IMG/VR virus record: IMGVR_UViG_3300021256_000089
Coordinates: 17,559-81,558 of that record
DNA from: a virus
Taxonomy: Duplodnaviria > Caudoviricetes
Strand: one strand, 5' to 3'
DNA length: 64,000 nucleotides
Shown here in pieces: positions 1-64,000 of the stretch; the first letter of the stretch is position 1; every line of letters begins with the position of its first letter. A program made the position numbers and the translations under genes. Below the pieces are notes generated by a model. That model was not told the origin of the DNA. It searched no databases and saw nothing but the letters and a program-made list of their open reading frames with translations.

Positions 1-2
1 TT

Positions 3-215
3 GATATCACGGCTGACATCCTGAGGCTGCCGCAGTTTCAGGTGTTCAGGCTGATGCCGCAGGCAAAGTACGCAATGGAGCAGCGGATACGTGATCTGAT
101 CATGCAGGGATATGTGGTCAGAAATGAAAGCTCAACAGGCGATCTCAGATCTATTACACTGCGCAATCAGTATCGTGCCCTGCAAGTATGCTGCCGCTTA
201 ATTGCGGTGCAGTAG
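3..215 (+). CDS. Hypothetical protein, 5'-truncated by window edge
   Basis: Frame 3 open from base 3 to TAG at 213-215, whose stop overlaps the AGGAGG RBS of the next gene. Confidence 0.5.
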   Translation, partial: DITADILRLPQFQVFRLMPQAKYAMEQRIRDLIMQGYVVRNESSTGDLRSITLRNQYRALQVCCRLIAVQ

Positions 216-225
216 GAGGCATAAT

Positions 226-516
226 ATGTTCAAACTTGGATTCAAAGTTGGAGATATCGTTATAGGCAATGAGAAAGCGGGACATTACCATATTACCAAG
301 CCTGGCACACGCTGGCTTGTAGTCCAAGTATGTGACACACCGCTTGAAGATCCGATCATTATTGTCGGACGAGACAAAACCACGCATGAACTAAAGATTA
401 CCGAATCGATGTCGATGTATCCTGTCCGGACATCCGAGTTCGATTTAGCATCGATAAGTGTTGTTCCACTGACTGACCAGGAACGCACTCAAGTAATCGA
501 TTTATTGGAGAAATAA
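226..516 (+). CDS. Hypothetical phage protein (KOW/SH3-like N-terminus)
   Basis: AGGAGG RBS before ATG 226; FKVGDIVIG motif; C-terminus resembles that of the next gene. Confidence 0.65.
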   Translation: MFKLGFKVGDIVIGNEKAGHYHITKPGTRWLVVQVCDTPLEDPIIIVGRDKTTHELKITESMSMYPVRTSEFDLASISVVPLTDQERTQVIDLLEK

Positions 517-519
517 CTG

Positions 520-762
520 ATGGAAATAAAAACTGGTATGTACGTGAAAATCATAAACAGACTAGCTACAACAGCGCGATACGGTTTCGCTACGCCAATG
601 GAAACATGGATCGGTAAAACGGGTAAGGTAGAACACACGCTCGGAAACGAAGGTGTTGGCGTGGGAGGCTGGAACTGGAGCATTAAAGATGTTGTTCTAG
701 TTTCGACACAGCCGCTGTCCAAAGAGGAGAAGACACAGTTCTCTGCCCTTTTGAAAGGATGA
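520..762 (+). CDS. Hypothetical phage protein
   Basis: ORF packed directly after the previous one; IKTGMYVKI N-terminus; PLSKEEKTQFSALLK C-terminus. Confidence 0.6.
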   Translation: MEIKTGMYVKIINRLATTARYGFATPMETWIGKTGKVEHTLGNEGVGVGGWNWSIKDVVLVSTQPLSKEEKTQFSALLKG

Positions 763-768
763 AAACAA

Positions 769-852
769 ATGGAACCATGGATCATTTTCGGAATCGTGAC
801 AGTGATCGCCATAGCTCTCGGATGGGCACTTCACATGGAAGGAGATTTGTAA
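769..852 (+). CDS. Small membrane peptide (27 aa)
   Basis: MEPWIIFGIVTVIAIALGWALHMEGDL; AAAGGA upstream; single hydrophobic helix; not in ORF track. Confidence 0.4.
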   Translation: MEPWIIFGIVTVIAIALGWALHMEGDL

Positions 853-855
853 TCG

Positions 856-996
856 GTGGAAACAAGTCACATTTCCTTCTGGATTGAACTGAACGGCACA
901 TGGGTTGAGACTACGCAAGATGTATACTTGATTTTTGACGGCAACAAAGAAATCAGGACGGCACAAGACATCATAAAAACAATTGAAACGGAGTGA
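856..996 (+). CDS. Hypothetical protein (46 aa, GTG start)
   Basis: Fills the gap between neighbours; AAGGAG upstream; stop overlaps the next start. Confidence 0.4.
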   Translation: METSHISFWIELNGTWVETTQDVYLIFDGNKEIRTAQDIIKTIETE

Positions 997-1313
997 TGTA
1001 TATGCATAGTGAATATCTTGATTGGCTGTCTTCCGTTCTGGAAGAAGCCATCAACGCACAGGCGAAACAGGCTGAAGATCATGGTGAGATGCCAGAAGCA
1101 GAAGATGACAGCGTGAATCATCCCAATCATTACGCGGATAAGAATATCGAAGTCATCGATTACATCGAGGACACTTTGACGCATGAAGAGTACATTGGCT
1201 ACTGCATCGGCAACGTATTGAAATATGTGTCGCGTTGGCGCAAAAAGGGTGGTCTCGAAGACCTGGAAAAGGCAGCCGTCTATCTTGATTGGGCGATCAA
1301 GGCGGTCGAATAA
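993..1313 (+). CDS. DUF3310 family protein
   Basis: DSVNHPNHY...IEVIDYI...GNVLKYVSRW..KGGLEDLEKAAVYL signature. Confidence 0.85.
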   Translation: MMYMHSEYLDWLSSVLEEAINAQAKQAEDHGEMPEAEDDSVNHPNHYADKNIEVIDYIEDTLTHEEYIGYCIGNVLKYVSRWRKKGGLEDLEKAAVYLDWAIKAVE

Positions 1314-1316
1314 CAA

Positions 1317-2213
1317 ATGGCTATTTTTGTTACAGGAGACACGCACGGAGCAGAGCGTATTGGTTTTACTTCCTATGATGGTTTTCTGAGCCGCTTCAGC
1401 ATGGCTGCGTTCCCGGAACAGAAAGAACTAACAAAAGAAGATTTCGTCGTGATTCTTGGCGACTTCGGTGGCATATGGGAAACAAACAGATTCAAGTTCG
1501 AGGAGACAATGCAGGAAAAATACGCACTCGACGCGCTTGACAAACGATCGTTTACGACGCTGTTTGTGCCTGGTAACCATGAAAACTATGACCGTCTGAC
1601 AGGATGCACAGACGAAGCCTTACTGAATTCGTGGATGTATGAAAAGATGCCACCATCTGAAAAGGCAAAGCTGCGCCAAGGTTATCCTCAGCAGTCATGG
1701 CACGGCGGCATGGTCAGAGTCATCAGACCTTCCGTGCTGATGCTTGAGCGCGGTGATATTTTTGATATCGATGGCAAAAAATGTTTCGCATTCGGCGGAG
1801 CAAGAAGCCACGATATTCGCGATGGCATCCTTTACCCTGCTGATTATTCTGACAAGGAAAGCTTTGACGCAGAAAGACGGAAATGGATCCGGCATGGCAA
1901 GCAGTTTCGGATCAGCGGCATTTCCTGGTGGGAGCAGGAAGTCCCGTCTCAACAGGAAATGCAGCATGGGTATGAGACATTGCAGGAATTCCGCAAAACA
2001 GGCGGTGTTGTAGACTTCGTGTTCACGCACGACGCTCCATCGTCTGATAAAATCTATATGGGTTATGGCGGAGATCAGACTTTCAGCACCTATCTCGAAT
2101 CACTGCGGGATAAAATGGATTACGGCAAATGGTTTTACGGACATCTGCACGATAATCGCAGAGTGTTGGACAAACATTACCTGCTGTATGATCAAATTAT
2201 CCGTATTGCATGA
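1317..2213 (+). CDS. Calcineurin-like metallophosphoesterase
   Basis: Motifs GDTHG, LGDFG, GNHEN, THDAP, GHLH in canonical order. Confidence 0.9.
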   Translation: MAIFVTGDTHGAERIGFTSYDGFLSRFSMAAFPEQKELTKEDFVVILGDFGGIWETNRFKFEETMQEKYALDALDKRSFTTLFVPGNHENYDRLTGCTDEALLNSWMYEKMPPSEKAKLRQGYPQQSWHGGMVRVIRPSVLMLERGDIFDIDGKKCFAFGGARSHDIRDGILYPADYSDKESFDAERRKWIRHGKQFRISGISWWEQEVPSQQEMQHGYETLQEFRKTGGVVDFVFTHDAPSSDKIYMGYGGDQTFSTYLESLRDKMDYGKWFYGHLHDNRRVLDKHYLLYDQIIRIA

Positions 2214-2274
2214 TAATAAAAGACATAGACTGTACTCTTTTGTTATATTACAAAGTTAAGGCAAACATTTGTTC

Positions 2275-2303
2275 TTGACATAACATGGCCGCATCGGTAC
2301 AAT
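2275..2303 (+). promoter_or_regulatory. Sigma-A type promoter of the integrase
   Basis: TTGACA (2275-2280), 17-bp spacer, TACAAT (2298-2303), 33 nt before the integrase ATG. Confidence 0.75.
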
Positions 2304-2323
2304 ACTGGTGCGGCCTTCTTTTT
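2287..2323 (+). terminator. Intrinsic terminator / inverted repeat upstream of int
   Basis: GGCCGCATCGGT / ACTGGTGCGGCC 12-bp stem (2 G-U pairs), loop ACAAT, followed by TTCTTTTT. Confidence 0.7.
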
Positions 2324-2335
2324 CCTGGAGGTCCT

Positions 2336-3505
2336 ATGGAAATATCAAAAGAAGAGCTTCAGGCGATGCTTGATCAGGCCGCAACTGCCGCCGTAAGGCA
2401 GACGAACCTTGACAACTTGACAGATGCGGCTCCTGAGGAAGGAGCAGCTATGCGCATCAAGCAAAGAGTATCGTTAAACGGCCAGACTCATTGGCTAACA
2501 GGCAGCACGCCGCAGGATATCATGGACGGCTACCTGAAACTTTGTTTCAAGGAAGGCGTTGCCATGCCGCCAATGCCTCAAATGATGGCACAGGACGATT
2601 CTCCCCTATTCGGTGACTACCTGATGTCGTTCCTGCACGTTTTCAAGAAAGGCCAGGCATCAAACACGCTCGTAAACCGCGAACGAATTATAAAAAATCA
2701 CATTATGCCGCGTTTCGGCAAAACAAAGCTGAATCAGATTACTGTTTCGTCGCTTCAGCATTGGCTTAATGAGCTTTCTGAGATGTACGCGAAGGAAACG
2801 ATTCTGAAAATTGTTCACACAATGAATCCTGTGCTCGATTCAGCCGTAGAGGATGGCCTGATCACTCGAAATCCATTGCGATCTAAACGAATCGTAATCG
2901 GCGGACGGCCGACGGTAGGACACAAACCGATTCCGGCTCACAAGATGACAGAAATCAGGCAAAATCTGCACCGATTAGACGATCGGGAGCGCAAGATGGC
3001 GGCTCTTCTGTCTTATACAGGCATGCGATTTGAGGAAGTGCTCGGCGTCAAGTGGGAAGACTTCGATTTTGTGAATGGTTGGGTCACAGTACGGCGTGCA
3101 GTCGTGCATCCGACACGCAATCTTCCCGAGATTAAGTGTCCAAAAACGAAAACATCCGAGAGAGATATCCCAATTCCTAAAAATCTGCAGTCCGATCTCG
3201 GAATCCAGGGCACTGCGGGCTTTGTATTATCAAATGAGCGCGGTCAGCCTCTCAGCTACACGGAAGCCCGTCGCAGTTTTCAAAAAATAAAAAAAGAATT
3301 CGGCCTTGACGGGTACTCCGCCCATGATTTCCGCGACACTTGTGCTACCGAATGGCGGGAAAAAGGCATCCCTCTCGACGTCATTGCTCGTATGCTCGGC
3401 CATGCAAAGACAGAAACAACAGAGCGCAAATATGTGACATATAGAGATGCCCTCTACACCAGTATCCGTAAGGCTTTGGAGCCTGCCGATGTGACACTTT
3501 TGTGA
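2336..3505 (+). CDS. int: Tyrosine recombinase (phage integrase)
   Basis: Catalytic YTGMR, HDFR, LGH and KY residues; N-terminal SAM-like core-binding region; GGAGG RBS favours ATG 2336 over the track start 2285. Confidence 0.95.
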   Translation: MEISKEELQAMLDQAATAAVRQTNLDNLTDAAPEEGAAMRIKQRVSLNGQTHWLTGSTPQDIMDGYLKLCFKEGVAMPPMPQMMAQDDSPLFGDYLMSFLHVFKKGQASNTLVNRERIIKNHIMPRFGKTKLNQITVSSLQHWLNELSEMYAKETILKIVHTMNPVLDSAVEDGLITRNPLRSKRIVIGGRPTVGHKPIPAHKMTEIRQNLHRLDDRERKMAALLSYTGMRFEEVLGVKWEDFDFVNGWVTVRRAVVHPTRNLPEIKCPKTKTSERDIPIPKNLQSDLGIQGTAGFVLSNERGQPLSYTEARRSFQKIKKEFGLDGYSAHDFRDTCATEWREKGIPLDVIARMLGHAKTETTERKYVTYRDALYTSIRKALEPADVTLL

Positions 3506-3556
3506 CATTTCTCTGCAGATGAGGTCTAAAGCTAACATTCACATAACTATTTGGAT

Positions 3557-3602
3557 AAAAGAAAAACCACGGACAAAGCTTTGCACCGCCTCAATCCGTG
3601 GT
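3557..3602 (-). terminator. Terminator immediately downstream of the tRNA 3' fragment
   Basis: ACCACGGA/TCCGTGGT 8-bp stem followed on the minus strand by TTTTTCTTTT. Confidence 0.6.
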
Positions 3603-3606
3603 ACCC

Positions 3607-3652
3607 GAGCTGATGGCCGGAGTCGAACCGGCGACCTCATCCTTACCAAGGA
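3607..3652 (-). other. attP core: 3' half of tRNA-Thr(GGT)
   Basis: Minus strand reads TCCTTGGTAAGGATGAGGTCGCCGGTTCGACTCCGGCCATCAGCTC (anticodon loop with GGT, T-arm GTTCGA, acceptor 3' strand); D-arm and 5' acceptor strand absent; about 100 nt from the int stop. Confidence 0.85.
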
Positions 3653-3910
3653 ACCAATTTCGATAACAAAAACATAACGACACATACGGAGCCGCATCTG
3701 TCAGTTAGTCGAACTTTAACACATAAACTTGCCTGTACGAGTCTATCTGTTAGGGCTCGGATAAACTCAGAGCATATCGTTATACAATTTCCCTATTGAG
3801 TAGCTGTTTTATAACTTGATTTGCCTCCCAACGCACCGACATGAAGACTTATTCACTTGAAATTTTTCATGCGAAATCGAGTTGTATTTCTGCTACTCAG
3901 TAGGGAGAAT

Positions 3911-3962
3911 AAAAAAGGGGTACTTTCTACACGTTTCATGTAGATTGTACCCCTATTTTTTC
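3911..3962. terminator. Bidirectional terminator ending the late/lysis operon
   Basis: AAAAAAGGGGTAC..TCTAC-loop-GTAGA..GTACCCCTATTTTT; A and T tracts on both sides. Confidence 0.75.
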
Positions 3963-3968
3963 ACGAAG

Positions 3969-4322
3969 TTACTCGGCCTCAGCAGGCTGCTTTTCCCCTG
4001 CTTCAATCATATCGAGATCGAGTTCTTTCCAGGCCGCTTTCAGCGCAAGAACGACCTGATCGGTATCGACATTCCAGCCGGCAGCCTTCATCTTTTCAAG
4101 CGCAAGACGCCACTTCTCTTCACCGGCGTGCCTGCCGATCAGAGCTTCAACGCCTTTGACAATCAACTTTGCGTCATCAATCAGATGACGCGCTTCCAGC
4201 CACGGCATCACATAGATATGCCACACATGCCGCAGAGCGATGCCGCCCATCGCAGCAAGGACACCAATGACTGCTACAATAATGTCAGTCCAGTCGATTT
4301 GATTTAAAAAGTTCATACACAT
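3969..4322 (-). CDS. Phage holin (LL-H-like)
   Basis: N-terminal TM helix followed by PWLEA..AKLIVKGVEALIG..GEEK pattern; last gene of the lysis cluster. Confidence 0.7.
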   Translation of the reverse strand: MCMNFLNQIDWTDIIVAVIGVLAAMGGIALRHVWHIYVMPWLEARHLIDDAKLIVKGVEALIGRHAGEEKWRLALEKMKAAGWNVDTDQVVLALKAAWKELDLDMIEAGEKQPAEAE

Positions 4323-4411
4323 TCTCCTTTCTCAATGGGCGACATTGGGCCATAGCATACATAGCACCAATACAATAATAAAAACCAAACGTTTCATTCT
4401 ATCATTCCTTG

Positions 4412-4714
4412 TTAACCGTTATCGGTTGCTTCAGTTGGTTTATTGATCTCATATGCACTGCGGATTTCTCCGTATTTCGCAGCGAAATTCTTCTCAAAGA
4501 TACTATTCGTAGCGTAGCTGGCGATGACGCCTGTTTCAAATACAGACACCATTTGCAGAATGTTGGTCATCGCTTCAATTTGAATCTGATTTAACTGACC
4601 AAACGCGATCAAACAGATAATGCTGGCAACAATTACGAAGAATACAGCAAGGCAAAAGGTTGTAATCTTTTTGCTGTATTGAACATAAGTCTGCTTGATG
4701 TTCATCTTACTCAC
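4412..4714 (-). CDS. Two-TM membrane protein, holin-like
   Basis: Two hydrophobic segments; located in the lysis cluster. Confidence 0.55.
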   Translation of the reverse strand: MSKMNIKQTYVQYSKKITTFCLAVFFVIVASIICLIAFGQLNQIQIEAMTNILQMVSVFETGVIASYATNSIFEKNFAAKYGEIRSAYEINKPTEATDNG

Positions 4715-5036
4715 ACATGCCTTCGTAGTACAGCATGCAATCGGATAACGCAGTTATCTTATACACAGGAAGCTTCTCGATGCCACGCATCGCTCCCTCA
4801 GGAATTACCCAGGGATACCGCGTGTTATCATTGACGATAAGCCTCACTTCTGTCAAAGCTTTCACTGTAAACACGTCAAGCCGCACCGGTTCATCCCGAT
4901 CAGGAGCATAGAAGATCACAGATTGCCCCTGTGTCAACACGATAGAGCCGTCGTTCTCCGCCTGAATAACCTGCTTAGTGTCGGCATCGATCGCATAAAA
5001 GCTGTTGACAATAAAGTTACTTTCAAGGATTGCCAT
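4707..5036 (-). CDS. Hypothetical protein
   Basis: AGGAGG RBS; stop overlaps next gene. Confidence 0.6.
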   Translation of the reverse strand: MAILESNFIVNSFYAIDADTKQVIQAENDGSIVLTQGQSVIFYAPDRDEPVRLDVFTVKALTEVRLIVNDNTRYPWVIPEGAMRGIEKLPVYKITALSDCMLYYEGMCE

Positions 5037-5048
5037 CCTGCCACCTCC

Positions 5049-5453
5049 TTACTTAGCCGGATGTTCCGGCAGGTTGATTATCTCCTCAAGATATTTGTCA
5101 GACAGGTGATTCCTGCCTTTCTTGTGGTATTTGTGCACCATGTTTTCAATGCGTGCTTTTTCTGCTGCTGTACACCATTCCTGTTGATATACATAGAAAT
5201 CGTGGCTTTCCTGCAGCCTGCTTCCGATAATGTCAGCTGTGTCTTCATCGAGGCTGGTCAGTTTTTCATCCATGCTTCGCATTTTTTCATCCAATTCCTT
5301 AACACTTGAACGAATATCATTCAAAGGTTGCAGCGTCCATTTGCGAATTGCCGGAATGACCGTTGCGATAACGCCGATAAACCAGATGATTTCTTTTGTG
5401 TCTTTCAGAAATTGGATCAATCCATCCCACCATTCCACACTCACCACCCCCAT
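5049..5453 (-). CDS. Single-TM coiled-coil protein of lysis cluster (holin-like)
   Basis: TM helix, coiled coil, then EK..IE..YH..G.N motif common in genes adjacent to Firmicutes phage endolysins. Confidence 0.55.
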   Translation of the reverse strand: MGVVSVEWWDGLIQFLKDTKEIIWFIGVIATVIPAIRKWTLQPLNDIRSSVKELDEKMRSMDEKLTSLDEDTADIIGSRLQESHDFYVYQQEWCTAAEKARIENMVHKYHKKGRNHLSDKYLEEIINLPEHPAK

Positions 5454-5480
5454 TCGCTACGAACAGTGTGAGATCAGGGA

Positions 5481-6266
5481 TTATAAGGCATCAATAAGCT
5501 TGCTTATTTCCGCCAGTAAAGCTTTGAGTTTTTCTTTCGCTGTGCCGTCAGTATTCGTTGTACTGCCAGTGACTGGCGTTGTAGAAGATACAGGTTTATC
5601 TCTCAGGAATTTCGTCATCATGTAACCCGTGTATCGATCATACATAACGCGGCTCCATTCTCCTTCGTCACTTAACTTCTGCACTTCAGCACCGAACGGA
5701 ACAGCCGTAATACGGGCGCTGCGGGTAGACTTTTCTTCACGGAGATTGACGTCGCCGCCATTTTCGCTGTATACATACTTCGTCGTCATCGGAATCACCT
5801 CTTCATTTGCGCTGTTGTAATCGACTGCTTTCAGTTTGCCCCAGTGAGTCCATGCTTTGGTATAGGGATCCTCACGTACTTGCATGCCATTGGTGGAAGC
5901 GTGAATGATTTTCACGGGATTGACAGATACAACAAGACCAATATGATACATGTTTCCGTCAGCATCTTTGTTGTACCAACGATGCTTATTGTCTTTATCG
6001 GTCCAGGCTCTGTTCTTGAATACGGCCATGCCAACTTTCAGTTGATTCTGTGTTAGAATCCTGCCCTTTTCAGACAAGTCCTCGCGCCAGATCGTGTTGC
6101 TCCCATGATAGATAGTTGCTCCCTGCCGCTTGAATGCGCGCACAAACATGCCGCTGCAGTCAATTCCTTTTTCATCATTGGTGCCTGGAGACACATAGGG
6201 CCATCCTAAAGCATCTTTGAAATCCTGCACCATTTGTGCAATCTGTACTCTTGCCATCGATATCAC
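5481..6266 (-). CDS. Endolysin: NlpC/P60 peptidase with SH3b cell-wall-binding domain
   Basis: GIDCSG catalytic Cys, YHIGL and IIHAS His motifs; VNLRE..ST...I..VP.G.EV....EWSRVMY....GYM SH3b. Confidence 0.9.
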   Translation of the reverse strand: MISMARVQIAQMVQDFKDALGWPYVSPGTNDEKGIDCSGMFVRAFKRQGATIYHGSNTIWREDLSEKGRILTQNQLKVGMAVFKNRAWTDKDNKHRWYNKDADGNMYHIGLVVSVNPVKIIHASTNGMQVREDPYTKAWTHWGKLKAVDYNSANEEVIPMTTKYVYSENGGDVNLREEKSTRSARITAVPFGAEVQKLSDEGEWSRVMYDRYTGYMMTKFLRDKPVSSTTPVTGSTTNTDGTAKEKLKALLAEISKLIDAL

Positions 6267-6270
6267 CGGC

Positions 6271-6498
6271 TTAATAGACGATCATAGGCGTATCAGCCTT
6301 ACGATCAGTTAAAGGTCTTTCTTTGATTTCTCCGTTGTCAAGCTCATACAAAGGTGCACCGTTGTTATCGTATAAATCCTTGCCCCAAGGCATTAATCTG
6401 GAATCGATCTGTTGCCAACCGTCATTGCCAGTCATATCGCTCAGGCTCGCGGCGATGATATGATTCCGATTGTTCACATAAATCCAAATCACGATCAT
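6271..6498 (-). CDS. Small tail-fibre-associated protein
   Basis: Start overlaps the stop of the upstream receptor-binding gene; LYDNNGAPLYELDNGEIKER pattern. Confidence 0.55.
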   Translation of the reverse strand: MIVIWIYVNNRNHIIAASLSDMTGNDGWQQIDSRLMPWGKDLYDNNGAPLYELDNGEIKERPLTDRKADTPMIVY

Positions 6499-7445
6499 TC
6501 ACCCCTTCCGCAAACGATAAAACAAGGCACGATACCGGCATTGTCTGTACCAGCTTCACCTGTGTACGGGAAATTTCGTGCAGCGCCACGGCAGAACGCC
6601 GTAAAGGAATTGTCAACCGAAGATTCGCACCAGTAGTTGCAAGGGCTGCTGCCTTCGCCGAGCGTCTTGGACGTGTAATCACCAGCCAGTGCGAAGATAG
6701 GCCACTGTTGCACTGCCCCGCCGCTGCCAAAACGATTGTTGCTGTACATAGAGCTGCCCCAGATCTCTTTCTCAGTAGGAAAGAATAGTGCACCACGATT
6801 GCCCCAGTGCATACCAGAAGCAGAGGATACATTTGCGGCTTTCGTTTCCATCACATGCCGCATGCCGGAATTGTCGGAACCGGTATAAATGTATGGTCCA
6901 ATCTCAGTTTGTTTAAACAACCTGATGAGTCCGTTTGTTGAGTCATTCAGCGTCTTGTACAGCGCGGAGCCAGTCCATGGGTTATTTGTAGTTTTGTCAA
7001 ACCAGGTAGAATTGGCAGAACGCATCTGCAGAACGATAGGCAGCGCGGCATGGCAGGTAAACACTACGTGCTTTGTGCCAGCAGCAAACTCACCTTCGTC
7101 GCCGTAATACAAATAGGGATCGATAGCCGCAACCTCAAGACGCACAGACACGTTATTCAGCGTCTTATCGGTATCCGTTGCATAATCGTGGAAAGTACCG
7201 CCGATTGTCACGGGATAATAATCCCCAGGGTAGATTTCAGATGCCGCACCTTTGTTGATTTCAGCCAATAGTTCAGACGCAGTATACTTTTCTTTCAGAT
7301 TAACAGGCACATGCCTGCCATTTTGAATCGTAGTCTGTGTGTTGATCTCTCTGACAATGACTGTGCTGCCACCGGAAGAACCGGATTCGGAACTGCCGCT
7401 GCCGCCTGACCCGCCAGAGACTTGCTGCTCATAGATAAAAGGCAT
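6495..7445 (-). CDS. Putative receptor-binding protein, DUF6273-like / C-type-lectin-like fold
   Basis: LFFPTEKEIWG, QQWPIF, YWCES and terminal GIVPCFIV motifs; N-terminal Gly/Ser linker; AAGGAG RBS favours ATG 7445. Confidence 0.6.
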   Translation of the reverse strand: MPFIYEQQVSGGSGGSGSSESGSSGGSTVIVREINTQTTIQNGRHVPVNLKEKYTASELLAEINKGAASEIYPGDYYPVTIGGTFHDYATDTDKTLNNVSVRLEVAAIDPYLYYGDEGEFAAGTKHVVFTCHAALPIVLQMRSANSTWFDKTTNNPWTGSALYKTLNDSTNGLIRLFKQTEIGPYIYTGSDNSGMRHVMETKAANVSSASGMHWGNRGALFFPTEKEIWGSSMYSNNRFGSGGAVQQWPIFALAGDYTSKTLGEGSSPCNYWCESSVDNSFTAFCRGAARNFPYTGEAGTDNAGIVPCFIVCGRGE

Positions 7446-7483
7446 CCTGATCACTCCTTTCTGTTGAGTTTAGATATCAGTGA

Positions 7484-7615
7484 TCAGTCGATGATGAGTT
7501 CTTCCATGCCACTGTCGATCAGGATTTCGGCAACCTTCGCCTTCAGCAGCTTCGGCACCTGAGCATAAGTCTTCTTACCAAGCATAATTTGCTGAGCCCA
7601 CAGTAAAGCCATCAT
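7484..7615 (-). CDS. CD1375-like small phage protein, copy 1
   Basis: MMALLWAQQIMLGKKTYAQVPKLLKAKVAEILIDSGMEELIID; frame extends upstream to ATG 7663; not in ORF track. Confidence 0.75.
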   Translation of the reverse strand: MMALLWAQQIMLGKKTYAQVPKLLKAKVAEILIDSGMEELIID

Positions 7616-7683
7616 ATAAGCATTTCTCCTTCCAAATAAGACAGATAGTAATAAGAATCGCATAGTGTATCACCACATTTGCT

Positions 7684-7815
7684 TCAGTCGGTAATGAGAT
7701 CTTCACGGCCTGCATCATTCAGGATAGCCGCAACCTGTGTCTTCAGGAGCTTAGGCACCTGGCTGAACTGCTTCTTGCCGCTCAGAATCTGCTGAGCCCA
7801 AAGATGCGCAATCAT
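7684..7815 (-). CDS. CD1375-like small phage protein, copy 2
   Basis: MIAHLWAQQILSGKKQFSQVPKLLKTQVAAILNDAGREDLITD; ATGA overlap with upstream gene; not in ORF track. Confidence 0.75.
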   Translation of the reverse strand: MIAHLWAQQILSGKKQFSQVPKLLKTQVAAILNDAGREDLITD

Positions 7816-8174
7816 TGTTCTTCATCCTCCCCTGCGTACACAATCTCACTCATTTCCAGTAAACACTCAACCAGGAAATCGTTCTGCTCCTGCAGCTTAT
7901 TGTTGTGTTCAACAAGATCTTCATTGATATGATCCTGTTCTGTAACTGCCTCAAAATGAAAATGCCATCCATCATCTTCATGACGGATGTCACACACTTT
8001 GCCGTTTGTCCATTGTCGGCCAGCTGGATACATGCTGTCCGTGTTCTCAACAATAACAGGAGACAGCTTTCCGACGAACATATCTTCTGTAATTTCATCG
8101 GAGCTGATCAGATCGAACCAGTCCCCGTTGAGATTTTCAAGTGCTGTATTATCGGATAAAATTACTCGATACAC
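7812..8174 (-). CDS. Tail-fibre-associated hypothetical protein
   Basis: C-terminal coiled coil ending LVECLLEMSEIVYA, typical of genes preceding CD1375-like ORFs. Confidence 0.65.
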   Translation of the reverse strand: MYRVILSDNTALENLNGDWFDLISSDEITEDMFVGKLSPVIVENTDSMYPAGRQWTNGKVCDIRHEDDGWHFHFEAVTEQDHINEDLVEHNNKLQEQNDFLVECLLEMSEIVYAGEDEEQ

Positions 8175-8192
8175 GTTATCACTTCCTTCACA

Positions 8193-8396
8193 TTACCGAT
8201 CGCCGTCTTTCGGCTCCTCTGGAACTTCAATCGGTTCGTCCGTCTCTTCGTACTCCCATGTAGCGGTCTCTACGTCAATTGCCTCATCATACACGAGGTT
8301 GCTTGGAATCTGACGGATGCGTACTCCCGCATCGGACCACGTGCGGTATAATTTGACGCCATCGCTACGTGTCATAAATAACTCTTTCTTGATCAT
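8193..8396 (-). CDS. Small protein accompanying LRR tail proteins
   Basis: DGVKLYRTWSDAG..I.Q......YDEAID......YEETDEPIE pattern; GAGGTG RBS. Confidence 0.7.
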   Translation of the reverse strand: MIKKELFMTRSDGVKLYRTWSDAGVRIRQIPSNLVYDEAIDVETATWEYEETDEPIEVPEEPKDGDR

Positions 8397-8407
8397 TGAC
8401 TATCACC

Positions 8408-9823
8408 TCACCGTGGTTCTTCAAATATTTGTTTAGCATATGTTGACCAGTTTGTGGCAGTTCGATATGCTTTGAGAATGTTATGGGCTGGGCTGTACGG
8501 CACGTAGATCTTGCAGTCGGACGCAATATCCGTGAACGCGCTTATGTTAGCTAATTTCGGGGGAGTCGTTGCCTTCATGTGGTATTCGCTCACAGCCACA
8601 CATCCGTTGAATGCGTCTCGGTAGATGTTTGTAACGCTTGACGGAATCGTTACCTTAGTCAAACTCCGGCACATTTCGCATGTGGCGTAATTGATATCTA
8701 CGATGCCTTCCGGGATTTCAGCTTTTACCAGATTATAGCAAGCGTAATATGCGCTCCCATTGATCGTCGTCACCGTGCTCGGAAAGATGACCTCGCGCAG
8801 CGTATAGCACCCTTCAAACATATACGCAACGATGGTAGTTACGCCGTACGGCAACACGACCTTTTTGAGGTTTTGGCAGTTTTTGAATACAGCCGATCCG
8901 AATGTAGTTACGCCCTTCGGAATGGTGACTTCCTCGAGGCTTTGACAGGAATAGAATACAGACGATTCATCCCAACCAGTGATACCAGCCGGGACGGAAA
9001 TCGTATTTGCCTGATAGCATTGTCCGAATGCCCCAGCGTGTATAGTCGTTACCGTTCCAGGAATCGTAAATGACTTCAGAGAATAGCATGCCTCAAATGC
9101 GTGTCCGCCGATAGTCTCTATTCCGTTCGGCACCGTTGCAATTTCCAGCCCAATGCAATAATTGAATGTGTAGCCTCCCAATGAGCCCGCCGTGGTTCCG
9201 CTGCCGATGAGGACCTTTCTGAATCTTAGGCTTTTGTACCAGTATTGTGCAATCGTTGATCCAGCAATCCCCTGGTTCTTATCCCCGCCGAACGAAATTG
9301 TTCCGCTCGTCACTTCAAGCGTGACGTCATATATTCCGCCAGATGTATAGGTATGATCGTGGTCGTTCTCTCCTGTTTCGCTGTATGTTTCCGGTTCGCT
9401 CTCATCGCCCCAGTTCACCGTAACACCGTTGCTGACAGTCTGGTCCCACCGTATCGTTGCGACTTTCCTGTTCTTCGGCGCGTCATCCGGGATCTCAATC
9501 ACAATATGTGTCTTCCCGTCAGTTGGGATTACCACATTTCCCACATACACAGCTTGCTCCGGCATCGCCGCAAGTTGTTCCTTGATTTCTTCCAGCGTCC
9601 AGTTCCATCCTTGCGAGGTTAGCGGGATTTCGTCACTGCTGTGATCCGGATTGTTCGGAAGTGCGGAGAGTGCGTCTACTTCGCTCTGCGTATAGGAGTC
9701 TACAATGCTGCCATCGTAATCGATCAGCACCAGACGCGAGTTTGGCTTGATAGTGCCGCCACCGCTGCCTCCTCCTTCACCGCCACCGCTGCCAGTCTTA
9801 CTGTAATAATATCTGTAAGGCAT
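8408..9823 (-). CDS. BspA-type leucine-rich-repeat protein with PKD-like domain (putative adhesin/RBP)
   Basis: About 9 repeats of C..L....IP.GV.TI...AF; VNWGD...H.HTY...G.Y.V PKD-like segment; GAGGAG RBS favours ATG 9823. Confidence 0.85.
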   Translation of the reverse strand: MPYRYYYSKTGSGGGEGGGSGGGTIKPNSRLVLIDYDGSIVDSYTQSEVDALSALPNNPDHSSDEIPLTSQGWNWTLEEIKEQLAAMPEQAVYVGNVVIPTDGKTHIVIEIPDDAPKNRKVATIRWDQTVSNGVTVNWGDESEPETYSETGENDHDHTYTSGGIYDVTLEVTSGTISFGGDKNQGIAGSTIAQYWYKSLRFRKVLIGSGTTAGSLGGYTFNYCIGLEIATVPNGIETIGGHAFEACYSLKSFTIPGTVTTIHAGAFGQCYQANTISVPAGITGWDESSVFYSCQSLEEVTIPKGVTTFGSAVFKNCQNLKKVVLPYGVTTIVAYMFEGCYTLREVIFPSTVTTINGSAYYACYNLVKAEIPEGIVDINYATCEMCRSLTKVTIPSSVTNIYRDAFNGCVAVSEYHMKATTPPKLANISAFTDIASDCKIYVPYSPAHNILKAYRTATNWSTYAKQIFEEPR

Positions 9824-9840
9824 TGTCTCACTCCTCAATA

Positions 9841-9864
9841 TAATAAAAGAGACCTTTCGGTCTC
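9841..9864 (-). terminator. Intrinsic terminator inside the tail operon
   Basis: Minus strand GAGACC-GAAA-GGTCTC-TTTTATTA. Confidence 0.7.
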
Positions 9865-10030
9865 AGTCTAAGTAATGTTTTCGATTTACTCTGTCACGGT
9901 TCCGGTGTGCCTCCGCAACGCTGCAGCCGGGATGCATTCGATAATACGCGATGTCTTGCTGCTCCGCAATTGCGAAGGCACGGTAGTACCGCTTCCACCA
10001 GAGTTTCTGCAATAGATACGCAATCAGCAT
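9863..10030 (-). CDS. Small basic hypothetical protein (55 aa)
   Basis: GAGGTG RBS; MLIAYLLQKLWWKRYYRAFA...KHYLD; not in ORF track. Confidence 0.5.
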   Translation of the reverse strand: MLIAYLLQKLWWKRYYRAFAIAEQQDIAYYRMHPGCSVAEAHRNRDRVNRKHYLD

Positions 10031-10060
10031 ATGCTCACCTCATGCGTATCATATCACAGC

Positions 10061-10297
10061 TTACAGGAATTCGCCACCGATAATATGCCCGGTAATTGTA
10101 ATGTTATCGAATGTCGGGCTGTCGGTCGTGCCGAGATCGTCCTGCATTCCGGCAAGTTTCGTCTTTTCTGCTGTTGTGTAATCGTTCGTGGAGAGGCCCT
10201 TCCCTGTCTCTTTGTCGACTTTGCCATTCAGCAAAATCTTAATATGCGCAAGGAACTGTGCCAATCCATTCAAACCGATCTTCTTTGTTTCAGACAC
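10061..10297 (-). CDS. KxDKxxGKGLS mini-protein (78 aa)
   Basis: GAGGAGG RBS before GTG 10297; LNGKVDKETGKGLSTNDYTTAEKTKLAGM..TTDSPTF. Confidence 0.75.
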   Translation of the reverse strand: MSETKKIGLNGLAQFLAHIKILLNGKVDKETGKGLSTNDYTTAEKTKLAGMQDDLGTTDSPTFDNITITGHIIGGEFL

Positions 10298-10313
10298 TTT
10301 GACCCCTCCTCTC

Positions 10314-13300
10314 TCACGTCTCGTCTCCAGCAATCCTGCGTCTCACGAGGTTGATCTCACTTGCCGTAGGCCACTGTGCAAGTGCTGTATAGCTTCGCGG
10401 CGTAAACGTGTCGCCGTGAATCGTTGCATACACTTCGTTGATGCCGTTCTGTAGCTGGCAGATGTTCTTCCGCCAATTGATGAACGGACCAACCGTATCA
10501 CTCAGCGTAATGCTCTGCAGGTTATACAGCTGCCGCATGTCGTTGACGTATGTCACCAGCTGATTGATCTCCGCAATGTGGCTTGTGTTATAGTCGGAAA
10601 TCACACTTCCAACAGCAATCGTTCTTGCGTAGGCTGGCGCAACATACTGAATCTGATGTGTAACAATAGCAGACCCGGTTCCAATACGGAACTGAACCGC
10701 TGAAGACGACGCAGCGCCAACATCAACTGGCAACTTGCCGATCCATGTATTGATCCCAGCCGTCAGATTGGCGCATGTTGTCCACGTGCCCCACACATCT
10801 TCCTTGAGATCTCCTGATCTGACCTGTAGGGTTGTGGCGTCTGCCACATAGTATTGCACCTTAAAGTAAGGTCGCGCATCATGGGTCACGAGCATCGGCA
10901 CTGGCCAGATAACCGGATTATCAATCTGCCGCGTCACGATCGCGCTTTCGTTGCTGTATCCGCTATAAGCGCCCATCGTGTCGTACGCCCGCACACGATA
11001 CTTGATCTGGTTGAATGCGGCTGCACTCCACGTATGCGTATAGGAGTTGGTTGAAACCGTTGTCAGTTCTGTCCAGCTGCCCCATGATGCGGAACTGTCT
11101 GCCCGTGTCGCGTACTCAATGCTATAGCCGCTCAGAGCGCCTCCGGTTGATGCGTCAACATCTGTGGACGCTGTCCAGCTCAGGCTGATGCTGCCATTGC
11201 TTGTAATTGTCGGCGTTGCGCTCGGTGTTCCCGGCACTGTTGGCGCTGTGTTCGCCTTAGTCATTTCGTTGGATGCTGTCCAAGCGGATGCGGTTCCAGC
11301 GCCGTTGACAGTGCGAATCTGATACTGGCCCTTCTCTCCAATAGGGAGGCTGGCCCACGTATCGGTGAAGCTTGTTGTCGTCTTGTCAGCTCCGTTTGTC
11401 CAGCTGCCCCATGTTCCGTCTGTTGTGCGACGGTACTGCATGTTATAATGGTCAGCATTCGTCGCACCAGTCCAGCTGACGGTATAAGATGTACTGCCAT
11501 AACAGTTCGCAGGGATCGTGACGGACGTCGGTGCACCGGGCGCGGCGTAACCAGTGACAGTACCGTATACAGTTGAATTGACCGTGTTGCGAGCATATAC
11601 CGCAGTCACACGGTAGTGTCTTGTGACGCCAGCTGCAGGACAGGCGACCGTCAGAGGCGATGTTGCGCTTGTACTGTAGCTTGTCCACGCGCCGTTATTA
11701 TCTGAGTATTCGACAGTATACTTGCTAAGAGCGTTATTTGTTCCTGCCGCAGCGCCACTCCATGAGAGAGTGGTTGTATTACCAACAGTAAGCTTTGACG
11801 CACCAATGGTGACTGTTGTCGGGGCTGTACCATTCGTATAATGAATCGTGCTGACCTGATTACTCGTCGGAGAGTTGTGCGCATAGTACGCAATTACTCG
11901 CCAGTATCTGGTCTTACCTGCCTCAGGGCCTGTGACGGTAGCCGATCGCTTATCGCTTGCAATACCCGTTGACAAATTGGCCCATGCGGTATCATAGTAT
12001 TGGATCGTAAAACTTGATATCGCGTTGTTAGTCTGAGCGGTTGCTGTCCACGACAATGTAAGCGAAGCGCTTGCCGTCGTTGTCTGCGTCGCGCTGATCG
12101 TCGCAACAGGCGTTGGACCTGTGACATAATGCCCAACACTAACAGACCCGGTCGTTACTGTATTCCGTGCAAAATATATAACTGCCCGATAATAATAGTA
12201 AGTGTCAGATATGGCAACAGCATACGTAGAAGCAGTTTGTCCAGTGGCTAAATTACTCCATGAGCTGTTATTCGTGCTGCGTTGAATTGTGTAACTTGAA
12301 AACGCACTGTTTGTGCCATTTGTATGGCTTATCGTTAAATCGGTATTACCAGTCGTTGTTGTCCATCCGCTGGTTCCAATACTAATGCTACCTGTGCCAT
12401 TTGTGTAATGGATCGTACTAACTTGATTGCTTGTAGGCGAATTATGCGCATAGTACGCGATCACTCGCCAGTATCTTGTTTTGCCAGCAGCAGGGCCAGT
12501 GACGGTATACGATCGCTTATCGCTTGCCACATTTTTTGCCAGATCAGCCCATGTGGTGTCGTAGTATTGGATTGTAAAACTTGAAATCGCGTTATTGGTT
12601 TGTGCAGCTGCCGTCCACGATAGTGTTAGCGAAGCGTTTGCAGTTGTTGTTTGCGTCGCGCTGATTGTTGCAACAGGTGTTGGGCCCGTAACGTAATGGC
12701 CAACGCTGACCGAACCAGTAGTAACCGTATTGTGAGCAAAATAAATGATTGCTCGATAATAATAATATGTATCAGATATGGCAACAGCATACGTAGCAGC
12801 AGTTTGTCCGGTGGCGTTAGCTAAATTACTCCACGAACTGTTGTTTGTGCTGCGCTGGATTGTATAACTCGAAAAGGCGTTATTCGTACCATTGGTTCTG
12901 CCAATTGTTAGATTCGTGTTGCCTGTCGCGGTTGTCCAGCCGCTGTTCGCAATGCTGATACTACCAGTACCGTTCGTGTAATGCCTTGTCCAGACAGATC
13001 CGGTAGTCACCGTATTCTGTGCGAAGTAAATAATCGCCCGATAGTAATACAGTGTGTCAGAGATTGCTACGGCATAGGTAGCTCCTGTTTGACCTGTTGC
13101 CAAGTTCGACCAGTTGCTATTATCCGTGCTTCGCTGTACCGTATAGCTAGAAAACGCATTGTTTGTTCCGTTCGTTCTGCTGATCGTCAGGTTGGTATTA
13201 CCTGTTGCGGTAGTCCAACCGCTCGCACCGATACTGATGGAACCTGAACCGTTCGACCACGTGGTAGTCAGCTTAGGTCGTGGGGACGAAGCGCCAGATC

Positions 13301-14015
13301 GCCAGTATGTGCCATTCGTGTAGATCACGAAATTCTTGTAGTTACCATTAGTGGCACTGGCATTGACTGTACGGCTTCCTGATGTGGCTGTTGTAGATAC
13401 GGTTGCGACATCCGTCCAGCCGCTTGTCACCTGAGTACCAGAGCTGTTGAATTCCTCATAGCGGATCAAGTAACCCGTGATTGCGTTGCCAGTGCCAGCC
13501 TTTGCGCCACTCCAGCTTAGTGTCGCTGAACCGCTCTTGCCAGTCGATGTGGGAGACACGGTGAACGAGGTCGGAGCTGTCGGCTGTGTGCCAGCGGTAT
13601 ACGTAAGCGTCAGTTTGATGCTGCTCCATGCAACCTGTGTGCTGGTTGTGCCTGTACCGCATTTCCAGTTCATAAGCAGAGTGCACTGGCCCATCTCTGT
13701 ATTGGCATACCAATTGCTGCCGCTCTTCACAAAGTGACTATTGAAACTGCTTAAATGACCAAGAACATTCAGTGTTCTTGCGCCAGTCGAACCAGTTGTC
13801 GTCCATGCAACACCGCTTCCGTCAGTGGTGCTGCACGCATATGCCGTGGAACCACTTTTCGGGTTTGTTGTCACCGTGATAACAAGCGACGCTGCAGTGA
13901 TATGACTGCCTGCAGGCAGTTTGCTGGAGATGCTCTTGGCAACACTATAGGTCGCCAGAGAGCCTTTCTTGGACGTCATGCTTCCGGCGTCCCACGTCCA
14001 TGTTGCTGTTGCCAA
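10314..14015 (-). CDS. Large Thr/Ser-rich tail fibre with tandem fibronectin-III-like modules, paralogue 1
   Basis: About 95-aa repeats with LSW..A..TNNA...Y.IQ....W......YRV pattern; TTG start with GGAGG RBS. Confidence 0.8.
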   Translation of the reverse strand: MATATWTWDAGSMTSKKGSLATYSVAKSISSKLPAGSHITAASLVITVTTNPKSGSTAYACSTTDGSGVAWTTTGSTGARTLNVLGHLSSFNSHFVKSGSNWYANTEMGQCTLLMNWKCGTGTTSTQVAWSSIKLTLTYTAGTQPTAPTSFTVSPTSTGKSGSATLSWSGAKAGTGNAITGYLIRYEEFNSSGTQVTSGWTDVATVSTTATSGSRTVNASATNGNYKNFVIYTNGTYWRSGASSPRPKLTTTWSNGSGSISIGASGWTTATGNTNLTISRTNGTNNAFSSYTVQRSTDNSNWSNLATGQTGATYAVAISDTLYYYRAIIYFAQNTVTTGSVWTRHYTNGTGSISIANSGWTTATGNTNLTIGRTNGTNNAFSSYTIQRSTNNSSWSNLANATGQTAATYAVAISDTYYYYRAIIYFAHNTVTTGSVSVGHYVTGPTPVATISATQTTTANASLTLSWTAAAQTNNAISSFTIQYYDTTWADLAKNVASDKRSYTVTGPAAGKTRYWRVIAYYAHNSPTSNQVSTIHYTNGTGSISIGTSGWTTTTGNTDLTISHTNGTNSAFSSYTIQRSTNNSSWSNLATGQTASTYAVAISDTYYYYRAVIYFARNTVTTGSVSVGHYVTGPTPVATISATQTTTASASLTLSWTATAQTNNAISSFTIQYYDTAWANLSTGIASDKRSATVTGPEAGKTRYWRVIAYYAHNSPTSNQVSTIHYTNGTAPTTVTIGASKLTVGNTTTLSWSGAAAGTNNALSKYTVEYSDNNGAWTSYSTSATSPLTVACPAAGVTRHYRVTAVYARNTVNSTVYGTVTGYAAPGAPTSVTIPANCYGSTSYTVSWTGATNADHYNMQYRRTTDGTWGSWTNGADKTTTSFTDTWASLPIGEKGQYQIRTVNGAGTASAWTASNEMTKANTAPTVPGTPSATPTITSNGSISLSWTASTDVDASTGGALSGYSIEYATRADSSASWGSWTELTTVSTNSYTHTWSAAAFNQIKYRVRAYDTMGAYSGYSNESAIVTRQIDNPVIWPVPMLVTHDARPYFKVQYYVADATTLQVRSGDLKEDVWGTWTTCANLTAGINTWIGKLPVDVGAASSSAVQFRIGTGSAIVTHQIQYVAPAYARTIAVGSVISDYNTSHIAEINQLVTYVNDMRQLYNLQSITLSDTVGPFINWRKNICQLQNGINEVYATIHGDTFTPRSYTALAQWPTASEINLVRRRIAGDET
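11844..12983 (-). repeat. Tandem duplication of a two-module unit (573 + 567 bp) within fibre gene
   Basis: aa 345-535 and 536-724 align nearly residue for residue (e.g. GKTRYWRVIAYYAHNSPTSNQVSTIHYTNGT occurs twice). Confidence 0.85.
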
Positions 14016-14089
14016 TCAGCTCACCTCCCCCTTGACAAACTGTAAAATACAAAAGCTTCGTTTTTTCAGACACTTTGACGCATCTCATC

Positions 14090-17000
14090 TTATGTCTCAT
14101 CGCCAGCAATCCTACGTCTTACAAAATTAATCTCGCTTGCTGTAGGCCACTTCACAAGTGTTGTATAATTTCGTGGCGTAAATGCGTCACCGTGAATCGT
14201 TGCGTATAGTTCATTGATACCATTCTGCAGCTGGCATATGTTTTTGCTCCATGTGGCAAAGTATCCCACACTGTCCGCAAAGGAGATCACTTGAAGGCCG
14301 TAAAGTCTCCGCATATCGTTCACATAGCCAAGCATCTGATTCATTTCTGCTACGTGGCTAATCTGTGTATTCGCGATTACGCTCCCCGTCGTAATCTCCC
14401 GGGCATAGGCAGGCGCTTCATACCGCAGCGCGAATGTCACGATCGGGTTTCCGCTGCCGATCCTTAGCTGAATTGCAGCGTCTGTGCCGGTAGCCAGATC
14501 AACAGGGCATCTGCCCATCCATCGATTGGTTCCGGCGTTCAGGCTGGTACAGGTGGTCCATGCTCCCCAGCTGCCACCCGTGTTTCCGGTTCTCGCCTGC
14601 AATTCTGTCGCCGCAAGCACATACACCAGCACCTGCAGATATGGTCTGCGATCATAGCATACTCCTTCAATTGCAGGCAGAACAATCGGATCGGTAACAG
14701 CTCTGGTGACGACGCTACTCTCTCCGCTGTACCCACTGTAAGCGTTCTGGCTATCATACGCCCGGATACGGTATTTGATCTGATTCAGACTGGTCCCGGC
14801 CCACGCATGCGTGTAAGCATTTGTACTGACCGTTGTCAGCACCGTCCAATTTCCCCAGCTCGCGGTGTCGTTGGCCCTGGTTGCAAACTCAATGCTATAT
14901 CCGCTGAGCCCACCACCTGTCGAGGCATCTACATCCGTGGAGGCTGTCCAGCTTAGAGAGACACTCCCATTCTCCAGAAGCAATGGTGAAACTGTCGGGG
15001 TTCCAGGAGTTGTTGGTGCTGTATTCCTCTTCGTGATCTCATTTGATTCCTTCCAGGCAGAAGCGGTTCCGGCACCATTGATGGTCCGAATCCGATACTT
15101 TCCCTTCTGACCGACAGTCAGGCTGGCCCACGTATCCGAAAAGCTGGTCCCGCTCCGATTGGTGGATGCACTCCAGCTTCCCCACGTTCCGTTGTTGGTC
15201 CGGCAATACTGGGATTCATAGTGGTCAATCCCGCCGCTCGCTCCGCTCCAGGTGACCGTGTAGGCGGTACTGCCATAGCAATCAGTCGGGACAGTGACAG
15301 AGGTTGGCGCACCGGGAGCCGCGTATCCTGTAACAGAGCCATATACGCTGGAGCTTACAGTGTTGTTGGCGTAAACAGCAGTAACACGATAGCGCCTGGT
15401 TACTCCTGCAGCAGGGGCAGCTACGCTCAGCGTAGATGTCGCGCTTGTGCTGTAGCTTGTCCATGCTCCGCTGTTGTCGGAGTATTCTACGGTATACTTG
15501 CTGAGTGCGTTATTGGTTCCCGCAGCCGCACCGCTCCAAGTGAGAGTCGTTGTGCTGCCAACGGTAAGCTTTGACGCGCCAATAGTAACCGTCGAAGGTG
15601 CTGTACCGTTAGTATAGTGACCGACACTTACGGAACCTGTAGTGACTGTATTGCGTAAAAATGGCGCAACAACTCGATAATAGTAATATGTATCAGAAAT
15701 TGCAACAGCATACGATGTACCAGATTGTCCTGTTGCCAGATTAGACCAAGTATTGTTGTCAGTGCTTCGTTGCACAGTGTAATCGTTTGGCCCGTTATTT
15801 GTGCCAGAAGCACGTGTTACTGTAATGTTTGCATTGCCTGTCGATGTCGTCCATCCGCTTGGGCTGACGCTGATCGAACAAGTGCCATTAGTATAATGAA
15901 TACAAGAGACAGCGTCTGTTACCGCGCCAGATCGTCCAAAAGTAGCATGCACAGTCCATGAAAATGTTTGCCCACTTCCCGGACCTGTCACCGCATAGCT
16001 TCGTGTTGTGGCCGCAAGCCTGCTGCTATTAAGTTTCGTCGAACCGCGATAGACATCGAATCCAATAATAGCATTGTTTGTGCCAGCTGACGCTGCCCAC
16101 GATAAAGTCAATGAATCGTTGACGGTGGTAGTGCTTTTCTTGCTGATTGCTATATTGTTACAGGTGCCCATCGTGAAATGGATACAACCAACGCTGGCTG
16201 TTGACACTGCATTACGGGCAAATATTGCTTCCACATGCCAATAATAGGTTTCACCACTTGCTGGCCCTGTTACGGCGTAACTTCGTGTAGATGCAGCAAG
16301 CCTAGTGCTGTTGAGTTTTGTACTACCACGATATACATCAAAACCGGATATAGCATTATTTGTGCCTGCTACCGCTCCCCATGATAAGGTTAATGAATCA
16401 TTGACTGTCGTTGTGCTTGTTTTACTGATCGTTGGAGTAGTACATGCGCCGTCCGTATAATAAACACGGGACATGCTTCCCGTTGTCACAATATTTCGGG
16501 CAAAACTGACAACGACCCGGTAATAATAAATGGTGGAGCTGGTCGTGGGTCCAGATACAGTGTGGCTACGGGCGGTTGCGTCCAGACCAGTATATGCATC
16601 CGTCCATGTACTATTGTCAGTTGATCGCTGTATTCTCTGAATGCTGATCGCGTTATTGGTTCCAGCGGTCGCCGTCCATGTCAAGGTGAAACTCTGTCCA
16701 GAGGTCGTTGTTGCGGAGGAACCGCCAATGCTTGCCGTGCCATTTGTATAATGCTGACACTGGACCTGTCCACTTGTATAGCTTGCATGATCACAATTTG
16801 CCACAACGCGCCAATAGTTTGTTGCGCCAGCAACGGGACCAGTAACGGTGACGCTGGTTGCAGTTGTATTCGCTACGTTAACCCACCCGGATCCATTGTT
16901 GTTTTGCTGTACGGTATAATTGTTCAGCTCGTTTTGTATGCCTCCAGCCGCACCACTCCAGCTCAGGGTGAGGCTGGCACTTGCTGTTGTTGTTAATGTA

Positions 17001-17392
17001 GCGCTTATTGACACGGAGGTGGGAGCTTTACCTGCAGAATAAACGACGATTTTCGGTCGAGCGTTATCTGCAGAACTTGCAGAACTAAGTGTACTGCCAG
17101 CCATTGTATAGACAACATACTGGTACTGATGCCCAGCAGTTGTCGGCGGCTTGATGCCTACGTTTCCGCTGGTGGCAGTTGTTGTGACTGTCGGCCTCGA
17201 AATATAATCTTCAAAATCACTCCAGCTGGAACCGTCGTAGTGGCGCTGCTTGACTAGATAGCCAGTTATGCCGCTACCGCTAGCTCCGCTCCAAACTAGC
17301 TTAAGTGCTGGGTTGGTACCGACTAGCACATAGTAGTGATTGCCGCTTGAACCATCATTAATATTAACATTTGTTGGAGGATTAACTGCCAA
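14090..17392 (-). CDS. Large tail fibre with fibronectin-III-like modules, paralogue 2
   Basis: Same module grammar; last 509 aa are colinear with paralogue 1; both end RRRIAGDET. Confidence 0.8.
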   Translation of the reverse strand: MAVNPPTNVNINDGSSGNHYYVLVGTNPALKLVWSGASGSGITGYLVKQRHYDGSSWSDFEDYISRPTVTTTATSGNVGIKPPTTAGHQYQYVVYTMAGSTLSSASSADNARPKIVVYSAGKAPTSVSISATLTTTASASLTLSWSGAAGGIQNELNNYTVQQNNNGSGWVNVANTTATSVTVTGPVAGATNYWRVVANCDHASYTSGQVQCQHYTNGTASIGGSSATTTSGQSFTLTWTATAGTNNAISIQRIQRSTDNSTWTDAYTGLDATARSHTVSGPTTSSTIYYYRVVVSFARNIVTTGSMSRVYYTDGACTTPTISKTSTTTVNDSLTLSWGAVAGTNNAISGFDVYRGSTKLNSTRLAASTRSYAVTGPASGETYYWHVEAIFARNAVSTASVGCIHFTMGTCNNIAISKKSTTTVNDSLTLSWAASAGTNNAIIGFDVYRGSTKLNSSRLAATTRSYAVTGPGSGQTFSWTVHATFGRSGAVTDAVSCIHYTNGTCSISVSPSGWTTSTGNANITVTRASGTNNGPNDYTVQRSTDNNTWSNLATGQSGTSYAVAISDTYYYYRVVAPFLRNTVTTGSVSVGHYTNGTAPSTVTIGASKLTVGSTTTLTWSGAAAGTNNALSKYTVEYSDNSGAWTSYSTSATSTLSVAAPAAGVTRRYRVTAVYANNTVSSSVYGSVTGYAAPGAPTSVTVPTDCYGSTAYTVTWSGASGGIDHYESQYCRTNNGTWGSWSASTNRSGTSFSDTWASLTVGQKGKYRIRTINGAGTASAWKESNEITKRNTAPTTPGTPTVSPLLLENGSVSLSWTASTDVDASTGGGLSGYSIEFATRANDTASWGNWTVLTTVSTNAYTHAWAGTSLNQIKYRIRAYDSQNAYSGYSGESSVVTRAVTDPIVLPAIEGVCYDRRPYLQVLVYVLAATELQARTGNTGGSWGAWTTCTSLNAGTNRWMGRCPVDLATGTDAAIQLRIGSGNPIVTFALRYEAPAYAREITTGSVIANTQISHVAEMNQMLGYVNDMRRLYGLQVISFADSVGYFATWSKNICQLQNGINELYATIHGDAFTPRNYTTLVKWPTASEINFVRRRIAGDET

Positions 17393-17409
17393 TCAGCTCA
17401 CCTCCCTTA

Positions 17410-18027
17410 TTAGCGGGCAAATGCACAAACGACACCGAGATATTCCGTGGCCTGAACCGTCAATACGCGAGAGCTCGGTGTGTAGGTGGCGGTACCATAT
17501 TGATTGGAAGCGTTGGCCGTATGTAGATACACCGCCCACTTTGACGGGAGCTGATCAAGGTCGATAGTAGCCGACCTTGTGAATGCGTTTACCGAAAGCG
17601 GTAGCCGACACTCAATAACATCAGCAGCGGCACCTGCGCCAGGAGTGTATCCTATAAGCATAAGCTCGGAATACTTTTGAGCCACGGTGACAGAAATCGC
17701 TCCAGGTGCGCCATCATTGACACCCCACTCGGAAGCTGCGATCAAATCCCAGGCCCCATGCATCATATCATTGATGGCCTTACCCTGTTTAGCACTAAGA
17801 GGTTTGTCTGTGGCGGTGCTGGTCAGGTTGTCTACTATGTTCGCAGTCGTTACTGCAGACGCCAACTTGGTCTTCTCTGCCGTTGTATAATCCTCTGTAC
17901 TCAACTGCTTCCCCGTCACCTTGTCTACCTTGCCGTTCAGCATGTTAGACACCCACGCTTTGATTCTATCTGAAAAGTAACCGAGAGCACTTTTCTCGAT
18001 TACCTTTTTACGTTCAGGTTGTGACAT
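17410..18027 (-). CDS. Tail-fibre-type protein with KVDK..GK.LS N-terminal module
   Basis: LNGKVDKVTGKQLSTEDYTTAEKTKL followed by IVDNLTST.T.K.LSA.QGK phage fibre repeat. Confidence 0.7.
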   Translation of the reverse strand: MSQPERKKVIEKSALGYFSDRIKAWVSNMLNGKVDKVTGKQLSTEDYTTAEKTKLASAVTTANIVDNLTSTATDKPLSAKQGKAINDMMHGAWDLIAASEWGVNDGAPGAISVTVAQKYSELMLIGYTPGAGAAADVIECRLPLSVNAFTRSATIDLDQLPSKWAVYLHTANASNQYGTATYTPSSRVLTVQATEYLGVVCAFAR

Positions 18028-18045
18028 CGAGTCACCTCCTCAAAG

Positions 18046-18228
18046 TTAAGTAGAACTTTTTTCGTCGCTTTGCTTCGCGTCTGCAACACGTACAACTTTG
18101 CTGACATCATATTTCCTGCCGTCAGGAAACTGAACGAATTTGATCAGTCCGTTCTCTATGCCTTCAAACAGCTTATACATGTTTGCATATATCGAGTCAT
18201 CTTTGTAATGCATGTAATCTACGCGCAC
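18046..18228 (-). CDS. Hypothetical protein
   Basis: AAGGAG RBS; fills the gap in the operon. Confidence 0.5.
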   Translation of the reverse strand: MRVDYMHYKDDSIYANMYKLFEGIENGLIKFVQFPDGRKYDVSKVVRVADAKQSDEKSST

Positions 18229-18253
18229 TTCTTTATTTCTCCTTATTACCTGT

Positions 18254-18979
18254 TTAAAATTCGAAATACATAATGTACCAATTACCTATTGACTCTGTAT
18301 GATCCTCACCCGGGTCGTCAAAGCCACCGGTACATATCGAAAATTCATACATAGTTATTGATGATAAATAGGAACCATCAAAAGTACAAGAAAATTTAGC
18401 TCGGTAAATAGAGGAATCGAGTTCACAAGAATAGGCGACGAAATCCGAAGGATCAAAAGTCATAACCATCCAAAAGTCGCCGTCTGTATAATATTGAAGA
18501 TATATACAAAAAGAATTTCTAGTAGGAGGATGAAAATCTTCTTCGAACCATTCTTGATTACGAATTGTTACTTCCTCATCGCCATGTCCATAAATCACCT
18601 TTTTAGGTCTGCCCTTATGAATATTATTAATTGCATTTACAAATCCAGTCGGAAATGAAAGCTTCCCTGTTGTTTCAGTTTTTTCGCGAATAGCATCTGC
18701 AACAGCAGTTAAAGACTGATCGTTTGCGATGTATTTTTTAGGTTTTGGAATTTCTTCCCAGATTGCGTATTGTGTTTCACCCGCAGGGTATCCCGGCGCA
18801 AATCCAGAACCTGTTCCATCTCGATACATGTTCCATTCTTTAAAAGTATAACCAGTTGGTGCATCCCAGCCAAGTGTTTCTATGGAAACCGAAGGCTCAC
18901 CTGTCATACCGTGGTTATCGTCGTATACTGTATCATCGCTCGTGTAGTTACGATAATATGTTGCTGGTAATCCTGCCAT
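18254..18979 (-). CDS. Tail protein with InlB B-repeat-like N-terminus and variable AT-rich C-terminus
   Basis: PTGYTFKEWN...DGTG..F.PG......YAIW; then SLTAVADAIREKT......SFPTGFVNAI anchor motif. Confidence 0.65.
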   Translation of the reverse strand: MAGLPATYYRNYTSDDTVYDDNHGMTGEPSVSIETLGWDAPTGYTFKEWNMYRDGTGSGFAPGYPAGETQYAIWEEIPKPKKYIANDQSLTAVADAIREKTETTGKLSFPTGFVNAINNIHKGRPKKVIYGHGDEEVTIRNQEWFEEDFHPPTRNSFCIYLQYYTDGDFWMVMTFDPSDFVAYSCELDSSIYRAKFSCTFDGSYLSSITMYEFSICTGGFDDPGEDHTESIGNWYIMYFEF

Positions 18980-19962
18980 CAGAAACTCGCCTCCTCTGCT
19001 GCTAACAGCTCATAATCAAAGAGGGCGTCAATTTCTTCAATTGTAGCATACGGATCAGAGTCTCCCCCGCCACTGCCAAAGACTTCCCACTCGCTTCCGT
19101 TCCATGTGTACTTCTTTTCTTCATCTTCAACGAGATACACATGGCCAACAGCCTGTCCGGAAGAAGGCAGCGCAGTCTTTGTGGCTACGCTGCCTTTGTA
19201 AACATATGCATTCTGGACAGCAGAGTCTGCCCAAATAAGCGTATTGTTGCTCACTGTCAACACTTGTCCGTTATGTGACGCACTGTGCGCAGGGAGTCTC
19301 TCGATGGAATCAATTTGTTCCTGAAGAGGATTAAGTGTTTTCCAGTGTTCGGCATCCCATGCTTCAGCGGTCGCAATGTCAACTGTGCACTCCCAGATGT
19401 TAAAATCATGGCGCACACGATCTCCAATAGTATATGTTTCCGAAGCACTATAAACTGGATAATCAGCAATAACATTTTGAACGATACTATTCAATGAGGC
19501 TGGAACTAACGCAAATGAGGTTCCTGTGCTGGTAGCAGAATTAGACAGTTTTGTTACACCATAATAAGTAGTAGTAGCAATAGCACCATCTAAAATGAGG
19601 AAATATGATTTATCGTATAGTAGCGGGATAGTTTCGCCTGCTATCCATTCATATCGTGCAGCGTCGCCTGCAGTTGAACGTCTAATGCTGTGCGCTCCCA
19701 AATTATTGATGTTCAAAGTGGGTACTCCATTATAAGTCTGAGCTGCAGTAAAAGTAATGAGAAACAAGTCTCCTTCTTGCAATTTCGTCAAATCGGCAAT
19801 CGTAACGGTTTTTGATCCTGTTGATGCAGCCGTACTACACGTACCGTGCCAGATACGCACAGAGCCAATACCAGCTCTCGCTGTCTCGTCTTTGATTTCA
19901 TATACTTTACTGTTCGGCAACTCGATTCGACTGATGTTGCCATCGGAGGGTTCACTTGCCAT
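18979..19962 (-). CDS. Multi-module tail fibre/adhesin (fibre repeat plus CBM5/12-like modules)
   Basis: YEIKDETAR start; ATTTYYGVTKLS; YSASETYTIGDRVRH...WEC; YKGSVAT..ALP....G.VY.V....Y.WNG.EW. Confidence 0.65.
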   Translation of the reverse strand: MASEPSDGNISRIELPNSKVYEIKDETARAGIGSVRIWHGTCSTAASTGSKTVTIADLTKLQEGDLFLITFTAAQTYNGVPTLNINNLGAHSIRRSTAGDAARYEWIAGETIPLLYDKSYFLILDGAIATTTYYGVTKLSNSATSTGTSFALVPASLNSIVQNVIADYPVYSASETYTIGDRVRHDFNIWECTVDIATAEAWDAEHWKTLNPLQEQIDSIERLPAHSASHNGQVLTVSNNTLIWADSAVQNAYVYKGSVATKTALPSSGQAVGHVYLVEDEEKKYTWNGSEWEVFGSGGGDSDPYATIEEIDALFDYELLAAEEASF

Positions 19963-19978
19963 TTAAAGCCCTCCTTTT

Positions 19979-20938
19979 TTACGATACTTCAACCTGTGCC
20001 TGCGTACCAGTAAATGTCGGCTTACTGACAGTTCCTTCAGGTGTGCCGCTTACGCTCACGCTACCCTCGGACCCTGTAAAGGTCGGCTGACTTACAGTGC
20101 CGGCAGGTGTAAACTTGCCACTCGCGGACATCGTTGTACCGCTGAACTTCAGGTTCACACCATCGCCAGTGAATGTAGGCTGAGAAGCAGTCGCACTGTC
20201 GATGCCAGTCACGATCGTCTTGCTTGTAAATGAAGGCAGCGTCACAGCCGTTGGCGTGTTGGCGGTAAAGCTTCCGTTCGTCCAGCTGATTGTCAGCGTT
20301 TCATTGGCCACGCTCGTCGTCAACACAGGCATCGTCGCAGAAGCGGCTGTACCAGCGGTCACCGCACCACCACCCGTAGCGGAAGATGCGACATAGCCAG
20401 TCGAACTTTCAGGGGTCACTGTAATCACAGGTGTAGACACTGTGCCGCCCGGAGTATAGTTCGCGCTGCCCGTGCCGACATTGATCGTTCCGGTCGGCGT
20501 ACCGCTCACGCTGACGTTGCCCTCAGTCCCCGTAAATGTAGGCTTGCTGACAGTTCCCGCAGGCGTAAACTCGCCGCTGGAAGTCATCGCAGTTCCCGTA
20601 AACGTAGGCTGGCTCACAGAACCAGCGGGCGTAAAGTTTCCGGTCGCGCTATCCTTGTAGGCCAGAGCGCCAAGCCCAGTCGTATCGCCGAACTCGTGCC
20701 ACGCGCTGTCGGAGTTAGAATAAACAAATTCCTTGTTATTGTAGATGGCAATACCGCCATTGACAGCGGAGATCGTCTTGCCACCGACAATGATCTCAGT
20801 CGCCTGAGAACCGTCGGTGAGTTCAGTTGTAGTCACACCAAGGAATGATGTGCCGCCAGCAATCGCTTCACGGGCAGTAGCGTCCTTGATGTCATAAGTC
20901 GTGCCAGAAGGCAGCGTAATCCTGCTAATATCAGGCAT
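19979..20938 (-). CDS. Thr/Gly-rich virion protein with TPxGxVSxPTFTG repeats
   Basis: At least 5 TPxG(S/T)VS(Q/K/T)P(T/V) repeats; YDIKDATAR N-terminus; AAGGAG RBS favours ATG 20938. Confidence 0.7.
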   Translation of the reverse strand: MPDISRITLPSGTTYDIKDATAREAIAGGTSFLGVTTTELTDGSQATEIIVGGKTISAVNGGIAIYNNKEFVYSNSDSAWHEFGDTTGLGALAYKDSATGNFTPAGSVSQPTFTGTAMTSSGEFTPAGTVSKPTFTGTEGNVSVSGTPTGTINVGTGSANYTPGGTVSTPVITVTPESSTGYVASSATGGGAVTAGTAASATMPVLTTSVANETLTISWTNGSFTANTPTAVTLPSFTSKTIVTGIDSATASQPTFTGDGVNLKFSGTTMSASGKFTPAGTVSQPTFTGSEGSVSVSGTPEGTVSKPTFTGTQAQVEVS

Positions 20939-20950
20939 TGATATCACTCC

Positions 20951-21487
20951 TTAGTTTCTTGTAAAGACAAGGGTTTCTCCCTGTGTCTCGTAATTCAGCT
21001 TTGCGTTCCAGAAGGCTTTCTCTTCCGGCGTAACGTGTATATCCGTATTGTTCACATGATTGTTTAGCACGTCAACAATTTGATCTGTTACGTCATCGCC
21101 AAGGAAAGGCAAGTCGACAACATAAGCGCTGCCGTCACCAATCTTGATGCCGGGATAAGCAACACCGTCGATGACTGTGCGATCGGTGTAGATAACCATC
21201 TCGCCAGCATCCGGCACGTAATCGCGATGCTCATTCCAATAAGAAGTTGGATGCACGTCCATCGCTTCGATCGTTGTCTCGATCACAATGTCTTCGCTGC
21301 CATCAAAATAAGCCTGCCCGGACACAGCGCCATGCAGACCGATGGTCCTGCCCGTTGTCAGCTTATCAGCCGTCAGAGCACGGAGTGCGAGATTGGCAAC
21401 CGTTGAACCGCCAAGGTTCAGCTTCAGCGGATCTCCCTTGAGATTCAATTTCAGCTTGTCAGGATCTTTCAATACAAGATTCGGCAT
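20951..21487 (-). CDS. Tail fibre protein with hyaluronidase/Mtd N-terminal-like domain
   Basis: LTTGRTIGL.G.VSG...FDGS.DI.I; W......VP.AGE.VIY.D.......IKIGDG......LPF. Confidence 0.65.
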   Translation of the reverse strand: MPNLVLKDPDKLKLNLKGDPLKLNLGGSTVANLALRALTADKLTTGRTIGLHGAVSGQAYFDGSEDIVIETTIEAMDVHPTSYWNEHRDYVPDAGEMVIYTDRTVIDGVAYPGIKIGDGSAYVVDLPFLGDDVTDQIVDVLNNHVNNTDIHVTPEEKAFWNAKLNYETQGETLVFTRN

Positions 21488-21822
21488 CAGACGCTCACCT
21501 CGTTCTCCGCATGCGTAATTTCGGAGTTCAGGATGAAGCTGCCAACGAACGTCTTTTTAATCGACGGGCCTACGAGTTCAATGTCGAACTGATAGTAGCC
21601 GAACGCCAGATGATCAGTGTCTTCCGGCTGAATCGTGAATGCGAACTCATCGTCTGCAACCTTGACGATCGTGCCGTCTCCAAGACGTTTCTGGAACAGC
21701 GGCTTCTTGTCGTACCGCGTTCTCTTGACGGTAAAATAGATCTCCGTCAGTTCGGGGATGACGTCGGCCTCGATCGTAAAACTCTGTACCATCAGGTCGC
21801 CTCTTGCCATCTCAATCTTCAT
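21487..21822 (-). CDS. BppU N-terminal-like Ig-fold baseplate protein
   Basis: RGD.....F.......IYFTVK......LFQK......I......FTIQPEDT..L..GYY.FDIE pattern. Confidence 0.6.
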   Translation of the reverse strand: MKIEMARGDLMVQSFTIEADVIPELTEIYFTVKRTRYDKKPLFQKRLGDGTIVKVADDEFAFTIQPEDTDHLAFGYYQFDIELVGPSIKKTFVGSFILNSEITHAENEVSV

Positions 21823-21837
21823 CGCTATCCCTCCTTC

Positions 21838-22065
21838 TCATCTGAATTGAGCGCCATAGACCGTCCCCGTCACCGTCACGTTGTTGAATGTAGGTGTGGC
21901 GGTTGTCGTAAGATCGGTCTGTGCATTGGTCAGGTTCGTGTATTCTTCCTGTGTAAAGTTATTGGATGACAGCCCTTTCCCGGCTTCCTTGTCCTGCTTC
22001 CCGTTCAGAAGCCTCTGGAAGACATTGCGGAAAGCTGTCAGCCCGGTTAAGTCAAGAGCTTTCAT
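21838..22065 (-). CDS. KxDKxxGKGLS mini-protein (75 aa)
   Basis: LNGKQDKEAGKGLSSNNFT...LTTTATPTF. Confidence 0.75.
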   Translation of the reverse strand: MKALDLTGLTAFRNVFQRLLNGKQDKEAGKGLSSNNFTQEEYTNLTNAQTDLTTTATPTFNNVTVTGTVYGAQFR

Positions 22066-22077
22066 CGTATCACGCCC

Positions 22078-22554
22078 TTACAAAAATTTCAAGTTGTCAA
22101 TATAGCCGTTGACTGTCAGATCCTCAAATGTCGGAGAATCGGTTGTAGCTAGCGGCTGCATGTGGACGAGCTTTGATTTCTCGGAATCTGTCAGATCATT
22201 TGTTGATAGTCCCTTGCCAGTCTCCTTGTCCTGTTTGCGTGAAAGCCTGCCGCGAATCAGCTTGCACAGCGTCCGCAGGCCGCTCTCATCCAGCAGGTTC
22301 GGATGCTGGATCTCGTGTGTCCAGATCGCGTAGTGGTATCCTTCGCTGACATCGACCACGTCTCCGATCGCATAAGAAGTGCCACTGCCGTCACGTGCCG
22401 TGTTCCAAGATTGTAAAATATACCCGGCAGGAACTCCGGGGATTTCTGTTGCATCCGGGAACACGAATGTTATAGCATCTACGCGGACGGCATGCACAAG
22501 AACCATGTCATCTGGTGTAAGGTTTCGATAAACTACTGGTGTATCCGCAGCCAT
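22078..22554 (-). CDS. InlB B-repeat-like domain fused to KxDKxxGKGLS module
   Basis: PAGYILQSWNTARDGSGTSY..GD......YAIW; KQDKETGKGLSTNDLT..EK.KL...LATTDSPTF. Confidence 0.7.
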   Translation of the reverse strand: MAADTPVVYRNLTPDDMVLVHAVRVDAITFVFPDATEIPGVPAGYILQSWNTARDGSGTSYAIGDVVDVSEGYHYAIWTHEIQHPNLLDESGLRTLCKLIRGRLSRKQDKETGKGLSTNDLTDSEKSKLVHMQPLATTDSPTFEDLTVNGYIDNLKFL

Positions 22555-22565
22555 TCAATCACCCC

Positions 22566-22796
22566 TTACTGGAAGTCGACCGCGTTCAGCGTTCCTGTCA
22601 GATTAAGTCCGCTGAATGTCGGATGCCCCGTCAGGTCTTCCTGCATGCCGGCCAGCTTGTTTTTCTCCGCATCTGTAAAGTCAACATCAGACAATCCTTT
22701 GCCGTCAATTTTGTCAACCTTCGTTCTGAGCTGCTTGTGGATCAGGCTGCATATCACATGAAGCGCACGTGGGTTTACATATGTGTGTTGAATCAT
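22566..22796 (-). CDS. KxDKxxGKGLS mini-protein (76 aa)
   Basis: KVDKIDGKGLSDVDFTDAEKNKLAGMQEDLT.HPTF. Confidence 0.75.
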   Translation of the reverse strand: MIQHTYVNPRALHVICSLIHKQLRTKVDKIDGKGLSDVDFTDAEKNKLAGMQEDLTGHPTFSGLNLTGTLNAVDFQ

Positions 22797-22888
22797 ATGT
22801 CTTCACCTTCAATTATTTTACGAAGCAGATTTACTGTCACCACAATCTGAGGATCTGTGCATTGCCATGACTTTGTTACTGTTGCCAT
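22793..22888 (-). CDS. 31-aa micro-ORF
   Basis: AAGGGGTG RBS; MATVTKSWQCTDPQIVVTVNLLRKIIEGEDI; ATGA overlap with next gene; not in ORF track. Confidence 0.45.
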   Translation of the reverse strand: MATVTKSWQCTDPQIVVTVNLLRKIIEGEDI

Positions 22889-22900
22889 TCACGTCACCCC

Positions 22901-23584
22901 TTACGGTGTGTCGTCGACAACATCATCCACATCGGATGTAGTCGCGTAATCAAGCTCACCAGCAAGGTCATCCCATGCGGTTCCGGTCCACACATAGTTC
23001 GATCCGGTATCCGCAACATTGTAGACCCAGCCGGGTACAACCGTTGTGGGCAGATCAGCATATGTCGCCACAGATCCCTTGTACACCATGACATCGGTCA
23101 CTTCTGTCGGGATAATGTATCCAGCTTCCTCAAAAATGTTGATGATCTCCTGATCTGTCAGCGGTACAAAATAGTATTCAGCCGCCTCTGCAGCCGCAGC
23201 CTCTGCCGCAGCTTGCGCCGTCTCAGCTGCGGTTTGCGCAGCCTGTGCTGCCACCTTGGAAGCGTTGGCGTTATTCGCGCTTGTTGCCGCGTTTGTGGCG
23301 CTTGTGGCAGCTTCGGATGCCTTCGCGCTTGCTGTCGACGCGGACCCGGCAGCTTCGCTTGCCTTCGCGCTGGCTGTTGTGGCAGAAGCGGCAGCATTGC
23401 TAGCATAAGTTGCTGCATTTGTTGCCGCGTTTGTCGCCGTATTTGCAGTTGCGGTTACCTGTGTTGCCGCATTATTGATTGCGTTAATAACGCCGCTCTG
23501 GTTTTGCTGGATACCTACAATAGCCGTACGAATGTCTTCGCCTTTGTTTTCTGTGAGCAGCCTTTTAGGACCGATTTCACTCAT
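22901..23584 (-). CDS. Ala-rich coiled-coil fibre stalk with C-terminal YKGSV..Y..LP module
   Basis: ASTASAKASEAA repeats; YKGSVATYADLP.....GWVYNV......YVWTG..WD. Confidence 0.7.
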   Translation of the reverse strand: MSEIGPKRLLTENKGEDIRTAIVGIQQNQSGVINAINNAATQVTATANTATNAATNAATYASNAAASATTASAKASEAAGSASTASAKASEAATSATNAATSANNANASKVAAQAAQTAAETAQAAAEAAAAEAAEYYFVPLTDQEIINIFEEAGYIIPTEVTDVMVYKGSVATYADLPTTVVPGWVYNVADTGSNYVWTGTAWDDLAGELDYATTSDVDDVVDDTP

Positions 23585-23862
23585 GCGCCTGTCGCCTCCT
23601 TATATGCAAGCTCGTTACGAATTCGCGCAATCGCTTGCGGTATATAAGTTGTCATTTCTTGAATTAACTCGTCCTGAAAGCCTGCCTGCAGATCATCTGC
23701 TAGATTCGCAGCCGCTTTCGCGATTTCTTCCTCGATGTCATAAATGCCTTGCTGCTTGAGGTTTTCGATTTCTTCATTTGATAAAATGCCGGAGATAGCC
23801 TGACGCAGCGCATCTTCGACATAGCTTGTAAACATTTCCCAATTACGTTCCACCAGACTCAT
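23581..23862 (-). CDS. Hypothetical acidic helical protein
   Basis: Overlaps both neighbours in the operon. Confidence 0.6.
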   Translation of the reverse strand: MSLVERNWEMFTSYVEDALRQAISGILSNEEIENLKQQGIYDIEEEIAKAAANLADDLQAGFQDELIQEMTTYIPQAIARIRNELAYKEATGA

Positions 23863-26167
23863 CCCCTTCCGGATTCTTTAATTTCTTTTCGATATAATCA
23901 TCGATCCTTTTTCGCAAGTCGTTTCGGAGTCGTTGTTTCAATGTGAGCATTTCAAGCTTAATAATAGATCCTACGGCCGCTGTGGCTTGTGCGATTGGAT
24001 TCGACTGGCTGGTTTTTAGATTGGCGATCGCTTCTTTGATGGCTTCACCTTTGACGTCTGTCATAATCCGTACAGTGGCCAAATGGTCACTTTCTGTCCA
24101 ATTGTCTGGATCTTCCCATCCTACCGGTTTTGTTTCGTTTTCAAGTACCTGCGCGACGTATCCAGCCTCGTCAACAAAAAGACCCGTTTTCATAAAGTCT
24201 TTCATTGCTTCGATTTCTTCTTCCGTAAGCGGCAATCCTTTTGTCATTAGCTGTACAGTATTCGTAAAACCACTGTATTCACCATAGCTGTCTACTGCCC
24301 GTACACGCCACTCTTGAATATCGCCAGCAGATGAAGGAATTGGAATCGTTGCATCGTACATGTATTTATTCTCCTGGTCGTCCCATGTAGGATCAGAAGT
24401 TAAGCGAATTGTTTCCCATGCACCCCATCTGCTTTTTTCGTAAATGCGTGTCTGTATCTCGTATTGCAGATCACTGTCATTATCGATATCTGTAGCGGCG
24501 TTCCATGATAAAGTAGCGGTATATGAAGAAGGATTCTCGCTTCTTTTAGCGACAATTGACTTACTTTCTTTATAAGTAAGTTGCAAGCTCATTGCCGCAC
24601 TGCCGGTAAATGCTGGCGGTGTGTTGCGTATAATTGTAGCCGTTCCAGCAAAGGAGCTTTTATAATCATAGCTGTCGACAGCTTGCACTTCGTAAACCTG
24701 TTTGTATCCCGGGACCGACACGGTCGGAGTAACGGGCGAAGCATATACGTAGCTCTGTGGCATAAAGCTAACACTTGCGCCCATTTCTTCCCAGTTTGTT
24801 ATTGCCTGATCATTTGCGTCGAGAATACGTGTCCGCAACCGATAAGACGTACTTGATGGAAGGCCATTCGTATGAAAACAGATATACACTCGTCCGCTAG
24901 CCCACAACTTGGTTGTATCGTAAGCTGTCTGTAATTCGTTTTCCCTCAAGAAACCTTTCATGATTGGAGCTGCCGGGTTCTGGTGTTGATGCAGTTCACC
25001 GTAACCATCCTTAATTTCCGACCAATCGGACCACACACCTTCATCGTCCATGGCTCTGATTTGATAATATTTTGGAGCATGCATGATTTCAGCATGTGAG
25101 CTGATCGGTACATAATACGGTGCCTTACGCGTGAACCCGAGTGTACGCCAATTGGATGGGTCGCTGCCTCCAGTATTACTGTATCTAATCTCGTATTGAA
25201 CCACTGCAGGGAAAATACTCTTGCTTTCACTATATGGTTTCTTCGAGATTGTAGAATCAGGATCAATAGCCTCATCCCAGATAATAATGATCGGTCCGTT
25301 TAGATAATCCTTAGGCAGGATCTGAACCTTGGTCGGTGCTCCAGGCACCTGATTTTTAAAGACCGTCCCGTATTCGAAGCTTGTCAGCAATTGAGAGCTT
25401 TTCTTTAATGTATCTGGATGTTCGGTATCGCTTAATGTCTGTACTGCATATCGTCTCTTCTGGCCTCGAGTCGCAGGAGGCACGACTGTACACGAGCCGG
25501 AACCCTTCTTTGTCTTGACAATTTTATAAGATACCCATCCGGAAATACCAGACGGATACTCTTTCTTTTCCATATCGTAATCTTTGTACCAGATCCGGTA
25601 GCCAGCAATCTTTTTGTCACTACTTCCTGTTGCCCCGCTCCAGTGCAATTCGGTTTCCGTTTCGACACACCACTTTGTTACGCTGTAATCTGTAGGCGGG
25701 GCGAAAGTTGCAGCCGGACTGCCATCTGTCCATTTAACGGTAAGTTCAGCCGTGAAGGCTACGGTTGTTGTAGATATCGTAACAGAACGATCAAGCATAG
25801 TCGGAGAAGAACCGCTGCTCCCACCAGAACCTCCTGTTGGCGTGCTACCGACACCATATGAGAAAAACATCTTCAAGTTAAATGAAGATTGTTTCGAATC
25901 CGTGTTGATATATTTTCGAACGTCGATTGTCGTCTCGGCTCCCAATGAGCTGACTGTTACAAGCTCTCCGGACGCAGTCATAGCGCGTAGCAACGCTCCG
26001 GATTTTGGTGTGCCTGTAATTGTTACAACCAATTTGGCGGAAGTAATTTCCGCGTCTTTGACGATTGGCGTATTATATGATGCTTTCTGAGACGACTCGA
26101 CTGTGTTCCCTTTTTTTACATTGATTGCCCACTCGCTCCAGGAGGCTTTGCTTGTATGTGTAGCCAT
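23843..26167 (-). CDS. Tail protein with fibronectin-III-like domains
   Basis: Several W..A.D.D....YEI.......W.......Y.VRA.D..G.YS segments; GGAGG RBS. Confidence 0.7.
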   Translation of the reverse strand: MATHTSKASWSEWAINVKKGNTVESSQKASYNTPIVKDAEITSAKLVVTITGTPKSGALLRAMTASGELVTVSSLGAETTIDVRKYINTDSKQSSFNLKMFFSYGVGSTPTGGSGGSSGSSPTMLDRSVTISTTTVAFTAELTVKWTDGSPAATFAPPTDYSVTKWCVETETELHWSGATGSSDKKIAGYRIWYKDYDMEKKEYPSGISGWVSYKIVKTKKGSGSCTVVPPATRGQKRRYAVQTLSDTEHPDTLKKSSQLLTSFEYGTVFKNQVPGAPTKVQILPKDYLNGPIIIIWDEAIDPDSTISKKPYSESKSIFPAVVQYEIRYSNTGGSDPSNWRTLGFTRKAPYYVPISSHAEIMHAPKYYQIRAMDDEGVWSDWSEIKDGYGELHQHQNPAAPIMKGFLRENELQTAYDTTKLWASGRVYICFHTNGLPSSTSYRLRTRILDANDQAITNWEEMGASVSFMPQSYVYASPVTPTVSVPGYKQVYEVQAVDSYDYKSSFAGTATIIRNTPPAFTGSAAMSLQLTYKESKSIVAKRSENPSSYTATLSWNAATDIDNDSDLQYEIQTRIYEKSRWGAWETIRLTSDPTWDDQENKYMYDATIPIPSSAGDIQEWRVRAVDSYGEYSGFTNTVQLMTKGLPLTEEEIEAMKDFMKTGLFVDEAGYVAQVLENETKPVGWEDPDNWTESDHLATVRIMTDVKGEAIKEAIANLKTSQSNPIAQATAAVGSIIKLEMLTLKQRLRNDLRKRIDDYIEKKLKNPEGDESGGT

Positions 26168-26686
26168 TTAGCCACCTCCTGTTTCTTGATGCAATTGTTC
26201 GTCGATTGTATCCGTCAGCTGCGCGAATAAGGTCGACTCAATATCGTAGATAAAGCTGCCTGGTTTCAGGTTTTCACTCGGCCAGCTTTCTTCTGTATCG
26301 TTCTCTGTCTGTGTTTGTGACTGATTCTGATCATCGGTCTCGGGTGTAGACAGGTCTACATCCCAAATTTCCTTAATCATTGTTTTGCGTAGATGCTCGA
26401 CAATTGTTTCAAGTCCTGTTTGCAGAGCTTTATAGTCAGTGATAGCATCTTCAATTTCTTTGCCGATAACATCTGAAGCCATGCGCTGCGTCGCTTTCGT
26501 CACGTCGACGCCATAGCTCGTATAATGATCACCCTTGACTGTCTGGGCAATATATCCGTCAGGACCAACGTAAAAACCGAGAGAGGCGGGGTCCCTGTGA
26601 ATTACACCGTCGGCTGTGCTGTCGACAGACCACATGCTGTCTCCGGTATCGATTACTTTATAGGGCACAGAAACCCCACCTCCCAT
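26168..26686 (-). CDS. Hypothetical tail-associated protein
   Basis: LGFYVGPDGYIAQ motif shared with the downstream gene. Confidence 0.6.
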   Translation of the reverse strand: MGGGVSVPYKVIDTGDSMWSVDSTADGVIHRDPASLGFYVGPDGYIAQTVKGDHYTSYGVDVTKATQRMASDVIGKEIEDAITDYKALQTGLETIVEHLRKTMIKEIWDVDLSTPETDDQNQSQTQTENDTEESWPSENLKPGSFIYDIESTLFAQLTDTIDEQLHQETGGG

Positions 26687-26688
26687 TG

Positions 26689-27111
26689 TTATTCAATAAA
26701 GTTGATAAAGCCTTCCAGCCTTGTCATGTCGACGAGCGTCAGCTTCACATCTCCGACGCTGTTAAGCCTGAGATCAATCGGCTTGAAATCGATCTCAGCT
26801 TCCTGTTCACCAAGCTCGTTAACTTCGTTTGCGAAGCCTGTCATGCGCCGCATCACGTCGGCACGGTCTTCGTCTGTTTGATTTGCACTAGTCAAGTCTG
26901 TATTTTGCTTCGAGAAATCGACTCTGCCATCTTCCTTGACAACTCCTCCATACTTTTGAAGAAGCTTTTTTTCAAGTTCAATTTGGCTATTGACTAGCGG
27001 TTCTAATTGTTTAAGCAAAAGAGAAAGACGGTATGCTGCTGCAATCGGCAGCTCGCTGTCTTTCAGCTTCGCAAGAGTCTGATAAGCAGATGTAATCTGT
27101 TTCTGTTTCAT
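26689..27111 (-). CDS. Hypothetical protein following tail tip gene
   Basis: Small helical protein (LPIAAAYRLS.LLK.LE..V...IELEKKLL.KYG) of a type common after tail spikes. Confidence 0.6.
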   Translation of the reverse strand: MKQKQITSAYQTLAKLKDSELPIAAAYRLSLLLKQLEPLVNSQIELEKKLLQKYGGVVKEDGRVDFSKQNTDLTSANQTDEDRADVMRRMTGFANEVNELGEQEAEIDFKPIDLRLNSVGDVKLTLVDMTRLEGFINFIE

Positions 27112-27123
27112 TTCCTTACCCCT

Positions 27124-30100
27124 TTATGCAATGCGGAATACAGTATACCAATTTTTACGACTTGCAGAGTTTATAATATCTATTCCATATTGACCAGTTG
27201 TTTGCAACATAGATATTGATACAGTGATCTCACTTCCAGTTCCTGATATGTTGTGCGCGTATATTGATTCAGAATTAATGTTAACTACCCACAAGGAGCA
27301 CGAGTTAGCAGTAGCCTTTACCATGGTGATAACCAGATAACGTCCATATGGCACCGGTATATGCGCTGGCGCATATACATCTTTATCGTCTTTTTTTGTG
27401 CTTAATGTGCCGGAAGCATATCCACCGTATAACATACCTTCATAAATGGATGCTTTTCCGGCAGATAGGTTGGTAGTCATCAGATTTGGTACTGCGGCAT
27501 AAGCACCAACAGCTTGATCTGCAATAGGCGTTACACCGCCTAAGTGCAAACTAAGCATATCGGTTAATGTTCCGGACATATTGGCCATTTTGAAGATCAT
27601 AGCAGATCCGGATCTGCTTGCCGATGCTCCTTGAATGGACAGATTCAACCTGGCCGCAACCCACGGACTGCCAGTAGATATATTCTGATATATGACAAAA
27701 GGCGAAAAATCACCCGTGTCAGTAGCGCCCATGTACAATTGAACAGGTTCTTTAGCATTTGCCCGCAAATTAACTCTGCCTTGCGTAGTCAGCGTCTTTG
27801 GATTTTCTGAAGATAACAATCCATTGCCAATGTACCAGTTGCCAATCAGTCCAGACACAAATGAAACATTGCCATCAGCATCGACGGTAAAATTACCGCT
27901 TGTTATTTCCAATTGCCCGGTCGTCGACAGTTTGATTTTATTCGGTGTCAAAAGAATGCCGCTGGCATTGCCCAAACTATCCCAAGTTAAAGCAGAAATC
28001 TTCGTCGGTATCGCTTCTATTTTAGCATACGATGTAAGCTTTGTCGTTAAGCCGTCTGGTGTTACAAATGTATTGTCGGCCATTGCTGTAGCTGTTAGTT
28101 TACCCTTGTCATTCAACGAAAAATTAGCTTTTGTATTGCCGATATATAATGCATTCGCTCGGATGGTCCCTGTTACCTCAGCGTCTGTTGCAGTAAGCTT
28201 ACCGGTATTTGTTACCTTGAACGTATCTTGTCCGGAATTATTTTTGATCGTAATAGAACCTTTATTCATGGTAATAGTTCCATCACTTGCCGCGATAAAA
28301 CTACCGTTACCAAGATTAATAGATCCTTTTGTAATAGCTAGACCAGCTTGACTCAACAAAGCATCCGGAGTGGTACTCGTATCCGTTCCGTAAAAGCCTA
28401 TCCCATCAGCACCAAACTTCGCATATACTCCAGTGTATTTCCACGTATCTGTTGCCTGCTCATATGTTCCTTGTTGTACAGTCAGATAATTTGATCCAAA
28501 GTTAAAATGACTTCGTAAAGTTGTGTTTGTGTCTCCTTTAAAATTTGTATAGTCTTGTTTTAAAGAACCGAAAGACACGTATGTTTCCTGTAAATCATCT
28601 GTCAGTTTCTCAAGGGATATCGTGCCAGCTTCAATTAGCACGGCCCGAATGTGTCCGGCCGTAATCAGATCTGCTGTGAAGCCTTTGCCTGTGCCGAACG
28701 TGCGCCAGCGCCAGTCGCCTTCCTCATCCTTGCTGTCCGCAATCGCGAAGCCTGCACCTGTCAGCCGCATCGCCGAGGATCCATCCGTAGCTTCAAACAT
28801 CTGAGCACCCTTATCATCTGTGTACCAGGAGCTCGATACGCTCGTAATTAGATTGCGTTCTGTGCTGATCGTATCCTCGAGCAGCTGCGCCATGATCTTT
28901 CCGGTTCTGCTGAACTGCTTCGCCCGCTCATACATCGTTTCCCTGCCTCGCGATTGATTCGCGACATCGGCAATGTAGGAAATCACATCGGAGAAGCTGT
29001 GCTGATTCATCAGCGTCAGGTTTGTGTTGATTGTTATCGACGTCTTCCACGGCTGATCATAACACTTTTTTAGCTGATCGATATAGGCCCAGCAGTTGAC
29101 AGCGATTTCAGGATCAATGAGATGGATTGCATCCTGAATTCGGATGTCAGGCCACAATACTTTGGCTGTTTCTGGCGACGCGCCGTAATCTTCGTTGTCT
29201 TCGTTCGCGCCATACAGATCGAGATACGAAACAGAATACGTTGTTTCTGGCTTTGAGATGTACTCGATGTTCTCTACAGCGTCATCATACAGTTTCTGTT
29301 CGTCTTCGTCTACGTAGTCGTTTTTCTGCCAGTAGCCCTCGCGGAAGATGTCGCCAAGTTTCAATGCGAGATTCGTTTCCATCTCTTTCATTTGATCCTG
29401 CATCCGCGTGAGATATGGAAGATCAGAAAGGTATACGAGTTCAGCATAGTCCGCGAATTGATCCATCATCGGGACAAGACCTTTATATACCCCTTCGCCC
29501 GTCATCTTAGGAAGGATCGTGTATGTAATATTCTGCCCCGTTTTAGACGAAAGAGTAATCGTATTTTTTGTTGTCACAGGACGAATCGTAATCTTGTCGC
29601 GTAGAGATTTCAGACACGTAATGCGGATATACGATGATCCCGGTGTAAACGATCCATCGTTCCCTATTGCAACTCTTGTACCACTCGTCGAATCAACATT
29701 GCTGTACTTGTAGATTCGAATTCGTGTTTCGTCAGACGATGAACTGACATTGAACGCGCTTGATGTAATTAGATATTTTTGAGTGTCTGCAACTGTCAAC
29801 ATCGTGCTTGTCAGATATTGGACGGCCGGTTCTTCAGCGCCAGTATCGTCATTTAATCCGCCTTTTTTGACAGTTATCTTATTGTCATGTGGATCAAAAA
29901 TGATCACAGGCGGCTGAGCCATAGAACCAACAAGAATTTTTCCTTGAACGATTCGCTGTGGATTCAATTCTTCGTAAATCTTAATATTCTTTTGTTTGAG
30001 ATCGACCTGCTTCAGGCGCAACGAAGAACAGTTTGCCGGGATCGAAAGATCCTTGTTTTTTGAATTCGCATCAATGTCTTCCTTTTTGAGAAATTTACCC

Positions 30101-33027
30101 TTTGAGTTATAGTAGAAGACTGTTACAGCCGGTATGTTTGTTTCTGTACCGAGATAACTGTATTTATACTTTTTGTGATCACGATGCCTGGGTGGCAACT
30201 TAATGTTTGAAGTTCGCTTATAAGCAAGATCATTGTCAGCAAGTGTACCATTGCTTGTCAGCTTTTGATCCATATAGTCGCCGACATTCATTAGGTTGGA
30301 AGGATGATAGAAGACATCATCCTGATCACGAGTCAATACAGAGTACGAGTCTACGTCAACCCATTTGGCGTCTTCTCCGGATTGATATGTTTGCTCGCGT
30401 ATATAACCCGCGTATGGTCCACCAGTATCATACGCCAAACGATTACCAGCTTCGACAGGTTCTTTCAGTGTAAATGTCCAGTACCTGCCATAATCTGTTT
30501 CGAACGCGTAATTGCCGGCATCGAGAGTTGAAGATGGCGCATATGTGTATGTCTGATACTGTCCTTTTAATGTTTGTTCCAACGTGTAACATGCGGAGAT
30601 TACACGGCCGAAATACTGTATAATAGCCGATTGAGATGTCTCATCCTCGATCTTTACAAAAGCACCTCCGCCACGTTTACGATATAAGACAGGTGCCTTC
30701 GTGTCAAGACCAAGCTCATTGTATGCTGGCGTGTACCAATAAGCGTCTGCTTCTGGTACAGGTCTCGTGTTGTTTCCTGGTTGGATATATACTGGATACC
30801 AATTGGTATCTTTCTCGGTACCCCATTTCGCTGTATCTCCCCAGCAAAAATAGAGTTTGCTTGGTCTTCCATCTGCATTGTATTTCCACCACCAACCCCA
30901 GAATCCAGGACCGATGACGTTCTTTAGGGACGGTGGATACATGCTGCAATATAACCGGTGATCAATTGTCGAGCCGTCGTCTTCTCCTGTTTTGGTGCCT
31001 TTGCACGCTGCTTCAAGTTCAGATTCCAGTGCGCCGATGTAACCGTTGACGCTGTTTGCTTCGAATAAATAATACTTGTTGTTTTCATTGTTGACCGCGT
31101 GTGCATTTCTGGAATATACATCTTCCCATTTTAACCACAGCGTAATAGTTGTTTGTTGCGTCGCGTCATTATGACCGATATCTTTCAGATAACTCTTGTC
31201 CCAAGAGCTGTCGTCGCGCAGAATATACACAACAGAAGCGGCAGGCTCCTGCGGCGTACCATCAGGTTTCAGGCTCGGTGCCACATGAATCAGATCATGA
31301 TACCAGTCAAGATCTGATTTCTTGTTCTCGTACTCAACAGTCTCACCCATCACCTGCGCACTTGTTGTTTTCTTTTCTTTGTACCAGGCGTATTTGCGCA
31401 CAATGCTATCGGGGATTACCTGAAAAGTATTCACTTGATCGAACGTGGGATCATCAAAGGTATATGCGACATAGTCTCCGGATTTATGATAGACACCATC
31501 CGGCAGCCTGCAGTATTTCAGAGTTGAACCAATCAGCCCGCTGAGCTCTGTAAGATCTGTGTTGTATGTTTCGCTTGCCTGAGCAATACGCCTAAGCAGC
31601 TCGGGAGCCCCACGCTGAAACTGTGCGATTGTTTGCAGCATATCGTCAGTCAGCAAATCAACGCTTGAATAGTAATCAAAGTCCATTAGATAAGAGAACT
31701 CGTTGCGCGCTTCTTTGATGTTTGATTTGTGCTCGTTGTCGCCTGTACCATATACACCGAGATCGACCGCATGATCGGTCTTTGCTTCGCGGTATACGGG
31801 ATAAGCAAGATAATTGATCTCGTCCCACACATAGGATCTGGAAGCCGGGTCAAGTGTAGACCACACGAGATAATTATCTTGAGGCTGCGAAGATGGAGCC
31901 TCAGGATTCTGAATGATGTATGTATTGCCCTCGTAATCGCCGGTCATTAAACCAAGATCTTTAACTTCAGCAGCCGTATTCTTGGCAGATGTAGCATATG
32001 GCCGCACAAACTGGAAGTAATAAGTCGTTGCAATCCCATCATCACCTTTGACCGTGAACTTGCATTCTGTCCAGTTCGGGAACACGCTGCATGTGGTTGC
32101 GTTAGATCCTTTATCTGTCAGCCAGTATTCTTTATGGATGCACTCGTCAATGCCGCAGTATCCAGTAGCCGTGTCGCCCCACGAACCATACGCGTACAGC
32201 TTTGTCACAATGTTTTCTGTGTTCATTGTACGGGTCACGTTGCTGACGTTCTGTCCATAATGCAGTTCAATAACTTTGCTGCCCTGCCGGTTCTCTTCCT
32301 TACCGGCATGGCCATCAGGCAGAAAGATCGATGGCAGCTCACCATCCGTCGATACGGAGAACGGGTTCATCGGGATGATGTCTACAGTTCGCGTATCGCC
32401 GTGAAACACAGGCTTTGCGTCAAACAAATCACACATCTGCGTAATCAGTTTAAAAGCGCCGGTTTTGGCCGACGCTCTGAGTGTGCGCATCTTCTCTTTC
32501 TTGCGCGTCTTCGTAACACCGTTTTCAACGTATGTTTCATATTGATCTTTTTCAACAAAGCGATACACGTCGCCAGGTGTCCAGGTGGTACCATTCAGGA
32601 TTTCTGTTAGTAAATCGTATGCGGTGCCGACATTGTTGCCATCAGCATCCGTAAACTCAAGACCCATGTTTTTTGTTTTTAGCAGCTGACTGATATGTCC
32701 GGCTATCACAGACACATTCTTGCTTCGATTGACGTGCGTTACCTTTGGTTCTGAAATAAGATACCAGTCTACACCGTCATCGTCAAGCAGCCGAATCATA
32801 TAATCGGCCTTCATGTAATCGAGCCGGAAGTTCGGCTGCTGCCCGTCTTCTGTCTCACAGGTTGTAGGCAAGTCAAAGGTCAGTACCTTCCAGCCGTTGC
32901 GCTCCGTCGTGACAAGCACGTTGCTTGCCTGCCCAGAAGATTCGACCGCGTTATCATACAGCGTGCACAGCTTGTGCTTTGCGTAATCGAATACATCCAG
33001 GACTAAATTCCTTTTATACCTTAACAT
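27124..33027 (-). CDS. Tail tip / baseplate hub (Tal-like, phage tail spike family) with inserted domains
   Basis: IELHYGQNVSNVTRT.NTENIVTKLYAYG; WRWRTFGTGKGFTADLITAG; directly after Dit; AAGGAGG RBS favours ATG 33027. Confidence 0.8.
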   Translation of the reverse strand: MLRYKRNLVLDVFDYAKHKLCTLYDNAVESSGQASNVLVTTERNGWKVLTFDLPTTCETEDGQQPNFRLDYMKADYMIRLLDDDGVDWYLISEPKVTHVNRSKNVSVIAGHISQLLKTKNMGLEFTDADGNNVGTAYDLLTEILNGTTWTPGDVYRFVEKDQYETYVENGVTKTRKKEKMRTLRASAKTGAFKLITQMCDLFDAKPVFHGDTRTVDIIPMNPFSVSTDGELPSIFLPDGHAGKEENRQGSKVIELHYGQNVSNVTRTMNTENIVTKLYAYGSWGDTATGYCGIDECIHKEYWLTDKGSNATTCSVFPNWTECKFTVKGDDGIATTYYFQFVRPYATSAKNTAAEVKDLGLMTGDYEGNTYIIQNPEAPSSQPQDNYLVWSTLDPASRSYVWDEINYLAYPVYREAKTDHAVDLGVYGTGDNEHKSNIKEARNEFSYLMDFDYYSSVDLLTDDMLQTIAQFQRGAPELLRRIAQASETYNTDLTELSGLIGSTLKYCRLPDGVYHKSGDYVAYTFDDPTFDQVNTFQVIPDSIVRKYAWYKEKKTTSAQVMGETVEYENKKSDLDWYHDLIHVAPSLKPDGTPQEPAASVVYILRDDSSWDKSYLKDIGHNDATQQTTITLWLKWEDVYSRNAHAVNNENNKYYLFEANSVNGYIGALESELEAACKGTKTGEDDGSTIDHRLYCSMYPPSLKNVIGPGFWGWWWKYNADGRPSKLYFCWGDTAKWGTEKDTNWYPVYIQPGNNTRPVPEADAYWYTPAYNELGLDTKAPVLYRKRGGGAFVKIEDETSQSAIIQYFGRVISACYTLEQTLKGQYQTYTYAPSSTLDAGNYAFETDYGRYWTFTLKEPVEAGNRLAYDTGGPYAGYIREQTYQSGEDAKWVDVDSYSVLTRDQDDVFYHPSNLMNVGDYMDQKLTSNGTLADNDLAYKRTSNIKLPPRHRDHKKYKYSYLGTETNIPAVTVFYYNSKGKFLKKEDIDANSKNKDLSIPANCSSLRLKQVDLKQKNIKIYEELNPQRIVQGKILVGSMAQPPVIIFDPHDNKITVKKGGLNDDTGAEEPAVQYLTSTMLTVADTQKYLITSSAFNVSSSSDETRIRIYKYSNVDSTSGTRVAIGNDGSFTPGSSYIRITCLKSLRDKITIRPVTTKNTITLSSKTGQNITYTILPKMTGEGVYKGLVPMMDQFADYAELVYLSDLPYLTRMQDQMKEMETNLALKLGDIFREGYWQKNDYVDEDEQKLYDDAVENIEYISKPETTYSVSYLDLYGANEDNEDYGASPETAKVLWPDIRIQDAIHLIDPEIAVNCWAYIDQLKKCYDQPWKTSITINTNLTLMNQHSFSDVISYIADVANQSRGRETMYERAKQFSRTGKIMAQLLEDTISTERNLITSVSSSWYTDDKGAQMFEATDGSSAMRLTGAGFAIADSKDEEGDWRWRTFGTGKGFTADLITAGHIRAVLIEAGTISLEKLTDDLQETYVSFGSLKQDYTNFKGDTNTTLRSHFNFGSNYLTVQQGTYEQATDTWKYTGVYAKFGADGIGFYGTDTSTTPDALLSQAGLAITKGSINLGNGSFIAASDGTITMNKGSITIKNNSGQDTFKVTNTGKLTATDAEVTGTIRANALYIGNTKANFSLNDKGKLTATAMADNTFVTPDGLTTKLTSYAKIEAIPTKISALTWDSLGNASGILLTPNKIKLSTTGQLEITSGNFTVDADGNVSFVSGLIGNWYIGNGLLSSENPKTLTTQGRVNLRANAKEPVQLYMGATDTGDFSPFVIYQNISTGSPWVAARLNLSIQGASASRSGSAMIFKMANMSGTLTDMLSLHLGGVTPIADQAVGAYAAVPNLMTTNLSAGKASIYEGMLYGGYASGTLSTKKDDKDVYAPAHIPVPYGRYLVITMVKATANSCSLWVVNINSESIYAHNISGTGSEITVSISMLQTTGQYGIDIINSASRKNWYTVFRIA

Positions 33028-33040
33028 GCCCATCCTCCTT

Positions 33041-34291
33041 TTACGGGAACGTAGGCTTGAAGACAAACCGCATCCTGTGCAGATTCATGTCTCCGTCGTT
33101 TCCTTTTTGAATACTGATTTCATTTGCCTTGATGATCATCCAATTATCTAATTTGATATCGCCGGATATCGCAGGCGAATGCTCACTTGGTTCACACCAG
33201 ATCGAATAACCACTGACGCTTGCAATTTTCCACATATGCCCGGTGTCCTCATCATACACCCAGTATCCTGCCGGTTTGTAAGGCAGATGTAAATCATATT
33301 GATCAGAAATCGTAAATGAATTATGTCCGGGTGTTTCGTTACCTTGCAGCTGCACATCACCGTTGCTTCTGAATAATGGCACGCCAGCCGGCTCCAGATA
33401 GATAAAGCCGTAATCGTGATACACGTAATCGAGCGTAACATTTGAATCACTGCCATGACGTGACACACGTCCGTTTAGAGCATCGCATTGAATGTACTGG
33501 CTCTTATCACTAACGCCGCCAATGAAGCGGCAGACTTCAGAATTCGTGTGATTTGTAATCGTCAGTCCTTTGTTAAAAGTGCCACCGACTTCGACACATA
33601 CGGCAGCACGTTCCGTCCCTGGATTGATGACCGGGAACTTGATCAAATTGCTTGTCATACTATCCGCACCGCGAAGGAAATCATACACCACCTGATTGCC
33701 GGATGAGATTCGCCTGGCGTTTTGCGCCAGGTCATCGTTTGCATCTACAACATAACCCATCGCAGAATTGGCGCGCATATCAGCAATCACACGGTTCTTT
33801 TCTGCAATATCTTCTCGTTGTGTTTCGCTGAGCGGTTGATTTTCCTCGTCGATCACATCTTCGTGATCTGTATAATACTGATCGCTTCTTGCAAAAGGAT
33901 AGTAAGCACGCATCTGGATCACAACAATACCATTCTCACGGTTTGTCAGCCCGCTTGCGTTAACGCTTACAACGGTCGCCGTGTACCACAGCCATGGGCG
34001 CTTAGCGAATACAAGCCGTCCAGTCTTCCCACGATGGAACAGCCAGTCAATCTTTGACATGACGCCGTCAAGTACCGGAGATTCCTCAAAGATGCACCGT
34101 AGTGTAAAGTCTTTCGGTTGCATCGTATTGCCGTAATAGTAGCCGCCGTCATGGGCGTCGAAAGCCTGCTCATGCAGCTTATATGCCGCAGGCTTGTATA
34201 CGTAAATGTTGGATATTTCTGGCGCATAGGTCAGGCCGATGTCGGCGATGTCAACACCGTCAAAACTGAAGCCGCCTTTGATTACTGCCAT
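33041..34291 (-). CDS. Distal tail protein (Dit)
   Basis: GFSFDG.DI.DIGL...; GRLVF...PW.WY.A; PFA motif; position after TMP. Confidence 0.8.
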   Translation of the reverse strand: MAVIKGGFSFDGVDIADIGLTYAPEISNIYVYKPAAYKLHEQAFDAHDGGYYYGNTMQPKDFTLRCIFEESPVLDGVMSKIDWLFHRGKTGRLVFAKRPWLWYTATVVSVNASGLTNRENGIVVIQMRAYYPFARSDQYYTDHEDVIDEENQPLSETQREDIAEKNRVIADMRANSAMGYVVDANDDLAQNARRISSGNQVVYDFLRGADSMTSNLIKFPVINPGTERAAVCVEVGGTFNKGLTITNHTNSEVCRFIGGVSDKSQYIQCDALNGRVSRHGSDSNVTLDYVYHDYGFIYLEPAGVPLFRSNGDVQLQGNETPGHNSFTISDQYDLHLPYKPAGYWVYDEDTGHMWKIASVSGYSIWCEPSEHSPAISGDIKLDNWMIIKANEISIQKGNDGDMNLHRMRFVFKPTFP

Positions 34292-34416
34292 TCCGACACC
34301 TCCTTCATTCCTTCACAGAAATAAAATGGAGGGCAGTTTTCCGACTTGCCCAGGTCGCTAAAACCTTTAAATCCTTTTCCTTATTCCATTACGTGGCATT
34401 TCGAAACTGATACTTT

Positions 34417-37400
34417 TTAAGAGCTGAAAGCAAAGTTGGCTGTTTGCAATCCTTGCTTGCTGAGCTCACGCACGAACTCCTCGCCGACCTTGCGGGCAAC
34501 CTCTTCGTAGTCCGCATCTTCTTTCAGTTCCGCTTCATTGATCTCAATGTTCAGCTTTTCAACCGTAAACCCGCTTACGTCACTGAACATGCTGTCAGAG
34601 ATCATCGAGCTGAACGAAGGTACGCGAATCGTCGAGAACGCGTCGAGGAATGCACGCATTGCAGCCGTGTCTTCCGCACTAAGGAAGGCTTCGGGCTTTG
34701 TCTTCGAGCCGTCAACCCAAGCCGGACCGGTAAAGTCTACAAGGCCGCCTTGCGCATACGCTTTCTCGACCTTGCCATATTTAACCTTGTCGCCAACATG
34801 TTTGCGATCCATCGCTTGCTCTTCTGCAAGTTGTTTCGCTGCAAGTTTCGCATATTTCTTCGTGTAAAAAGCATCGCCCTCAGCAACGCCGGAGGCTCTT
34901 ACACTGCCGTTCTTTTTGATGACTTCCCAGGAACGCTTGAATTTATACTTTGGCTCATCATCAATTTCGTCTCCGTCGTGTTCCCCGGCATGTTCCTCAG
35001 AGACAAGCGCAGCGCCGCCAAGCTTTGCCGTACTCCACAAACTCCAGGCTTCATTCCACTGCTCACGCAGCTGACGCTTCCTGTCGTTGCTTGCAGTACG
35101 GTACTCTTCGCTGTCCATCATGAAATCCATGAAACTCTCACGGTCTGTCATCACTGCCGCAACCTGATTCCAGTAATCACGCCAGTATTGATCCGTAAGC
35201 CCCTTCATTTCATCATACATGTCGCCCCAGTTCTGCACCATCAGCTCCTGCTGTTCCTTTGTGCTGTCAGCATATGTCTTATCGTTTTCCTTCAGCCACT
35301 CGATTAAATCTTCGCGGCTCTTCTTCAGCACATCATTCAGCTCGGTTGTGAAGTTGTTATTATCCTCGAGATAATTGTCGAGCCATTCCTGATACTGATC
35401 CGTATACAGATCATAGCCCATGATACGTTCGTCGAGGTCGGCTTTCTGTGCATCTGCTTCCTGATCAGCAATCTTCCAAGCGATTTCGTCCTGCAGCTTC
35501 GCAATCTTGTCACGCAGCTCTGCGGCTTCCCTTGTGCGGGAACTGTCCATCTCAACACGGCTGAGCTGTGCCTGCAGGTTCGCAAGCTCTTCATACTTGC
35601 TTGCCTCGCTCGCAGCGTTCTTCCTCGCGTTCAGCCGCTCATCGATCAGGCTCTTCTCCTGTTCGAGCGCGGCTTTCTTGTTGTCAATGTCCTGCTTCAG
35701 CAGATCCCACTCATCACGATAACGCTGCTTGATCAGATCAAGGATTGTGTTCTCCATGTCGACCGTGCCTTGCAGCCGCTGCCTGCGGAGCTCCTCACGG
35801 TTGTCAAGCTCGGCAGAGATCATATCCTGAATATCAACCTTGTATTGCCTGATCTGTTTGCGGTTCTCCTTCATCTGTTCGAGGTTATCGTGGATTGCCT
35901 GCGTATGCTCCTGGATCGCTTCTTCAGCGGCCTGGATTGCATCGCGCAGCGCGTACCAATCGTCAGAGCCCTGCTCGGTAGCGGCCATCTCATCCCGCAG
36001 CGCAGAGATATTATCTCGCTGATTCTTAATCTGTCTACGGCGCTCCTCGTTTTCCTGCTTGATCAACGTGTTCTCATTTGTCAGTTCGCCAGCATTCTTG
36101 TAACGCGTACGACGATACTGAATCATTTTCAGCATGTGATCGTCCACGGATGCGGAATGTTTCTGACTCTCGATCAGCTGCTGTGCGTGGCTCTTGCCAC
36201 CACCGCCACCACCTCTCGGAGGACGCGTTCCCTGATTGCCAGAACCAAGTTCATCAAGAATCCAATCGAAGCCTGTAGTGTTGCCATCACCATCCTTAAG
36301 CTCTTCAAAATGGCCTTTAATATGCATCGCTTCGAGAATTGCATTTAATGCTTGAATTGTATTAGCCGCATCTGCGCCAATTGTTTCAATCAACCCTGCA
36401 TCATTCCAGTTTACATTGCCATCGGCCACCGTAATAGCAGGCGCAAATGTATCAAACTGTCCCTGGAGTTCAGAGTTTAAAAGAGCAGCGATTTGATTAC
36501 CATAATCTTCGACAGAAATCTTGTCAGCCTCATAAGATTGCTTAAGTGCATCGTCAATGCCGGTCGTGATTTTCTGATCTTTGCCGTATTGTTTTATTTG
36601 TTCGGTGTCGAATCCAGTGATCTGCGCTATTTGATCCATCGTTGTTTTATCGCGTTTGCCAGCTTTAAACTGTTCTCTGTAATATTGTCTGTACGACAAA
36701 TTATTCAGTGCATTTCTCATATCGGTGAGAGCTTTTGCAGATTCAACGGCATCTCCCTGAACATTCTTTAAATAATTGAGAACCTCATCGCCCCTGGACC
36801 CAAACATGGATTTCGCTGCTTCTTGCGCTTCACGCATTGACTGTGCTAATTTCTTCCAATCTTCAGCCGTAACAAGAGCACCTTCACCAAGCTTTGCGAG
36901 AATTTCACTTCCTCCATCAAAGCTTTCGAGTGCTGTTTTAAATACGTCAAACGATACAGCATCTCCGCTGAGCCGTTGGTACTCGGCAAGCATACCCGCC
37001 TGGTCGTTGCTTTGCAGCGCAGACATGAACGTTGCTCCGATGCCACCTTCTCCAGTAAGGATTGCCTGGTTCAAATCGTAGCCGTAACCCTTTTGTCCAA
37101 GCTGATAGTTCTGTAACATTTGCTGGAAGATCGGCCAGTCAAGCGTGCCTTCGGATGTAGCCTGAAGCGCGCTGTACAGTTCTTTCGGGAGCACCTTCGA
37201 CATATTATCGCGGGACCAGGTGACACCAAGTGTGCTGCTGATGCCGCTCATGAATTCCTGGAACCCGGTTGCGCCGTTTGCAACATTCAGCAAATCGAGA
37301 CGTTTGCCGGATAAATCAGGATTTTCCTGAACATACTCTGTCCACAGACCTGCGAATATATCCTCTGGAGACTGGTAATACTGTTTGCCGTTATACATAA

Positions 37401-40400
37401 TATCTGCAGCAGTATATCCAAGATGCCACCCATTACGCTTGGCTTCATCTGGTACACTGTCACCTCGGATATAAGACAATGCTTGATCTAAATTTTCAAA
37501 CGGTATTCCGTCAACACTAAAAGGCAATGCTTCCGGATTGTCCGTTCTTAGTAAAGATAATCGATTCGCTTCGGTAGATGTTGCAAAACGTATTTTTTCT
37601 TCTGTTTGTGCGGCGATATAATCAATATATCGTTGTCTTTGATCTTTAGTCATCTGGCTAAAAGAAAGTCCGCTCTCCAAGCCAGCGTCAGCCGAATAGG
37701 TCTCTGAATTCGTTAACATGTTGCTAATAGAATTATCCAATGCAGTTTTGAGATTCTCATCTGAGACGTAAGCAGAAGAAAGTCCTTTGTTGCTCATCAA
37801 ACCATACACGCGTTCGGACACGTAACCAGACCAATCTGTCAACAACGATTCCACTAATTGATATAACCAGCCGTTTTCCCCAGCTGACTCTATTAATCCA
37901 TCGTAAATTAATGAGATTACATCGTCAGATAAAGAAGTGTTATATGATTGTATTAGCGTAATGAAGTCTCCTGATGTCAGCGATTGATTAGACAAAGCGT
38001 GATCTAATTCTTGATTGCCAGTTGATACACCCGACAATCTTGTTCTGAGATCTTCTGCATTCCTGTCGTAGAAAACTTTTAAAACATTTTGCATTGATTC
38101 ATTGTCGGCTAACGTGCGCATATTAGACCGTTTCCAGCTAACATCTGAATTCATGTTTGTATTCACAATAAATGCCTTATACAATTCAGGGAACTGCTTA
38201 CTCAAAGTAGAAGCATCTACTTGATTATCTTTGATTGTTTGTAAAAGTCCTACAGGAATCGACTTTTGTAAATCGTTGAAAGTGTTTAACGGTGTTAACG
38301 TGCTTTCGATAAATGAAAGCATCTCCGTTGACCATTTCTTTCGACTGTGTTCGCGGGCTGCATTATAATCAGCAAAGCTCATGTTGCCAGCCTCAAAAGC
38401 ATTTTGCCATAAATTCAAAGTATCTTTCATATTCTGCACATCTTCCCGCGAAAAATCAGGAAAATTATTTATATTAGCCTCAAGAAAAGATAATAGTTCA
38501 TCAACATCTAACGATGAAACATCTTGCCAATCTTCCGATATTTCGGGACCGTTTTCACCTTCAATGGCATACGATGCCAATCGGACGAGCGCACTAGGCA
38601 GTCCATCTTCACCAACCGAGTTCACGTTGGCAATATTCAGCATATTATGCGCACGTTTATATTCATCACTATTCTGCAGATTTAACATTTGCAACACGTT
38701 GTCATATAGCTGCTGTTCTTCTGCTGGTGTTAATTTGTCTTTACTGTACGTCACATATCGATTCCAGTATTGATCTATAGCCGACTGTCCTGTTGTTTGT
38801 TCCAACAGATCAGCGAGATTGTCCATCGTAACTCCAATACTGTGTGCATCTTGCCATTGTTTTTCATATGCTTCTGCAGAACTTTGGCGCGTTGCTTCAT
38901 ATTGTAATGTAGCAAGGGTTTGTCTTGTGGTGTCGGTTCGTGCAACAATCCCGTTCAAAGAATCCTGAGCTCCGTTAACGATCTCTGCCCAACGCTCAAG
39001 TTTGTCCGAAGTTGAGTCAATTTCTTTTCCTAATTCGGGGAACAAACCTGTTAATTGTGCCAGATTGTTGTTGAATTGAATCTTATCGGCATAAGCCATA
39101 TTCTCGCCAAGTCGCTGATAAGATTCACCAAGTCTTTTGGTATCATCAATCAATTGCTGATAACGATTGTTGCGATCGTCGGTATCATGCACATAAGCTT
39201 CGAGTGTCTGTTGTTCCATCATCCCTGGTTTTTGCTTCGCTTGTGCATTTCCTATTCCACTTGCCACACCAAGACCGATTGTTCCAAGCAGCAACGTACC
39301 TCCGACAACAGCTCCGGCAACGTCTCCGGTCAGCACTTTGATGACAGTCGTCAATGCAGCGACTGCGCCTGTGATAGCTACAATTGTCGTAACAACATTG
39401 CCGCCATTTTCCGTAATCAGTCGTAAACCATTCACGAATCCGGTTATCGCGTCAACGATACCTTTGATTGCTCCGCTCTTAACAAGATTCTCAACCAGCC
39501 CGTCAAATGTACTCTTCAGCTCGTTGATTGACGCCTGCAAGCTCTTTGCCGCAATCTCATACTTACTCTCCGTGATGCCTTCGCTGTCCTCAGACAACCC
39601 GAGATACTTTGCGAAAGTTTCACCGTTGTCTTCGGCCATGCCCTCCATCAGCGTAGAGAACATATTGCCTGCACGCACGCCGGCAACACTTGTCGTAATG
39701 TTCGCACGCTGCACGTCGCTCATGTCGCCCCAGTTCCTGGCAATGTCATACATGATTTCCGTAGGCGAACGGAACGTATTCTGATCAGACCGCAGATCGA
39801 TACCTGCAAGACGCAGCGCGGTTTCAATTGTAGACAGATCCGTCGTGTCACCGTTCTTGTCGGAGACATAGCCAGTAGACTGCACCTGCCGCAGACGGCT
39901 GAACAGGGTATTCAGAGCCGTACCAACCTGCGTGCCAGACAGCTGCGTTGTCGAAGTCATGACCGTGATCATGCTCGTCAGTTCGCCGTAACTGACACCG
40001 GCAACCTTTGCGGCAGCCGCGCACTTCTGCATTGCTTTACCGATCTCGACAGCCGTTGTGGCTGCGCTGTCGCCGAGAGCGGTAAGAGCGTCCATTGCTT
40101 CTTCGGCACTTTCAACAAGACCGTTCTGTAAAGCGGTCGTAATGATCTTTGTGGCATCCTGAACTTTAGACCCGGTAACCGTAGCGAATTTAATGATCGC
40201 CTCGGAGCGGTCAGCAACTTCGGTATCACTCAGACCCTGGCGGTACAGAGCAGCCTCAACTTGACTGACATTGCCGACGCTTGTACGCAGATTGATCGCA
40301 CGGTCGATCGTGCTGCTGCGGATATCCTGCATCTGCTCGTCACTCTTCATCGTGATCGTTTGGATCTCGGTCATCGATGCGTCGAATTCCATCACGAAGC

Positions 40401-43400
40401 GCTTGGCTTCTTGGATAGCCCTCTGGAACATCCGGCGACCAAGCTGCTGCGTAAGACGAGTGACAGAGACTGCTATTTTGTCGAACACCGTACCGACTAT
40501 CTGATTCGAATTATTAAATCGATCAAGATCTCTTTGCGTATTACTGAGCGCTTGACGATAGCCTTCGACTGCCCGTTGAGAATCTTTGATTCGATTGTTT
40601 ATTCTATCGATGTCTGCCTGATCAGTAGCAGTCTCTAATTGCGCGTTCAGAGTTGCTTGCCGATCCTGTTCCCCTCGTATGCGCTGCTGATAATTAAATT
40701 CATTTTGCCGCAACTGTTGGCCATAGTTCATTCGCTCGTCATACATTCTTCCGAGCATTGTTTTGGTATATCTGCTGCCATGCATGCGTCTAAAGTTTTC
40801 AGACGCATAAACTGCTTGCTGCGCATTAAACTCAGATTGAGCAGCTTGCATTTCGTCACGACGTGCAAGAGCTTCATCTTGAATTTGAATTTGACGCGCT
40901 ACTGTTTGCCTGTATTGATTCAAAGATTCTTCTGATAATAAACCTTCTATTTGATTGCGCGTTTCACTGTCTTTCGGTGTTCTAGATTTTAATTTTTGTA
41001 ATGTCGCTATTCGATTGTCTACAGCCCAATCTATTCTTTGAGCTCTCGTTGCATTTTGCCCTGTTTGTTGAAGCGTTAATTGGGCTACGTTCGTTTGTAA
41101 AGCATTAAAGTTTTGATCGTATTCTAACCCTTGTCGAGCGAGATAGTCTTTTTCTGCTTTTTTATCAGAATATTTTCTTAACCAGAAAAGACGTTCTTCA
41201 TCGTTATCGGCAGCTTTGATATTTTTTAATATATCGTTTCTTCTTGCCGTCCTCATCCGATAAATAAACTGGTCTCTGCTTTCTGCTTGATCATTATATT
41301 TGTTTTCAAACGTATCTACTCGTACACCTTTGTCTCCAAAAGACACGGATCTTTCTATGCCATATATATCCGCATCAATTCTCTGCTTATTCTCTAAGCC
41401 GCCATTTTCGATATAATCATTGATACGATCTTTGCTTTTCTTATATTGTTCTATGATTCGTCCAAGCTGATTTGCTATATCAGTGTCTCCATTTTTCTCA
41501 GCTGTGGTTTTTTCTTCTGTAGCTTTTTTAATTAATGCCTCATAAGATAAAACTCGTTGTTCTAATTCTGTTATCTCATCGCGCTGTTTCTTTGCAAAAA
41601 TCTCTTTCGGATTTACTTTACCGAGTAATTCAGAGACACGATATGCATCGTCTTCTATTTCGCGATTGACGAATTTTTCAGCGGAACCATCTTTCCCGTA
41701 GAGTTGTGCTTTTATTTCGGCCTCTTTTTGTTCTGCTGCTTTAAACGCATCTCGAGCATTAATTGCCTGATTGACTCTGTCTTGTTCGGCAGCTTTATCC
41801 TGTGCTGATTGATTGAAATCAACTAACCATCCTTCGTTCGGCTCATTGATTTTTGAAGCGTCAAAGTATGCAGAATTGTTCTTTAATCCTTTATACGTAG
41901 CACTACTTTCTTGGATTATACGAAGAGCTGACAATAAAGGAGAATCCGTATCAGATTTCTTAACACCATTTAACATATTGTTGACTGTTTCTTCCGCATT
42001 GTTTAAATCTGTAATTGCTGCTTTTATTTCCAGCTCATTGTTTTGTCTCCTGGCTTGTCTTGTTTTGTTTTGTATTTCTTCGATGTCTGCTCTTATTTCT
42101 GGATTGTCTCCATATTTTGCCGACATGGCTTGAAGAGTTGCGTCTGAAAACAACATGTTTAATTCGTTTCTTCTTGATTCGAATCTGCTTGTGTGCCTAA
42201 ACATTTCTCCATCTGCCATTCTATTGCTTTCTTTATACAAAGAAGATCTTATTTGAGACAGATGTTCTTTGTTCTCAGCATATTGAGACAAATAGAAATC
42301 TAATGCATTTTGTTCTTGTGCACTCATCGTTGCATAATCTCGTCTATTAGAAAAAATCTCATCAACTTTACGTTTCGATTCAGCTCGATCTAATAATTCT
42401 CTCGGAGATAACAATCTGGTAACCTCATCAAACAATCCGTTGTTAGACGTGTCTGTTAAATCGCCATACAAAGATTGATATGCATTAACCATCTTATTTG
42501 CCCAAGATTTTTTCAACTCTTCTCCAAGCGTTCCTGCTGAAACATCCAATCTGTGAATTTGGCCAGTTTTTGGATCCCATCCTTCGAATTTTTCAAAATT
42601 GCTTTCCCATTCGCCCGTCTGTTGATTGTATTGGCCGAAGCCTTTGAATATCTCATATTCTTTGGCGCGCACCGTATCTCCAGAGGCGTTTGCGTTATGA
42701 TATTCCTTGGCAAGCTCTTCGAATAGCGAAGCATAATATGCACTTTGAGGAATAGATTCATCTGCTCCTGTACCAGAAGATTTATAGTCTACGATTCTAA
42801 TCTTTCCATTACTGTCTAATACCATCATGTCTGGTTTTACAGTCGTAGCATATGTTCTTACTTCTTCGCCCTGCTGAGCTTCTGGCGCTAGTTGTTCTCT
42901 TGTCGTTCTAGTTCTAACAACATTACCGTTGGCATCTGTATATACATGCCTATAAACATTACCAGAATCATTAGAAGGAGCTATTGTGTATTCTTTGTTA
43001 TTTTTCCCGACAAGGACTCCTTCGCGTCCAACAAGCCTGTCCCCCGGATGCAAAATATTCGTTAAAAACTTTTCAAAGTTGCCAGCAGTTGCAACTGTAC
43101 CATCTTCGTTGAATACACCAAGCAAGGCGTTTAAATGCTCCTGTATCCCTTGCAGCGTTCCACTCTTCGGCACGCCGCTTGCTATCAGACGGCCATCTTT
43201 AGACGATAAAGTTACACCTGCTTGATTCTTCAAATCCCCAAGATCTGTTCGTACGCCTTCTAAAATTGGCGCTCTCATTAAGTTGAATAAATTGTATGCT
43301 GCCTGAGCTGGTGTCATTGCTTGCTTTGTGCCTAATGTCTTCCAATATGATTCTATTCCTGTATGCATTAATTGGCCTATGTGAGTCATCGGGTTGCTTC

Positions 43401-46400
43401 TCGCGCTGGAAAAACTTGAATCTATAATACTGGCCAAATTATATGCTTTCGTATTGCCACTATATAGCTTATTATATCTTTCATAATCAACTTCACCAGT
43501 AGTTGTTTTTAATCCAGGAGCAATTGGTTGACCGGTTTCTACATCTATTACTTCTATGCCAGGTATTTGTAATTGCGCATCTTTATTCTCGTCGCTATTA
43601 ATCCAATGCTTTAATTGACTCCATGCAAAAGCCCATTTAGATCCAGAAACATGCCCGGTTTTTGCTATCTCTCTCGCTCTTGATTCGATGCCAGCTCTCA
43701 ACGTAGCTCTTTCTTCATTTGTTTCCGGATTGTTAGCTTGTAATTCCTTGATACGTTTAGCCGCATCTGCTTGTTGTTGCTTAATGGCTTTCATAAAAGC
43801 ATCTTCGACTTCTTGACGGGCTTCGTCATCAATAGTCGGGGTCAATAAACTTTCAAGAACATCTGCATAGGCACCCGCCAACAAATCGTTGTTTTGATTG
43901 GCTTGCTGTCTATACTGTTCTACCGTGTCTCGTATATTTGTTTCATTCATAGCTTCCCCAGAATTCAACTCTTTAAGTCTTTTTCTGAAAGAAGCTAACA
44001 AAGAAGATTCCGTCGTGAGAGAATAGCCATACGCTTTCTCTCTGTCATTAATGCTTGTTTCCCATTTTTGTGCGATTAAATTACCTTTATCTAGATCATT
44101 TTCTCCAACCACTCTGTTTCTTAAAACGGTTTGCTCATATAAATCAAGATACCATCTCGCGGCTTCTGATTCAACACTGGAATCTGAATGTCCATATTTA
44201 GTGTTATACCAGTTTTCCATTTTTTGTAGAGCATCGGTGTTAAAGTGACCAGAACCTAAATTACGCGCCTCTGTTCTTCTTAAAGCTAATCCTAGCACAC
44301 CGTGAGTATCAAACATGGTAGGAAGGCTGGTAGAAAAAATATTAACGTCTTTCAACGCTTGCACAGGATCAGAAGAATTAGATGCTATCTTTAATGCACG
44401 CAGAAAACGTTCATGAGTAGCTCCTTTCTCCATAACTCCTAATCCCTTTAAATCTATTTGTGCACCAGTGTTTTGACCTTCTGATGTTGCCTTGTCGTAT
44501 GCTCGATTGGCGGCAACAATTTTCATCATTGTTTCCCTATCGACCATGCTTGCTTCTTGTTTCCTTATAGCTGCAGATGCAGACGCCATATCTTGCCGCG
44601 AATTAATGTGATACATGATAGCATCTCTTATAGATTCAACAATTGTTCCAGATTTCTGCTTCTCGGGTTGATCCTTTTGTAGCCCGACTTGAGATTTTTC
44701 AATGTCTCGTAATTGAGCATAATAATCTTCAAAATATTTTTTTGCCTCTCCAACTGCTTGAGGCGGTAATCCGAGGAATGCCGTGATCGTATCACCATCA
44801 AAGTCGCCAGTATTCATTTGATATAATTGCGACGGGGTTGTTAGCATCGACAACAAGTCTGAAGGATCTCTTCCGAGTTCTTTTAGCCTTTTTCTATATG
44901 TGGAATCTATAACATATTTCTTCTTCGATGCGTTATAAGTAATAGCTCCATTTCTTATGGCTGCCGAAATAGTACCCATCGTAGAAGGATTGCGTGTCAT
45001 TGCATCAATTTGTTCGTCTCTAATTCCAGGTGCATATACTATCTGATTAGCACCATTGTTCTTCCTATCATCCATGATATCAGGCATAAACATTTTCCAC
45101 TCATCTGGCATTTGAGACAAATCTTGCCAGTTTTCAACGCCACCGACATATTGTAAAGCCTGTAAAATTGCTTCCGGCAAAACTCCAGGAGTAGCTTCTG
45201 CGTAGCCCGACCATTTAGATCCTTTAAGCAACAAATCCCCTCTTGCTCTCGACTCCTCTAAACTGCGAATTTCTGATGCTATTTGTCTATTCGCAGATAA
45301 GCTTGTCCAGATCCAAGAAGGATCACGTTTCATTTCCTTTTGAGCAGACGCATTGTTCTTAAAAAACTTCTGACGGCCCTCTAATGTTTGAAGTTCTCTA
45401 AATCTTTGTTCATATAATTCTTCAGACTGCTTTCTTAATTCTGGTCCAGCATGTATAGCTCGAGCAATAGATTCCGGCATAACATCTTTTCTACTTTGCA
45501 TTTGCGCATCTGTATGCATAGAAATGAAACCACTATGTCCTTCTCCTGCTGCAAGCTGAGAATACTCCATAATCATACGTGCACGTTCTTCAGGTAACAA
45601 TTGAACCATGCCATTGCTATCTATGCGTCTAGCTTTTTCTAAGTCTTTTCGTTTTACAGTTGGAAAATGATATGAAAAGTCTTCCAGCGGCATGTGTAAA
45701 AAATTGTCTATACCTTTCATACCGGTTGCGTCTATGAGATAAGGCAACGATTGATCCATTACATTTACAAAGTACCTTTGCCGAAGATCATCAATTTCTT
45801 CTTGTGTCAATTTAATTTGTTTGCCTTTTTCATCGTTTCTATATCCGGTCATAAATTGTCTTAAGATTTCAGCATCGTCTGTCGTAGGCAAATACACTTC
45901 GCCGTTGTCTCCGAACAAAGGAGTATTGCTATCAACGCCTTTGACTGCACCTTGCTTGACTTGATCTGAAAGAGACCTCAGCATAGGTCTCCAATCAAGC
46001 GCGCTTAAATAAAACTTATCTTGTCCGTGAGCAAACCTCATTTGTTGACCATAATGGAATATTTGAGGATCGCCCCACGCTTGGCCGTCGATCCGTAATC
46101 CGGTATCTTTGCCAATTCCAAGCATGTTATAAAAAGCACCCATATTCACAAAAGCTCCGGGATTATTAAGAAGACGATAATTTGTACCAAAGACATCCTC
46201 GTAATAATGTCCACTCGAATTAAGCTTTTTTACATTGTTTATTTGTTTGATTGTTTTAGCTTTATCATCCGGAACAATTAGTCCACCATAGTTACCAAGT
46301 TCAAAAGGCGACGGAAAATGATTGTCTTTGAATGTTTTTTCTATGCTATTTTTCTGCGAAACAGGAATCATAACGATATCATCGTGCCCGATAAACGCTA

Positions 46401-48114
46401 CCGTATAATCATCAGTTTCTCCTGTTTCTTCGTTCCATCGATACGGAGTCGATTTAGTTGGATCAATTAATCGATCATACATTCGTTTTCTTCTGATATC
46501 AGTCGTAGGTGTTACTTTATGTGTATTCGGATCTTCATCAAACATGCCACGCACATCGACACGAATCATAGATGGTCTACCCTGCGTGTATTGACTTCCG
46601 TTTTCGGTAACACCGTAACCATAACTACCATTGCCATGCATGCCAAGCATATGGGTTAATCCGCTTTCTGTAACGGCCACCCAATGGTCATCGGCTAATT
46701 CATCGACGCCTTTTCTCCAATCTTTTCTCCAGTTAAAAGATCTAGTCATAAGAGATCCGGTTTCAGGATCAATTTTCGTTTTTGGAACATAGTATTGCTC
46801 TAAAGGTCTACTTCTTTGTAATGTTTGGTTTTTAAGTCTAGTGCTATGTTCTCGATTGCTTAGTAAATTATATTGTTGCATAAATTTTTCATCAACATAC
46901 GGAACAACATTTAATGGATTGCCGGATCTATTGTAAAACGTCAATGAGCCTAAAAAGTCAATTGCATCCTGATAAGCAGCTACACGATTACCGTTTCTAT
47001 TCAACGCTTGCTCTGCATTTTCAATTTTCGTCGGATCGCTTTGCCATATGGCTCCACTCATTTTCGCCGTTCTATATTGTTGCATCAACAAACCAGCGAA
47101 CATGTTCAAGTTTTCAGCAGCTATAGTGTCTTTAACTCTATAGTGTAAGCCTTTCGAGAATCTATTTTTTGTACCTTCCGGATGGTAATAAGGGCTATCC
47201 GTTTGTAAAATACCAGCACGCATTAACAGTGGTGCTAAATACTCCATATACTGAGTTGTATTTAAATATTTGTCGATGTTTTGTTTGGCCGTAGACCACG
47301 GAGCAAGTTTAACCAATCGATCTAAAACAGGTCGCACAGAAGACGAATCTTTGCTATAACTGTTAAAGGCTCTCACAAAAGATTCATTTGGCAATATATC
47401 GCTCATCAACAAGGGCTTGTTTGTAACAGGACGATTGTTTACTCTCGACAAAATGCGTCCTTTTTCAATTTGAGCAATTGATGAACCAATTGGACTATAT
47501 GATCTTATTATGTTTTCCGTAACAGAACGAAGCTCTGATTGTGATAAATGATATCCTAAACCAGATATAGAGTTTTTATACAGGTCATTAGAAGTTATTT
47601 CTTTTACAAGTTTGCGCATGTCAACGTTTTCTATCGAAGTTTGCAGAGACGTTATCATAGGTTCGATAATAGACGACATGATTTGTGGTCCATATTTCTC
47701 CATATCAAAATGAGTTTTTTGATTTGTACGGAATAATTTTTGAGACCGTATATAATTAGAAATCGAACCGGAAATTAGTCCAGTATCGTAATCTCCTTGC
47801 GTTGAGTCCAATGTGGCAGCTACATCTGCTTTTTTGTCTCCAAAATGCATACCGTACAAAGAGTGAATAGAAGATAACACACTTTGTATCGGCATATACA
47901 TCGCATTAGAAATTACTTCATTTTTACTTGCTTTTTTTTGCAAACTATCTAAAAAAACTGAAGCATGTGTTAATGTCGTTTCCACATCGCTTAAAGGATT
48001 TGTTTGGGACATTTGGCTTAATATTTGTTGCATCTCTAATAATTCTTTTCTAGCATTCGAAAAAGAATCAGTTTGTACTATATTAACGTCGATATCAATT
48101 TGACGATCAGCCAT
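34417..48114 (-). CDS. Giant tape measure protein (4565 aa) fused to putative two-barrel RNA polymerase and PD-(D/E)xK nuclease domains
   Basis: TP901-type TMP core at about aa 2560-2840, hydrophobic segment, C-terminal AYAQGGLVDFTGPAWVDG..KPEAFL; N-terminal half has GDFDGD and PD..DYK motifs. Confidence 0.9.
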   Translation of the reverse strand: MADRQIDIDVNIVQTDSFSNARKELLEMQQILSQMSQTNPLSDVETTLTHASVFLDSLQKKASKNEVISNAMYMPIQSVLSSIHSLYGMHFGDKKADVAATLDSTQGDYDTGLISGSISNYIRSQKLFRTNQKTHFDMEKYGPQIMSSIIEPMITSLQTSIENVDMRKLVKEITSNDLYKNSISGLGYHLSQSELRSVTENIIRSYSPIGSSIAQIEKGRILSRVNNRPVTNKPLLMSDILPNESFVRAFNSYSKDSSSVRPVLDRLVKLAPWSTAKQNIDKYLNTTQYMEYLAPLLMRAGILQTDSPYYHPEGTKNRFSKGLHYRVKDTIAAENLNMFAGLLMQQYRTAKMSGAIWQSDPTKIENAEQALNRNGNRVAAYQDAIDFLGSLTFYNRSGNPLNVVPYVDEKFMQQYNLLSNREHSTRLKNQTLQRSRPLEQYYVPKTKIDPETGSLMTRSFNWRKDWRKGVDELADDHWVAVTESGLTHMLGMHGNGSYGYGVTENGSQYTQGRPSMIRVDVRGMFDEDPNTHKVTPTTDIRRKRMYDRLIDPTKSTPYRWNEETGETDDYTVAFIGHDDIVMIPVSQKNSIEKTFKDNHFPSPFELGNYGGLIVPDDKAKTIKQINNVKKLNSSGHYYEDVFGTNYRLLNNPGAFVNMGAFYNMLGIGKDTGLRIDGQAWGDPQIFHYGQQMRFAHGQDKFYLSALDWRPMLRSLSDQVKQGAVKGVDSNTPLFGDNGEVYLPTTDDAEILRQFMTGYRNDEKGKQIKLTQEEIDDLRQRYFVNVMDQSLPYLIDATGMKGIDNFLHMPLEDFSYHFPTVKRKDLEKARRIDSNGMVQLLPEERARMIMEYSQLAAGEGHSGFISMHTDAQMQSRKDVMPESIARAIHAGPELRKQSEELYEQRFRELQTLEGRQKFFKNNASAQKEMKRDPSWIWTSLSANRQIASEIRSLEESRARGDLLLKGSKWSGYAEATPGVLPEAILQALQYVGGVENWQDLSQMPDEWKMFMPDIMDDRKNNGANQIVYAPGIRDEQIDAMTRNPSTMGTISAAIRNGAITYNASKKKYVIDSTYRKRLKELGRDPSDLLSMLTTPSQLYQMNTGDFDGDTITAFLGLPPQAVGEAKKYFEDYYAQLRDIEKSQVGLQKDQPEKQKSGTIVESIRDAIMYHINSRQDMASASAAIRKQEASMVDRETMMKIVAANRAYDKATSEGQNTGAQIDLKGLGVMEKGATHERFLRALKIASNSSDPVQALKDVNIFSTSLPTMFDTHGVLGLALRRTEARNLGSGHFNTDALQKMENWYNTKYGHSDSSVESEAARWYLDLYEQTVLRNRVVGENDLDKGNLIAQKWETSINDREKAYGYSLTTESSLLASFRKRLKELNSGEAMNETNIRDTVEQYRQQANQNNDLLAGAYADVLESLLTPTIDDEARQEVEDAFMKAIKQQQADAAKRIKELQANNPETNEERATLRAGIESRAREIAKTGHVSGSKWAFAWSQLKHWINSDENKDAQLQIPGIEVIDVETGQPIAPGLKTTTGEVDYERYNKLYSGNTKAYNLASIIDSSFSSARSNPMTHIGQLMHTGIESYWKTLGTKQAMTPAQAAYNLFNLMRAPILEGVRTDLGDLKNQAGVTLSSKDGRLIASGVPKSGTLQGIQEHLNALLGVFNEDGTVATAGNFEKFLTNILHPGDRLVGREGVLVGKNNKEYTIAPSNDSGNVYRHVYTDANGNVVRTRTTREQLAPEAQQGEEVRTYATTVKPDMMVLDSNGKIRIVDYKSSGTGADESIPQSAYYASLFEELAKEYHNANASGDTVRAKEYEIFKGFGQYNQQTGEWESNFEKFEGWDPKTGQIHRLDVSAGTLGEELKKSWANKMVNAYQSLYGDLTDTSNNGLFDEVTRLLSPRELLDRAESKRKVDEIFSNRRDYATMSAQEQNALDFYLSQYAENKEHLSQIRSSLYKESNRMADGEMFRHTSRFESRRNELNMLFSDATLQAMSAKYGDNPEIRADIEEIQNKTRQARRQNNELEIKAAITDLNNAEETVNNMLNGVKKSDTDSPLLSALRIIQESSATYKGLKNNSAYFDASKINEPNEGWLVDFNQSAQDKAAEQDRVNQAINARDAFKAAEQKEAEIKAQLYGKDGSAEKFVNREIEDDAYRVSELLGKVNPKEIFAKKQRDEITELEQRVLSYEALIKKATEEKTTAEKNGDTDIANQLGRIIEQYKKSKDRINDYIENGGLENKQRIDADIYGIERSVSFGDKGVRVDTFENKYNDQAESRDQFIYRMRTARRNDILKNIKAADNDEERLFWLRKYSDKKAEKDYLARQGLEYDQNFNALQTNVAQLTLQQTGQNATRAQRIDWAVDNRIATLQKLKSRTPKDSETRNQIEGLLSEESLNQYRQTVARQIQIQDEALARRDEMQAAQSEFNAQQAVYASENFRRMHGSRYTKTMLGRMYDERMNYGQQLRQNEFNYQQRIRGEQDRQATLNAQLETATDQADIDRINNRIKDSQRAVEGYRQALSNTQRDLDRFNNSNQIVGTVFDKIAVSVTRLTQQLGRRMFQRAIQEAKRFVMEFDASMTEIQTITMKSDEQMQDIRSSTIDRAINLRTSVGNVSQVEAALYRQGLSDTEVADRSEAIIKFATVTGSKVQDATKIITTALQNGLVESAEEAMDALTALGDSAATTAVEIGKAMQKCAAAAKVAGVSYGELTSMITVMTSTTQLSGTQVGTALNTLFSRLRQVQSTGYVSDKNGDTTDLSTIETALRLAGIDLRSDQNTFRSPTEIMYDIARNWGDMSDVQRANITTSVAGVRAGNMFSTLMEGMAEDNGETFAKYLGLSEDSEGITESKYEIAAKSLQASINELKSTFDGLVENLVKSGAIKGIVDAITGFVNGLRLITENGGNVVTTIVAITGAVAALTTVIKVLTGDVAGAVVGGTLLLGTIGLGVASGIGNAQAKQKPGMMEQQTLEAYVHDTDDRNNRYQQLIDDTKRLGESYQRLGENMAYADKIQFNNNLAQLTGLFPELGKEIDSTSDKLERWAEIVNGAQDSLNGIVARTDTTRQTLATLQYEATRQSSAEAYEKQWQDAHSIGVTMDNLADLLEQTTGQSAIDQYWNRYVTYSKDKLTPAEEQQLYDNVLQMLNLQNSDEYKRAHNMLNIANVNSVGEDGLPSALVRLASYAIEGENGPEISEDWQDVSSLDVDELLSFLEANINNFPDFSREDVQNMKDTLNLWQNAFEAGNMSFADYNAAREHSRKKWSTEMLSFIESTLTPLNTFNDLQKSIPVGLLQTIKDNQVDASTLSKQFPELYKAFIVNTNMNSDVSWKRSNMRTLADNESMQNVLKVFYDRNAEDLRTRLSGVSTGNQELDHALSNQSLTSGDFITLIQSYNTSLSDDVISLIYDGLIESAGENGWLYQLVESLLTDWSGYVSERVYGLMSNKGLSSAYVSDENLKTALDNSISNMLTNSETYSADAGLESGLSFSQMTKDQRQRYIDYIAAQTEEKIRFATSTEANRLSLLRTDNPEALPFSVDGIPFENLDQALSYIRGDSVPDEAKRNGWHLGYTAADIMYNGKQYYQSPEDIFAGLWTEYVQENPDLSGKRLDLLNVANGATGFQEFMSGISSTLGVTWSRDNMSKVLPKELYSALQATSEGTLDWPIFQQMLQNYQLGQKGYGYDLNQAILTGEGGIGATFMSALQSNDQAGMLAEYQRLSGDAVSFDVFKTALESFDGGSEILAKLGEGALVTAEDWKKLAQSMREAQEAAKSMFGSRGDEVLNYLKNVQGDAVESAKALTDMRNALNNLSYRQYYREQFKAGKRDKTTMDQIAQITGFDTEQIKQYGKDQKITTGIDDALKQSYEADKISVEDYGNQIAALLNSELQGQFDTFAPAITVADGNVNWNDAGLIETIGADAANTIQALNAILEAMHIKGHFEELKDGDGNTTGFDWILDELGSGNQGTRPPRGGGGGGKSHAQQLIESQKHSASVDDHMLKMIQYRRTRYKNAGELTNENTLIKQENEERRRQIKNQRDNISALRDEMAATEQGSDDWYALRDAIQAAEEAIQEHTQAIHDNLEQMKENRKQIRQYKVDIQDMISAELDNREELRRQRLQGTVDMENTILDLIKQRYRDEWDLLKQDIDNKKAALEQEKSLIDERLNARKNAASEASKYEELANLQAQLSRVEMDSSRTREAAELRDKIAKLQDEIAWKIADQEADAQKADLDERIMGYDLYTDQYQEWLDNYLEDNNNFTTELNDVLKKSREDLIEWLKENDKTYADSTKEQQELMVQNWGDMYDEMKGLTDQYWRDYWNQVAAVMTDRESFMDFMMDSEEYRTASNDRKRQLREQWNEAWSLWSTAKLGGAALVSEEHAGEHDGDEIDDEPKYKFKRSWEVIKKNGSVRASGVAEGDAFYTKKYAKLAAKQLAEEQAMDRKHVGDKVKYGKVEKAYAQGGLVDFTGPAWVDGSKTKPEAFLSAEDTAAMRAFLDAFSTIRVPSFSSMISDSMFSDVSGFTVEKLNIEINEAELKEDADYEEVARKVGEEFVRELSKQGLQTANFAFSS
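39600..40440 (-). other. TP901-family tape measure core domain
   Basis: EFDASMTEIQTIT...RQGLS...SEAIIKFATV...EIGKAMQK.AAAAKVAGVSY.EL....TV......SG..VGTALNTLFSRL. Confidence 0.85.
42600..43640 (-). other. RecB-like PD-(D/E)xK nuclease domain within TMP
   Basis: FAWSQLKHW; GQLMH (G1580/H1584); KPD (D1762); IVDYKS (D1776/K1778); QSAYY (Q1790). Confidence 0.7.
44470..46140 (-). other. Putative two-barrel (DPBB) RNA polymerase domain within TMP
   Basis: IDGQAW (D676), QQMR..HGQDK (R693, K700), ATGMKG (K800), MTRNPS (R1041), GDFDGD (D1104-D1108, nt 44791-44805), AYDKA (D1207). Confidence 0.7.
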
Positions 48115-48146
48115 AAATCAATCCCTCCTTTGGGTAAAACAATAAG

Positions 48147-48572
48147 TTACGGCCATTCAAAAGTCCATTCATTGTCGCTTGTGCCGTGAAAGAAATCGTT
48201 CCATATCTTTTCGATTTCGTCCCACGTTATCTCGCCGCCTTTTCGACTATTAGTGTTAGTGGTTGCGTCTATGTTTTTGTCGCAATCAACGTCTTCTGCA
48301 AACGGGATTTCCGTTTTATCTTCATTGTTGCTTTTATTTTCGTTGAACTCTACAAGCTCAATCAGTCGATCAAGATACCAACGGGCCTTCTTCAGATCCT
48401 CGATTCCATTCTTGTGTTTCCATCTGCACATGTACTTTAACACATTGCCAGTATTCGTAGCTTCGCCACCCCGAAGATCTGCAGTAAAAGCCTCGATCAC
48501 ATCGATTGCTTCGAGGCCATTTTTAGTCTGATAATGTTTCGGATGATTTATCGCATCGTATTCCTGTGCCAT
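48147..48572 (-). CDS. DUF3310 family protein (second copy)
   Basis: DAINHPKHY....EAIDVI.......GNVLKY..RW..KNG.EDLKKA.WYL. Confidence 0.85.
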   Translation of the reverse strand: MAQEYDAINHPKHYQTKNGLEAIDVIEAFTADLRGGEATNTGNVLKYMCRWKHKNGIEDLKKARWYLDRLIELVEFNENKSNNEDKTEIPFAEDVDCDKNIDATTNTNSRKGGEITWDEIEKIWNDFFHGTSDNEWTFEWP

Positions 48573-48584
48573 GCATATGCCTCC

Positions 48585-49040
48585 TTAATCCTTCCTCTTG
48601 GAGAAATCAAGCACAAGACCGTCATCATTCTTGCCGATGATACGATCTTTCATCGTAAGCTCTTTCTCTTTATTATCGAGCTGCTTTTCTTTCTGCTTGA
48701 CTTCCTCGTTCAGCTTCATATAATTCATCATGTTCTTAATGAGATCGTTTTGTTCGTCTTCCATCATCGGGTCGATTCCATTTGCGATTACCGCATACAG
48801 CCAATCAACAACGGCCTGTGTACGGTTGTTTTGCGCATTACGCTTCTCAACCGTCAGTTTTAAAATCTCCGCAAGCTCATCCATAGTAACAACAGGCTTG
48901 CCTGTATCCGCGTCTGGCTCTGTCCAACCTTCACTGCGGATCGTTTCTTTGTACAGCGGTTCAAGATATGTCAGCCCGCTGTTGTCGTCTGTGGTCACGA
49001 GAGTCTCTACCGCTTCGTTGATAATCTCATGATAAGTCAT
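48585..49040 (-). CDS. Hypothetical protein
   Basis: AGGAGG RBS before ATG 49040; C-terminal coiled coil. Confidence 0.65.
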   Translation of the reverse strand: MTYHEIINEAVETLVTTDDNSGLTYLEPLYKETIRSEGWTEPDADTGKPVVTMDELAEILKLTVEKRNAQNNRTQAVVDWLYAVIANGIDPMMEDEQNDLIKNMMNYMKLNEEVKQKEKQLDNKEKELTMKDRIIGKNDDGLVLDFSKRKD

Positions 49041-49054
49041 ATGTACACCTCCTA

Positions 49055-49285
49055 TTATTCCGGTAAAACGTTTGTTACAACACACGGCACTTGGTCAGGC
49101 ACAGGAGACGCATAGTCTAACGTCTCCTGTACCATGTACGGGTTTCCTTGTTCGATAGAAGCAAGCCCGCCAAGCGCACCGATCATTGCCGCAAACGATG
49201 TCTTGTCTTGGTATCCGCTGCGCTGCCACTCCCTGTAGCCGCGCATCATACTGTCAAAGAAAGATGCTTCCTGTGTCAAGAACAT
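49055..49285 (-). CDS. Hypothetical protein
   Basis: AAGGAG RBS before ATG 49285 (track start 49378 is probably too long). Confidence 0.5.
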   Translation of the reverse strand: MFLTQEASFFDSMMRGYREWQRSGYQDKTSFAAMIGALGGLASIEQGNPYMVQETLDYASPVPDQVPCVVTNVLPE

Positions 49286-49361
49286 CGCTCTCCTTAAAAG
49301 AATAAAAAGACGTACCCTTTTTAGATACGCTAAATAATATATGCAAAGTCGTACAAAACAA

Positions 49362-49691
49362 TTACCAGTCGAGATCACCGAAGTCTTCTTCCTTCATGAT
49401 CTTGATCGGTGTAGATGCTATCAGCTTTTCAAGACCGGCAGCCTTATGTTCCTTGCGAATCGGACTCGCTTCCTGAATGATCTTCCATGAGTCCTTCGCA
49501 AAAGCGTTGCCGGCAAAGTTGACGACCGCGTCGTAGTTTACTTTCTTTCCGAGCGTCCGCATAACGTCGTCAAAGAAAGGGATCGACATATTATTGATCT
49601 GTGTTTCATCCGCAACGCCAAGGTAGACGGCGATCAACGCTACAGCTTCGTCAAGGCTTAACGGTTCGTCTCCTTGGCCGCCCGGTTTTTT
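49362..49691 (-). CDS. Tail assembly chaperone frameshift extension (GT-like)
   Basis: -1 frame open from the slippery site to the stop at 49362; no good RBS of its own. Confidence 0.7.
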   Translation of the reverse strand, partial: KKPGGQGDEPLSLDEAVALIAVYLGVADETQINNMSIPFFDDVMRTLGKKVNYDAVVNFAGNAFAKDSWKIIQEASPIRKEHKAAGLEKLIASTPIKIMKEEDFGDLDW

Positions 49692-50161
49692 GCGGCCTCT
49701 TCCTTCTCATCGATTCGATTGAGACGTTTAAAGATTTTGACAGCGCGGTCTACGTCCTCGCTCGTCATCTCGTCGTAGTGATTCGTTACAAAAGCCGCGT
49801 CGTCGAAGACGGCAATTAAGAAATCGAATACGATTGCGTCACCGTCACGTTCCGGGTCAAGTACGCCTTCGCTGACAGCAAGGATGTCGGTCAGAGGGTA
49901 CTCGTCTAATATACGATAAGCCGCAGCGGTTCGATTGCGCTGATACTTCAGCTTCGTTGGCTTGATCTCCCGCTGTTCGCCGCCAATCGTGATAACGTTC
50001 TCAGGGTTCACGACAGGCGGGAGCTCTGCTTTCAAACTCTTTTCCTTCGGAATATCCTTATCCAGAGGCGCTTCCTCTGGTGTCTTCTTTCGCTTTCGCG
50101 ATGGAGTCGGGGTAACCTTTTCTTCTGCCTGATCAGGCATGCTCTTGTTCATTACGGGCAT
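49658..50161 (-). CDS. Tail assembly chaperone (G-like)
   Basis: Between tail tube and TMP genes; ends just after the slippery heptamer. Confidence 0.75.
   Translation of the reverse strand: MPVMNKSMPDQAEEKVTPTPSRKRKKTPEEAPLDKDIPKEKSLKAELPPVVNPENVITIGGEQREIKPTKLKYQRNRTAAAYRILDEYPLTDILAVSEGVLDPERDGDAIVFDFLIAVFDDAAFVTNHYDEMTSEDVDRAVKIFKRLNRIDEKEEAAKNRAAKETNR
49685..49691 (-). promoter_or_regulatory. -1 ribosomal frameshift slippery site A_AAA_AAC
   Basis: Zero-frame codons GCA AAA AAC; -1 frame continues PGGQGDEPLSLDEAVALIAVYLG. Confidence 0.75.
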
Positions 50162-50187
50162 ATAATTCCTTCTTTCCTTTGAGATAA

Positions 50188-50228
50188 ATAAAAAAAGGGG
50201 GACTACTGCCGCAGCAGCAATCCCCCTT
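50188..50228 (-). terminator. Terminator after major tail gene
   Basis: AAGGGGGA..TCCCCCTT stem followed by a 7-T tract on the minus strand. Confidence 0.75.
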
Positions 50229-50307
50229 CGTTCATGCTGCTTTTGCTACATGAAAAACCTTTTAAGCCTTCATCCTTGAACCGTGTAAACCGAGAAAATC
50301 CTGAGCA

Positions 50308-51195
50308 TTAGTTGCCGCCACCGCCCAGGTTCTCGCCACCGCCAGTTTCACCGCCGCCAGTTTCACCGCCGGAGGTGCCGTTAGAAGCAGTCGCCTGCTT
50401 GTTAGGCACATAGCCGCAGATGTAGTCCTTACCGTCGTTGCGCTTCGCGTCCATTGCACTCCAGGTCAGCTGGAAGGTGGAGGGAGACTTGTAAGAACCA
50501 TCGAAGCCAGGCATCGTGGTGACGCGGCAGCGATAGATCTTGATCACATAGTAACCCTTGATAGCAGCGTCGGTGCAGTCGTCGCCGTTGTTGTACACGG
50601 GGAACTTCATGGTCGCCTCGCCGATAGCGGAAGACTTGTTGTCGATCTCGATGACATCGGTGTCGGGATGCTCAACGATGTAGGTCACTTCCAGGGTCAG
50701 GGGCTTAGTGATGACTGTATCAGGCAGCTTCACTGTTTTGCCATTCTCGCCCTTCGTCCACTCGAAGTCGGTGCCCTTCTCCAGACCATTAATGATAACA
50801 TCCTTGATCTGGGTGGCCTCGTAGTTGCCGGGCTCATCGAGCTCAACCTCAAAGTAACCCTCTTTGACGTCCTTGGCGGGATCGAGAGCGAAGGTATCGG
50901 TCTCGTAGGTGGTGAAAGCCTTGGTCTCGGCGTTCACGGCGTTCGCCATCGCGAACAGGTCGGAGTTAAACTGACCGGAGGTCATCTGCACTTCCATGGT
51001 GCCGGCACCGGGCAGATAGGCCACGGGATAGTTGGACCAGCCGGCGTTCACTTCCTGGAACTGCACGTTGGGTTGGATGGAAGCCTGGGTGATCTCGTCG
51101 AAGTAGAAGACCTTGTTGTCGCAGCGCTTGAAGTGGACGCGCGGCACATCGGCGATATAACCCTTAATCGCAGGAATATAAGTGCTCATTCTCAT
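50308..51195 (-). CDS. Major tail tube protein
   Basis: Position after tail terminator; GC-rich biased codons; followed by a terminator. Confidence 0.75.
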   Translation of the reverse strand: MRMSTYIPAIKGYIADVPRVHFKRCDNKVFYFDEITQASIQPNVQFQEVNAGWSNYPVAYLPGAGTMEVQMTSGQFNSDLFAMANAVNAETKAFTTYETDTFALDPAKDVKEGYFEVELDEPGNYEATQIKDVIINGLEKGTDFEWTKGENGKTVKLPDTVITKPLTLEVTYIVEHPDTDVIEIDNKSSAIGEATMKFPVYNNGDDCTDAAIKGYYVIKIYRCRVTTMPGFDGSYKSPSTFQLTWSAMDAKRNDGKDYICGYVPNKQATASNGTSGGETGGGETGGGENLGGGGN

Positions 51196-51252
51196 ACACC
51201 TCTTTAAAATATTTATTAATGAAGCGGCGAGCTCTCCTACAGCTTCCCGTCA

Positions 51253-51714
51253 TTAATACACTTTGATGAACCGCAGCCTCAGGCCGTATCGCGCGTAGCC
51301 TGTCGTCCGCGTTCCTTTGTCGTCCTCTCCATCAATCCAGAAACGGTAACCAGCGTTGTACCGCTGCGCTGTCAGCAACTTGTGCAACCGTCGCGCAATG
51401 AGCTCTGTGCGGTACCGCATGCGGTCACGATCAGCGTCGTGCAGATGTTCATGCTTGACGTAAATGTCAAAGGAGAGCACGTTGTTCGTCGTATTTTCCG
51501 TGCCAGCGCTGCCCTCGGATACAAAGCCGTAAATCACGCGAACGTCCTCATGCTCGAGCAGCGTGTTTGTATAGCCTGCGCGGATAAAATACTTTCCGAT
51601 AAAATCAAGAATGCTCGTACCCTGTGGCACGAGCATCAGTCTTTTCAGTTCTTCGTCCGGGAAGATGATGTCCCGGATAATGTTGTTCCAGTCGTCAGAC
51701 CATGTTTCCAGCAA
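51253..51714 (-). CDS. Tail terminator / tail completion protein
   Basis: LSFDIYV...H......R.R...IA.R...LL pattern; position before tail tube. Confidence 0.6.
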   Translation of the reverse strand: MLETWSDDWNNIIRDIIFPDEELKRLMLVPQGTSILDFIGKYFIRAGYTNTLLEHEDVRVIYGFVSEGSAGTENTTNNVLSFDIYVKHEHLHDADRDRMRYRTELIARRLHKLLTAQRYNAGYRFWIDGEDDKGTRTTGYARYGLRLRFIKVY

Positions 51715-51728
51715 AGTACATCATCTCC

Positions 51729-52034
51729 TTAAATGCCTACGGCTAAAGCAGCGTTTGGATACGCAATTTCAACAAAGTAATCTTGAGCCCAAGCATCTAG
51801 CGCACTGTAGTCAGCGGACATAGTAAAATTGCCATCTTCCTTCTGAACCAACGACCATTTAATGAGCTCTGCTTGTTCTGCAAACTTTGTGTTTCCAAAC
51901 ACACTGACAGTAACCTTTACTTCATAATTGAAATGTTTTTGCAAATTCTCAAACGTTTCAGTCACAGTTTCAAAAGCTGCAGATCGTCCTGCTTCTTCAA
52001 CCTGTTCAAGCATAGAATTAACAGAATCTATCAT
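51729..52034 (-). CDS. Neck-region hypothetical protein (locally AT-rich)
   Basis: Start overlaps upstream stop. Confidence 0.55.
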   Translation of the reverse strand: MIDSVNSMLEQVEEAGRSAAFETVTETFENLQKHFNYEVKVTVSVFGNTKFAEQAELIKWSLVQKEDGNFTMSADYSALDAWAQDYFVEIAYPNAALAVGI

Positions 52035-52765
52035 TGCATCAGACCTCCGGACTTCTTCTTCGCCTGAAGTACGAGTGTACCATTGGTCTCTTCGATATCG
52101 ACACCGATGCGATTAATATCGACAATCTGATACCACTCGTTTCCCCATTTGAATTCGTCGTCAATCTTCAGCTCGGCAGTGCATGGATTATACTGGATCG
52201 TCAGCAGGGTCAGCGCATTCGGAGACACGCCCGGCGTACCGCTGATCGCAGAGTATTCTGGTCGGCCGTCGTAACGGTAGGCGTTGCAAGGCAGCGCGTC
52301 GACGACTGTATACTCTCCGGCTTCTTCAATCAGATAGCCACGGTCATCGACGATCTCCGGATGCTTGCGTTTAACAGTAAGCTTCATATTGCATCGCAAG
52401 GCACGGCTCGGTGCATTATTGACTTCAAGCTCTACGCCCCAGTCGAGCAGGTAAATCCGATGATCTTCTGAGATCACCATGTCGCCTTTCCGGATACCGC
52501 TTGTCACCGATGCGCGGAAGTTCTGGTTATTATCCGTATTCTGATAACGGCTTTTTGTTGCGTCGGGGTACAGCTCGCCACGTATAATCGTTTCCTCATA
52601 CTCCGGTTCAAACTGTTCGTACCAGTCGTGCAGCAGTACAAAGTCCATCACCATATGCGGCACATCGTGATCGAGGAAGTTGTCAAAATCGCTCGCGAGC
52701 GTCGGGGGGATATAGAAATTGTATGTAGATTCCTCAGGCACATAAGCCTTGGACATACGCATCAC
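52031..52765 (-). CDS. Head closure / head-tail joining protein
   Basis: Position in neck cluster; RKGD.V and LKIDDEF.WG...YQIVD beta-rich motifs. Confidence 0.6.
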   Translation of the reverse strand: MMRMSKAYVPEESTYNFYIPPTLASDFDNFLDHDVPHMVMDFVLLHDWYEQFEPEYEETIIRGELYPDATKSRYQNTDNNQNFRASVTSGIRKGDMVISEDHRIYLLDWGVELEVNNAPSRALRCNMKLTVKRKHPEIVDDRGYLIEEAGEYTVVDALPCNAYRYDGRPEYSAISGTPGVSPNALTLLTIQYNPCTAELKIDDEFKWGNEWYQIVDINRIGVDIEETNGTLVLQAKKKSGGLMQ

Positions 52766-53133
52766 TCCCCTGTCTTATTGTCGCCAAACGCTTCCCTGAA
52801 ACTCTCTGCAATAAAGTCAGCCGCAGGCACAGAGTTGCAAGACAGCCCCTTGTACCGCAGATTCTTCGGTAGCCTATCAACCGAGTTCGCTACATCAAGC
52901 AGCTTATGGCGCAGCTTGCTGAATTTCTGCTGCGCCTCTGGATCCCAGTGATCCTTGTCCTTGCCGTCTTGACAATCGTAGAAGACATCCTCGATATCCG
53001 TGATAATCCTCTTGATCTCAAGGCTCAGCATATTTGTATAGATTACGAATCTGTCATTGCGCTGCTCGATAAACTCGCCGTTTCGGTTGCGGATATCGGT
53101 CACAACGGACAGATCGTCGTTGACGGTTCGCAT
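52762..53133 (-). CDS. Hypothetical protein
   Basis: Packed in operon with GAGG RBS. Confidence 0.6.
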   Translation of the reverse strand: MRTVNDDLSVVTDIRNRNGEFIEQRNDRFVIYTNMLSLEIKRIITDIEDVFYDCQDGKDKDHWDPEAQQKFSKLRHKLLDVANSVDRLPKNLRYKGLSCNSVPAADFIAESFREAFGDNKTGE

Positions 53134-53151
53134 AGTTCCTCACCCGTTCCA

Positions 53152-53577
53152 TTAGATTGTATACCGGCGCATCTTGTAGTACGTTTTGCGTTTTTCATTC
53201 TCAAGCTCGCCGATTGTATTCTTCAGGTGTGCGTAAGGCTTGTCGCCGCCGCTGACAGACAGCGCGTTCGTCGTATAACTCACGATGTTGTTGACGGAGC
53301 TTTGCACCTTACGGTAGAACGCAATCTGAGCACACAGCAGCACATACTTTTCTTCGTCAATCGGCAGATCATATGTAAGATACAGCATGTTCTGATTCTC
53401 TTCGTCCTCATACAGCAGCTCCTCGTTCCATGCGAGCGCACGACCCGTATCGATATACAGCGTCTTCACGCCATAGATGATCATGTTCCTGTAGTCGCCC
53501 TCCGTAAAAGGACGCGGGGTCTGCTGCAGCGCAGTCAGCTCTTTCAGCTCTTCAACGAGCGCGTCAAGGTTTGTCAT
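53152..53577 (-). CDS. Head-tail adaptor (gp6-like)
   Basis: Helical protein after capsid cluster; YTTNALSVS.GDK motif. Confidence 0.6.
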   Translation of the reverse strand: MTNLDALVEELKELTALQQTPRPFTEGDYRNMIIYGVKTLYIDTGRALAWNEELLYEDEENQNMLYLTYDLPIDEEKYVLLCAQIAFYRKVQSSVNNIVSYTTNALSVSGGDKPYAHLKNTIGELENEKRKTYYKMRRYTI

Positions 53578-53599
53578 ATGCGCACACCTCGCTTTGCGG

Positions 53600-54052
53600 T
53601 CACTTCATTTGATCAAGCCAGTCCTTGTTCGGCATCTTGTCGTTCAGGATCGTCAGCTTACTCTTCGGCAGATCGATGCCCTTGGCAACCTCGTAAATGC
53701 CGTGCAGCTCTTCCTCGTCTGTGATGCCGTTGAGCCAGGCTTCAAACTTCTTGATCGGCTGCTTCAGCGCAGCGATGATGTCCTCGTCGCTCTTATGCTC
53801 ATGTTCCTTATCCTCAACGATGCCGATCATTTCGAGCGGAATATCCTTACCCGTCTTGTCCGTAGGCACAAGCATCTTCTGAGAGAAGAACCGCTTGTCA
53901 CGGCAGCTTGTCTCGATCATCATAATGTCGTCATCCGTCATCAGCTGGAACATGCCGGGACGGATGTTCACCTGCATCCCGCTTGTCAGCGTGACGCCGA
54001 TGTCATATTTGCAGCGGTTGAATACACGATACCGCGTAATTTCAGAAGCCAT
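53600..54052 (-). CDS. Hypothetical protein after major capsid gene
   Basis: AAGGA RBS; position equivalent to small post-capsid genes of SPbeta-like phages. Confidence 0.65.
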   Translation of the reverse strand: MASEITRYRVFNRCKYDIGVTLTSGMQVNIRPGMFQLMTDDDIMMIETSCRDKRFFSQKMLVPTDKTGKDIPLEMIGIVEDKEHEHKSDEDIIAALKQPIKKFEAWLNGITDEEELHGIYEVAKGIDLPKSKLTILNDKMPNKDWLDQMK

Positions 54053-54080
54053 TCCTTATTCCTTCTTTCTCTAGATTTGT

Positions 54081-54145
54081 AAACAAAAGCAGGAGGAGAA
54101 ACAGAGGAGCGGCCATATTTCAGACCGCTCCCATCGTATTTCTCC
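54081..54145 (-). terminator. Probable terminator after major capsid gene
   Basis: GGAGCGG/CCGCTCC stem nested in GGAGAAA/TTTCTCC; T-rich tail on the minus strand. Confidence 0.5.
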
Positions 54146-54177
54146 AAAAATAAAAAAAGCTTTAGGTTCCCTTTTGA

Positions 54178-55176
54178 TTAACCGATCTTGTAAGCGCCGA
54201 TAGTGGGCAGCTTGCCGCTCACGAAGCCAGCACCAAAGGTCTGGTCGAGACGAATCTCGTACACCAGATCATCGATGTTCTGAGACTCGAACGCATTCAC
54301 GGGACCCTCATTCAGCACCTTCAGATTACGCTGATCGGCGCTCAGCCCACCGGGCAGGATGTACAGCCAGTTCCGATTCAGCACGGGAGTGGTCGTACCC
54401 TCGAGATAGCCGTTCTGCATCGCCACAACGGCACGGCCATTGTAACGGCCGATGAAGCCATTGGCGTTCATCTCGTTCATCATGTCGTCGCTCTGCACAA
54501 CAGTGCCAGCGTTGCCGGTGAAGCCGGTAATCGCATTCAGCTGAGCCACGGCGCTGCGGTCGCCCAGGATGGTCACGGGGCCCAGGCCGTCAAAGTACAC
54601 CAGCTGGTTGTCCAGGGTGGCCTTAACGATGCCGGTACCGGTGGCATAGAAGGGAGACGCATAGTCGTCGATCGCGTCATGCAGCACCTGCTCGACCTTC
54701 AGCAGCTTGGCGTTGGTCATCTCGGCGTTCGCTTCGCGGATCAGGTCGGCCATGTTCACCTTGCCGGTGCGCAGGTCGTAGATGTTGATCGCAGGACGAG
54801 CAGAGATCTCGACTGTGTCAAGAGTCACCTGACGATCGCTCACATAGCTGCGGGCAGTCGTAGAGCCGCCCTTGGCCTGAATGAAAGCATGGATGCCGCC
54901 CGTACGGAAACGGAACACGGCCTTGTCACCATAAGCGATGTTCTTCACATCGGCAACCTGATTCAGGAAGTCCAGAGACTTCTGCTGCAGGTTATCAACC
55001 GTATAAGCCACGGTCTGGGCGATCATGTGGCGGTTGGTCGGATTGAGATCCTTCACAAGCTCATCGCAGATAGCGGAAGCCTCAGCCACAACATTAGAAT
55101 CCAGGCGCTCGTTATTCGCCTGCGCGGCAAGCACATTAATCAGCTTGCTGTCACGAGTGATGTTGATATCAGCCAT
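54178..55176 (-). CDS. Major capsid protein (HK97 fold)
   Basis: 332 aa; after scaffold and decoration genes; ISARPAINIYDLR, NGFIGRYNG; strong codon bias. Confidence 0.85.
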   Translation of the reverse strand: MADINITRDSKLINVLAAQANNERLDSNVVAEASAICDELVKDLNPTNRHMIAQTVAYTVDNLQQKSLDFLNQVADVKNIAYGDKAVFRFRTGGIHAFIQAKGGSTTARSYVSDRQVTLDTVEISARPAINIYDLRTGKVNMADLIREANAEMTNAKLLKVEQVLHDAIDDYASPFYATGTGIVKATLDNQLVYFDGLGPVTILGDRSAVAQLNAITGFTGNAGTVVQSDDMMNEMNANGFIGRYNGRAVVAMQNGYLEGTTTPVLNRNWLYILPGGLSADQRNLKVLNEGPVNAFESQNIDDLVYEIRLDQTFGAGFVSGKLPTIGAYKIG

Positions 55177-55197
55177 TCTGTTTCACCTCGATTCGAA

Positions 55198-55614
55198 TTA
55201 AGCGCCCAGGGTACCGTCGGCCTTCAGGCTGACTTCCGCGCCAGCGGCGGGGGTACCGGTCACAAAGGTCGTCAGGAACTGCTCGCCCTGCACCAGGGGA
55301 TGAGCACGCATGAGCTCACCAGCGGGCACCGTATACTCGGTGTTGTCGTAGGCGCACTCGCAGCGATCCAGCGTCGCGTTCTCGACAAAGTAAACAGGCT
55401 GATCCAGATGCTTCACCACAAAGCGGTGAGCCGGAATGCCATCATAAATAGTAGCCGCGCCAACGTACTCGAACTTAGCATTCGCGTCGGCGGCCAGCTT
55501 CAGCTTGCCGTTCTGACGCACCATCAGCAGGCCGTTCGCCACAGGGGCGGCTTCATTGTGAGTCAGGGTGCCCTCATAGACATAGCCCTGAAGCTTCTCC
55601 ATATATCCAGCCAT
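55198..55614 (-). CDS. Capsid decoration / stabilising protein
   Basis: About 140 aa between scaffold and MCP; same codon bias as MCP. Confidence 0.65.
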   Translation of the reverse strand: MAGYMEKLQGYVYEGTLTHNEAAPVANGLLMVRQNGKLKLAADANAKFEYVGAATIYDGIPAHRFVVKHLDQPVYFVENATLDRCECAYDNTEYTVPAGELMRAHPLVQGEQFLTTFVTGTPAAGAEVSLKADGTLGA

Positions 55615-55648
55615 TTTGGTTTTCCTCCGTTTCTTCGATTGCCTTCGC

Positions 55649-56860
55649 TTAAATCAGCGTATAGGCAGTCGGCTTTTCTTCTTTTTCAAGTAACGAATAC
55701 TTGACAGGTGTCTCAATACTGCCGGTCATCGGGTTCACCTGATCATGAATCACTTCCGCAACGATCTGCTCGGGCGCGCGCTCCGTCAGCTCCGCGATCT
55801 CGCGGCGCAGCTCGGCAAGCTCCGTCTTCAGATCCTCGTTCGCCTTACGCATCTCGGCAATAAACGCTTCGAGCGCAGGGATATGTGTTGTGGTGTTCTG
55901 GGCAGGCTGCTCTTCGGCAACCTCTTCAACAGCCGTTTCCTCAGCAACCGCTTCGGTCACAGGCGCAGCGTCGAGGTTCTCCCGCACAACAGTCTCCGTG
56001 GTCACGGTCTGATGCACTTCCTGATCCGTCTCCGAGTCATAGGTATGCACTTCGTCGGTCTCCGTATGCACCTGTGTCACGTACACACTGGCAGTCTCAT
56101 CCTGTGTCTCTTCGGCCTGCTCTTCGGCAGTCACAGCCTCTGCGGTCTGCGCAGCCTCTTCAGGCTCGGTTTCAGCGATCTCGGCAGCAGGCTCCTGAAC
56201 GTCAGACTCAGTCTGAGCCTGCTCTTCCGTCACCTCAGCGACGACCGCTTCGTTTTCCTTTGGCATTTCTTCTGCCTCCTTCAGGTCTTCATCTACAATC
56301 TCCGCTACGAGCTGCATTGCTACAGCGTCAGGACAGGCGGGCAGCGATACGACACATAACCCCTCAAGGTAATTGTCGTCAGCCCGGTCGATCAGTTTCG
56401 TGCCATCATCAAGAGTTTGATAGGAGCCGCAGGCAATCTCGAAGCTGAACTTCAGATCGCCGCTTGCGAAGAGCTCAGCTAACGCCGCGCACACCGCTTT
56501 CTTGCGCTTAGATACTCGTGCATACCCAATGAGTGCACGCTTGTCCTGCGCAATCTCTTCCTTCTCAAACTTGACGAAGCCGCCGATATCTGTCGACAGA
56601 AATTCGCCGGTCAGCGGGTTATACATGTGACCCAGCTTTTTGTAATTTCCCTGCACCAGGTTTCTGATATCTGCACACAAGGGCAGGGCAATATACTTGT
56701 CCTGGTTCTCTACGATCTCGTCGATGAACGCTTCGGAGCAGCGCACCTGGTTCAGGTTCGCCTCATCTGCCGTAAACATAATCATCTTGAGCGTCATAAA
56801 GAGCTTTGAACTTTGCAGCTCGGAGGCAGACGCGATAAAGGTTTGTCGTTCTTTACCCAT
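55649..56860 (-). CDS. Prohead protease / scaffold protein
   Basis: N-terminal globular domain (FSFEI, LEGLCVV..PA), long Glu/Ala-rich linker and coiled coil; GAGGA RBS favours ATG 56860. Confidence 0.7.
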   Translation of the reverse strand: MGKERQTFIASASELQSSKLFMTLKMIMFTADEANLNQVRCSEAFIDEIVENQDKYIALPLCADIRNLVQGNYKKLGHMYNPLTGEFLSTDIGGFVKFEKEEIAQDKRALIGYARVSKRKKAVCAALAELFASGDLKFSFEIACGSYQTLDDGTKLIDRADDNYLEGLCVVSLPACPDAVAMQLVAEIVDEDLKEAEEMPKENEAVVAEVTEEQAQTESDVQEPAAEIAETEPEEAAQTAEAVTAEEQAEETQDETASVYVTQVHTETDEVHTYDSETDQEVHQTVTTETVVRENLDAAPVTEAVAEETAVEEVAEEQPAQNTTTHIPALEAFIAEMRKANEDLKTELAELRREIAELTERAPEQIVAEVIHDQVNPMTGSIETPVKYSLLEKEEKPTAYTLI

Positions 56861-56925
56861 CTTTGGTTCCTCTTTTCTGCTTCCATCCACAATGGTAGGA
56901 GCAAAGGGATGTTGCACAGATATTC

Positions 56926-56947
56926 AAAAAGAGGCTCTCGCCCCTCT
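56926..56947 (-). terminator. Hairpin terminator between portal and scaffold genes
   Basis: Minus strand AGAGGGGC-GAGA-GCCTCTTTTT. Confidence 0.45.
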
Positions 56948-57124
56948 CTGATTGAGTTGATTCAGGCGGTCTTTGAAGCCGCACCTTCTCGGCCTGAATG
57001 TTGTGCGGACAATTCACGTCCCGGTCGCAAATACCCGCGCCGGAGCGTTGTAGTTTAAGGTCATCCCGGACCATCATCAGTCGTTATAAGGACGCCGTGA
57101 ATCGCCTTCAAATATCTCTCACGG

Positions 57125-58750
57125 TCAACTGATATCTTCCTCTTCGCCACCGCTCCCGTCAGGGTTCGATGGTTTAGGCTGAGCCCCGCGTCTCGCCGCA
57201 TCAGGATCGGATGTCCTTTCCTCTACGGTCAACGCAGGCCGCCCGCCTTCGTTATCTTCACCGGAACTAGTATCTTTATCAGACACTTGCCCAGATAAAG
57301 TCCTCGCGCTTAGCGCGTCGTCGTAGCCTTCGGCTGCTTCTGTTTCGCGCTGTGCTTTCTCACGGTCGATCGAATAGCCTTCAAGATCAAGCATTGTCTT
57401 CGTAGATAGTACGCCGTTCTGCCACAGCTTTTCAGCCGTCTCGCGCAGTGCCTTGCGTCCTGTCATATCAAGTGGCATAAACGCAAATGTCGGCACACTG
57501 CTCACGTTGTACACGTGGCTTTCTTCAAGCTTCTCCTTGATGCAGACGTTGATCTTGTTCATCAGCTCGCAGATCTCGTCTCTGGCAGCCTCAATGCGTA
57601 CAGCGGCTGTCTGCATACTGACCTGTGCCGTAGCAAACGTAGAGCCGTCAACACTGATGCCACTCACAAGGATGCCGCTTACGCCTCCTGCAGACAGGAT
57701 CTCGTTATTGACATCCTTGTATTTGTCGAACTGAAAGAGGTCTTCCATCTTCGGCTGCACAACATTGTTTTCTACGAGATGATTCGTTACCGCAAGCGGG
57801 AAGCCGCTCATGGCCTTCGAGATAACACCTCTCAGTTCGCTTAGCTGCTGGTTGTCAGGATACATGTCCTGACCTTCCTTAGGATCGCCATACTTTGTAT
57901 GCACGAAGCTGTGAATACCGAGATCAAGCAGCGAGGCTTCCCATGTGCCAATCAACTCTTTCCTCGCGAGTGACGGCAGGCAGGCCGCAATAAACGGAAT
58001 CGCCCACCTGGTCCAGCCTTCCTTTGAACCCTGCAGTACCTTTGTATACTTCGGGTTAAGCTGTGCCCACTGGTGGCCGAGATTGATAGCCTCCTGCACT
58101 TCAGGCGGATAACCCTTGAAATATGTTTCAAGGTTGTTATCCTTGACCCAGTTTTCCCTGATGTCATAGTTCTTCTGCCGCCATTCGTTAAAAATGCTCT
58201 GGCAGTCGAAGTCGACAAGCGGTTCGCCGCAAAAGCTGACATTACCGATCCTGCACTTCAGGATAGGCAGCGTTACCGGTATGCCATCGTGAATGTAGAC
58301 AATGACGTTGTTGTACTTCCAAAGTTCGTATGCGATACTGTCAAGCTTCTCGCGCAACCGGATCTTCTTGTAATACGCTTCGTAAATCTTCTTCGTCTTC
58401 TCGTTTGCGTCACGTAATACATACGGAGAACACAAAGTATACGGCAGGTACACGTGATGCACGATGCCGTGCACGATCGGGTCAGCGTCTACGTAATAGT
58501 CCGCAAGCTTGAACAGTTCATAGATGTTCGCCTGCTTGTTGCGCAGGATCGCGTCATAATCGTAGCCCTTGAGCTCGCCGCCGAAGGTAATATTCTGGTT
58601 GTTATACGCCTGATAATAAGGGGACGTGTCGTATTCGTCCGTTGTACCTGTAGGCGCGTTGCGGGGCTTCTTCGGCTCCGTCGCCGCAGTCTCTATGCGC
58701 TGCGGAGTACCGCGCCTGAATATGTCCATGAAGTTGCTGATAAAGCCCAC
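57125..58750 (-). CDS. Portal protein
   Basis: 541 aa directly after TerL; DPIVHGIV, EILSAGGVS, LWQNG.LS..T patterns. Confidence 0.8.
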   Translation of the reverse strand: MGFISNFMDIFRRGTPQRIETAATEPKKPRNAPTGTTDEYDTSPYYQAYNNQNITFGGELKGYDYDAILRNKQANIYELFKLADYYVDADPIVHGIVHHVYLPYTLCSPYVLRDANEKTKKIYEAYYKKIRLREKLDSIAYELWKYNNVIVYIHDGIPVTLPILKCRIGNVSFCGEPLVDFDCQSIFNEWRQKNYDIRENWVKDNNLETYFKGYPPEVQEAINLGHQWAQLNPKYTKVLQGSKEGWTRWAIPFIAACLPSLARKELIGTWEASLLDLGIHSFVHTKYGDPKEGQDMYPDNQQLSELRGVISKAMSGFPLAVTNHLVENNVVQPKMEDLFQFDKYKDVNNEILSAGGVSGILVSGISVDGSTFATAQVSMQTAAVRIEAARDEICELMNKINVCIKEKLEESHVYNVSSVPTFAFMPLDMTGRKALRETAEKLWQNGVLSTKTMLDLEGYSIDREKAQRETEAAEGYDDALSARTLSGQVSDKDTSSGEDNEGGRPALTVEERTSDPDAARRGAQPKPSNPDGSGGEEEDIS

Positions 58751-58768
58751 CGGGCACCGCCCCCTTTC

Positions 58769-60421
58769 TTAGAATCGCGATGCAAGCCCGATGCAGGGCC
58801 GGCCGCGTTTATGTCTTTTGATCGAGTCTTTCTCGATCTCGCAGATGTAGTCGTTCCCCATCGCAAGCGATGAGTAACGGTCCTTATGCAGGTTGTTTCT
58901 CGGAACGTCGTACAGCATATTGCCACTCGAGCTTAACTTGCCGACAATGTTTCCCATCTCGAACTGCAGCGCGTCGGCCTCGTAGTATATCGCCCGCTCT
59001 TCATCGCTCATTGCCTTGCTCGGATCTTCGAGCTCGGCCTCTTTTGCCTGCACGATGCGCTGCGGTATCGGCAGCTCGATCGTACGCTTCTCAAGCGCTA
59101 CGCGCAGGTTCGTATAAATTCTCTGGTTCAGCGACTGTACAGCGCGGAAAGGATGCAAGATTTTTAAAGCCGCGCCGTTCGTTGCAGGCTTGTCGTCCAC
59201 TACCAGTGGCGGATATTCCTTGCCTGTCGTCACGTCGATCCATTCGCTGTCGAAGAATCGGTCGAGACTGTCGCCTAAGCCTCTCGCGTCGTACACAACT
59301 TTCTCGATATTCGGAAACTTAATATGGCACAACACCCTGATCTCGTCCCGCAGTTTGTCAAGCGCCGCACCGTGAAAGCTTCGCATATACACGAGCTTCT
59401 TGGCATAGCTGCCATCGCTGCGTTCAATAAATTTAATCACAGAGATTACCGAGTTATCCGCATCCTTTGCCTCGCTCGTCGCGATGTCAAGGCTTGCAAT
59501 ATACCTTGACTTTGAACCTTTCGGCTGCTGCAGCTCTATCTTCTGCAACGTCCGGCACATCTGAGTCAGCTCATAAGGGAAAGCTGAGTTCGATGCTGCG
59601 CCAAGGAACTTTGAGCCGTACTCCATATCGAACACGCTCTCAGGCACGTTCGCTTTCTTCTTTTCAAAATACGATCGCGGATTAACACCGTTTGCAACGG
59701 CCGCCTGCCAGTCAAGTGCGCAACAGAAGGCCGTCCGGTTGCCTGTCGCAATCGAGCGCACTGTCTTCATAAAGTCGTCGTAGTACGGATTCGATTTCTC
59801 GCATGCACTTGTTAGTGAGATGCGTTTCGATTCGTAATCCTGGAAGCCGTAATTGTAAGACACGTCACGCCGATACAGCGCAATAGGATCGACAATCGCA
59901 TCAACCTCTTCCGGATCTACGTCGCGCGCTTCATCTACGATAATGATCTTTGCACGCTGTCCACGCATAGAGTTGATTGCAAAGCTCTCAATCGTTGAAC
60001 CATTTTTCAGCGTGCACTTTCCACGGTCTTTACTAAGCTGCACAAGGCTCCTCGCGTTGCCTGCCGCAATCTCGTTCGCAATGTTCGGGTTCATGTCGGC
60101 AAGCTGCTTCAGCTTATTCAACACAAGCGTAGCCTGTCCAGCTGTAGCCGAGCATACGGCAACCGGTGATCCCGGATAAAGCACAGCGCACGCAAAAGCA
60201 ATAAGAGCCGTCAACCAGGTTTTGCCTGATCCACGGCTCTCAACTATCTTGATCTCGTCTCCCCTGCTCGCGGCCCGCGCAATCACATGCTGATCTCGCG
60301 TGAGCTTGATTGGAGGAAACATGTCTTCAATTGCAATGTCTAAATGGTCACGCCAGAAGATGATCTGCTCTTCTGCCGCGTCAAAGTTTGTTACGATCCC
60401 AGGCCGGATAACGCCCGCCAT
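58769..60421 (-). CDS. terL: Terminase large subunit
   Basis: Walker A SRGSGKT, Walker B IIVDE, nuclease LDIA...D, YDARGLG, KDRYS. Confidence 0.92.
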   Translation of the reverse strand: MAGVIRPGIVTNFDAAEEQIIFWRDHLDIAIEDMFPPIKLTRDQHVIARAASRGDEIKIVESRGSGKTWLTALIAFACAVLYPGSPVAVCSATAGQATLVLNKLKQLADMNPNIANEIAAGNARSLVQLSKDRGKCTLKNGSTIESFAINSMRGQRAKIIIVDEARDVDPEEVDAIVDPIALYRRDVSYNYGFQDYESKRISLTSACEKSNPYYDDFMKTVRSIATGNRTAFCCALDWQAAVANGVNPRSYFEKKKANVPESVFDMEYGSKFLGAASNSAFPYELTQMCRTLQKIELQQPKGSKSRYIASLDIATSEAKDADNSVISVIKFIERSDGSYAKKLVYMRSFHGAALDKLRDEIRVLCHIKFPNIEKVVYDARGLGDSLDRFFDSEWIDVTTGKEYPPLVVDDKPATNGAALKILHPFRAVQSLNQRIYTNLRVALEKRTIELPIPQRIVQAKEAELEDPSKAMSDEERAIYYEADALQFEMGNIVGKLSSSGNMLYDVPRNNLHKDRYSSLAMGNDYICEIEKDSIKRHKRGRPCIGLASRF

Positions 60422-60636
60422 CAGGCATCACCGAGCCTCTCGATATCTTTCTGAAGAAAGGCTTTCGCGCCTGTCTTTCCTGGCCAGCACTCAGCTGCAA
60501 AAGGGCATGTGCCTCTCTCGCAGCCATTCTTTGCAATCGTCTTTTTGATTGCTGCACACAGCGACTCTTCAAGGCCGATGTCGTCGTCACGGTCTACCTC
60601 GTACAGCCATGTACGGATAAAGTCTCCTGTCTTCAA
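60421..60636 (-). CDS. Hypothetical protein
   Basis: Stop overlaps the TerL start. Confidence 0.55.
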   Translation of the reverse strand: MKTGDFIRTWLYEVDRDDDIGLEESLCAAIKKTIAKNGCERGTCPFAAECWPGKTGAKAFLQKDIERLGDA

Positions 60637-60647
60637 AGCCGCTCACC

Positions 60648-61556
60648 TCACACACTGTCAAGGCCAAGCGCCTCGAATGTATATCTGAATTCAGACAGCG
60701 TCCTGTCGACGTCGTCTTTTTCCCACTCGATCTTCCGAGTACACGGATGACCGTTTGTCTCAAGGTACAGCGTTAGTTCGCTCCAGCTGCCCATACCTAC
60801 TGTGTCTATCGGCTTGCGCTTACAGGCCGCAAAGTTGCCTGTCTTGCTCAACAGGTCAAACTGCGCCGTCGCTTCCTTGACGACCGAGAAGTCGCAGCGC
60901 CCGGCAGCGTAGTCGTCCATCGCTTTGTCTACGTTCAGCGACGCCTTCGCAAGCTTGCGCGCAATGTCCCTCAGGTTCGTATCGTTGAGCTCAAACTCGC
61001 TCTCAAGACCTGTGTAATAGTCTTCAAGATACTCAAGCTCGTGACGCTTGAACTTGCCGTTAAACATTTTGCTGTATGTCTTGACATCGTCGTCATCCTC
61101 TTCAACAATGCGCCCCTGCTCCTTCGCTTCGCGATAACTGAGCGTCTTGCCGTCCTTTGCGGGATCAAAGTATTTGTACATTGTCTGCATCGAAGCCGGG
61201 ATACTCTGCGCAGTAAGCCGCTCAAGTATTCCTCTCTTGCGGTCCTCTGTCGCTTTCTGATACGTGATGTTGTTCGCTGCAAGCTGCTCAGCTTTTTGCT
61301 GCGCTACCTGCCAGATGCGCTCATCCCACAGGCGATGGTTCTCCCAGAAGTATTCCTTGATGTCGTCCTTCGTCGCACAGCGGTTGACACAGTCCTTGCA
61401 CCATACGTCCTTGCCGAGCTGCTCATCCCAGTCACGGTTCGCGTAGTAGTCTGTCAGGTCTTTAACCCGGCCACACTTTAGACAGAGCTTCTTTTTCTTC
61501 GCAGGCTTCTTGGCCTGGCTCTCCGTTACATTAGGCAAGAGCCTCACCTTCTTCAA
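60648..61556 (-). CDS. Zinc-finger protein upstream of TerL (candidate terminase small subunit)
   Basis: CLKC...CKDC pairs followed by a helical region; position. Confidence 0.55.
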   Translation of the reverse strand: MKKVRLLPNVTESQAKKPAKKKKLCLKCGRVKDLTDYYANRDWDEQLGKDVWCKDCVNRCATKDDIKEYFWENHRLWDERIWQVAQQKAEQLAANNITYQKATEDRKRGILERLTAQSIPASMQTMYKYFDPAKDGKTLSYREAKEQGRIVEEDDDDVKTYSKMFNGKFKRHELEYLEDYYTGLESEFELNDTNLRDIARKLAKASLNVDKAMDDYAAGRCDFSVVKEATAQFDLLSKTGNFAACKRKPIDTVGMGSWSELTLYLETNGHPCTRKIEWEKDDVDRTLSEFRYTFEALGLDSV

Positions 61557-61896
61557 AGGATGGCAGCGGCTTTACATCAATCGCCTTCCTGTCCTTCTTG
61601 TCGAGCTCGGCAAAGTATGCCTTCTCACGCTCTACCTGCTCATAAAATTCCGCCAGGGCTTTAAACAGCTCTGGCGTTTTTTTGTATTTGTAAGTCTTTA
61701 CTTCGTACCTCGGGTTCTCCCGGATAAAGCTGAACTCAATCCCTTTGTCGTGCAGGTACAGCACCTCGCGCCGCCATTGCGTGGCGTACTCAAGGTCAAA
61801 CGCACTCTTCGGAATCTCGCTTTGGATGCTGCCCGGGCCGAAGCGAGGCTTCATACTCTGACCATCGCGGTTCTCTCGGTTAATCTTCTCACTCAT
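61531..61896 (-). CDS. Hypothetical protein, first gene of late operon
   Basis: AAGGGG RBS; overlaps next gene. Confidence 0.6.
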   Translation of the reverse strand: MSEKINRENRDGQSMKPRFGPGSIQSEIPKSAFDLEYATQWRREVLYLHDKGIEFSFIRENPRYEVKTYKYKKTPELFKALAEFYEQVEREKAYFAELDKKDRKAIDVKPLPSFEEGEALA

Positions 61897-62159
61897 TTAA
61901 ACAGTCCCCTTCATTATGTTTTTGGAATGATTATATTCCATTACGTGTTTTTTCGAAAATGGATAAGAAGTTGGAGAGGAACTGTTCTATGGGTTTCCTG
62001 CGCTCGATGGGTTTTCAAGCGTAAACCCCACCCCGTTCCATTTATGAAGACCGCACTGGCCATGCGGTGTCAACCTCTTTGAACATGTTCACATCAGGAA
62101 ACTGGACCCTGATGTGAGCATTTAGGGGACATGAGCCCCGTTGCTCGAGGAGGCAACCT

Positions 62160-62333
62160 ATGGATAATTACAATCTCGAAATGTCAATTTGGAACATCAT
62201 GTGGGCGCAAGAGTGGAAGAAACTCGGCTGCGATTATCTCGCAGCTGACGATGTCATCCGCGCCTATCGTCACATCGAAAAGATCCGCAACGATAAATTG
62301 CGGATTGCGATGATGAAATTTCTATTAGGTTGA
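62160..62333 (+). CDS. Hypothetical protein (57 aa)
   Basis: GAGGAGG RBS; MDNYNLEMSIWNIMWAQEWKKLG...; not in ORF track. Confidence 0.6.
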   Translation: MDNYNLEMSIWNIMWAQEWKKLGCDYLAADDVIRAYRHIEKIRNDKLRIAMMKFLLG

Positions 62334-62339
62334 ATGCAG

Positions 62340-62407
62340 ACCAGCTCCTCTCTCCCGCCCAGTGAGAGAGGTGTTAATGCGCCTATCGTCGTGAGACGAG
62401 AGCTGGT
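62340..62407 (+). ncRNA. Candidate four-way-junction structured element
   Basis: ACCAGCTC/GAGCTGGT closing stem enclosing CTCTCTC/GAGAGAG, GTGT/GCGC and TCGTC-GTGA-GACGA hairpins. Confidence 0.4.
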
Positions 62408-62517
62408 TGGAAGTCCAGATGAAGCAATCCTGACGGCTGCAAAGCAGCTTGCGGTTTCATTCGCCGCAAAACAAAAGCCCATGGGACACGAGCCCATGCT
62501 CAGAAGGAGGTATCCCC

Positions 62518-62787
62518 ATGCTTAACACCATGTTCCATCTGATCGCCAAGGTAATCTGCGCTTCCGCCAAAGCAAAACACGAATTCATTGATGGAGACAT
62601 TTATGTCTCCGTCGATGGAGTATGCTTTGACAACGGTCGAATTTCACATTTCACGGACGGCTTCACTGGCCGTGAAGAAATCGATTTGACCATCGATGGG
62701 CACAACTACAAATGGGTTTCCGGACAGGAGCCCACCGAAGAAGCTGCCCAGTGGATCACCTGGGCGGCCGATTGGCTGCTCGACTAA
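62518..62787 (+). CDS. Hypothetical protein
   Basis: AGAAGGAGGT RBS before ATG 62518. Confidence 0.7.
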   Translation: MLNTMFHLIAKVICASAKAKHEFIDGDIYVSVDGVCFDNGRISHFTDGFTGREEIDLTIDGHNYKWVSGQEPTEEAAQWITWAADWLLD

Positions 62788-62793
62788 CACCTT

Positions 62794-62825
62794 CCCCTCC
62801 TCTTGCCCGGTGAGGAGGGGCTCTT
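62794..62825 (+). terminator. Hairpin, possible terminator
   Basis: CCCCTCCTC/GAGGAGGGG 9-bp stem after stop codon; weak U tract (CTCTT). Confidence 0.45.
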
Positions 62826-62872
62826 GACACTATCCCCTATGCAAAAGTAGAGGATAGTATCAGGAGAGTCCT

Positions 62873-62925
62873 GACGGCGAGCCAGCAAGCCGTTGAGCTG
62901 GCAAGCGAGGTGCAGACAATGCACC
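62873..62925 (+). ncRNA. Repeated pseudoknot-plus-hairpin motif, copy A
   Basis: GACGGC/GCCGTT, GCCAGC/GCTGGC, AAGCGA, GGTGCA/TGCACC; second copy at 63930. Confidence 0.55.
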
Positions 62926-63045
62926 AAGTAGGGTGCGCTTACGAAAGGCATCAACCGACATTGTGTTGGGCACGTCTTACAAGATGTGTAACTTGCGACG
63001 CGGCACAAGCCGCACCCCCTCGAAAGAGGGAGAAGGAGGTTCCTA

Positions 63046-63396
63046 ATGAAATACGGCATGAACATCGTACGCCCTTTGAAAGATTATCATCCATATGAAA
63101 AGTTTGAAGTAACCATCCTTCGTGATGGTCGCATTGATTGGCCCGTTATTTATGGCCATCGCCATTTCAATAATATAAGTGTATGGAGCAATGCTCCACG
63201 GGCAATTAGCGAACAGGCGCTAGAGGCAGTAAAATGTCACTACATCGGCAACATGAATATTGTCGCAGAATTCAAGCCATGGGGAGGGGATGACGAAGGA
63301 AGCGATTATCGCTTCTTTGCTCATCGAGTTCTCGGTGTTCTCAAAGACCCAGATGAGCCTGCCGAAGCTCCGGAAGAGCTTGCGATAGAAGCTTAA
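63046..63396 (+). CDS. Hypothetical protein
   Basis: AGAAGGAGGT RBS. Confidence 0.7.
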   Translation: MKYGMNIVRPLKDYHPYEKFEVTILRDGRIDWPVIYGHRHFNNISVWSNAPRAISEQALEAVKCHYIGNMNIVAEFKPWGGDDEGSDYRFFAHRVLGVLKDPDEPAEAPEELAIEA

Positions 63397-63441
63397 AACG
63401 GCTGACATCCCCTCGCGTACGGGATGTAAATCAGTACGCGA

Positions 63442-63487
63442 GTCCCCAACAGCTGATCGATCTGGTCGGTTGTTGGGGACTTTTCTT
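63442..63487 (+). terminator. Intrinsic terminator
   Basis: GTCCCCAACA/TGTTGGGGAC 10-bp stem plus inner G-U-rich stem, followed by TTTTCTT. Confidence 0.75.
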
Positions 63488-63532
63488 GTCCCGAATAAGC
63501 GTCCGGATAAAATCCGGAGAAGGAGGTATCCC

Positions 63533-63775
63533 ATGTATCAGTTTACAAGCTACGCATCTCCTCGTACTGAGCAGAAAGCTCGGTACATCGTGGCCATCTA
63601 CGTAGGCCACGAGACATATCCAGCAGTTAAGGAAAACCACAACACCCGCCGTGAGGCGGAAATGGCAATAAATTTCTATCGCCATCTCTTCTCTTCGATG
63701 AGACGGGCGCGTCTCATCGACACCTGGGGAGAAGAGCCCTCCATGACCATCTCCGGAAAGGAGGTGCGGTCATGA
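63533..63775 (+). CDS. Hypothetical protein
   Basis: AGAAGGAGGT RBS before ATG 63533 (track start 63470 runs through the terminator). Confidence 0.65.
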   Translation: MYQFTSYASPRTEQKARYIVAIYVGHETYPAVKENHNTRREAEMAINFYRHLFSSMRRARLIDTWGEEPSMTISGKEVRS

Positions 63776-63867
63776 GCCGCAAGGACATCCTCGCAGCCAT
63801 AGGATCAGTAATTGGCCTAATAGTAATTAATGGATTCATTGGTTTAGTGGAGATGTACATCCGCTAA
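63772..63867 (+). CDS. Small membrane peptide (31 aa)
   Basis: AAGGAGGT RBS; ATGA overlap; MSRKDILAAIGSVIGLIVINGFIGLVEMYIR. Confidence 0.55.
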   Translation: MSRKDILAAIGSVIGLIVINGFIGLVEMYIR

Positions 63868-63872
63868 ACCAC

Positions 63873-63894
63873 AGCCCGCTTCGGCGGGCTTTAT
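63873..63894 (+). terminator. Intrinsic terminator
   Basis: AGCCCGC-TTCG-GCGGGCT-TTAT. Confidence 0.7.
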
Positions 63895-63929
63895 GCCTGT
63901 AACTGCTAGCCATGCAGAATCAGGCACAC

Positions 63930-63983
63930 AACGGCGAGCCAGATAAGCCGTTAATCTGGCAAGCGAGGCACAGTCAATGTGCT
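63930..63983 (+). ncRNA. Repeated pseudoknot-plus-hairpin motif, copy B
   Basis: AACGGC/GCCGTT, GCCAGAT/ATCTGGC, AAGCGA, GGCACA/TGTGCT. Confidence 0.55.
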
Positions 63984-64000
63984 GAGAAGCATGCTCTCCA

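Follow-up and report, generated by a model that had tools for sequence, protein, structure and literature searches.

The giant tape measure protein (TMP) of an SPbeta-like phage contains a region, residues ~431–1290, whose assignment as a two-barrel RNA polymerase of the YonO/QDE-1 type (RdRP-like) is supported by structure modelling, and we consider it likely that this polymerase is active, is ejected with the DNA as part of the TMP, and transcribes at the stage of entry. The gene lies within the 64,000-nucleotide stretch of phage DNA analyzed here (the window), with the following layout.

34417..48114, minus strand: TMP gene (P0001), a single open frame of 4,565 aa
46825..48114, minus strand: N-terminal region, aa 1–430, fold not assigned; GC 0.355; partly conserved in giant homologues
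44245..46824, minus strand: two-barrel RNA-polymerase-like core, aa ~431–1290, from the AlphaFold2 model and structure searches
46006..46098, minus strand: first-barrel motifs LRIDGQAWG, aa 673–681 (D676, G677), and YGQQMRFAHGQDKFYL, aa 688–703 (QxRx6K: Q690, R693, K700)
45712..45741, minus strand: YLIDATGMKG, aa 792–801, with the conserved lysine K800, invariant in the family
44983..45003, minus strand: AMTRNPS, aa 1038–1044, the RxP motif (R1041, P1043), invariant
44776..44820, minus strand: catalytic loop NTGDFDGDT within QMNTGDFDGDTITAF, aa 1099–1113; D1104, D1106 and D1108 at nt 44791–44805
44476..44508, minus strand: NRAYDKATSEG, aa 1203–1213 (D1207), the YD..TS....KG motif, part of the long helix that follows the Asp loop
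43675..44244, minus strand: helical C-terminal part of the polymerase module, aa 1291–1480, conserved with the module; phmmer alignments extend to ~aa 1460
42565..43434, minus strand: putative RecB/Cas4-like PD-(D/E)xK nuclease domain, aa ~1561–1850; conserved motifs, weak Pfam matches
41125..42564, minus strand: spacer, aa 1851–2330, poorly conserved; GC 0.365
38275..41124, minus strand: canonical tape-measure core, aa 2331–3280, matching PF10145 and PHROG TMP families
34420..38274, minus strand: C-terminal TMP region, aa 3281–4565, with conserved blocks in common with giant homologues

The identity of the 4,565-residue product as a TMP is confirmed at the level of sequence: PF10145 matches residues 2609–2812 (E 6e-28; 98.4 bits, cut-off 33.2), eight PHROG TMP families, including 28, 4211, 1533 and 1272, match residues 2330–3280, and the gene is flanked by tail-tube and small tail genes upstream and by Dit (33041–34291) downstream. 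A 105,395-bp ENA contig carries a gene for the identical protein. Polymerase and tape-measure ruler share one reading frame at this locus, and the same build is found in about 15 full-length homologues. Neither residues 1–430 nor the spacer gave a Pfam match; the spacer is probably a coiled coil. The composition of the gene is uneven: the N-terminal 2,330 residues are distinct, with a GC content of 0.36–0.42, and GC reaches 0.52 in the C-terminal TMP region, like the remainder of the phage. The polymerase–nuclease part is AT-rich and foreign-looking.

The polymerase was originally predicted from six motifs, all of which were found at the residues given for them. The only DxDxD in the entire 4,565-residue protein is DFDGD (residues 1104–1108), and R1041-N-P1043 lies 60 residues ahead of this Asp triad; together they satisfy the filter [RK]xPx{20,100}DxDxD used for two-barrel RNA polymerases (Supplementary Data 4 of PMC10770324). 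The protein has around 25 giant homologues of 4,352–6,710 aa, most of them only 21–27% identical to it, and mean column identity in the homologue alignments is just 15–26%. Against this background the Asp triad and the Arg and Lys residues are conserved, as the prediction called for (12–27 rows, mostly 21–27% identical to the TMP). Across 12–27 homologues there is little or no variation at D676, Q690, R693, K700, K800, R1041, P1043, the T-G-D-x-D-G-D-T of residues 1102–1109, Y1206 or D1207, and TGD[FY]DGDT is present in every full-length homologue. In one alignment (A3) D676, Q690, R693 and K700 are invariant, and G677 is found in at least 90% of rows in two others (A1 and A2); Y1206 and D1207 are invariant, with the T/S and G of YD..TS....KG nearly so. 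The invariance of catalytic residues in a protein that has otherwise drifted to 21–27% identity implies selection on the active site. At the level of sequence, it is confirmed that the motif series is more than chance.

To examine the fold, the polymerase module was modelled with AlphaFold2 from a 27-row homologue alignment (pLDDT 76.7, pTM 0.70); a single-sequence model of residues 601–1300 was uninformative (pLDDT 36.5). Confidence is good over the first-barrel DG/QxRx6K stretch (pLDDT 79–93), and the invariant R693, K700 and K800 lie in a beta-rich region modelled with good confidence. Confidence is lowest in the barrel with RxP and DFDGD, where pLDDT drops below 50 at model residues 618–631 and 682–698. 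Residues 1291–1480 are all-helical in the model, and their structural matches are generic helix bundles only.

Two-barrel RNA polymerases ranked first as matches to the predicted fold of residues ~433–1290 in four separate structure searches. With VIA-align, where Z-scores of 8–10 are middling by the tool's own scale, the best matches were maize RDR2 (7w82; Z 10.0, 372 residues aligned; Z 7.9 in the first, exhaustive search) and QDE-1 (Z 7.6–8.1, 375–432 aligned; Z 8.0 over 428 residues in the exhaustive search, four entries in the second), and P74-26 gp62 was also matched (8f5m; Z 6.3, 349 aligned). In the second search Z falls to 5.6 in the row after RDR2 and the four QDE-1 entries. Among the best 50 matches listed from the exhaustive search, the long matches are two-barrel RNA polymerases only, the remaining rows being helix bundles of ~75 residues. 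The best two BFVD matches are phage models named 'RNA-dependent RNA polymerase' (E 2.9e-3 and 1.4e-2; probability 0.97–0.98). The best ESM Atlas match is a YonO-like PF05183 cluster (TM 0.45/0.58, the latter by target; 570 aligned, model residues 13–870), followed by a viral cluster at TM 0.50 and then a fall to 0.2. Foldseek with the whole model gave no PDB match with E ≤0.001, maize RDR2 standing at rank 14 with E 2.5.

In terms of the model, then, a two-barrel fold in the N-terminal half of the TMP is supported by the matches to RDR2, QDE-1, gp62, BFVD and the ESM Atlas. The structural expectation as originally framed is upheld in part: the fold resembles QDE-1 and the YonO-like cluster, but the barrel around the Asp loop is modelled with low confidence. 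Assignment to the RdRP/YonO branch fits better than the cellular beta/beta' type. A Toprim-like DxD reading of the DFDGD motif was also considered, and was dropped as the fold searches converged on two-barrel polymerases.

By sequence, the polymerase module is not recognised by Pfam, PHROGs or the PDB; PDB searches with phmmer and a profile returned nothing relevant. The best match to the Pfam RdRP family (PF05183) is below significance (E 0.077, in two of 12 family members), and this is the sole Pfam family matched by more than one member. Comparisons by hhalign with a single YonO, two YonO-family alignments and the phage's own YonO were not significant (P 0.08–0.27); their best alignments place the first-barrel stretch on YonO TDGCG...MVR...KG and the RxP motif on YonO LRSPH (P 0.084). 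With gp96 of the Thermus phage P23-45, full-length comparison gave noise only and the catalytic loop alone aligns (BLASTP E 0.069; hhalign E 0.008 over 39 columns), the best alignments of both programs landing exactly on gp96 STGVDFDGDT. Whether made by hhalign or BLAST, each best alignment with YonO or gp96 lands on the corresponding catalytic motif; those with YonO and PF05183 are collinear with the motifs but not significant.

P23-45 gp96 also bears on the novelty of the fusion. The original prediction knew of no characterised TMP–RNA polymerase fusion; gp96 is one, and the concept is therefore not new (Chaban et al., 2024; PMC10770324). This TMP-fused virion polymerase (PDB 8H2M/8H2N), which also occurs in P74-26, G20c and TSP4, is active in vitro, is present in virions within the full-length protein, and is bound to pre-early genes (PMC10770324). 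Both systems have a single-chain two-barrel polymerase, predicted in the present case, at the N-terminus of a giant TMP (5,002 aa for gp96), a DFDGD loop in a similar context ([NS]TG.DFDGDT) with an RxP motif upstream, and a second, non-virion two-barrel polymerase in the genome. They differ in that homology is undetectable outside the catalytic loop, in polymerase and ruler alike. Furthermore, no nuclease domain has been reported for gp96, which bears a metallopeptidase, whereas the present TMP has a putative RecB-like nuclease; and the host of P23-45 is the thermophilic Thermus, whereas the present phage, which is uncultured, is SPbeta-like and probably of Bacillota. The gp96 structures (8H2M/8H2N) are absent among the best 50 structural matches listed, where QDE-1, RDR2 and gp62 appear. 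Judged by sequence, the polymerase fused to the TMP of this SPbeta-like phage is a lineage unrelated to gp96. The polymerase-on-TMP design has been proven so far only in P23-45.

Other known polymerases share single aspects of this arrangement. SPbeta YonO is a free, non-virion enzyme of ~840 aa that transcribes late genes (Forrest et al., 2017; PMC5467207). The TMP module has the motif order of YonO and the PF05183 RdRPs (QDE-1, 2J7N/7Y7P; maize RDR2, 7W82), namely DG, R..K, K, RxP, DxDGD and an Asp in the next helix, and RDR2, QDE-1 and PF05183 are its best structural matches (Z 7.6–10.0; Atlas TM 0.58). In contrast to the free YonO, the present polymerase is fused to a TMP, and its profile similarity to YonO is not significant. 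Polymerases within very large virion proteins that are ejected to start transcription are known in phi14:2 gp66 (6VR4) and the N4 virion polymerase (PMC10770324). These are internal proteins of podoviruses or crAss-like phages rather than tape measures. Both were absent among the structural matches listed. The N4 enzyme is T7-like rather than two-barrel.

The phage itself is SPbeta-like by sequence, its capsid and tube proteins matching Pfam YonB and YomU_Tube, and its host is probably a member of the Bacillota. It carries an integrase, which suggests that it is temperate. The 105-kb contig that encodes the TMP also has a separate YonO orthologue of 928 aa (L266:2113-4899; 35% identity to SPbeta YonO, E 8e-141), and one relative (G001) has two extra YonO-like genes. 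The GC content of the orthologue is 0.50 against 0.40 for the fused polymerase, and because their base compositions differ the latter is not a recent duplicate of the former. A polymerase-specific promoter was sought through repeats in the terminase-proximal and early regions; this search returned a 53-nt two-copy element and some repeats in a relative, with nothing attributable to the enzyme.

We propose that residues ~431–1290 would be a single-chain RNA polymerase of the two-barrel type and the YonO/QDE-1 branch, competent for catalysis, and that the RecB-like nuclease and the spacer of low conservation permanently join it to a tape-measure ruler of the usual kind. The TMP would be built into every tail; if the analogy with lambda-type tails applies, its N-terminus would sit closest to the head and to the DNA end that leads. 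At infection the TMP would be expelled ahead of the DNA, so that the polymerase would arrive with the DNA that enters first. There it would transcribe incoming DNA without the host polymerase, as shown for P23-45 gp96 (PMC10770324). It is probable that this phage delivers a transcription enzyme of its own into the cell along with its DNA. Since the phage also has a YonO orthologue, the two enzymes may constitute a virion and non-virion pair. The fused enzyme is expected to act at the entry stage only, because an integrase is present and no virion polymerase would be at hand at prophage induction; if the phage is temperate, an enzyme confined to the virion could not be indispensable once the prophage is induced, which counts against the proposal. 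Its role would lie in transcription of the first-entering genes or in transcription-assisted DNA entry, and not in the whole lytic programme.

The domain that follows the polymerase may bear on this role. Residues ~1561–1850 are predicted to form a putative RecB-like DNA-cutting domain, in which the motifs GxxxH, PD, (D/E)xK and QxxxY occur in order. Fifteen homologues retain G1580/H1584, P1761-D1762, D1776-Y-K1778-S and Q1790/Y1794, together with a usually acidic position 1588. The match to PF12705 is below the Pfam cut-off (17.8 bits against 22; E 0.0035), a weak Cas4 match has E 0.29, and ESM Atlas matches include PDDEXK_1 clusters. Throughout the family (15 homologues), the domain after the polymerase is a nuclease whose motifs are intact. 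This constancy would be in keeping with an active polymerase, delivered with the TMP, that works with the nuclease to process nucleic acid at entry instead of making early mRNA; possible tasks are the priming of replication or recombination at the DNA end, RNA-templated synthesis of the QDE-1/RDR2 kind, or the countering of host defence. RDR2 and QDE-1, the best structural matches, are RNA-dependent enzymes, and a phage that seems temperate and owns YonO might already have its transcription needs met. However, the phage enzymes of this branch that have been characterised, YonO and gp96, transcribe from DNA templates (PMC5467207, PMC10770324), template preference is not readable from fold similarity, and no primase-like or helicase partner is fused; we regard such a processing role as unlikely.

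The module family is seen almost only as giant PF10145-bearing TMPs or pieces of them. A profile search for standalone homologues of 520–3,024 aa returned one protein only (P0003), a tblastn search of 50,697 phage records with the module found neither a match nor a cultured relative that carries it, and a related-locus search with the single TMP protein found no relatives. A degenerate DNA pattern for TGD[FY]DGDT located family members in viral and metagenome contigs, with none among the 120 genome matches listed, a listing that leaves room for members in prophages. In three relatives (P0003, P0015 and P0016; ~1,620–1,730 aa) a break within the nuclease domain disrupts the giant frame. These short forms were considered as free-standing polymerases and rejected: because the breaks are internal to that domain and homology carries on in a different frame, they are interrupted giants and not a separate gene class. 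The fusion may therefore not always be intact.

These breaks, each a frameshift or stop that splits off a polymerase product of ~1,600–1,730 aa, could point to a polymerase–nuclease half that is removed or left behind at tail assembly, and that serves as a late or auxiliary polymerase in the producing cell without being injected. The distinct composition of the N-terminal 2,330 residues would agree with this, as would the general consideration that enzymes folded at such size sit poorly in a tail tube. Set against it are the roughly 15 independent contigs that retain one frame and the presence of the P23-45 polymerase in virions within full-length gp96 (PMC10770324); moreover, the position of the breaks, within the nuclease domain instead of at its edge, gives them the look of damage or error. 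We judge this explanation to be improbable. That the region is a degenerate, non-catalytic remnant now serving as a structural or ruler segment might be argued from its lack of significant sequence similarity to any active polymerase and the low model confidence of its active-site barrel, but the Asp triad, RxP and basic residues are exactly those kept invariant amid 21–27% identity, and we give this idea very little credence.

Injection of an active polymerase with the TMP, the reading we prefer, poses the question of what job a virion polymerase does in a temperate-looking phage that already owns YonO. On the evidence of the model, the protein would be a natural polymerase–nuclease fusion, and its module offers a compact (~860-residue) YonO/QDE-1-like putative enzyme for the study of minimal two-barrel polymerases. 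For annotation, giant tape measure genes deserve a check for enzymatic cargo. Taken together, the data raise the plausible but still tentative prospect of a TMP–polymerase fusion of independent origin in large SPbeta-like phages, with an exchangeable platform for enzyme delivery and a polymerase cascade. If this is true, a compositionally foreign cassette of a YonO/QDE-1-type polymerase and a RecB-like nuclease would have been joined to the ruler at its head-proximal end; the N-terminus of the TMP would serve generally as an interchangeable carrier of enzymes for delivery; the polymerase and the nuclease would cooperate at the end of the incoming DNA; and transcription would run as a cascade of two or three polymerases, the virion enzyme being followed by one or two of the YonO type. 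If the module is active and ejected, the polymerase-on-TMP strategy would not be restricted to one thermophilic phage genus, and would recur, by way of a different polymerase lineage, in mesophilic phages that probably infect Bacillota.

The 4,565 residues of the tape measure protein (TMP) are encoded by the minus-strand ORF 34417-48114, on an 81.6-kb IMG/VR phage contig estimated to be 67% complete; the window covers its rightmost 64 kb. By its sequence matches the middle of the TMP is a canonical tape measure: Pfam PF10145 matches aa 2609-2812 (E 6e-28), and aa 2330-3280 are covered by matches to eight PHROG tape-measure families. The gene sits inside a standard siphovirus late arm.

Late-arm genes around the TMP gene (window coordinates)
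58769-60421: terminase
57125-58750: portal
54178-55176: capsid protein (Pfam YonB)
50308-51195: tube protein (Pfam YomU_Tube)
Between the tube protein and TMP genes: small tail genes
33041-34291: Dit, after the TMP gene in late-arm order
Next after Dit: a 1,980-aa protein

The phage is SPbeta-like, carries an integrase gene and looks temperate. The closest cultured relatives of its capsid protein are Geobacillus virus E3, SPbeta-like Bacillus phages and large Enterococcus siphophages, and the polymerase module of the TMP is absent from all of these. The position directly before the TMP gene is the usual place of tail assembly chaperones; here it is held by a 141-aa gene (48147-48572, minus strand) matching many PHROG 'nucleotide kinase' families, and in the relative L267 by a gene with Pfam DUF3310. 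Downstream of the tail genes (10314-17392, minus strand) are 1,233- and 1,100-aa proteins with Hoc-like immunoglobulin-type repeats (phrog_10993), and two copies of a 53-nt element (75% identity; 62887-62939 and 63945-63997) lie in the small-gene region by the terminase end of the contig. Left of the window, G000:C1:304-12464 (L249) encodes the phage's own PolIII-alpha (1,045 aa), anaerobic ribonucleotide reductase NrdD, ThyX, RuvC, PhoH, ClpP and dUTPase. The early region of a near-identical relative (L264:1141-1421) has three 40-nt repeats in tandem and, after them, a 64-nt AT-rich element in two copies that terminates in ATAATATATA[AG]TG; this array may represent an origin or a group of promoters.

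The six motifs from which the original prediction read a two-barrel RNA polymerase in the N-terminal half of the TMP are all present at the residues named, and DFDGD (aa 1104-1108, nt 44791-44805) is the sole DxDxD of the protein. An exhaustive phmmer search of 1.84 billion representatives with aa 401-1500 matched 22 proteins, most of them giants of 4,352-6,710 aa with homology over about aa 430-1460; a word-indexed search added two more homologues, and all carry PF10145. Further family members came from metagenome contigs scanned with the back-translated catalytic motif. Across alignments of 12-27 sequences, most rows of which are only 21-27% identical to the TMP, D676, Q690, R693, K700, K800, R1041, P1043, T1102-G-D-x-D-G-D-T1109, Y1206 and D1207 vary little or not at all, and at least 90% of rows have G677. 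The Asp triad and the Arg and Lys residues, on whose conservation in homologues the prediction hung, are among them; since these putative active-site residues were kept while the remainder diverged, selection has held exactly these residues.

AlphaFold2 modelling of aa 421-1480 from a 27-row alignment gave a pLDDT of 76.7 and a pTM of 0.70, with lowest confidence in the stretch containing RxP and DFDGD (pLDDT <50 at model residues 618-631 and 682-698); a single sequence of the module gave no usable model. Foldseek of the model against the PDB returned no significant match, whereas other structure comparisons favored two-barrel polymerases. Exhaustive VIA-align against 48,161 chains ranked QDE-1 first (Z 8.0 over 428 aligned residues), followed by maize RDR2 (Z 7.9 over 425); P74-26 gp62, the homologue in the P23-45 group that is a non-virion RNAP, came eighth (Z 6.3 over 349); the other rows among the matches listed are helix bundles of ~75 residues on the C-terminal helices of the model. 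A second structure comparison gave RDR2 a Z of 10.0 (rmsd 4.2 over 372 aligned residues) and Z values of 7.6-8.1 for four QDE-1 entries, the next chain scoring 5.6; scores of this size (Z 8-10) are not overwhelming. BFVD gave as its best two matches phage proteins annotated as RNA-dependent RNA polymerase (probability 0.97-0.98). In the ESM Atlas the best match is a Bacillota cluster with PF05183 in 48% (TM 0.45/0.58, 570 aligned over model residues 13-870) and the second a viral cluster (TM 0.50), the rest dropping to about 0.2. Four structure searches, run on different libraries, thus all point to the YonO/QDE-1 branch, which, with the motif conservation, supports the two-barrel reading.

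Sequence-level links to known polymerases are weak but consistent. The hhalign comparisons of the family profile with YonO, two YonO-family alignments and the phage's own YonO gave P of 0.08-0.27, and the top alignments all land on the matching YonO motif, pairing RIDG...QMR...K with TDGCG...MVR...KG, RxP with LRSPH and NTGDFDGDT with FDNDGDK. PF05183 is the sole Pfam family matched by more than one family member (best E 0.077).

The original prediction knew of no characterised TMP-RNAP fusion, but gp96 of Thermus phage P23-45 is one (Chaban et al., PMC10770324), so that the fusion design itself has been known since 2024. In this two-barrel RNAP residues 779-783 are DFDGD. It is active in vitro (minimal active fragment, residues 327-1124), is found in virions as the full-length protein, is bound to pre-early genes 5 minutes post-infection, and is succeeded by gp64, a second, non-virion RNAP (PMC10770324). 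The free DNA-dependent RNAP YonO of SPbeta transcribes late genes (PMC5467207). The only stretch of the TMP that aligns with gp96 is the catalytic loop, NTG-DFDGDT against STGVDFDGDT (hhalign E 0.008; BLASTP E 0.069); compared at full length, the two proteins have nothing further in common.

A 105,395-bp ENA contig encoding an identical TMP and terminase was used to extend the context leftward. About 10 kb past the left end of the IMG/VR contig it encodes a 928-aa YonO orthologue (L266:2113-4899, plus strand; 35% identity to SPbeta YonO, E 8e-141) carrying FDCDGD, and therefore the phage has two two-barrel polymerases, the TMP-fused one being predicted. Its neighbours are genes for a reverse transcriptase, Sak, SSB, a primase-helicase, a YonJ-like protein, PDDEXK_1 and PolIII-alpha. 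The reverse transcriptase gene (L266:615-1793, plus strand) is directly upstream, and its counterpart in a near-identical relative (L263:146-1324) matches Pfam RVT_1 (E 1e-20). The distant relative G001 (IMGVR_UViG_3300031992_000072) has three two-barrel polymerase-like proteins, at loci 16506-19436 (minus), 45586-48837 (minus) and 67169-80401 (plus).

Two-barrel polymerase-like proteins of G001
YonO-like, 976 aa: FDVDGD; PF05183 E 7e-14
YonO-like, 1,083 aa: helix-hairpin-helix and MDFDGD; PF05183 E 3e-5
TMP-fused family member P0007, 5,958 aa: TGDYDGDT

In these phages the predicted tape-fused polymerase is therefore accompanied by one or two free ones, a pairing that resembles P23-45.

The polymerase module is followed immediately, at aa ~1561-1850 (42565-43434, minus strand), by a RecB/Cas4 motif series of G1580/H1584, PD1762, D1776-Y-K1778 and Q1790/Y1794. 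Fifteen giant homologues conserve all four motifs; the PF12705 match is sub-threshold (E 0.0035). This region resembles a RecB/Cas4-like PD-(D/E)xK nuclease domain. In three relatives a frameshift or stop breaks the giant frame inside this domain and homology resumes in another frame (L016:3311-3398; L267:9986-10040; L268:4903-5074); L267 also lacks the D-Y-K motif. Sequencing error, decay and programmed frameshifting are candidate explanations.

The TMP gene is a compositional mosaic. Its N-terminal 2,330 codons (41125-48114) have a GC of 0.36-0.42 and a GC3 of 0.21-0.35; within 34420-41124 GC is 0.46 in the ruler core and 0.52 in the C-terminal part (GC3 0.62), and it is about 0.50-0.52 in the terminase, portal and YonO genes. 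This contrast suggests that the enzymatic half is cargo brought in from elsewhere, from a source of lower GC. Its GC (0.36-0.42 against 0.50) excludes recent copying from the phage's own yonO.

Taken together, the new element is the lineage: the module shows no homology to gp96 beyond the catalytic loop, has a predicted YonO/QDE-1-like fold and is followed by a putative nuclease, and it combines foreign composition with a YonO partner in an apparently temperate, SPbeta-like phage. Of the proposed mechanism, the analysis shows the motifs and how far they are conserved, a predicted fold, the fusion and its locus; the delivery steps that follow we infer. In the lambda paradigm the tail lumen is occupied by the TMP, whose N-terminus points headward, and this TMP would be placed likewise. 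On infection it would exit ahead of the DNA, so the polymerase would meet the first-entering DNA and could transcribe it without the host polymerase, as proposed for gp96. A virion enzyme would be absent from an induced prophage; given the integrase gene, the fused polymerase is therefore probably needed at entry only, for the first-entering genes or for transcription-assisted DNA entry, and the nuclease may process the incoming DNA end or attack host nucleic acid.

Follow-up and report, generated by a model that had tools for sequence, protein, structure and literature searches.

Structured leader and intercistronic RNAs are already known from the early gene expression of phages. The RNase III sites between the early genes of phage T7 and of the Bacillus phage SP82 each consist of one irregular hairpin spanning about two helical turns. 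The put RNA of phage HK022, which is found after PL and PR, is ~70 nt long, contains two stem-loops and a short triplex but no pseudoknot, and brings about terminator read-through via the beta' zinc-binding domain (PMC9378689). In exoribonuclease-resistant viral RNAs (xrRNAs), knot-like pseudoknots are the defining feature (PMC11702639), and compact two-hairpin/pseudoknot elements also stall ribosomes (PMC10520033). In coremin, a first hairpin (hp1) with a 4-bp stem and a YGAD or YGNNAD loop is separated by an 8-10 nt spacer from a second hairpin, hp2 (PMC10520033).

Here we describe an uncatalogued RNA fold, which belongs to no Rfam family, in a 64,000-nucleotide stretch (the window) of the 81,558-bp Caudoviricetes record IMGVR_UViG_3300021256_000089. 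A first-pass annotation had reported a twice-repeated pseudoknot motif at 62873-62925 (copy A) and 63930-63983 (copy B). Reading of the sequence bore this out letter for letter, and when the two copies were made into a covariance model, its only matches in the record were these two places (E about 1e-22; E about 1e-22 to 1e-35 over the searches of the record); short sub-patterns of the motif occur elsewhere in the record at chance level only, within coding sequence. The repeat is real but, as a unit, it is only part of a larger structure: the two copies make up the 5' third, the conserved core, of an intercistronic leader of ~170-230 nt that is densely folded.

Layout and distribution of the leaders

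From its position, the leader is predicted to be part of the plus-strand early message, where it would follow the closing hairpin of the upstream cistron and lead up to the Shine-Dalgarno sequence (SD) of the next small early gene. Its elements follow one another in the order P0, pseudoknot 1 (helices H1 and H2), AAGCGA, H3 with its GNCAA loop, pseudoknot 2, H5, two to four further hairpins and a strong SD. The features of the two leaders in the window are as follows, where L262 and L263 are related contigs introduced below and copies C and D are the copies in L262.

62794..62820, + strand: upstream hairpin T_A (CCCCUCCUC / GAGGAGGGG), found by folding and kept in copy C of L262
62821..62866, + strand: P0 of copy A, a long hairpin with basal helix CUCUUGA/UCAGGAG, found by folding; a homologous basal helix is present in all four copies
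62873..62902, + strand: pseudoknot 1 of copy A, comprising H1 5' strand (62873-78), GA, H2 5' strand (62881-86), AA, H1 3' strand (62889-94), GA and H2 3' strand (62897-62902)
62903..62925, + strand: AAGCGA linker (62903-08, invariant) and hairpin H3 (62909-25) with a conserved GNCAA pentaloop
62926..62952, + strand: pseudoknot 2 of copy A, comprising alpha 5' strand (62926-29), AG, beta 5' strand (62932-36), alpha 3' strand (62937-40), A-rich loop (62941-47) and beta 3' strand (62948-52)
62953..62973, + strand: AA linker, hairpin H5 (CCGAC/GUUGG) and invariant GCAC, from the alignment, helix table and RNAalifold
62970..63045, + strand: 3' domain of leader A, with H6 (62971-62988), H7 (GCGGC ACAA GCCGC, 63000-13) and H8 (CCCUC GAAA GAGGG, 63017-30)
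63031-39, + strand: SD of leader A, AGAAGGAGG, with the ATG at 63046
63046..63396, + strand: ORF after leader A, 116 aa, of no known family
63874..63894, + strand: intrinsic terminator T_B (GCCCGC UUCG GCGGGC UUUAU); its 16-mer is found again behind the next gene and in L262
63895..63925, + strand: P0 of copy B (GCCUG...CAGGC, inner helix CUGC/GCAG), found by folding; compensatory and wobble changes in copy D
63930..63983, + strand: copy B, with pseudoknot 1 (63930-60), AAGCGA (63961-66) and H3 (63967-83), from the alignment, fold and covariance model
63984..64000, + strand: first part of copy B's pseudoknot 2, which the contig end truncates; the rest is taken from L263 (minus strand, 1131-1011), followed by a 229-aa ORF

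The two copies lie 1,057 nt apart with genes between them, in an early region that contains intrinsic terminators at 63440-63482 and 63874-63894 and a next one in L263. T_A lacks a U-tract and directly abuts P0, whereas in copies B and D, P0 follows 5 nt behind the terminator stem. The last letters of the terminator-like hairpins, 62820 and 63889, lie 52 and 40 nt before the starts of motifs A and B, respectively, close to the 35-50 nt given in the first-pass annotation. Pseudoknot 2 is of the H-type, with a 4-bp alpha helix, a 5-bp beta helix and an A-rich third loop. The hairpins in the 3' domain of leader A have homologues with compensatory changes in copy B, and the leaders have a G+C content of 52-59%.

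Relatives of the locus came from a metagenome scan, which yielded a near-identical strain (L263) that supplies the sequence past the contig end, including the rest of copy B, and a diverged syntenic relative (L262) that carries two orthologous copies, C and D, copy C being the orthologue of A. The comparison set thus holds four distinct copies from three contigs (this record, L262 and L263), all from animal gut. A copy-A variant at the very end of L263 was left out, because the odd changes clustered in its last 75 nt were treated as assembly error. The family is narrow, comprising one lineage on three contigs; the further copies and the covariation that the annotation had asked for in relatives were found, in very close kin only. 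BLAST of a 4-kb region and of the 76-nt motif gave only chance matches, and no relative, in phage GenBank records. Patterns for pseudoknot 1 (loose and strict), H3, pseudoknot 2/H5 and a P0 19-mer were scanned across IMG/VR and the GTDB species genomes and their matches checked by script or models; those listed were chance matches only, mostly in coding sequence, and the strict pseudoknot-1 pattern had no match across all genomes scanned. No copy of the element is present in the whole records of L135-L137, whose terminase identity is 64-68%, a large-terminase search of GTDB genomes retrieved no prophage relative, and the 116-aa ORF has no relatives in IMG/VR. Among the runs listed as holders of the phage sequence there is no RNA run, and in the small-share runs X4 and X5 the motif falls outside their coverage.

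The ORFs that follow the four leaders (116, 229, 69 and 55 aa) are mutually non-homologous. Neither they nor the neighbouring ORFs match a Pfam family, and the sole PHROG match is a weak one (E 0.0017) to a 79-aa ORF upstream of copy C. The leader therefore travels with different, unrelated ORFan genes. Related-strain contigs from two runs depart from the window at 63892 and run on into what in L263 comes after the next identical terminator, so leader B, its ORF and the terminator (~0.95 kb) are absent in those strains. At least this one unit of leader, gene and terminator is thus a cassette that only part of the strains carry.

Comparison of this layout with the described systems reveals both likenesses and differences. 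Like putL and putR of HK022, the leaders are two paralogous early-region copies with compensatory differences and terminators downstream, and, as put acts independently of the gene that follows it, the leader could do so too. However, two pseudoknots and five or more hairpins are spread here over 170-230 nt, a terminator hairpin lies upstream, the element reaches the SD and no promoter was found adjacent, so that put itself was rejected as an identity. As in viral xrRNAs of the flavivirus, class 3 and coremin/xrRNA-C types (PMC11702639, PMC10520033), compact pseudoknots stand at the 5' border of the RNA to be preserved, in a tandem arrangement with a hairpin after them, and pseudoknot 2, like class 3 xrRNAs, forms by pairing of a hairpin loop to a 3' strand; the leaders differ from these RNAs in having no sequence or motif match and no three-way junction. 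The conserved core also lacks a coremin-type hp1, and a regex scan of the four leaders for coremin/xrRNA-C gave one candidate, the last hairpin of copy C directly before the SD, which has no counterpart elsewhere. With the T7 and SP82 RNase III sites the leaders share the character of repeated conserved RNA structures that lie between early cistrons, and they would likewise punctuate the polycistronic message and stabilise its products, but their conserved core is pseudoknotted and only the P0 hairpins of A and C are long enough to serve as substrate. As an uncatalogued covarying fold between phage genes, the element resembles the orphan structured RNA motifs of Rfam.

Covariation of the fold

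Copies A and B of the motif fold at z-scores of about -3.1 to -3.3 against dinucleotide shuffles, and the z-scores reach -4.6 for leader A and -5.9 for the full leader B. The annotation's observation that three helices persist despite sequence change held up in a pairwise alignment and helix table, in which all stem differences between A and B keep pairing and the GA, AA and AAGCGA linkers are invariant. Specifically, from A to B the distal pair of H2 changes from C-G to A-U and copy B gains one extra U-A pair; in H3, pair 3 changes from U-A to C-G, pair 4 from G-C to A-U and pair 1 from G-C to G-U; and pair 1 of H1 changes from G-U to A-U. Unpaired nucleotides are invariant and the stems covary.

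Across the core of all four copies, 95.2% of the pair cells hold standard pairs, as compared to 24-33% when the partners are slid, and double compensatory changes occur in six pairs, two each in H3, alpha and beta. None of 500 shuffles matched the covariation score or the percentage paired, although these statistics are weak in absolute terms because only four distinct sequences from one narrow lineage are available. In alpha and beta every cell pairs and each helix has two pairs changed on both sides, which supports the H-type pseudoknot. RNAalifold, run without user input, recovers H2, H3, beta and H5. It also proposed a long-range closing helix (columns 4-8 with 103-108), which was rejected, as its only varying pair forms in three of the four copies, whereas H1 and H6 each account for those columns in all four. 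The basal helix of P0 shows covariation when the A/C type is set against the B/D type, as read from the sequences (A-U versus C-G; U-A, U-U or G-C), and an A-to-G change in P0 of copy C produces a G-U pair.

In pseudoknot 1, the core of H2 is invariant and its distal pair covaries between C-G, A-U and U-G. A nested extension of H2 drawn by RNAfold (GC-GA...AA-GC) consists of bases that are all invariant across the copies. In the correct register H1 pairs in 23 of 24 cells and its pair 3 appears as C-G, U-G and U-A; its GGC/GCC core never varies, the flanking pairs change mostly on one side, and copy D contains one A-C mismatch. H1 is thus the least secure helix of the motif. In a standard H-type fold, the three connecting loops of 0-2 nt would be too short to accommodate a six-pair H1 beside an H2 of 6-7 bp, so A-form helix geometry makes a 4-bp H1 more plausible than six pairs.

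Searches for a known identity gave negative results. At gathering thresholds no Rfam 15 family matches anywhere in the window, and at E up to 10 the region 62700-64000 has chance matches only, none on the motif, so the check proposed in the annotation assigns no known identity. ARAGORN finds nothing tRNA- or tmRNA-like. A 93-aa minus-strand ORF (62784-63065) is broken by single-base indels between the orthologous copies A and C, which rules out a coding explanation. In type III antitoxin RNAs of the ToxI kind, pseudoknot repeats stand head to tail in tandem just before a ToxN-family toxin gene; this identity was rejected, as genes and a distance of 1,057 nt separate the copies here and the downstream ORFs lack a Pfam family.

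Message feature or DNA signal

It is highly probable that the element functions as a structured RNA on the plus strand and is not a promoter. Wobble pairs at H1 pairs 1 and 3, H3 pair 1, beta pair 2, H5 pairs 2 and 3 and in P0 are pairs only on the plus strand, and the diverged relative keeps every helix through compensatory and wobble changes, in agreement with the conserved structured RNA (regulator or processing signal) that the annotation had proposed. Its alternative, a single-stranded DNA promoter serving as start site for a polymerase borne by the tape measure protein, was not supported. N4 virion RNA polymerase reads the template strand, and at every one of its promoters a 5-7 bp stem carries a 3-nt loop; G-T wobbles on the plus strand become A-C mismatches on the template strand, the strand that N4 reads. 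Because a covarying P0 stands upstream of the motif, 5 nt past the terminator in B and D, the transcript should start upstream of the whole element, and a hairpin promoter for the tape-measure polymerase is therefore not supported.

A structured or sequence-specific promoter for a tape-measure-fused YonO-type RNA polymerase, or another DNA site, is accordingly a very remote prospect. In its favour, the 4,565-aa tape measure protein has a confirmed tape-measure domain, the element has small ORFan genes around it and the terminase region next to it, at what could be the first DNA end to enter the cell if the genome ends are there, and a perfect palindrome of 6-7 bp with a 3-nt loop (TCAGGA GAG TCCTGA, 62860-62874) directly precedes pseudoknot 1 in copies A and C, in the N4 format. 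That palindrome is missing from copies B and D, however, the helices of the motif have loops of 5-10 nt, and a site recognised purely as DNA would be under no selection for compensatory changes in six helices. Only one tape-measure-fused RNA polymerase has been characterised, in Thermus phage P23-45, and its promoters carry no hairpin but a linear AT-rich motif, strongly conserved and placed immediately before the transcription start (PMC10770324); at 52-59% G+C the leaders do not resemble it, and no AT-rich block common to eleven early intergenic regions was seen by eye. Sigma-70 promoter candidates were also rejected: the TTGACA within P0 of copy A, which is TTGATA in copy C, is not followed by a -10 hexamer at suitable spacing, and the -10-like CAGAAT that precedes copy B is CAGAAG at the corresponding place in copy D. 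As a whole, then, the first interpretation of the locus is partly supported.

Candidate functions of the leader

Tentatively, and with somewhat less than an even chance of being right, we propose that the leader insulates or protects the message of each early gene as cis-acting punctuation of gene cassettes. It would act in cis on the message, fold by itself regardless of the upstream sequence and leave the SD exposed just 3' of its closing hairpin. The knotted 5' part would form a barrier that keeps 5'-to-3' decay or processing from the downstream cistron; in a Bacillota host, which we assume from the Bacillota-type SD sequences, RNase J1 or RNase Y would be the enzymes in question. The outcome would be a stable, separately expressed message. 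To our knowledge, no exoribonuclease-resistant RNA has been established in bacteria or phages. Against protection, the element is more elaborate than a stabiliser needs, with its invariant linkers, GNCAA loop and two pseudoknots; the known 5' stabilisers of Bacillus are a simple hairpin or an SD-like sequence.

Several other RNA functions have to be weighed against message protection. The nascent leader might instead bind the host or phage polymerase, as a put- or EAR-like processive antiterminator, and let it read through the early intrinsic terminators. This is unlikely, although each phage has two paralogous copies with common structure and sequence, like putL and putR of HK022 (PMC9378689), set in an early region studded with such terminators, each followed by a gene and then a terminator, and although the function would not depend on which gene is downstream. 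Copies B and D lie directly past a canonical terminator and not behind a promoter; no promoter was identified near either copy in the window; two pseudoknots and a string of hairpins are unlike the two-stem put RNA; no antiterminator RNA such as EAR matches in Rfam; and the extension of the element to the SD is unneeded for an RNA that acts on polymerase. A further reading, quite unlikely in our judgement, takes the leader for an operator or aptamer whose AAGCGA, GNCAA and A-rich loop bind a phage or host protein or a small molecule so that several early genes would be controlled together, in translation or stability, as a post-transcriptional regulon or riboswitch. Invariant unpaired nucleotides within covarying stems, a size and complexity typical of aptamers and the presence of the same leader on several unrelated genes would all fit. 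Riboswitches, however, combine a ligand-binding aptamer with an expression platform and control a coherent gene set. Here no expression platform is recognisable: no conserved helix sequesters the SD, and no terminator helix overlaps the core. The element has a very narrow distribution, the downstream ORFans have no common pathway and no riboswitch class is matched at E values as high as 10.

It is highly improbable that the leader is a new self-cleaving ribozyme, cutting the polycistronic early message at the edges of the cassettes. The leader does have a pseudoknotted core of ~100 nt with invariant junction nucleotides, is positioned at the borders of gene cassettes and shares a loose topology with pistol, a likeness that serves as a lead only: in pistol a hairpin loop pairs with a 3' strand, after which come ..AAGCG.. 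and a hairpin. Yet models of pistol (RF02679), hatchet, twister, twister-sister, hammerhead and HDV give no match at E up to 10, the 0-2 nt between the 3' strands of H1 and H2 leave no room for the P2 helix of pistol, the conserved linker of pistol is absent as well, and the helices are strung serially with no compact multi-helix junction.

What sets this element apart from the structured RNAs already described in phage early expression is a fold outside the catalogues, built of two pseudoknots with invariant linkers, in a leader that moves as a unit with unrelated ORFan genes. It is doubtful, though conceivable, that it represents a new class of functional RNA, be it an exonuclease- or ribosome-blocking knot (which would be the first in a DNA phage, on early messages), an RNA whose target is the polymerase during transcription, perhaps a putative one fused to the tape measure protein, or a new self-cleaving ribozyme. 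Should it be only a lineage-specific stabiliser, it would make a modest addition to the orphan RNA motifs. If it blocks RNases or ribosomes or modifies the polymerase, the leader would be a natural portable "insulator" part and would open a way into how mobile gene cassettes secure their own expression.

Genomic setting and relatives of the repeats

Direct reading of the sequence confirmed the two repeats described by the first-pass annotation, copy A (62873-62925) and copy B (63930-63983), and a pairwise alignment with a helix table reveals that all stem differences between them preserve pairing (~12 positions differ overall). Folding of each copy beats that of shuffled sequences (z ~-3.2), a covariance model built from both finds just these two sites in the whole record (E ~1e-22), and the Rfam search suggested by the annotation returned no match to a known family. 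The phage is a temperate siphovirus whose record is linear, 81,558 bp long and 67% complete (CheckV); as the window is its final 64 kb, the contig end 17 nt past copy B is an assembly break, not the genome end.

No further copy was found in IMG/VR, GenBank phages or one genome per species for ~185,000 species, and one metagenome scan yielded two contigs containing the element. L263 (2,299 nt) represents a near-identical strain; it overlaps window positions 62822-64000 and continues for 1,131 nt, which completes leader B at its 3' end and adds a 229-aa ORF followed by the next terminator. L262 (9,761 nt) is from a relative that has diverged but keeps the gene order, with the small terminase, HNH protein and large terminase on one strand and the small ORFs on the other. 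The annotation had proposed a search of related phages, and L262 indeed carries an orthologue of each repeat, C corresponding to A and D to B. Three studies of animal-gut metagenomes account for the public runs containing the stretch, and leader A occurs with two differences in a bovine-gut run from another study. The ~75 nt at the start of L263 (minus strand 2299-2225) show clustered differences from the window, some of which would break helices H1 and H2 of copy A, and look like a contig-end assembly error rather than a natural variant. The element's covariance model R2 also gives a weak partial match (E 5e-4 to 2e-3) where a 4.9-kb viral contig ends (L274 1501-1576; IMGVR_UViG_3300009181_005657, 4772-4847). 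What it aligns is limited to a beta-like hairpin, AAC, an H5-like hairpin and GGGCAC, so this is either remote kinship with the core's 3' half or chance.

Gene blocks, neighbouring modules and terminator sites
Minus strand: large terminase, portal, Dit, 4,565-aa tape measure protein and other structural genes
From 61896, minus strand: structural gene block
Plus strand: integrase
62160 onward, plus strand: small ORFs with strong GGAGG Shine-Dalgarno (SD) sequences and structured spacers between them
62334-62517 (core 62374-62420); L262 minus strand ~6245-6190: second leader block
L262 minus strand ~5335-5270 and 4470-4405: third leader module
63874-63889; L263 minus strand ~305-290; L262 minus strand ~5590-5575: terminator hairpin GCCCGCTTCGGCGGGC

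Pfam contains no family for any small plus-strand ORF or its counterparts in relatives, and their sole PHROG match is weak (E 0.0017; a 79-aa ORF upstream of copy C). One hydrophobic ORF (31 aa, window 63772-63867; 46 aa, L262 minus strand 6412-6272) has a similar tail in both phages, ending ..INGFIGLVEMYIR or ..INAFIGLIEMIIR, and resembles a small membrane peptide encoded within the early region. The second leader block, TTAATGCGCCTATCGTCGTGAGACGAGAGCTGGT.G.AAGTCCAGA, differs from the element, is preceded by a hairpin in both phages and follows different genes; it probably represents one more structured leader module. The third, CATACCGGAG..AGGGAAAA..CAGCACTGTCACAAA, occurs twice in L262, once forming the 3' portion of leader D and once alone before another gene, and its hairpin covaries (GCGGA/UCCGC versus GUGCG/CGCAC). 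A ~90-nt block, TTCGAAAATGGATA..GGAGAGGAACTG..TATGGGTTTC..GCGTAAACCCCACCCCGT, is common to window 61950-62040 and L262 minus strand ~7300-7215, where the small-terminase side and the first early gene diverge. This candidate control or genome-end region shows no clear sigma-70 promoter.

Architecture and covariation of the leader

Similarity among the four copies extends ~50 nt upstream and 100-170 nt downstream of the motif, indicating that it is part of a much larger element. Between the stop codon and the start codon the leaders span 239-331 nt, and they fold with z -4.6 for A and -5.9 for B.

Elements of the leader, 5' to 3'
Closing hairpin of the upstream cistron: in B and D, canonical terminator GCCCGC-UUCG-GCGGGC with U-tract; in A and C, CCCCUCCUC/GAGGAGGGG without U-tract
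Upstream hairpin P0: basal helix homologous in 4/4 copies, covarying (A-U versus C-G; U-A, U-U, G-C); upper part longer in A and C than in B and D
Pseudoknot 1: H1 RAYGGC/GCCRYW and H2 GCCAG../..CUGGC; connecting loops GA, (N)AA and 0-2 nt
Linker AAGCGA: invariant, precedes H3
Hairpin H3: 5-6 bp, loop G-N-C-A-A
Pseudoknot 2: alpha 4 bp (RAGW/KCUY), 2-nt loop, beta 5 bp (SRUGC/GCAYS); no middle loop; third loop 6-8 nt, A-rich
H5: AA, then C(C/U)GAC/GU(C/U)GG, then invariant GCAC opening H6
H7 (3' domain): GCGGC-loop-GCCGC in A, B and D
H8 (3' domain): directly before the SD; CCCUC/GAGGG in A, CCGGC/GCCGG in B
3' end: AGAAGGAGG, then ATG

Pseudoknot 2, which went unnoticed in the first-pass annotation, has textbook H-type geometry. 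A perfect palindrome, TCAGGA GAG TCCTGA (62860-62874; 6-7 bp stem, 3-nt loop), overlaps the P0 3' strand and extends two bases into pseudoknot 1; copy C has one additional pair, B and D lack the palindrome, and it may be an alternative P0 conformation.

Covariation was tested on a 110-column core alignment of the four copies using our own pseudoknotted structure. Standard pairs occupy 95.2% of cells, as compared to 24-33% when the partners are slid, both-sided changes occur in six pairs (two each in H3, alpha and beta), and none of 500 column shuffles matched the observed covariation score or percentage paired. Unguided RNAalifold recovers H2, H3, beta and H5; the long-range helix it proposes fits more poorly than H1 and H6. 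A protein-coding cause of the conservation is excluded because A and its orthologue C differ by one-base indels. Drawn from four sequences of a single lineage, the covariation is good qualitative evidence, short of statistical proof. H2 and H3 of the helices originally described are secure, whereas H1, the pseudoknot helix, is less well supported. All copies preserve its 6-nt complementarity, compatible changes occur on one side (G-U to A-U and C-G to U-G), and one pair shows a stepwise double change (C-G, U-G, U-A). MAFFT places copy D one column off in H1, and in the correct register 23/24 cells are paired, with one A-C mismatch in D. The alternative, a nested extension of H2 (GC-GA/AA-GC), is invariant across copies. 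A-form helix geometry implies that connecting loops of 0-2 nt would not span six H1 pairs beside a 6-7 bp H2, so most likely just the four pairs YGGC/GCCR coexist with H2, leaving a third loop of 3-4 nt.

Strand, transcript start and cassette behaviour

Wobble pairs in H1, H3, beta, H5 and P0, which are G-U or U-G at positions that are G-C or A-U in other copies, form on the plus strand only. The annotation's reading of a conserved structured RNA is thus upheld by a sense-strand structure covarying across four copies. As P0 is conserved and covarying and begins 5 nt past the terminator stem in B and D, the RNA must start inside or upstream of the terminator, and the sequence implies that the element must sit within a longer transcript. 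No usable sigma-70 promoter was found near A or B; -35-like and -10-like hexamers near them are wrongly spaced or not kept in C and D.

A different ORF follows each of the four copies (116, 229, 69 and 55 aa, mutually unrelated), and the genes upstream of A and of C also differ. Related-strain contigs from two runs match the window until 63892, the terminator end, beyond which they carry what follows the next identical terminator in L263. They jump from terminator to terminator: the ~0.95 kb comprising P0, leader B, the 229-aa ORF and its terminator is thus an insertion/deletion unit flanked by identical terminators, a polymorphism that accounts for the contig break at this place. The 16-nt hairpin GCCCGCTTCGGCGGGC is identical at several gene ends in both phages. 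As two copies bound the cassette missing from related strains, recombination between terminators is suggested.

Possible roles of the leader

The element is a conserved sense-strand RNA structure between cistrons that is autonomous, mobile with its gene, and ends at an exposed strong SD. We tentatively favour a cis-acting punctuation role: the leader would fold independently of whatever sequence lies upstream, present the ribosome-binding site immediately 3' of its closing hairpin, and, through its knotted 5' part, block 5'-to-3' decay or processing from entering the downstream cistron. Such a role would be consistent with the known action of knot-like pseudoknots in RNA viruses (PMC11702639, PMC10520033). 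A put- or EAR-like antiterminator is a less probable reading, a protein or ligand operator somewhat less so again, and a new ribozyme is improbable; what likelihood is left falls to conservation without function.

Least probable is a DNA-level promoter. The annotation's proposal of start sites for a tape-measure polymerase is unsupported on four counts. A linear, AT-rich promoter serves the only characterised enzyme of this type (PMC10770324). An N4-type hairpin would have to form on the opposite strand, transcription must begin ahead of the motif, and the lone N4-format palindrome is limited to copies A and C. The putative tape-measure polymerase may nevertheless transcribe the early region, with the leader acting on that enzyme.

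Phage intercistronic or leader RNA elements are already known as a broader kind. This RNA fold is uncatalogued and unusually rich in structure, with covariation that is clear though thin, and the element is restricted to one animal-gut phage lineage.
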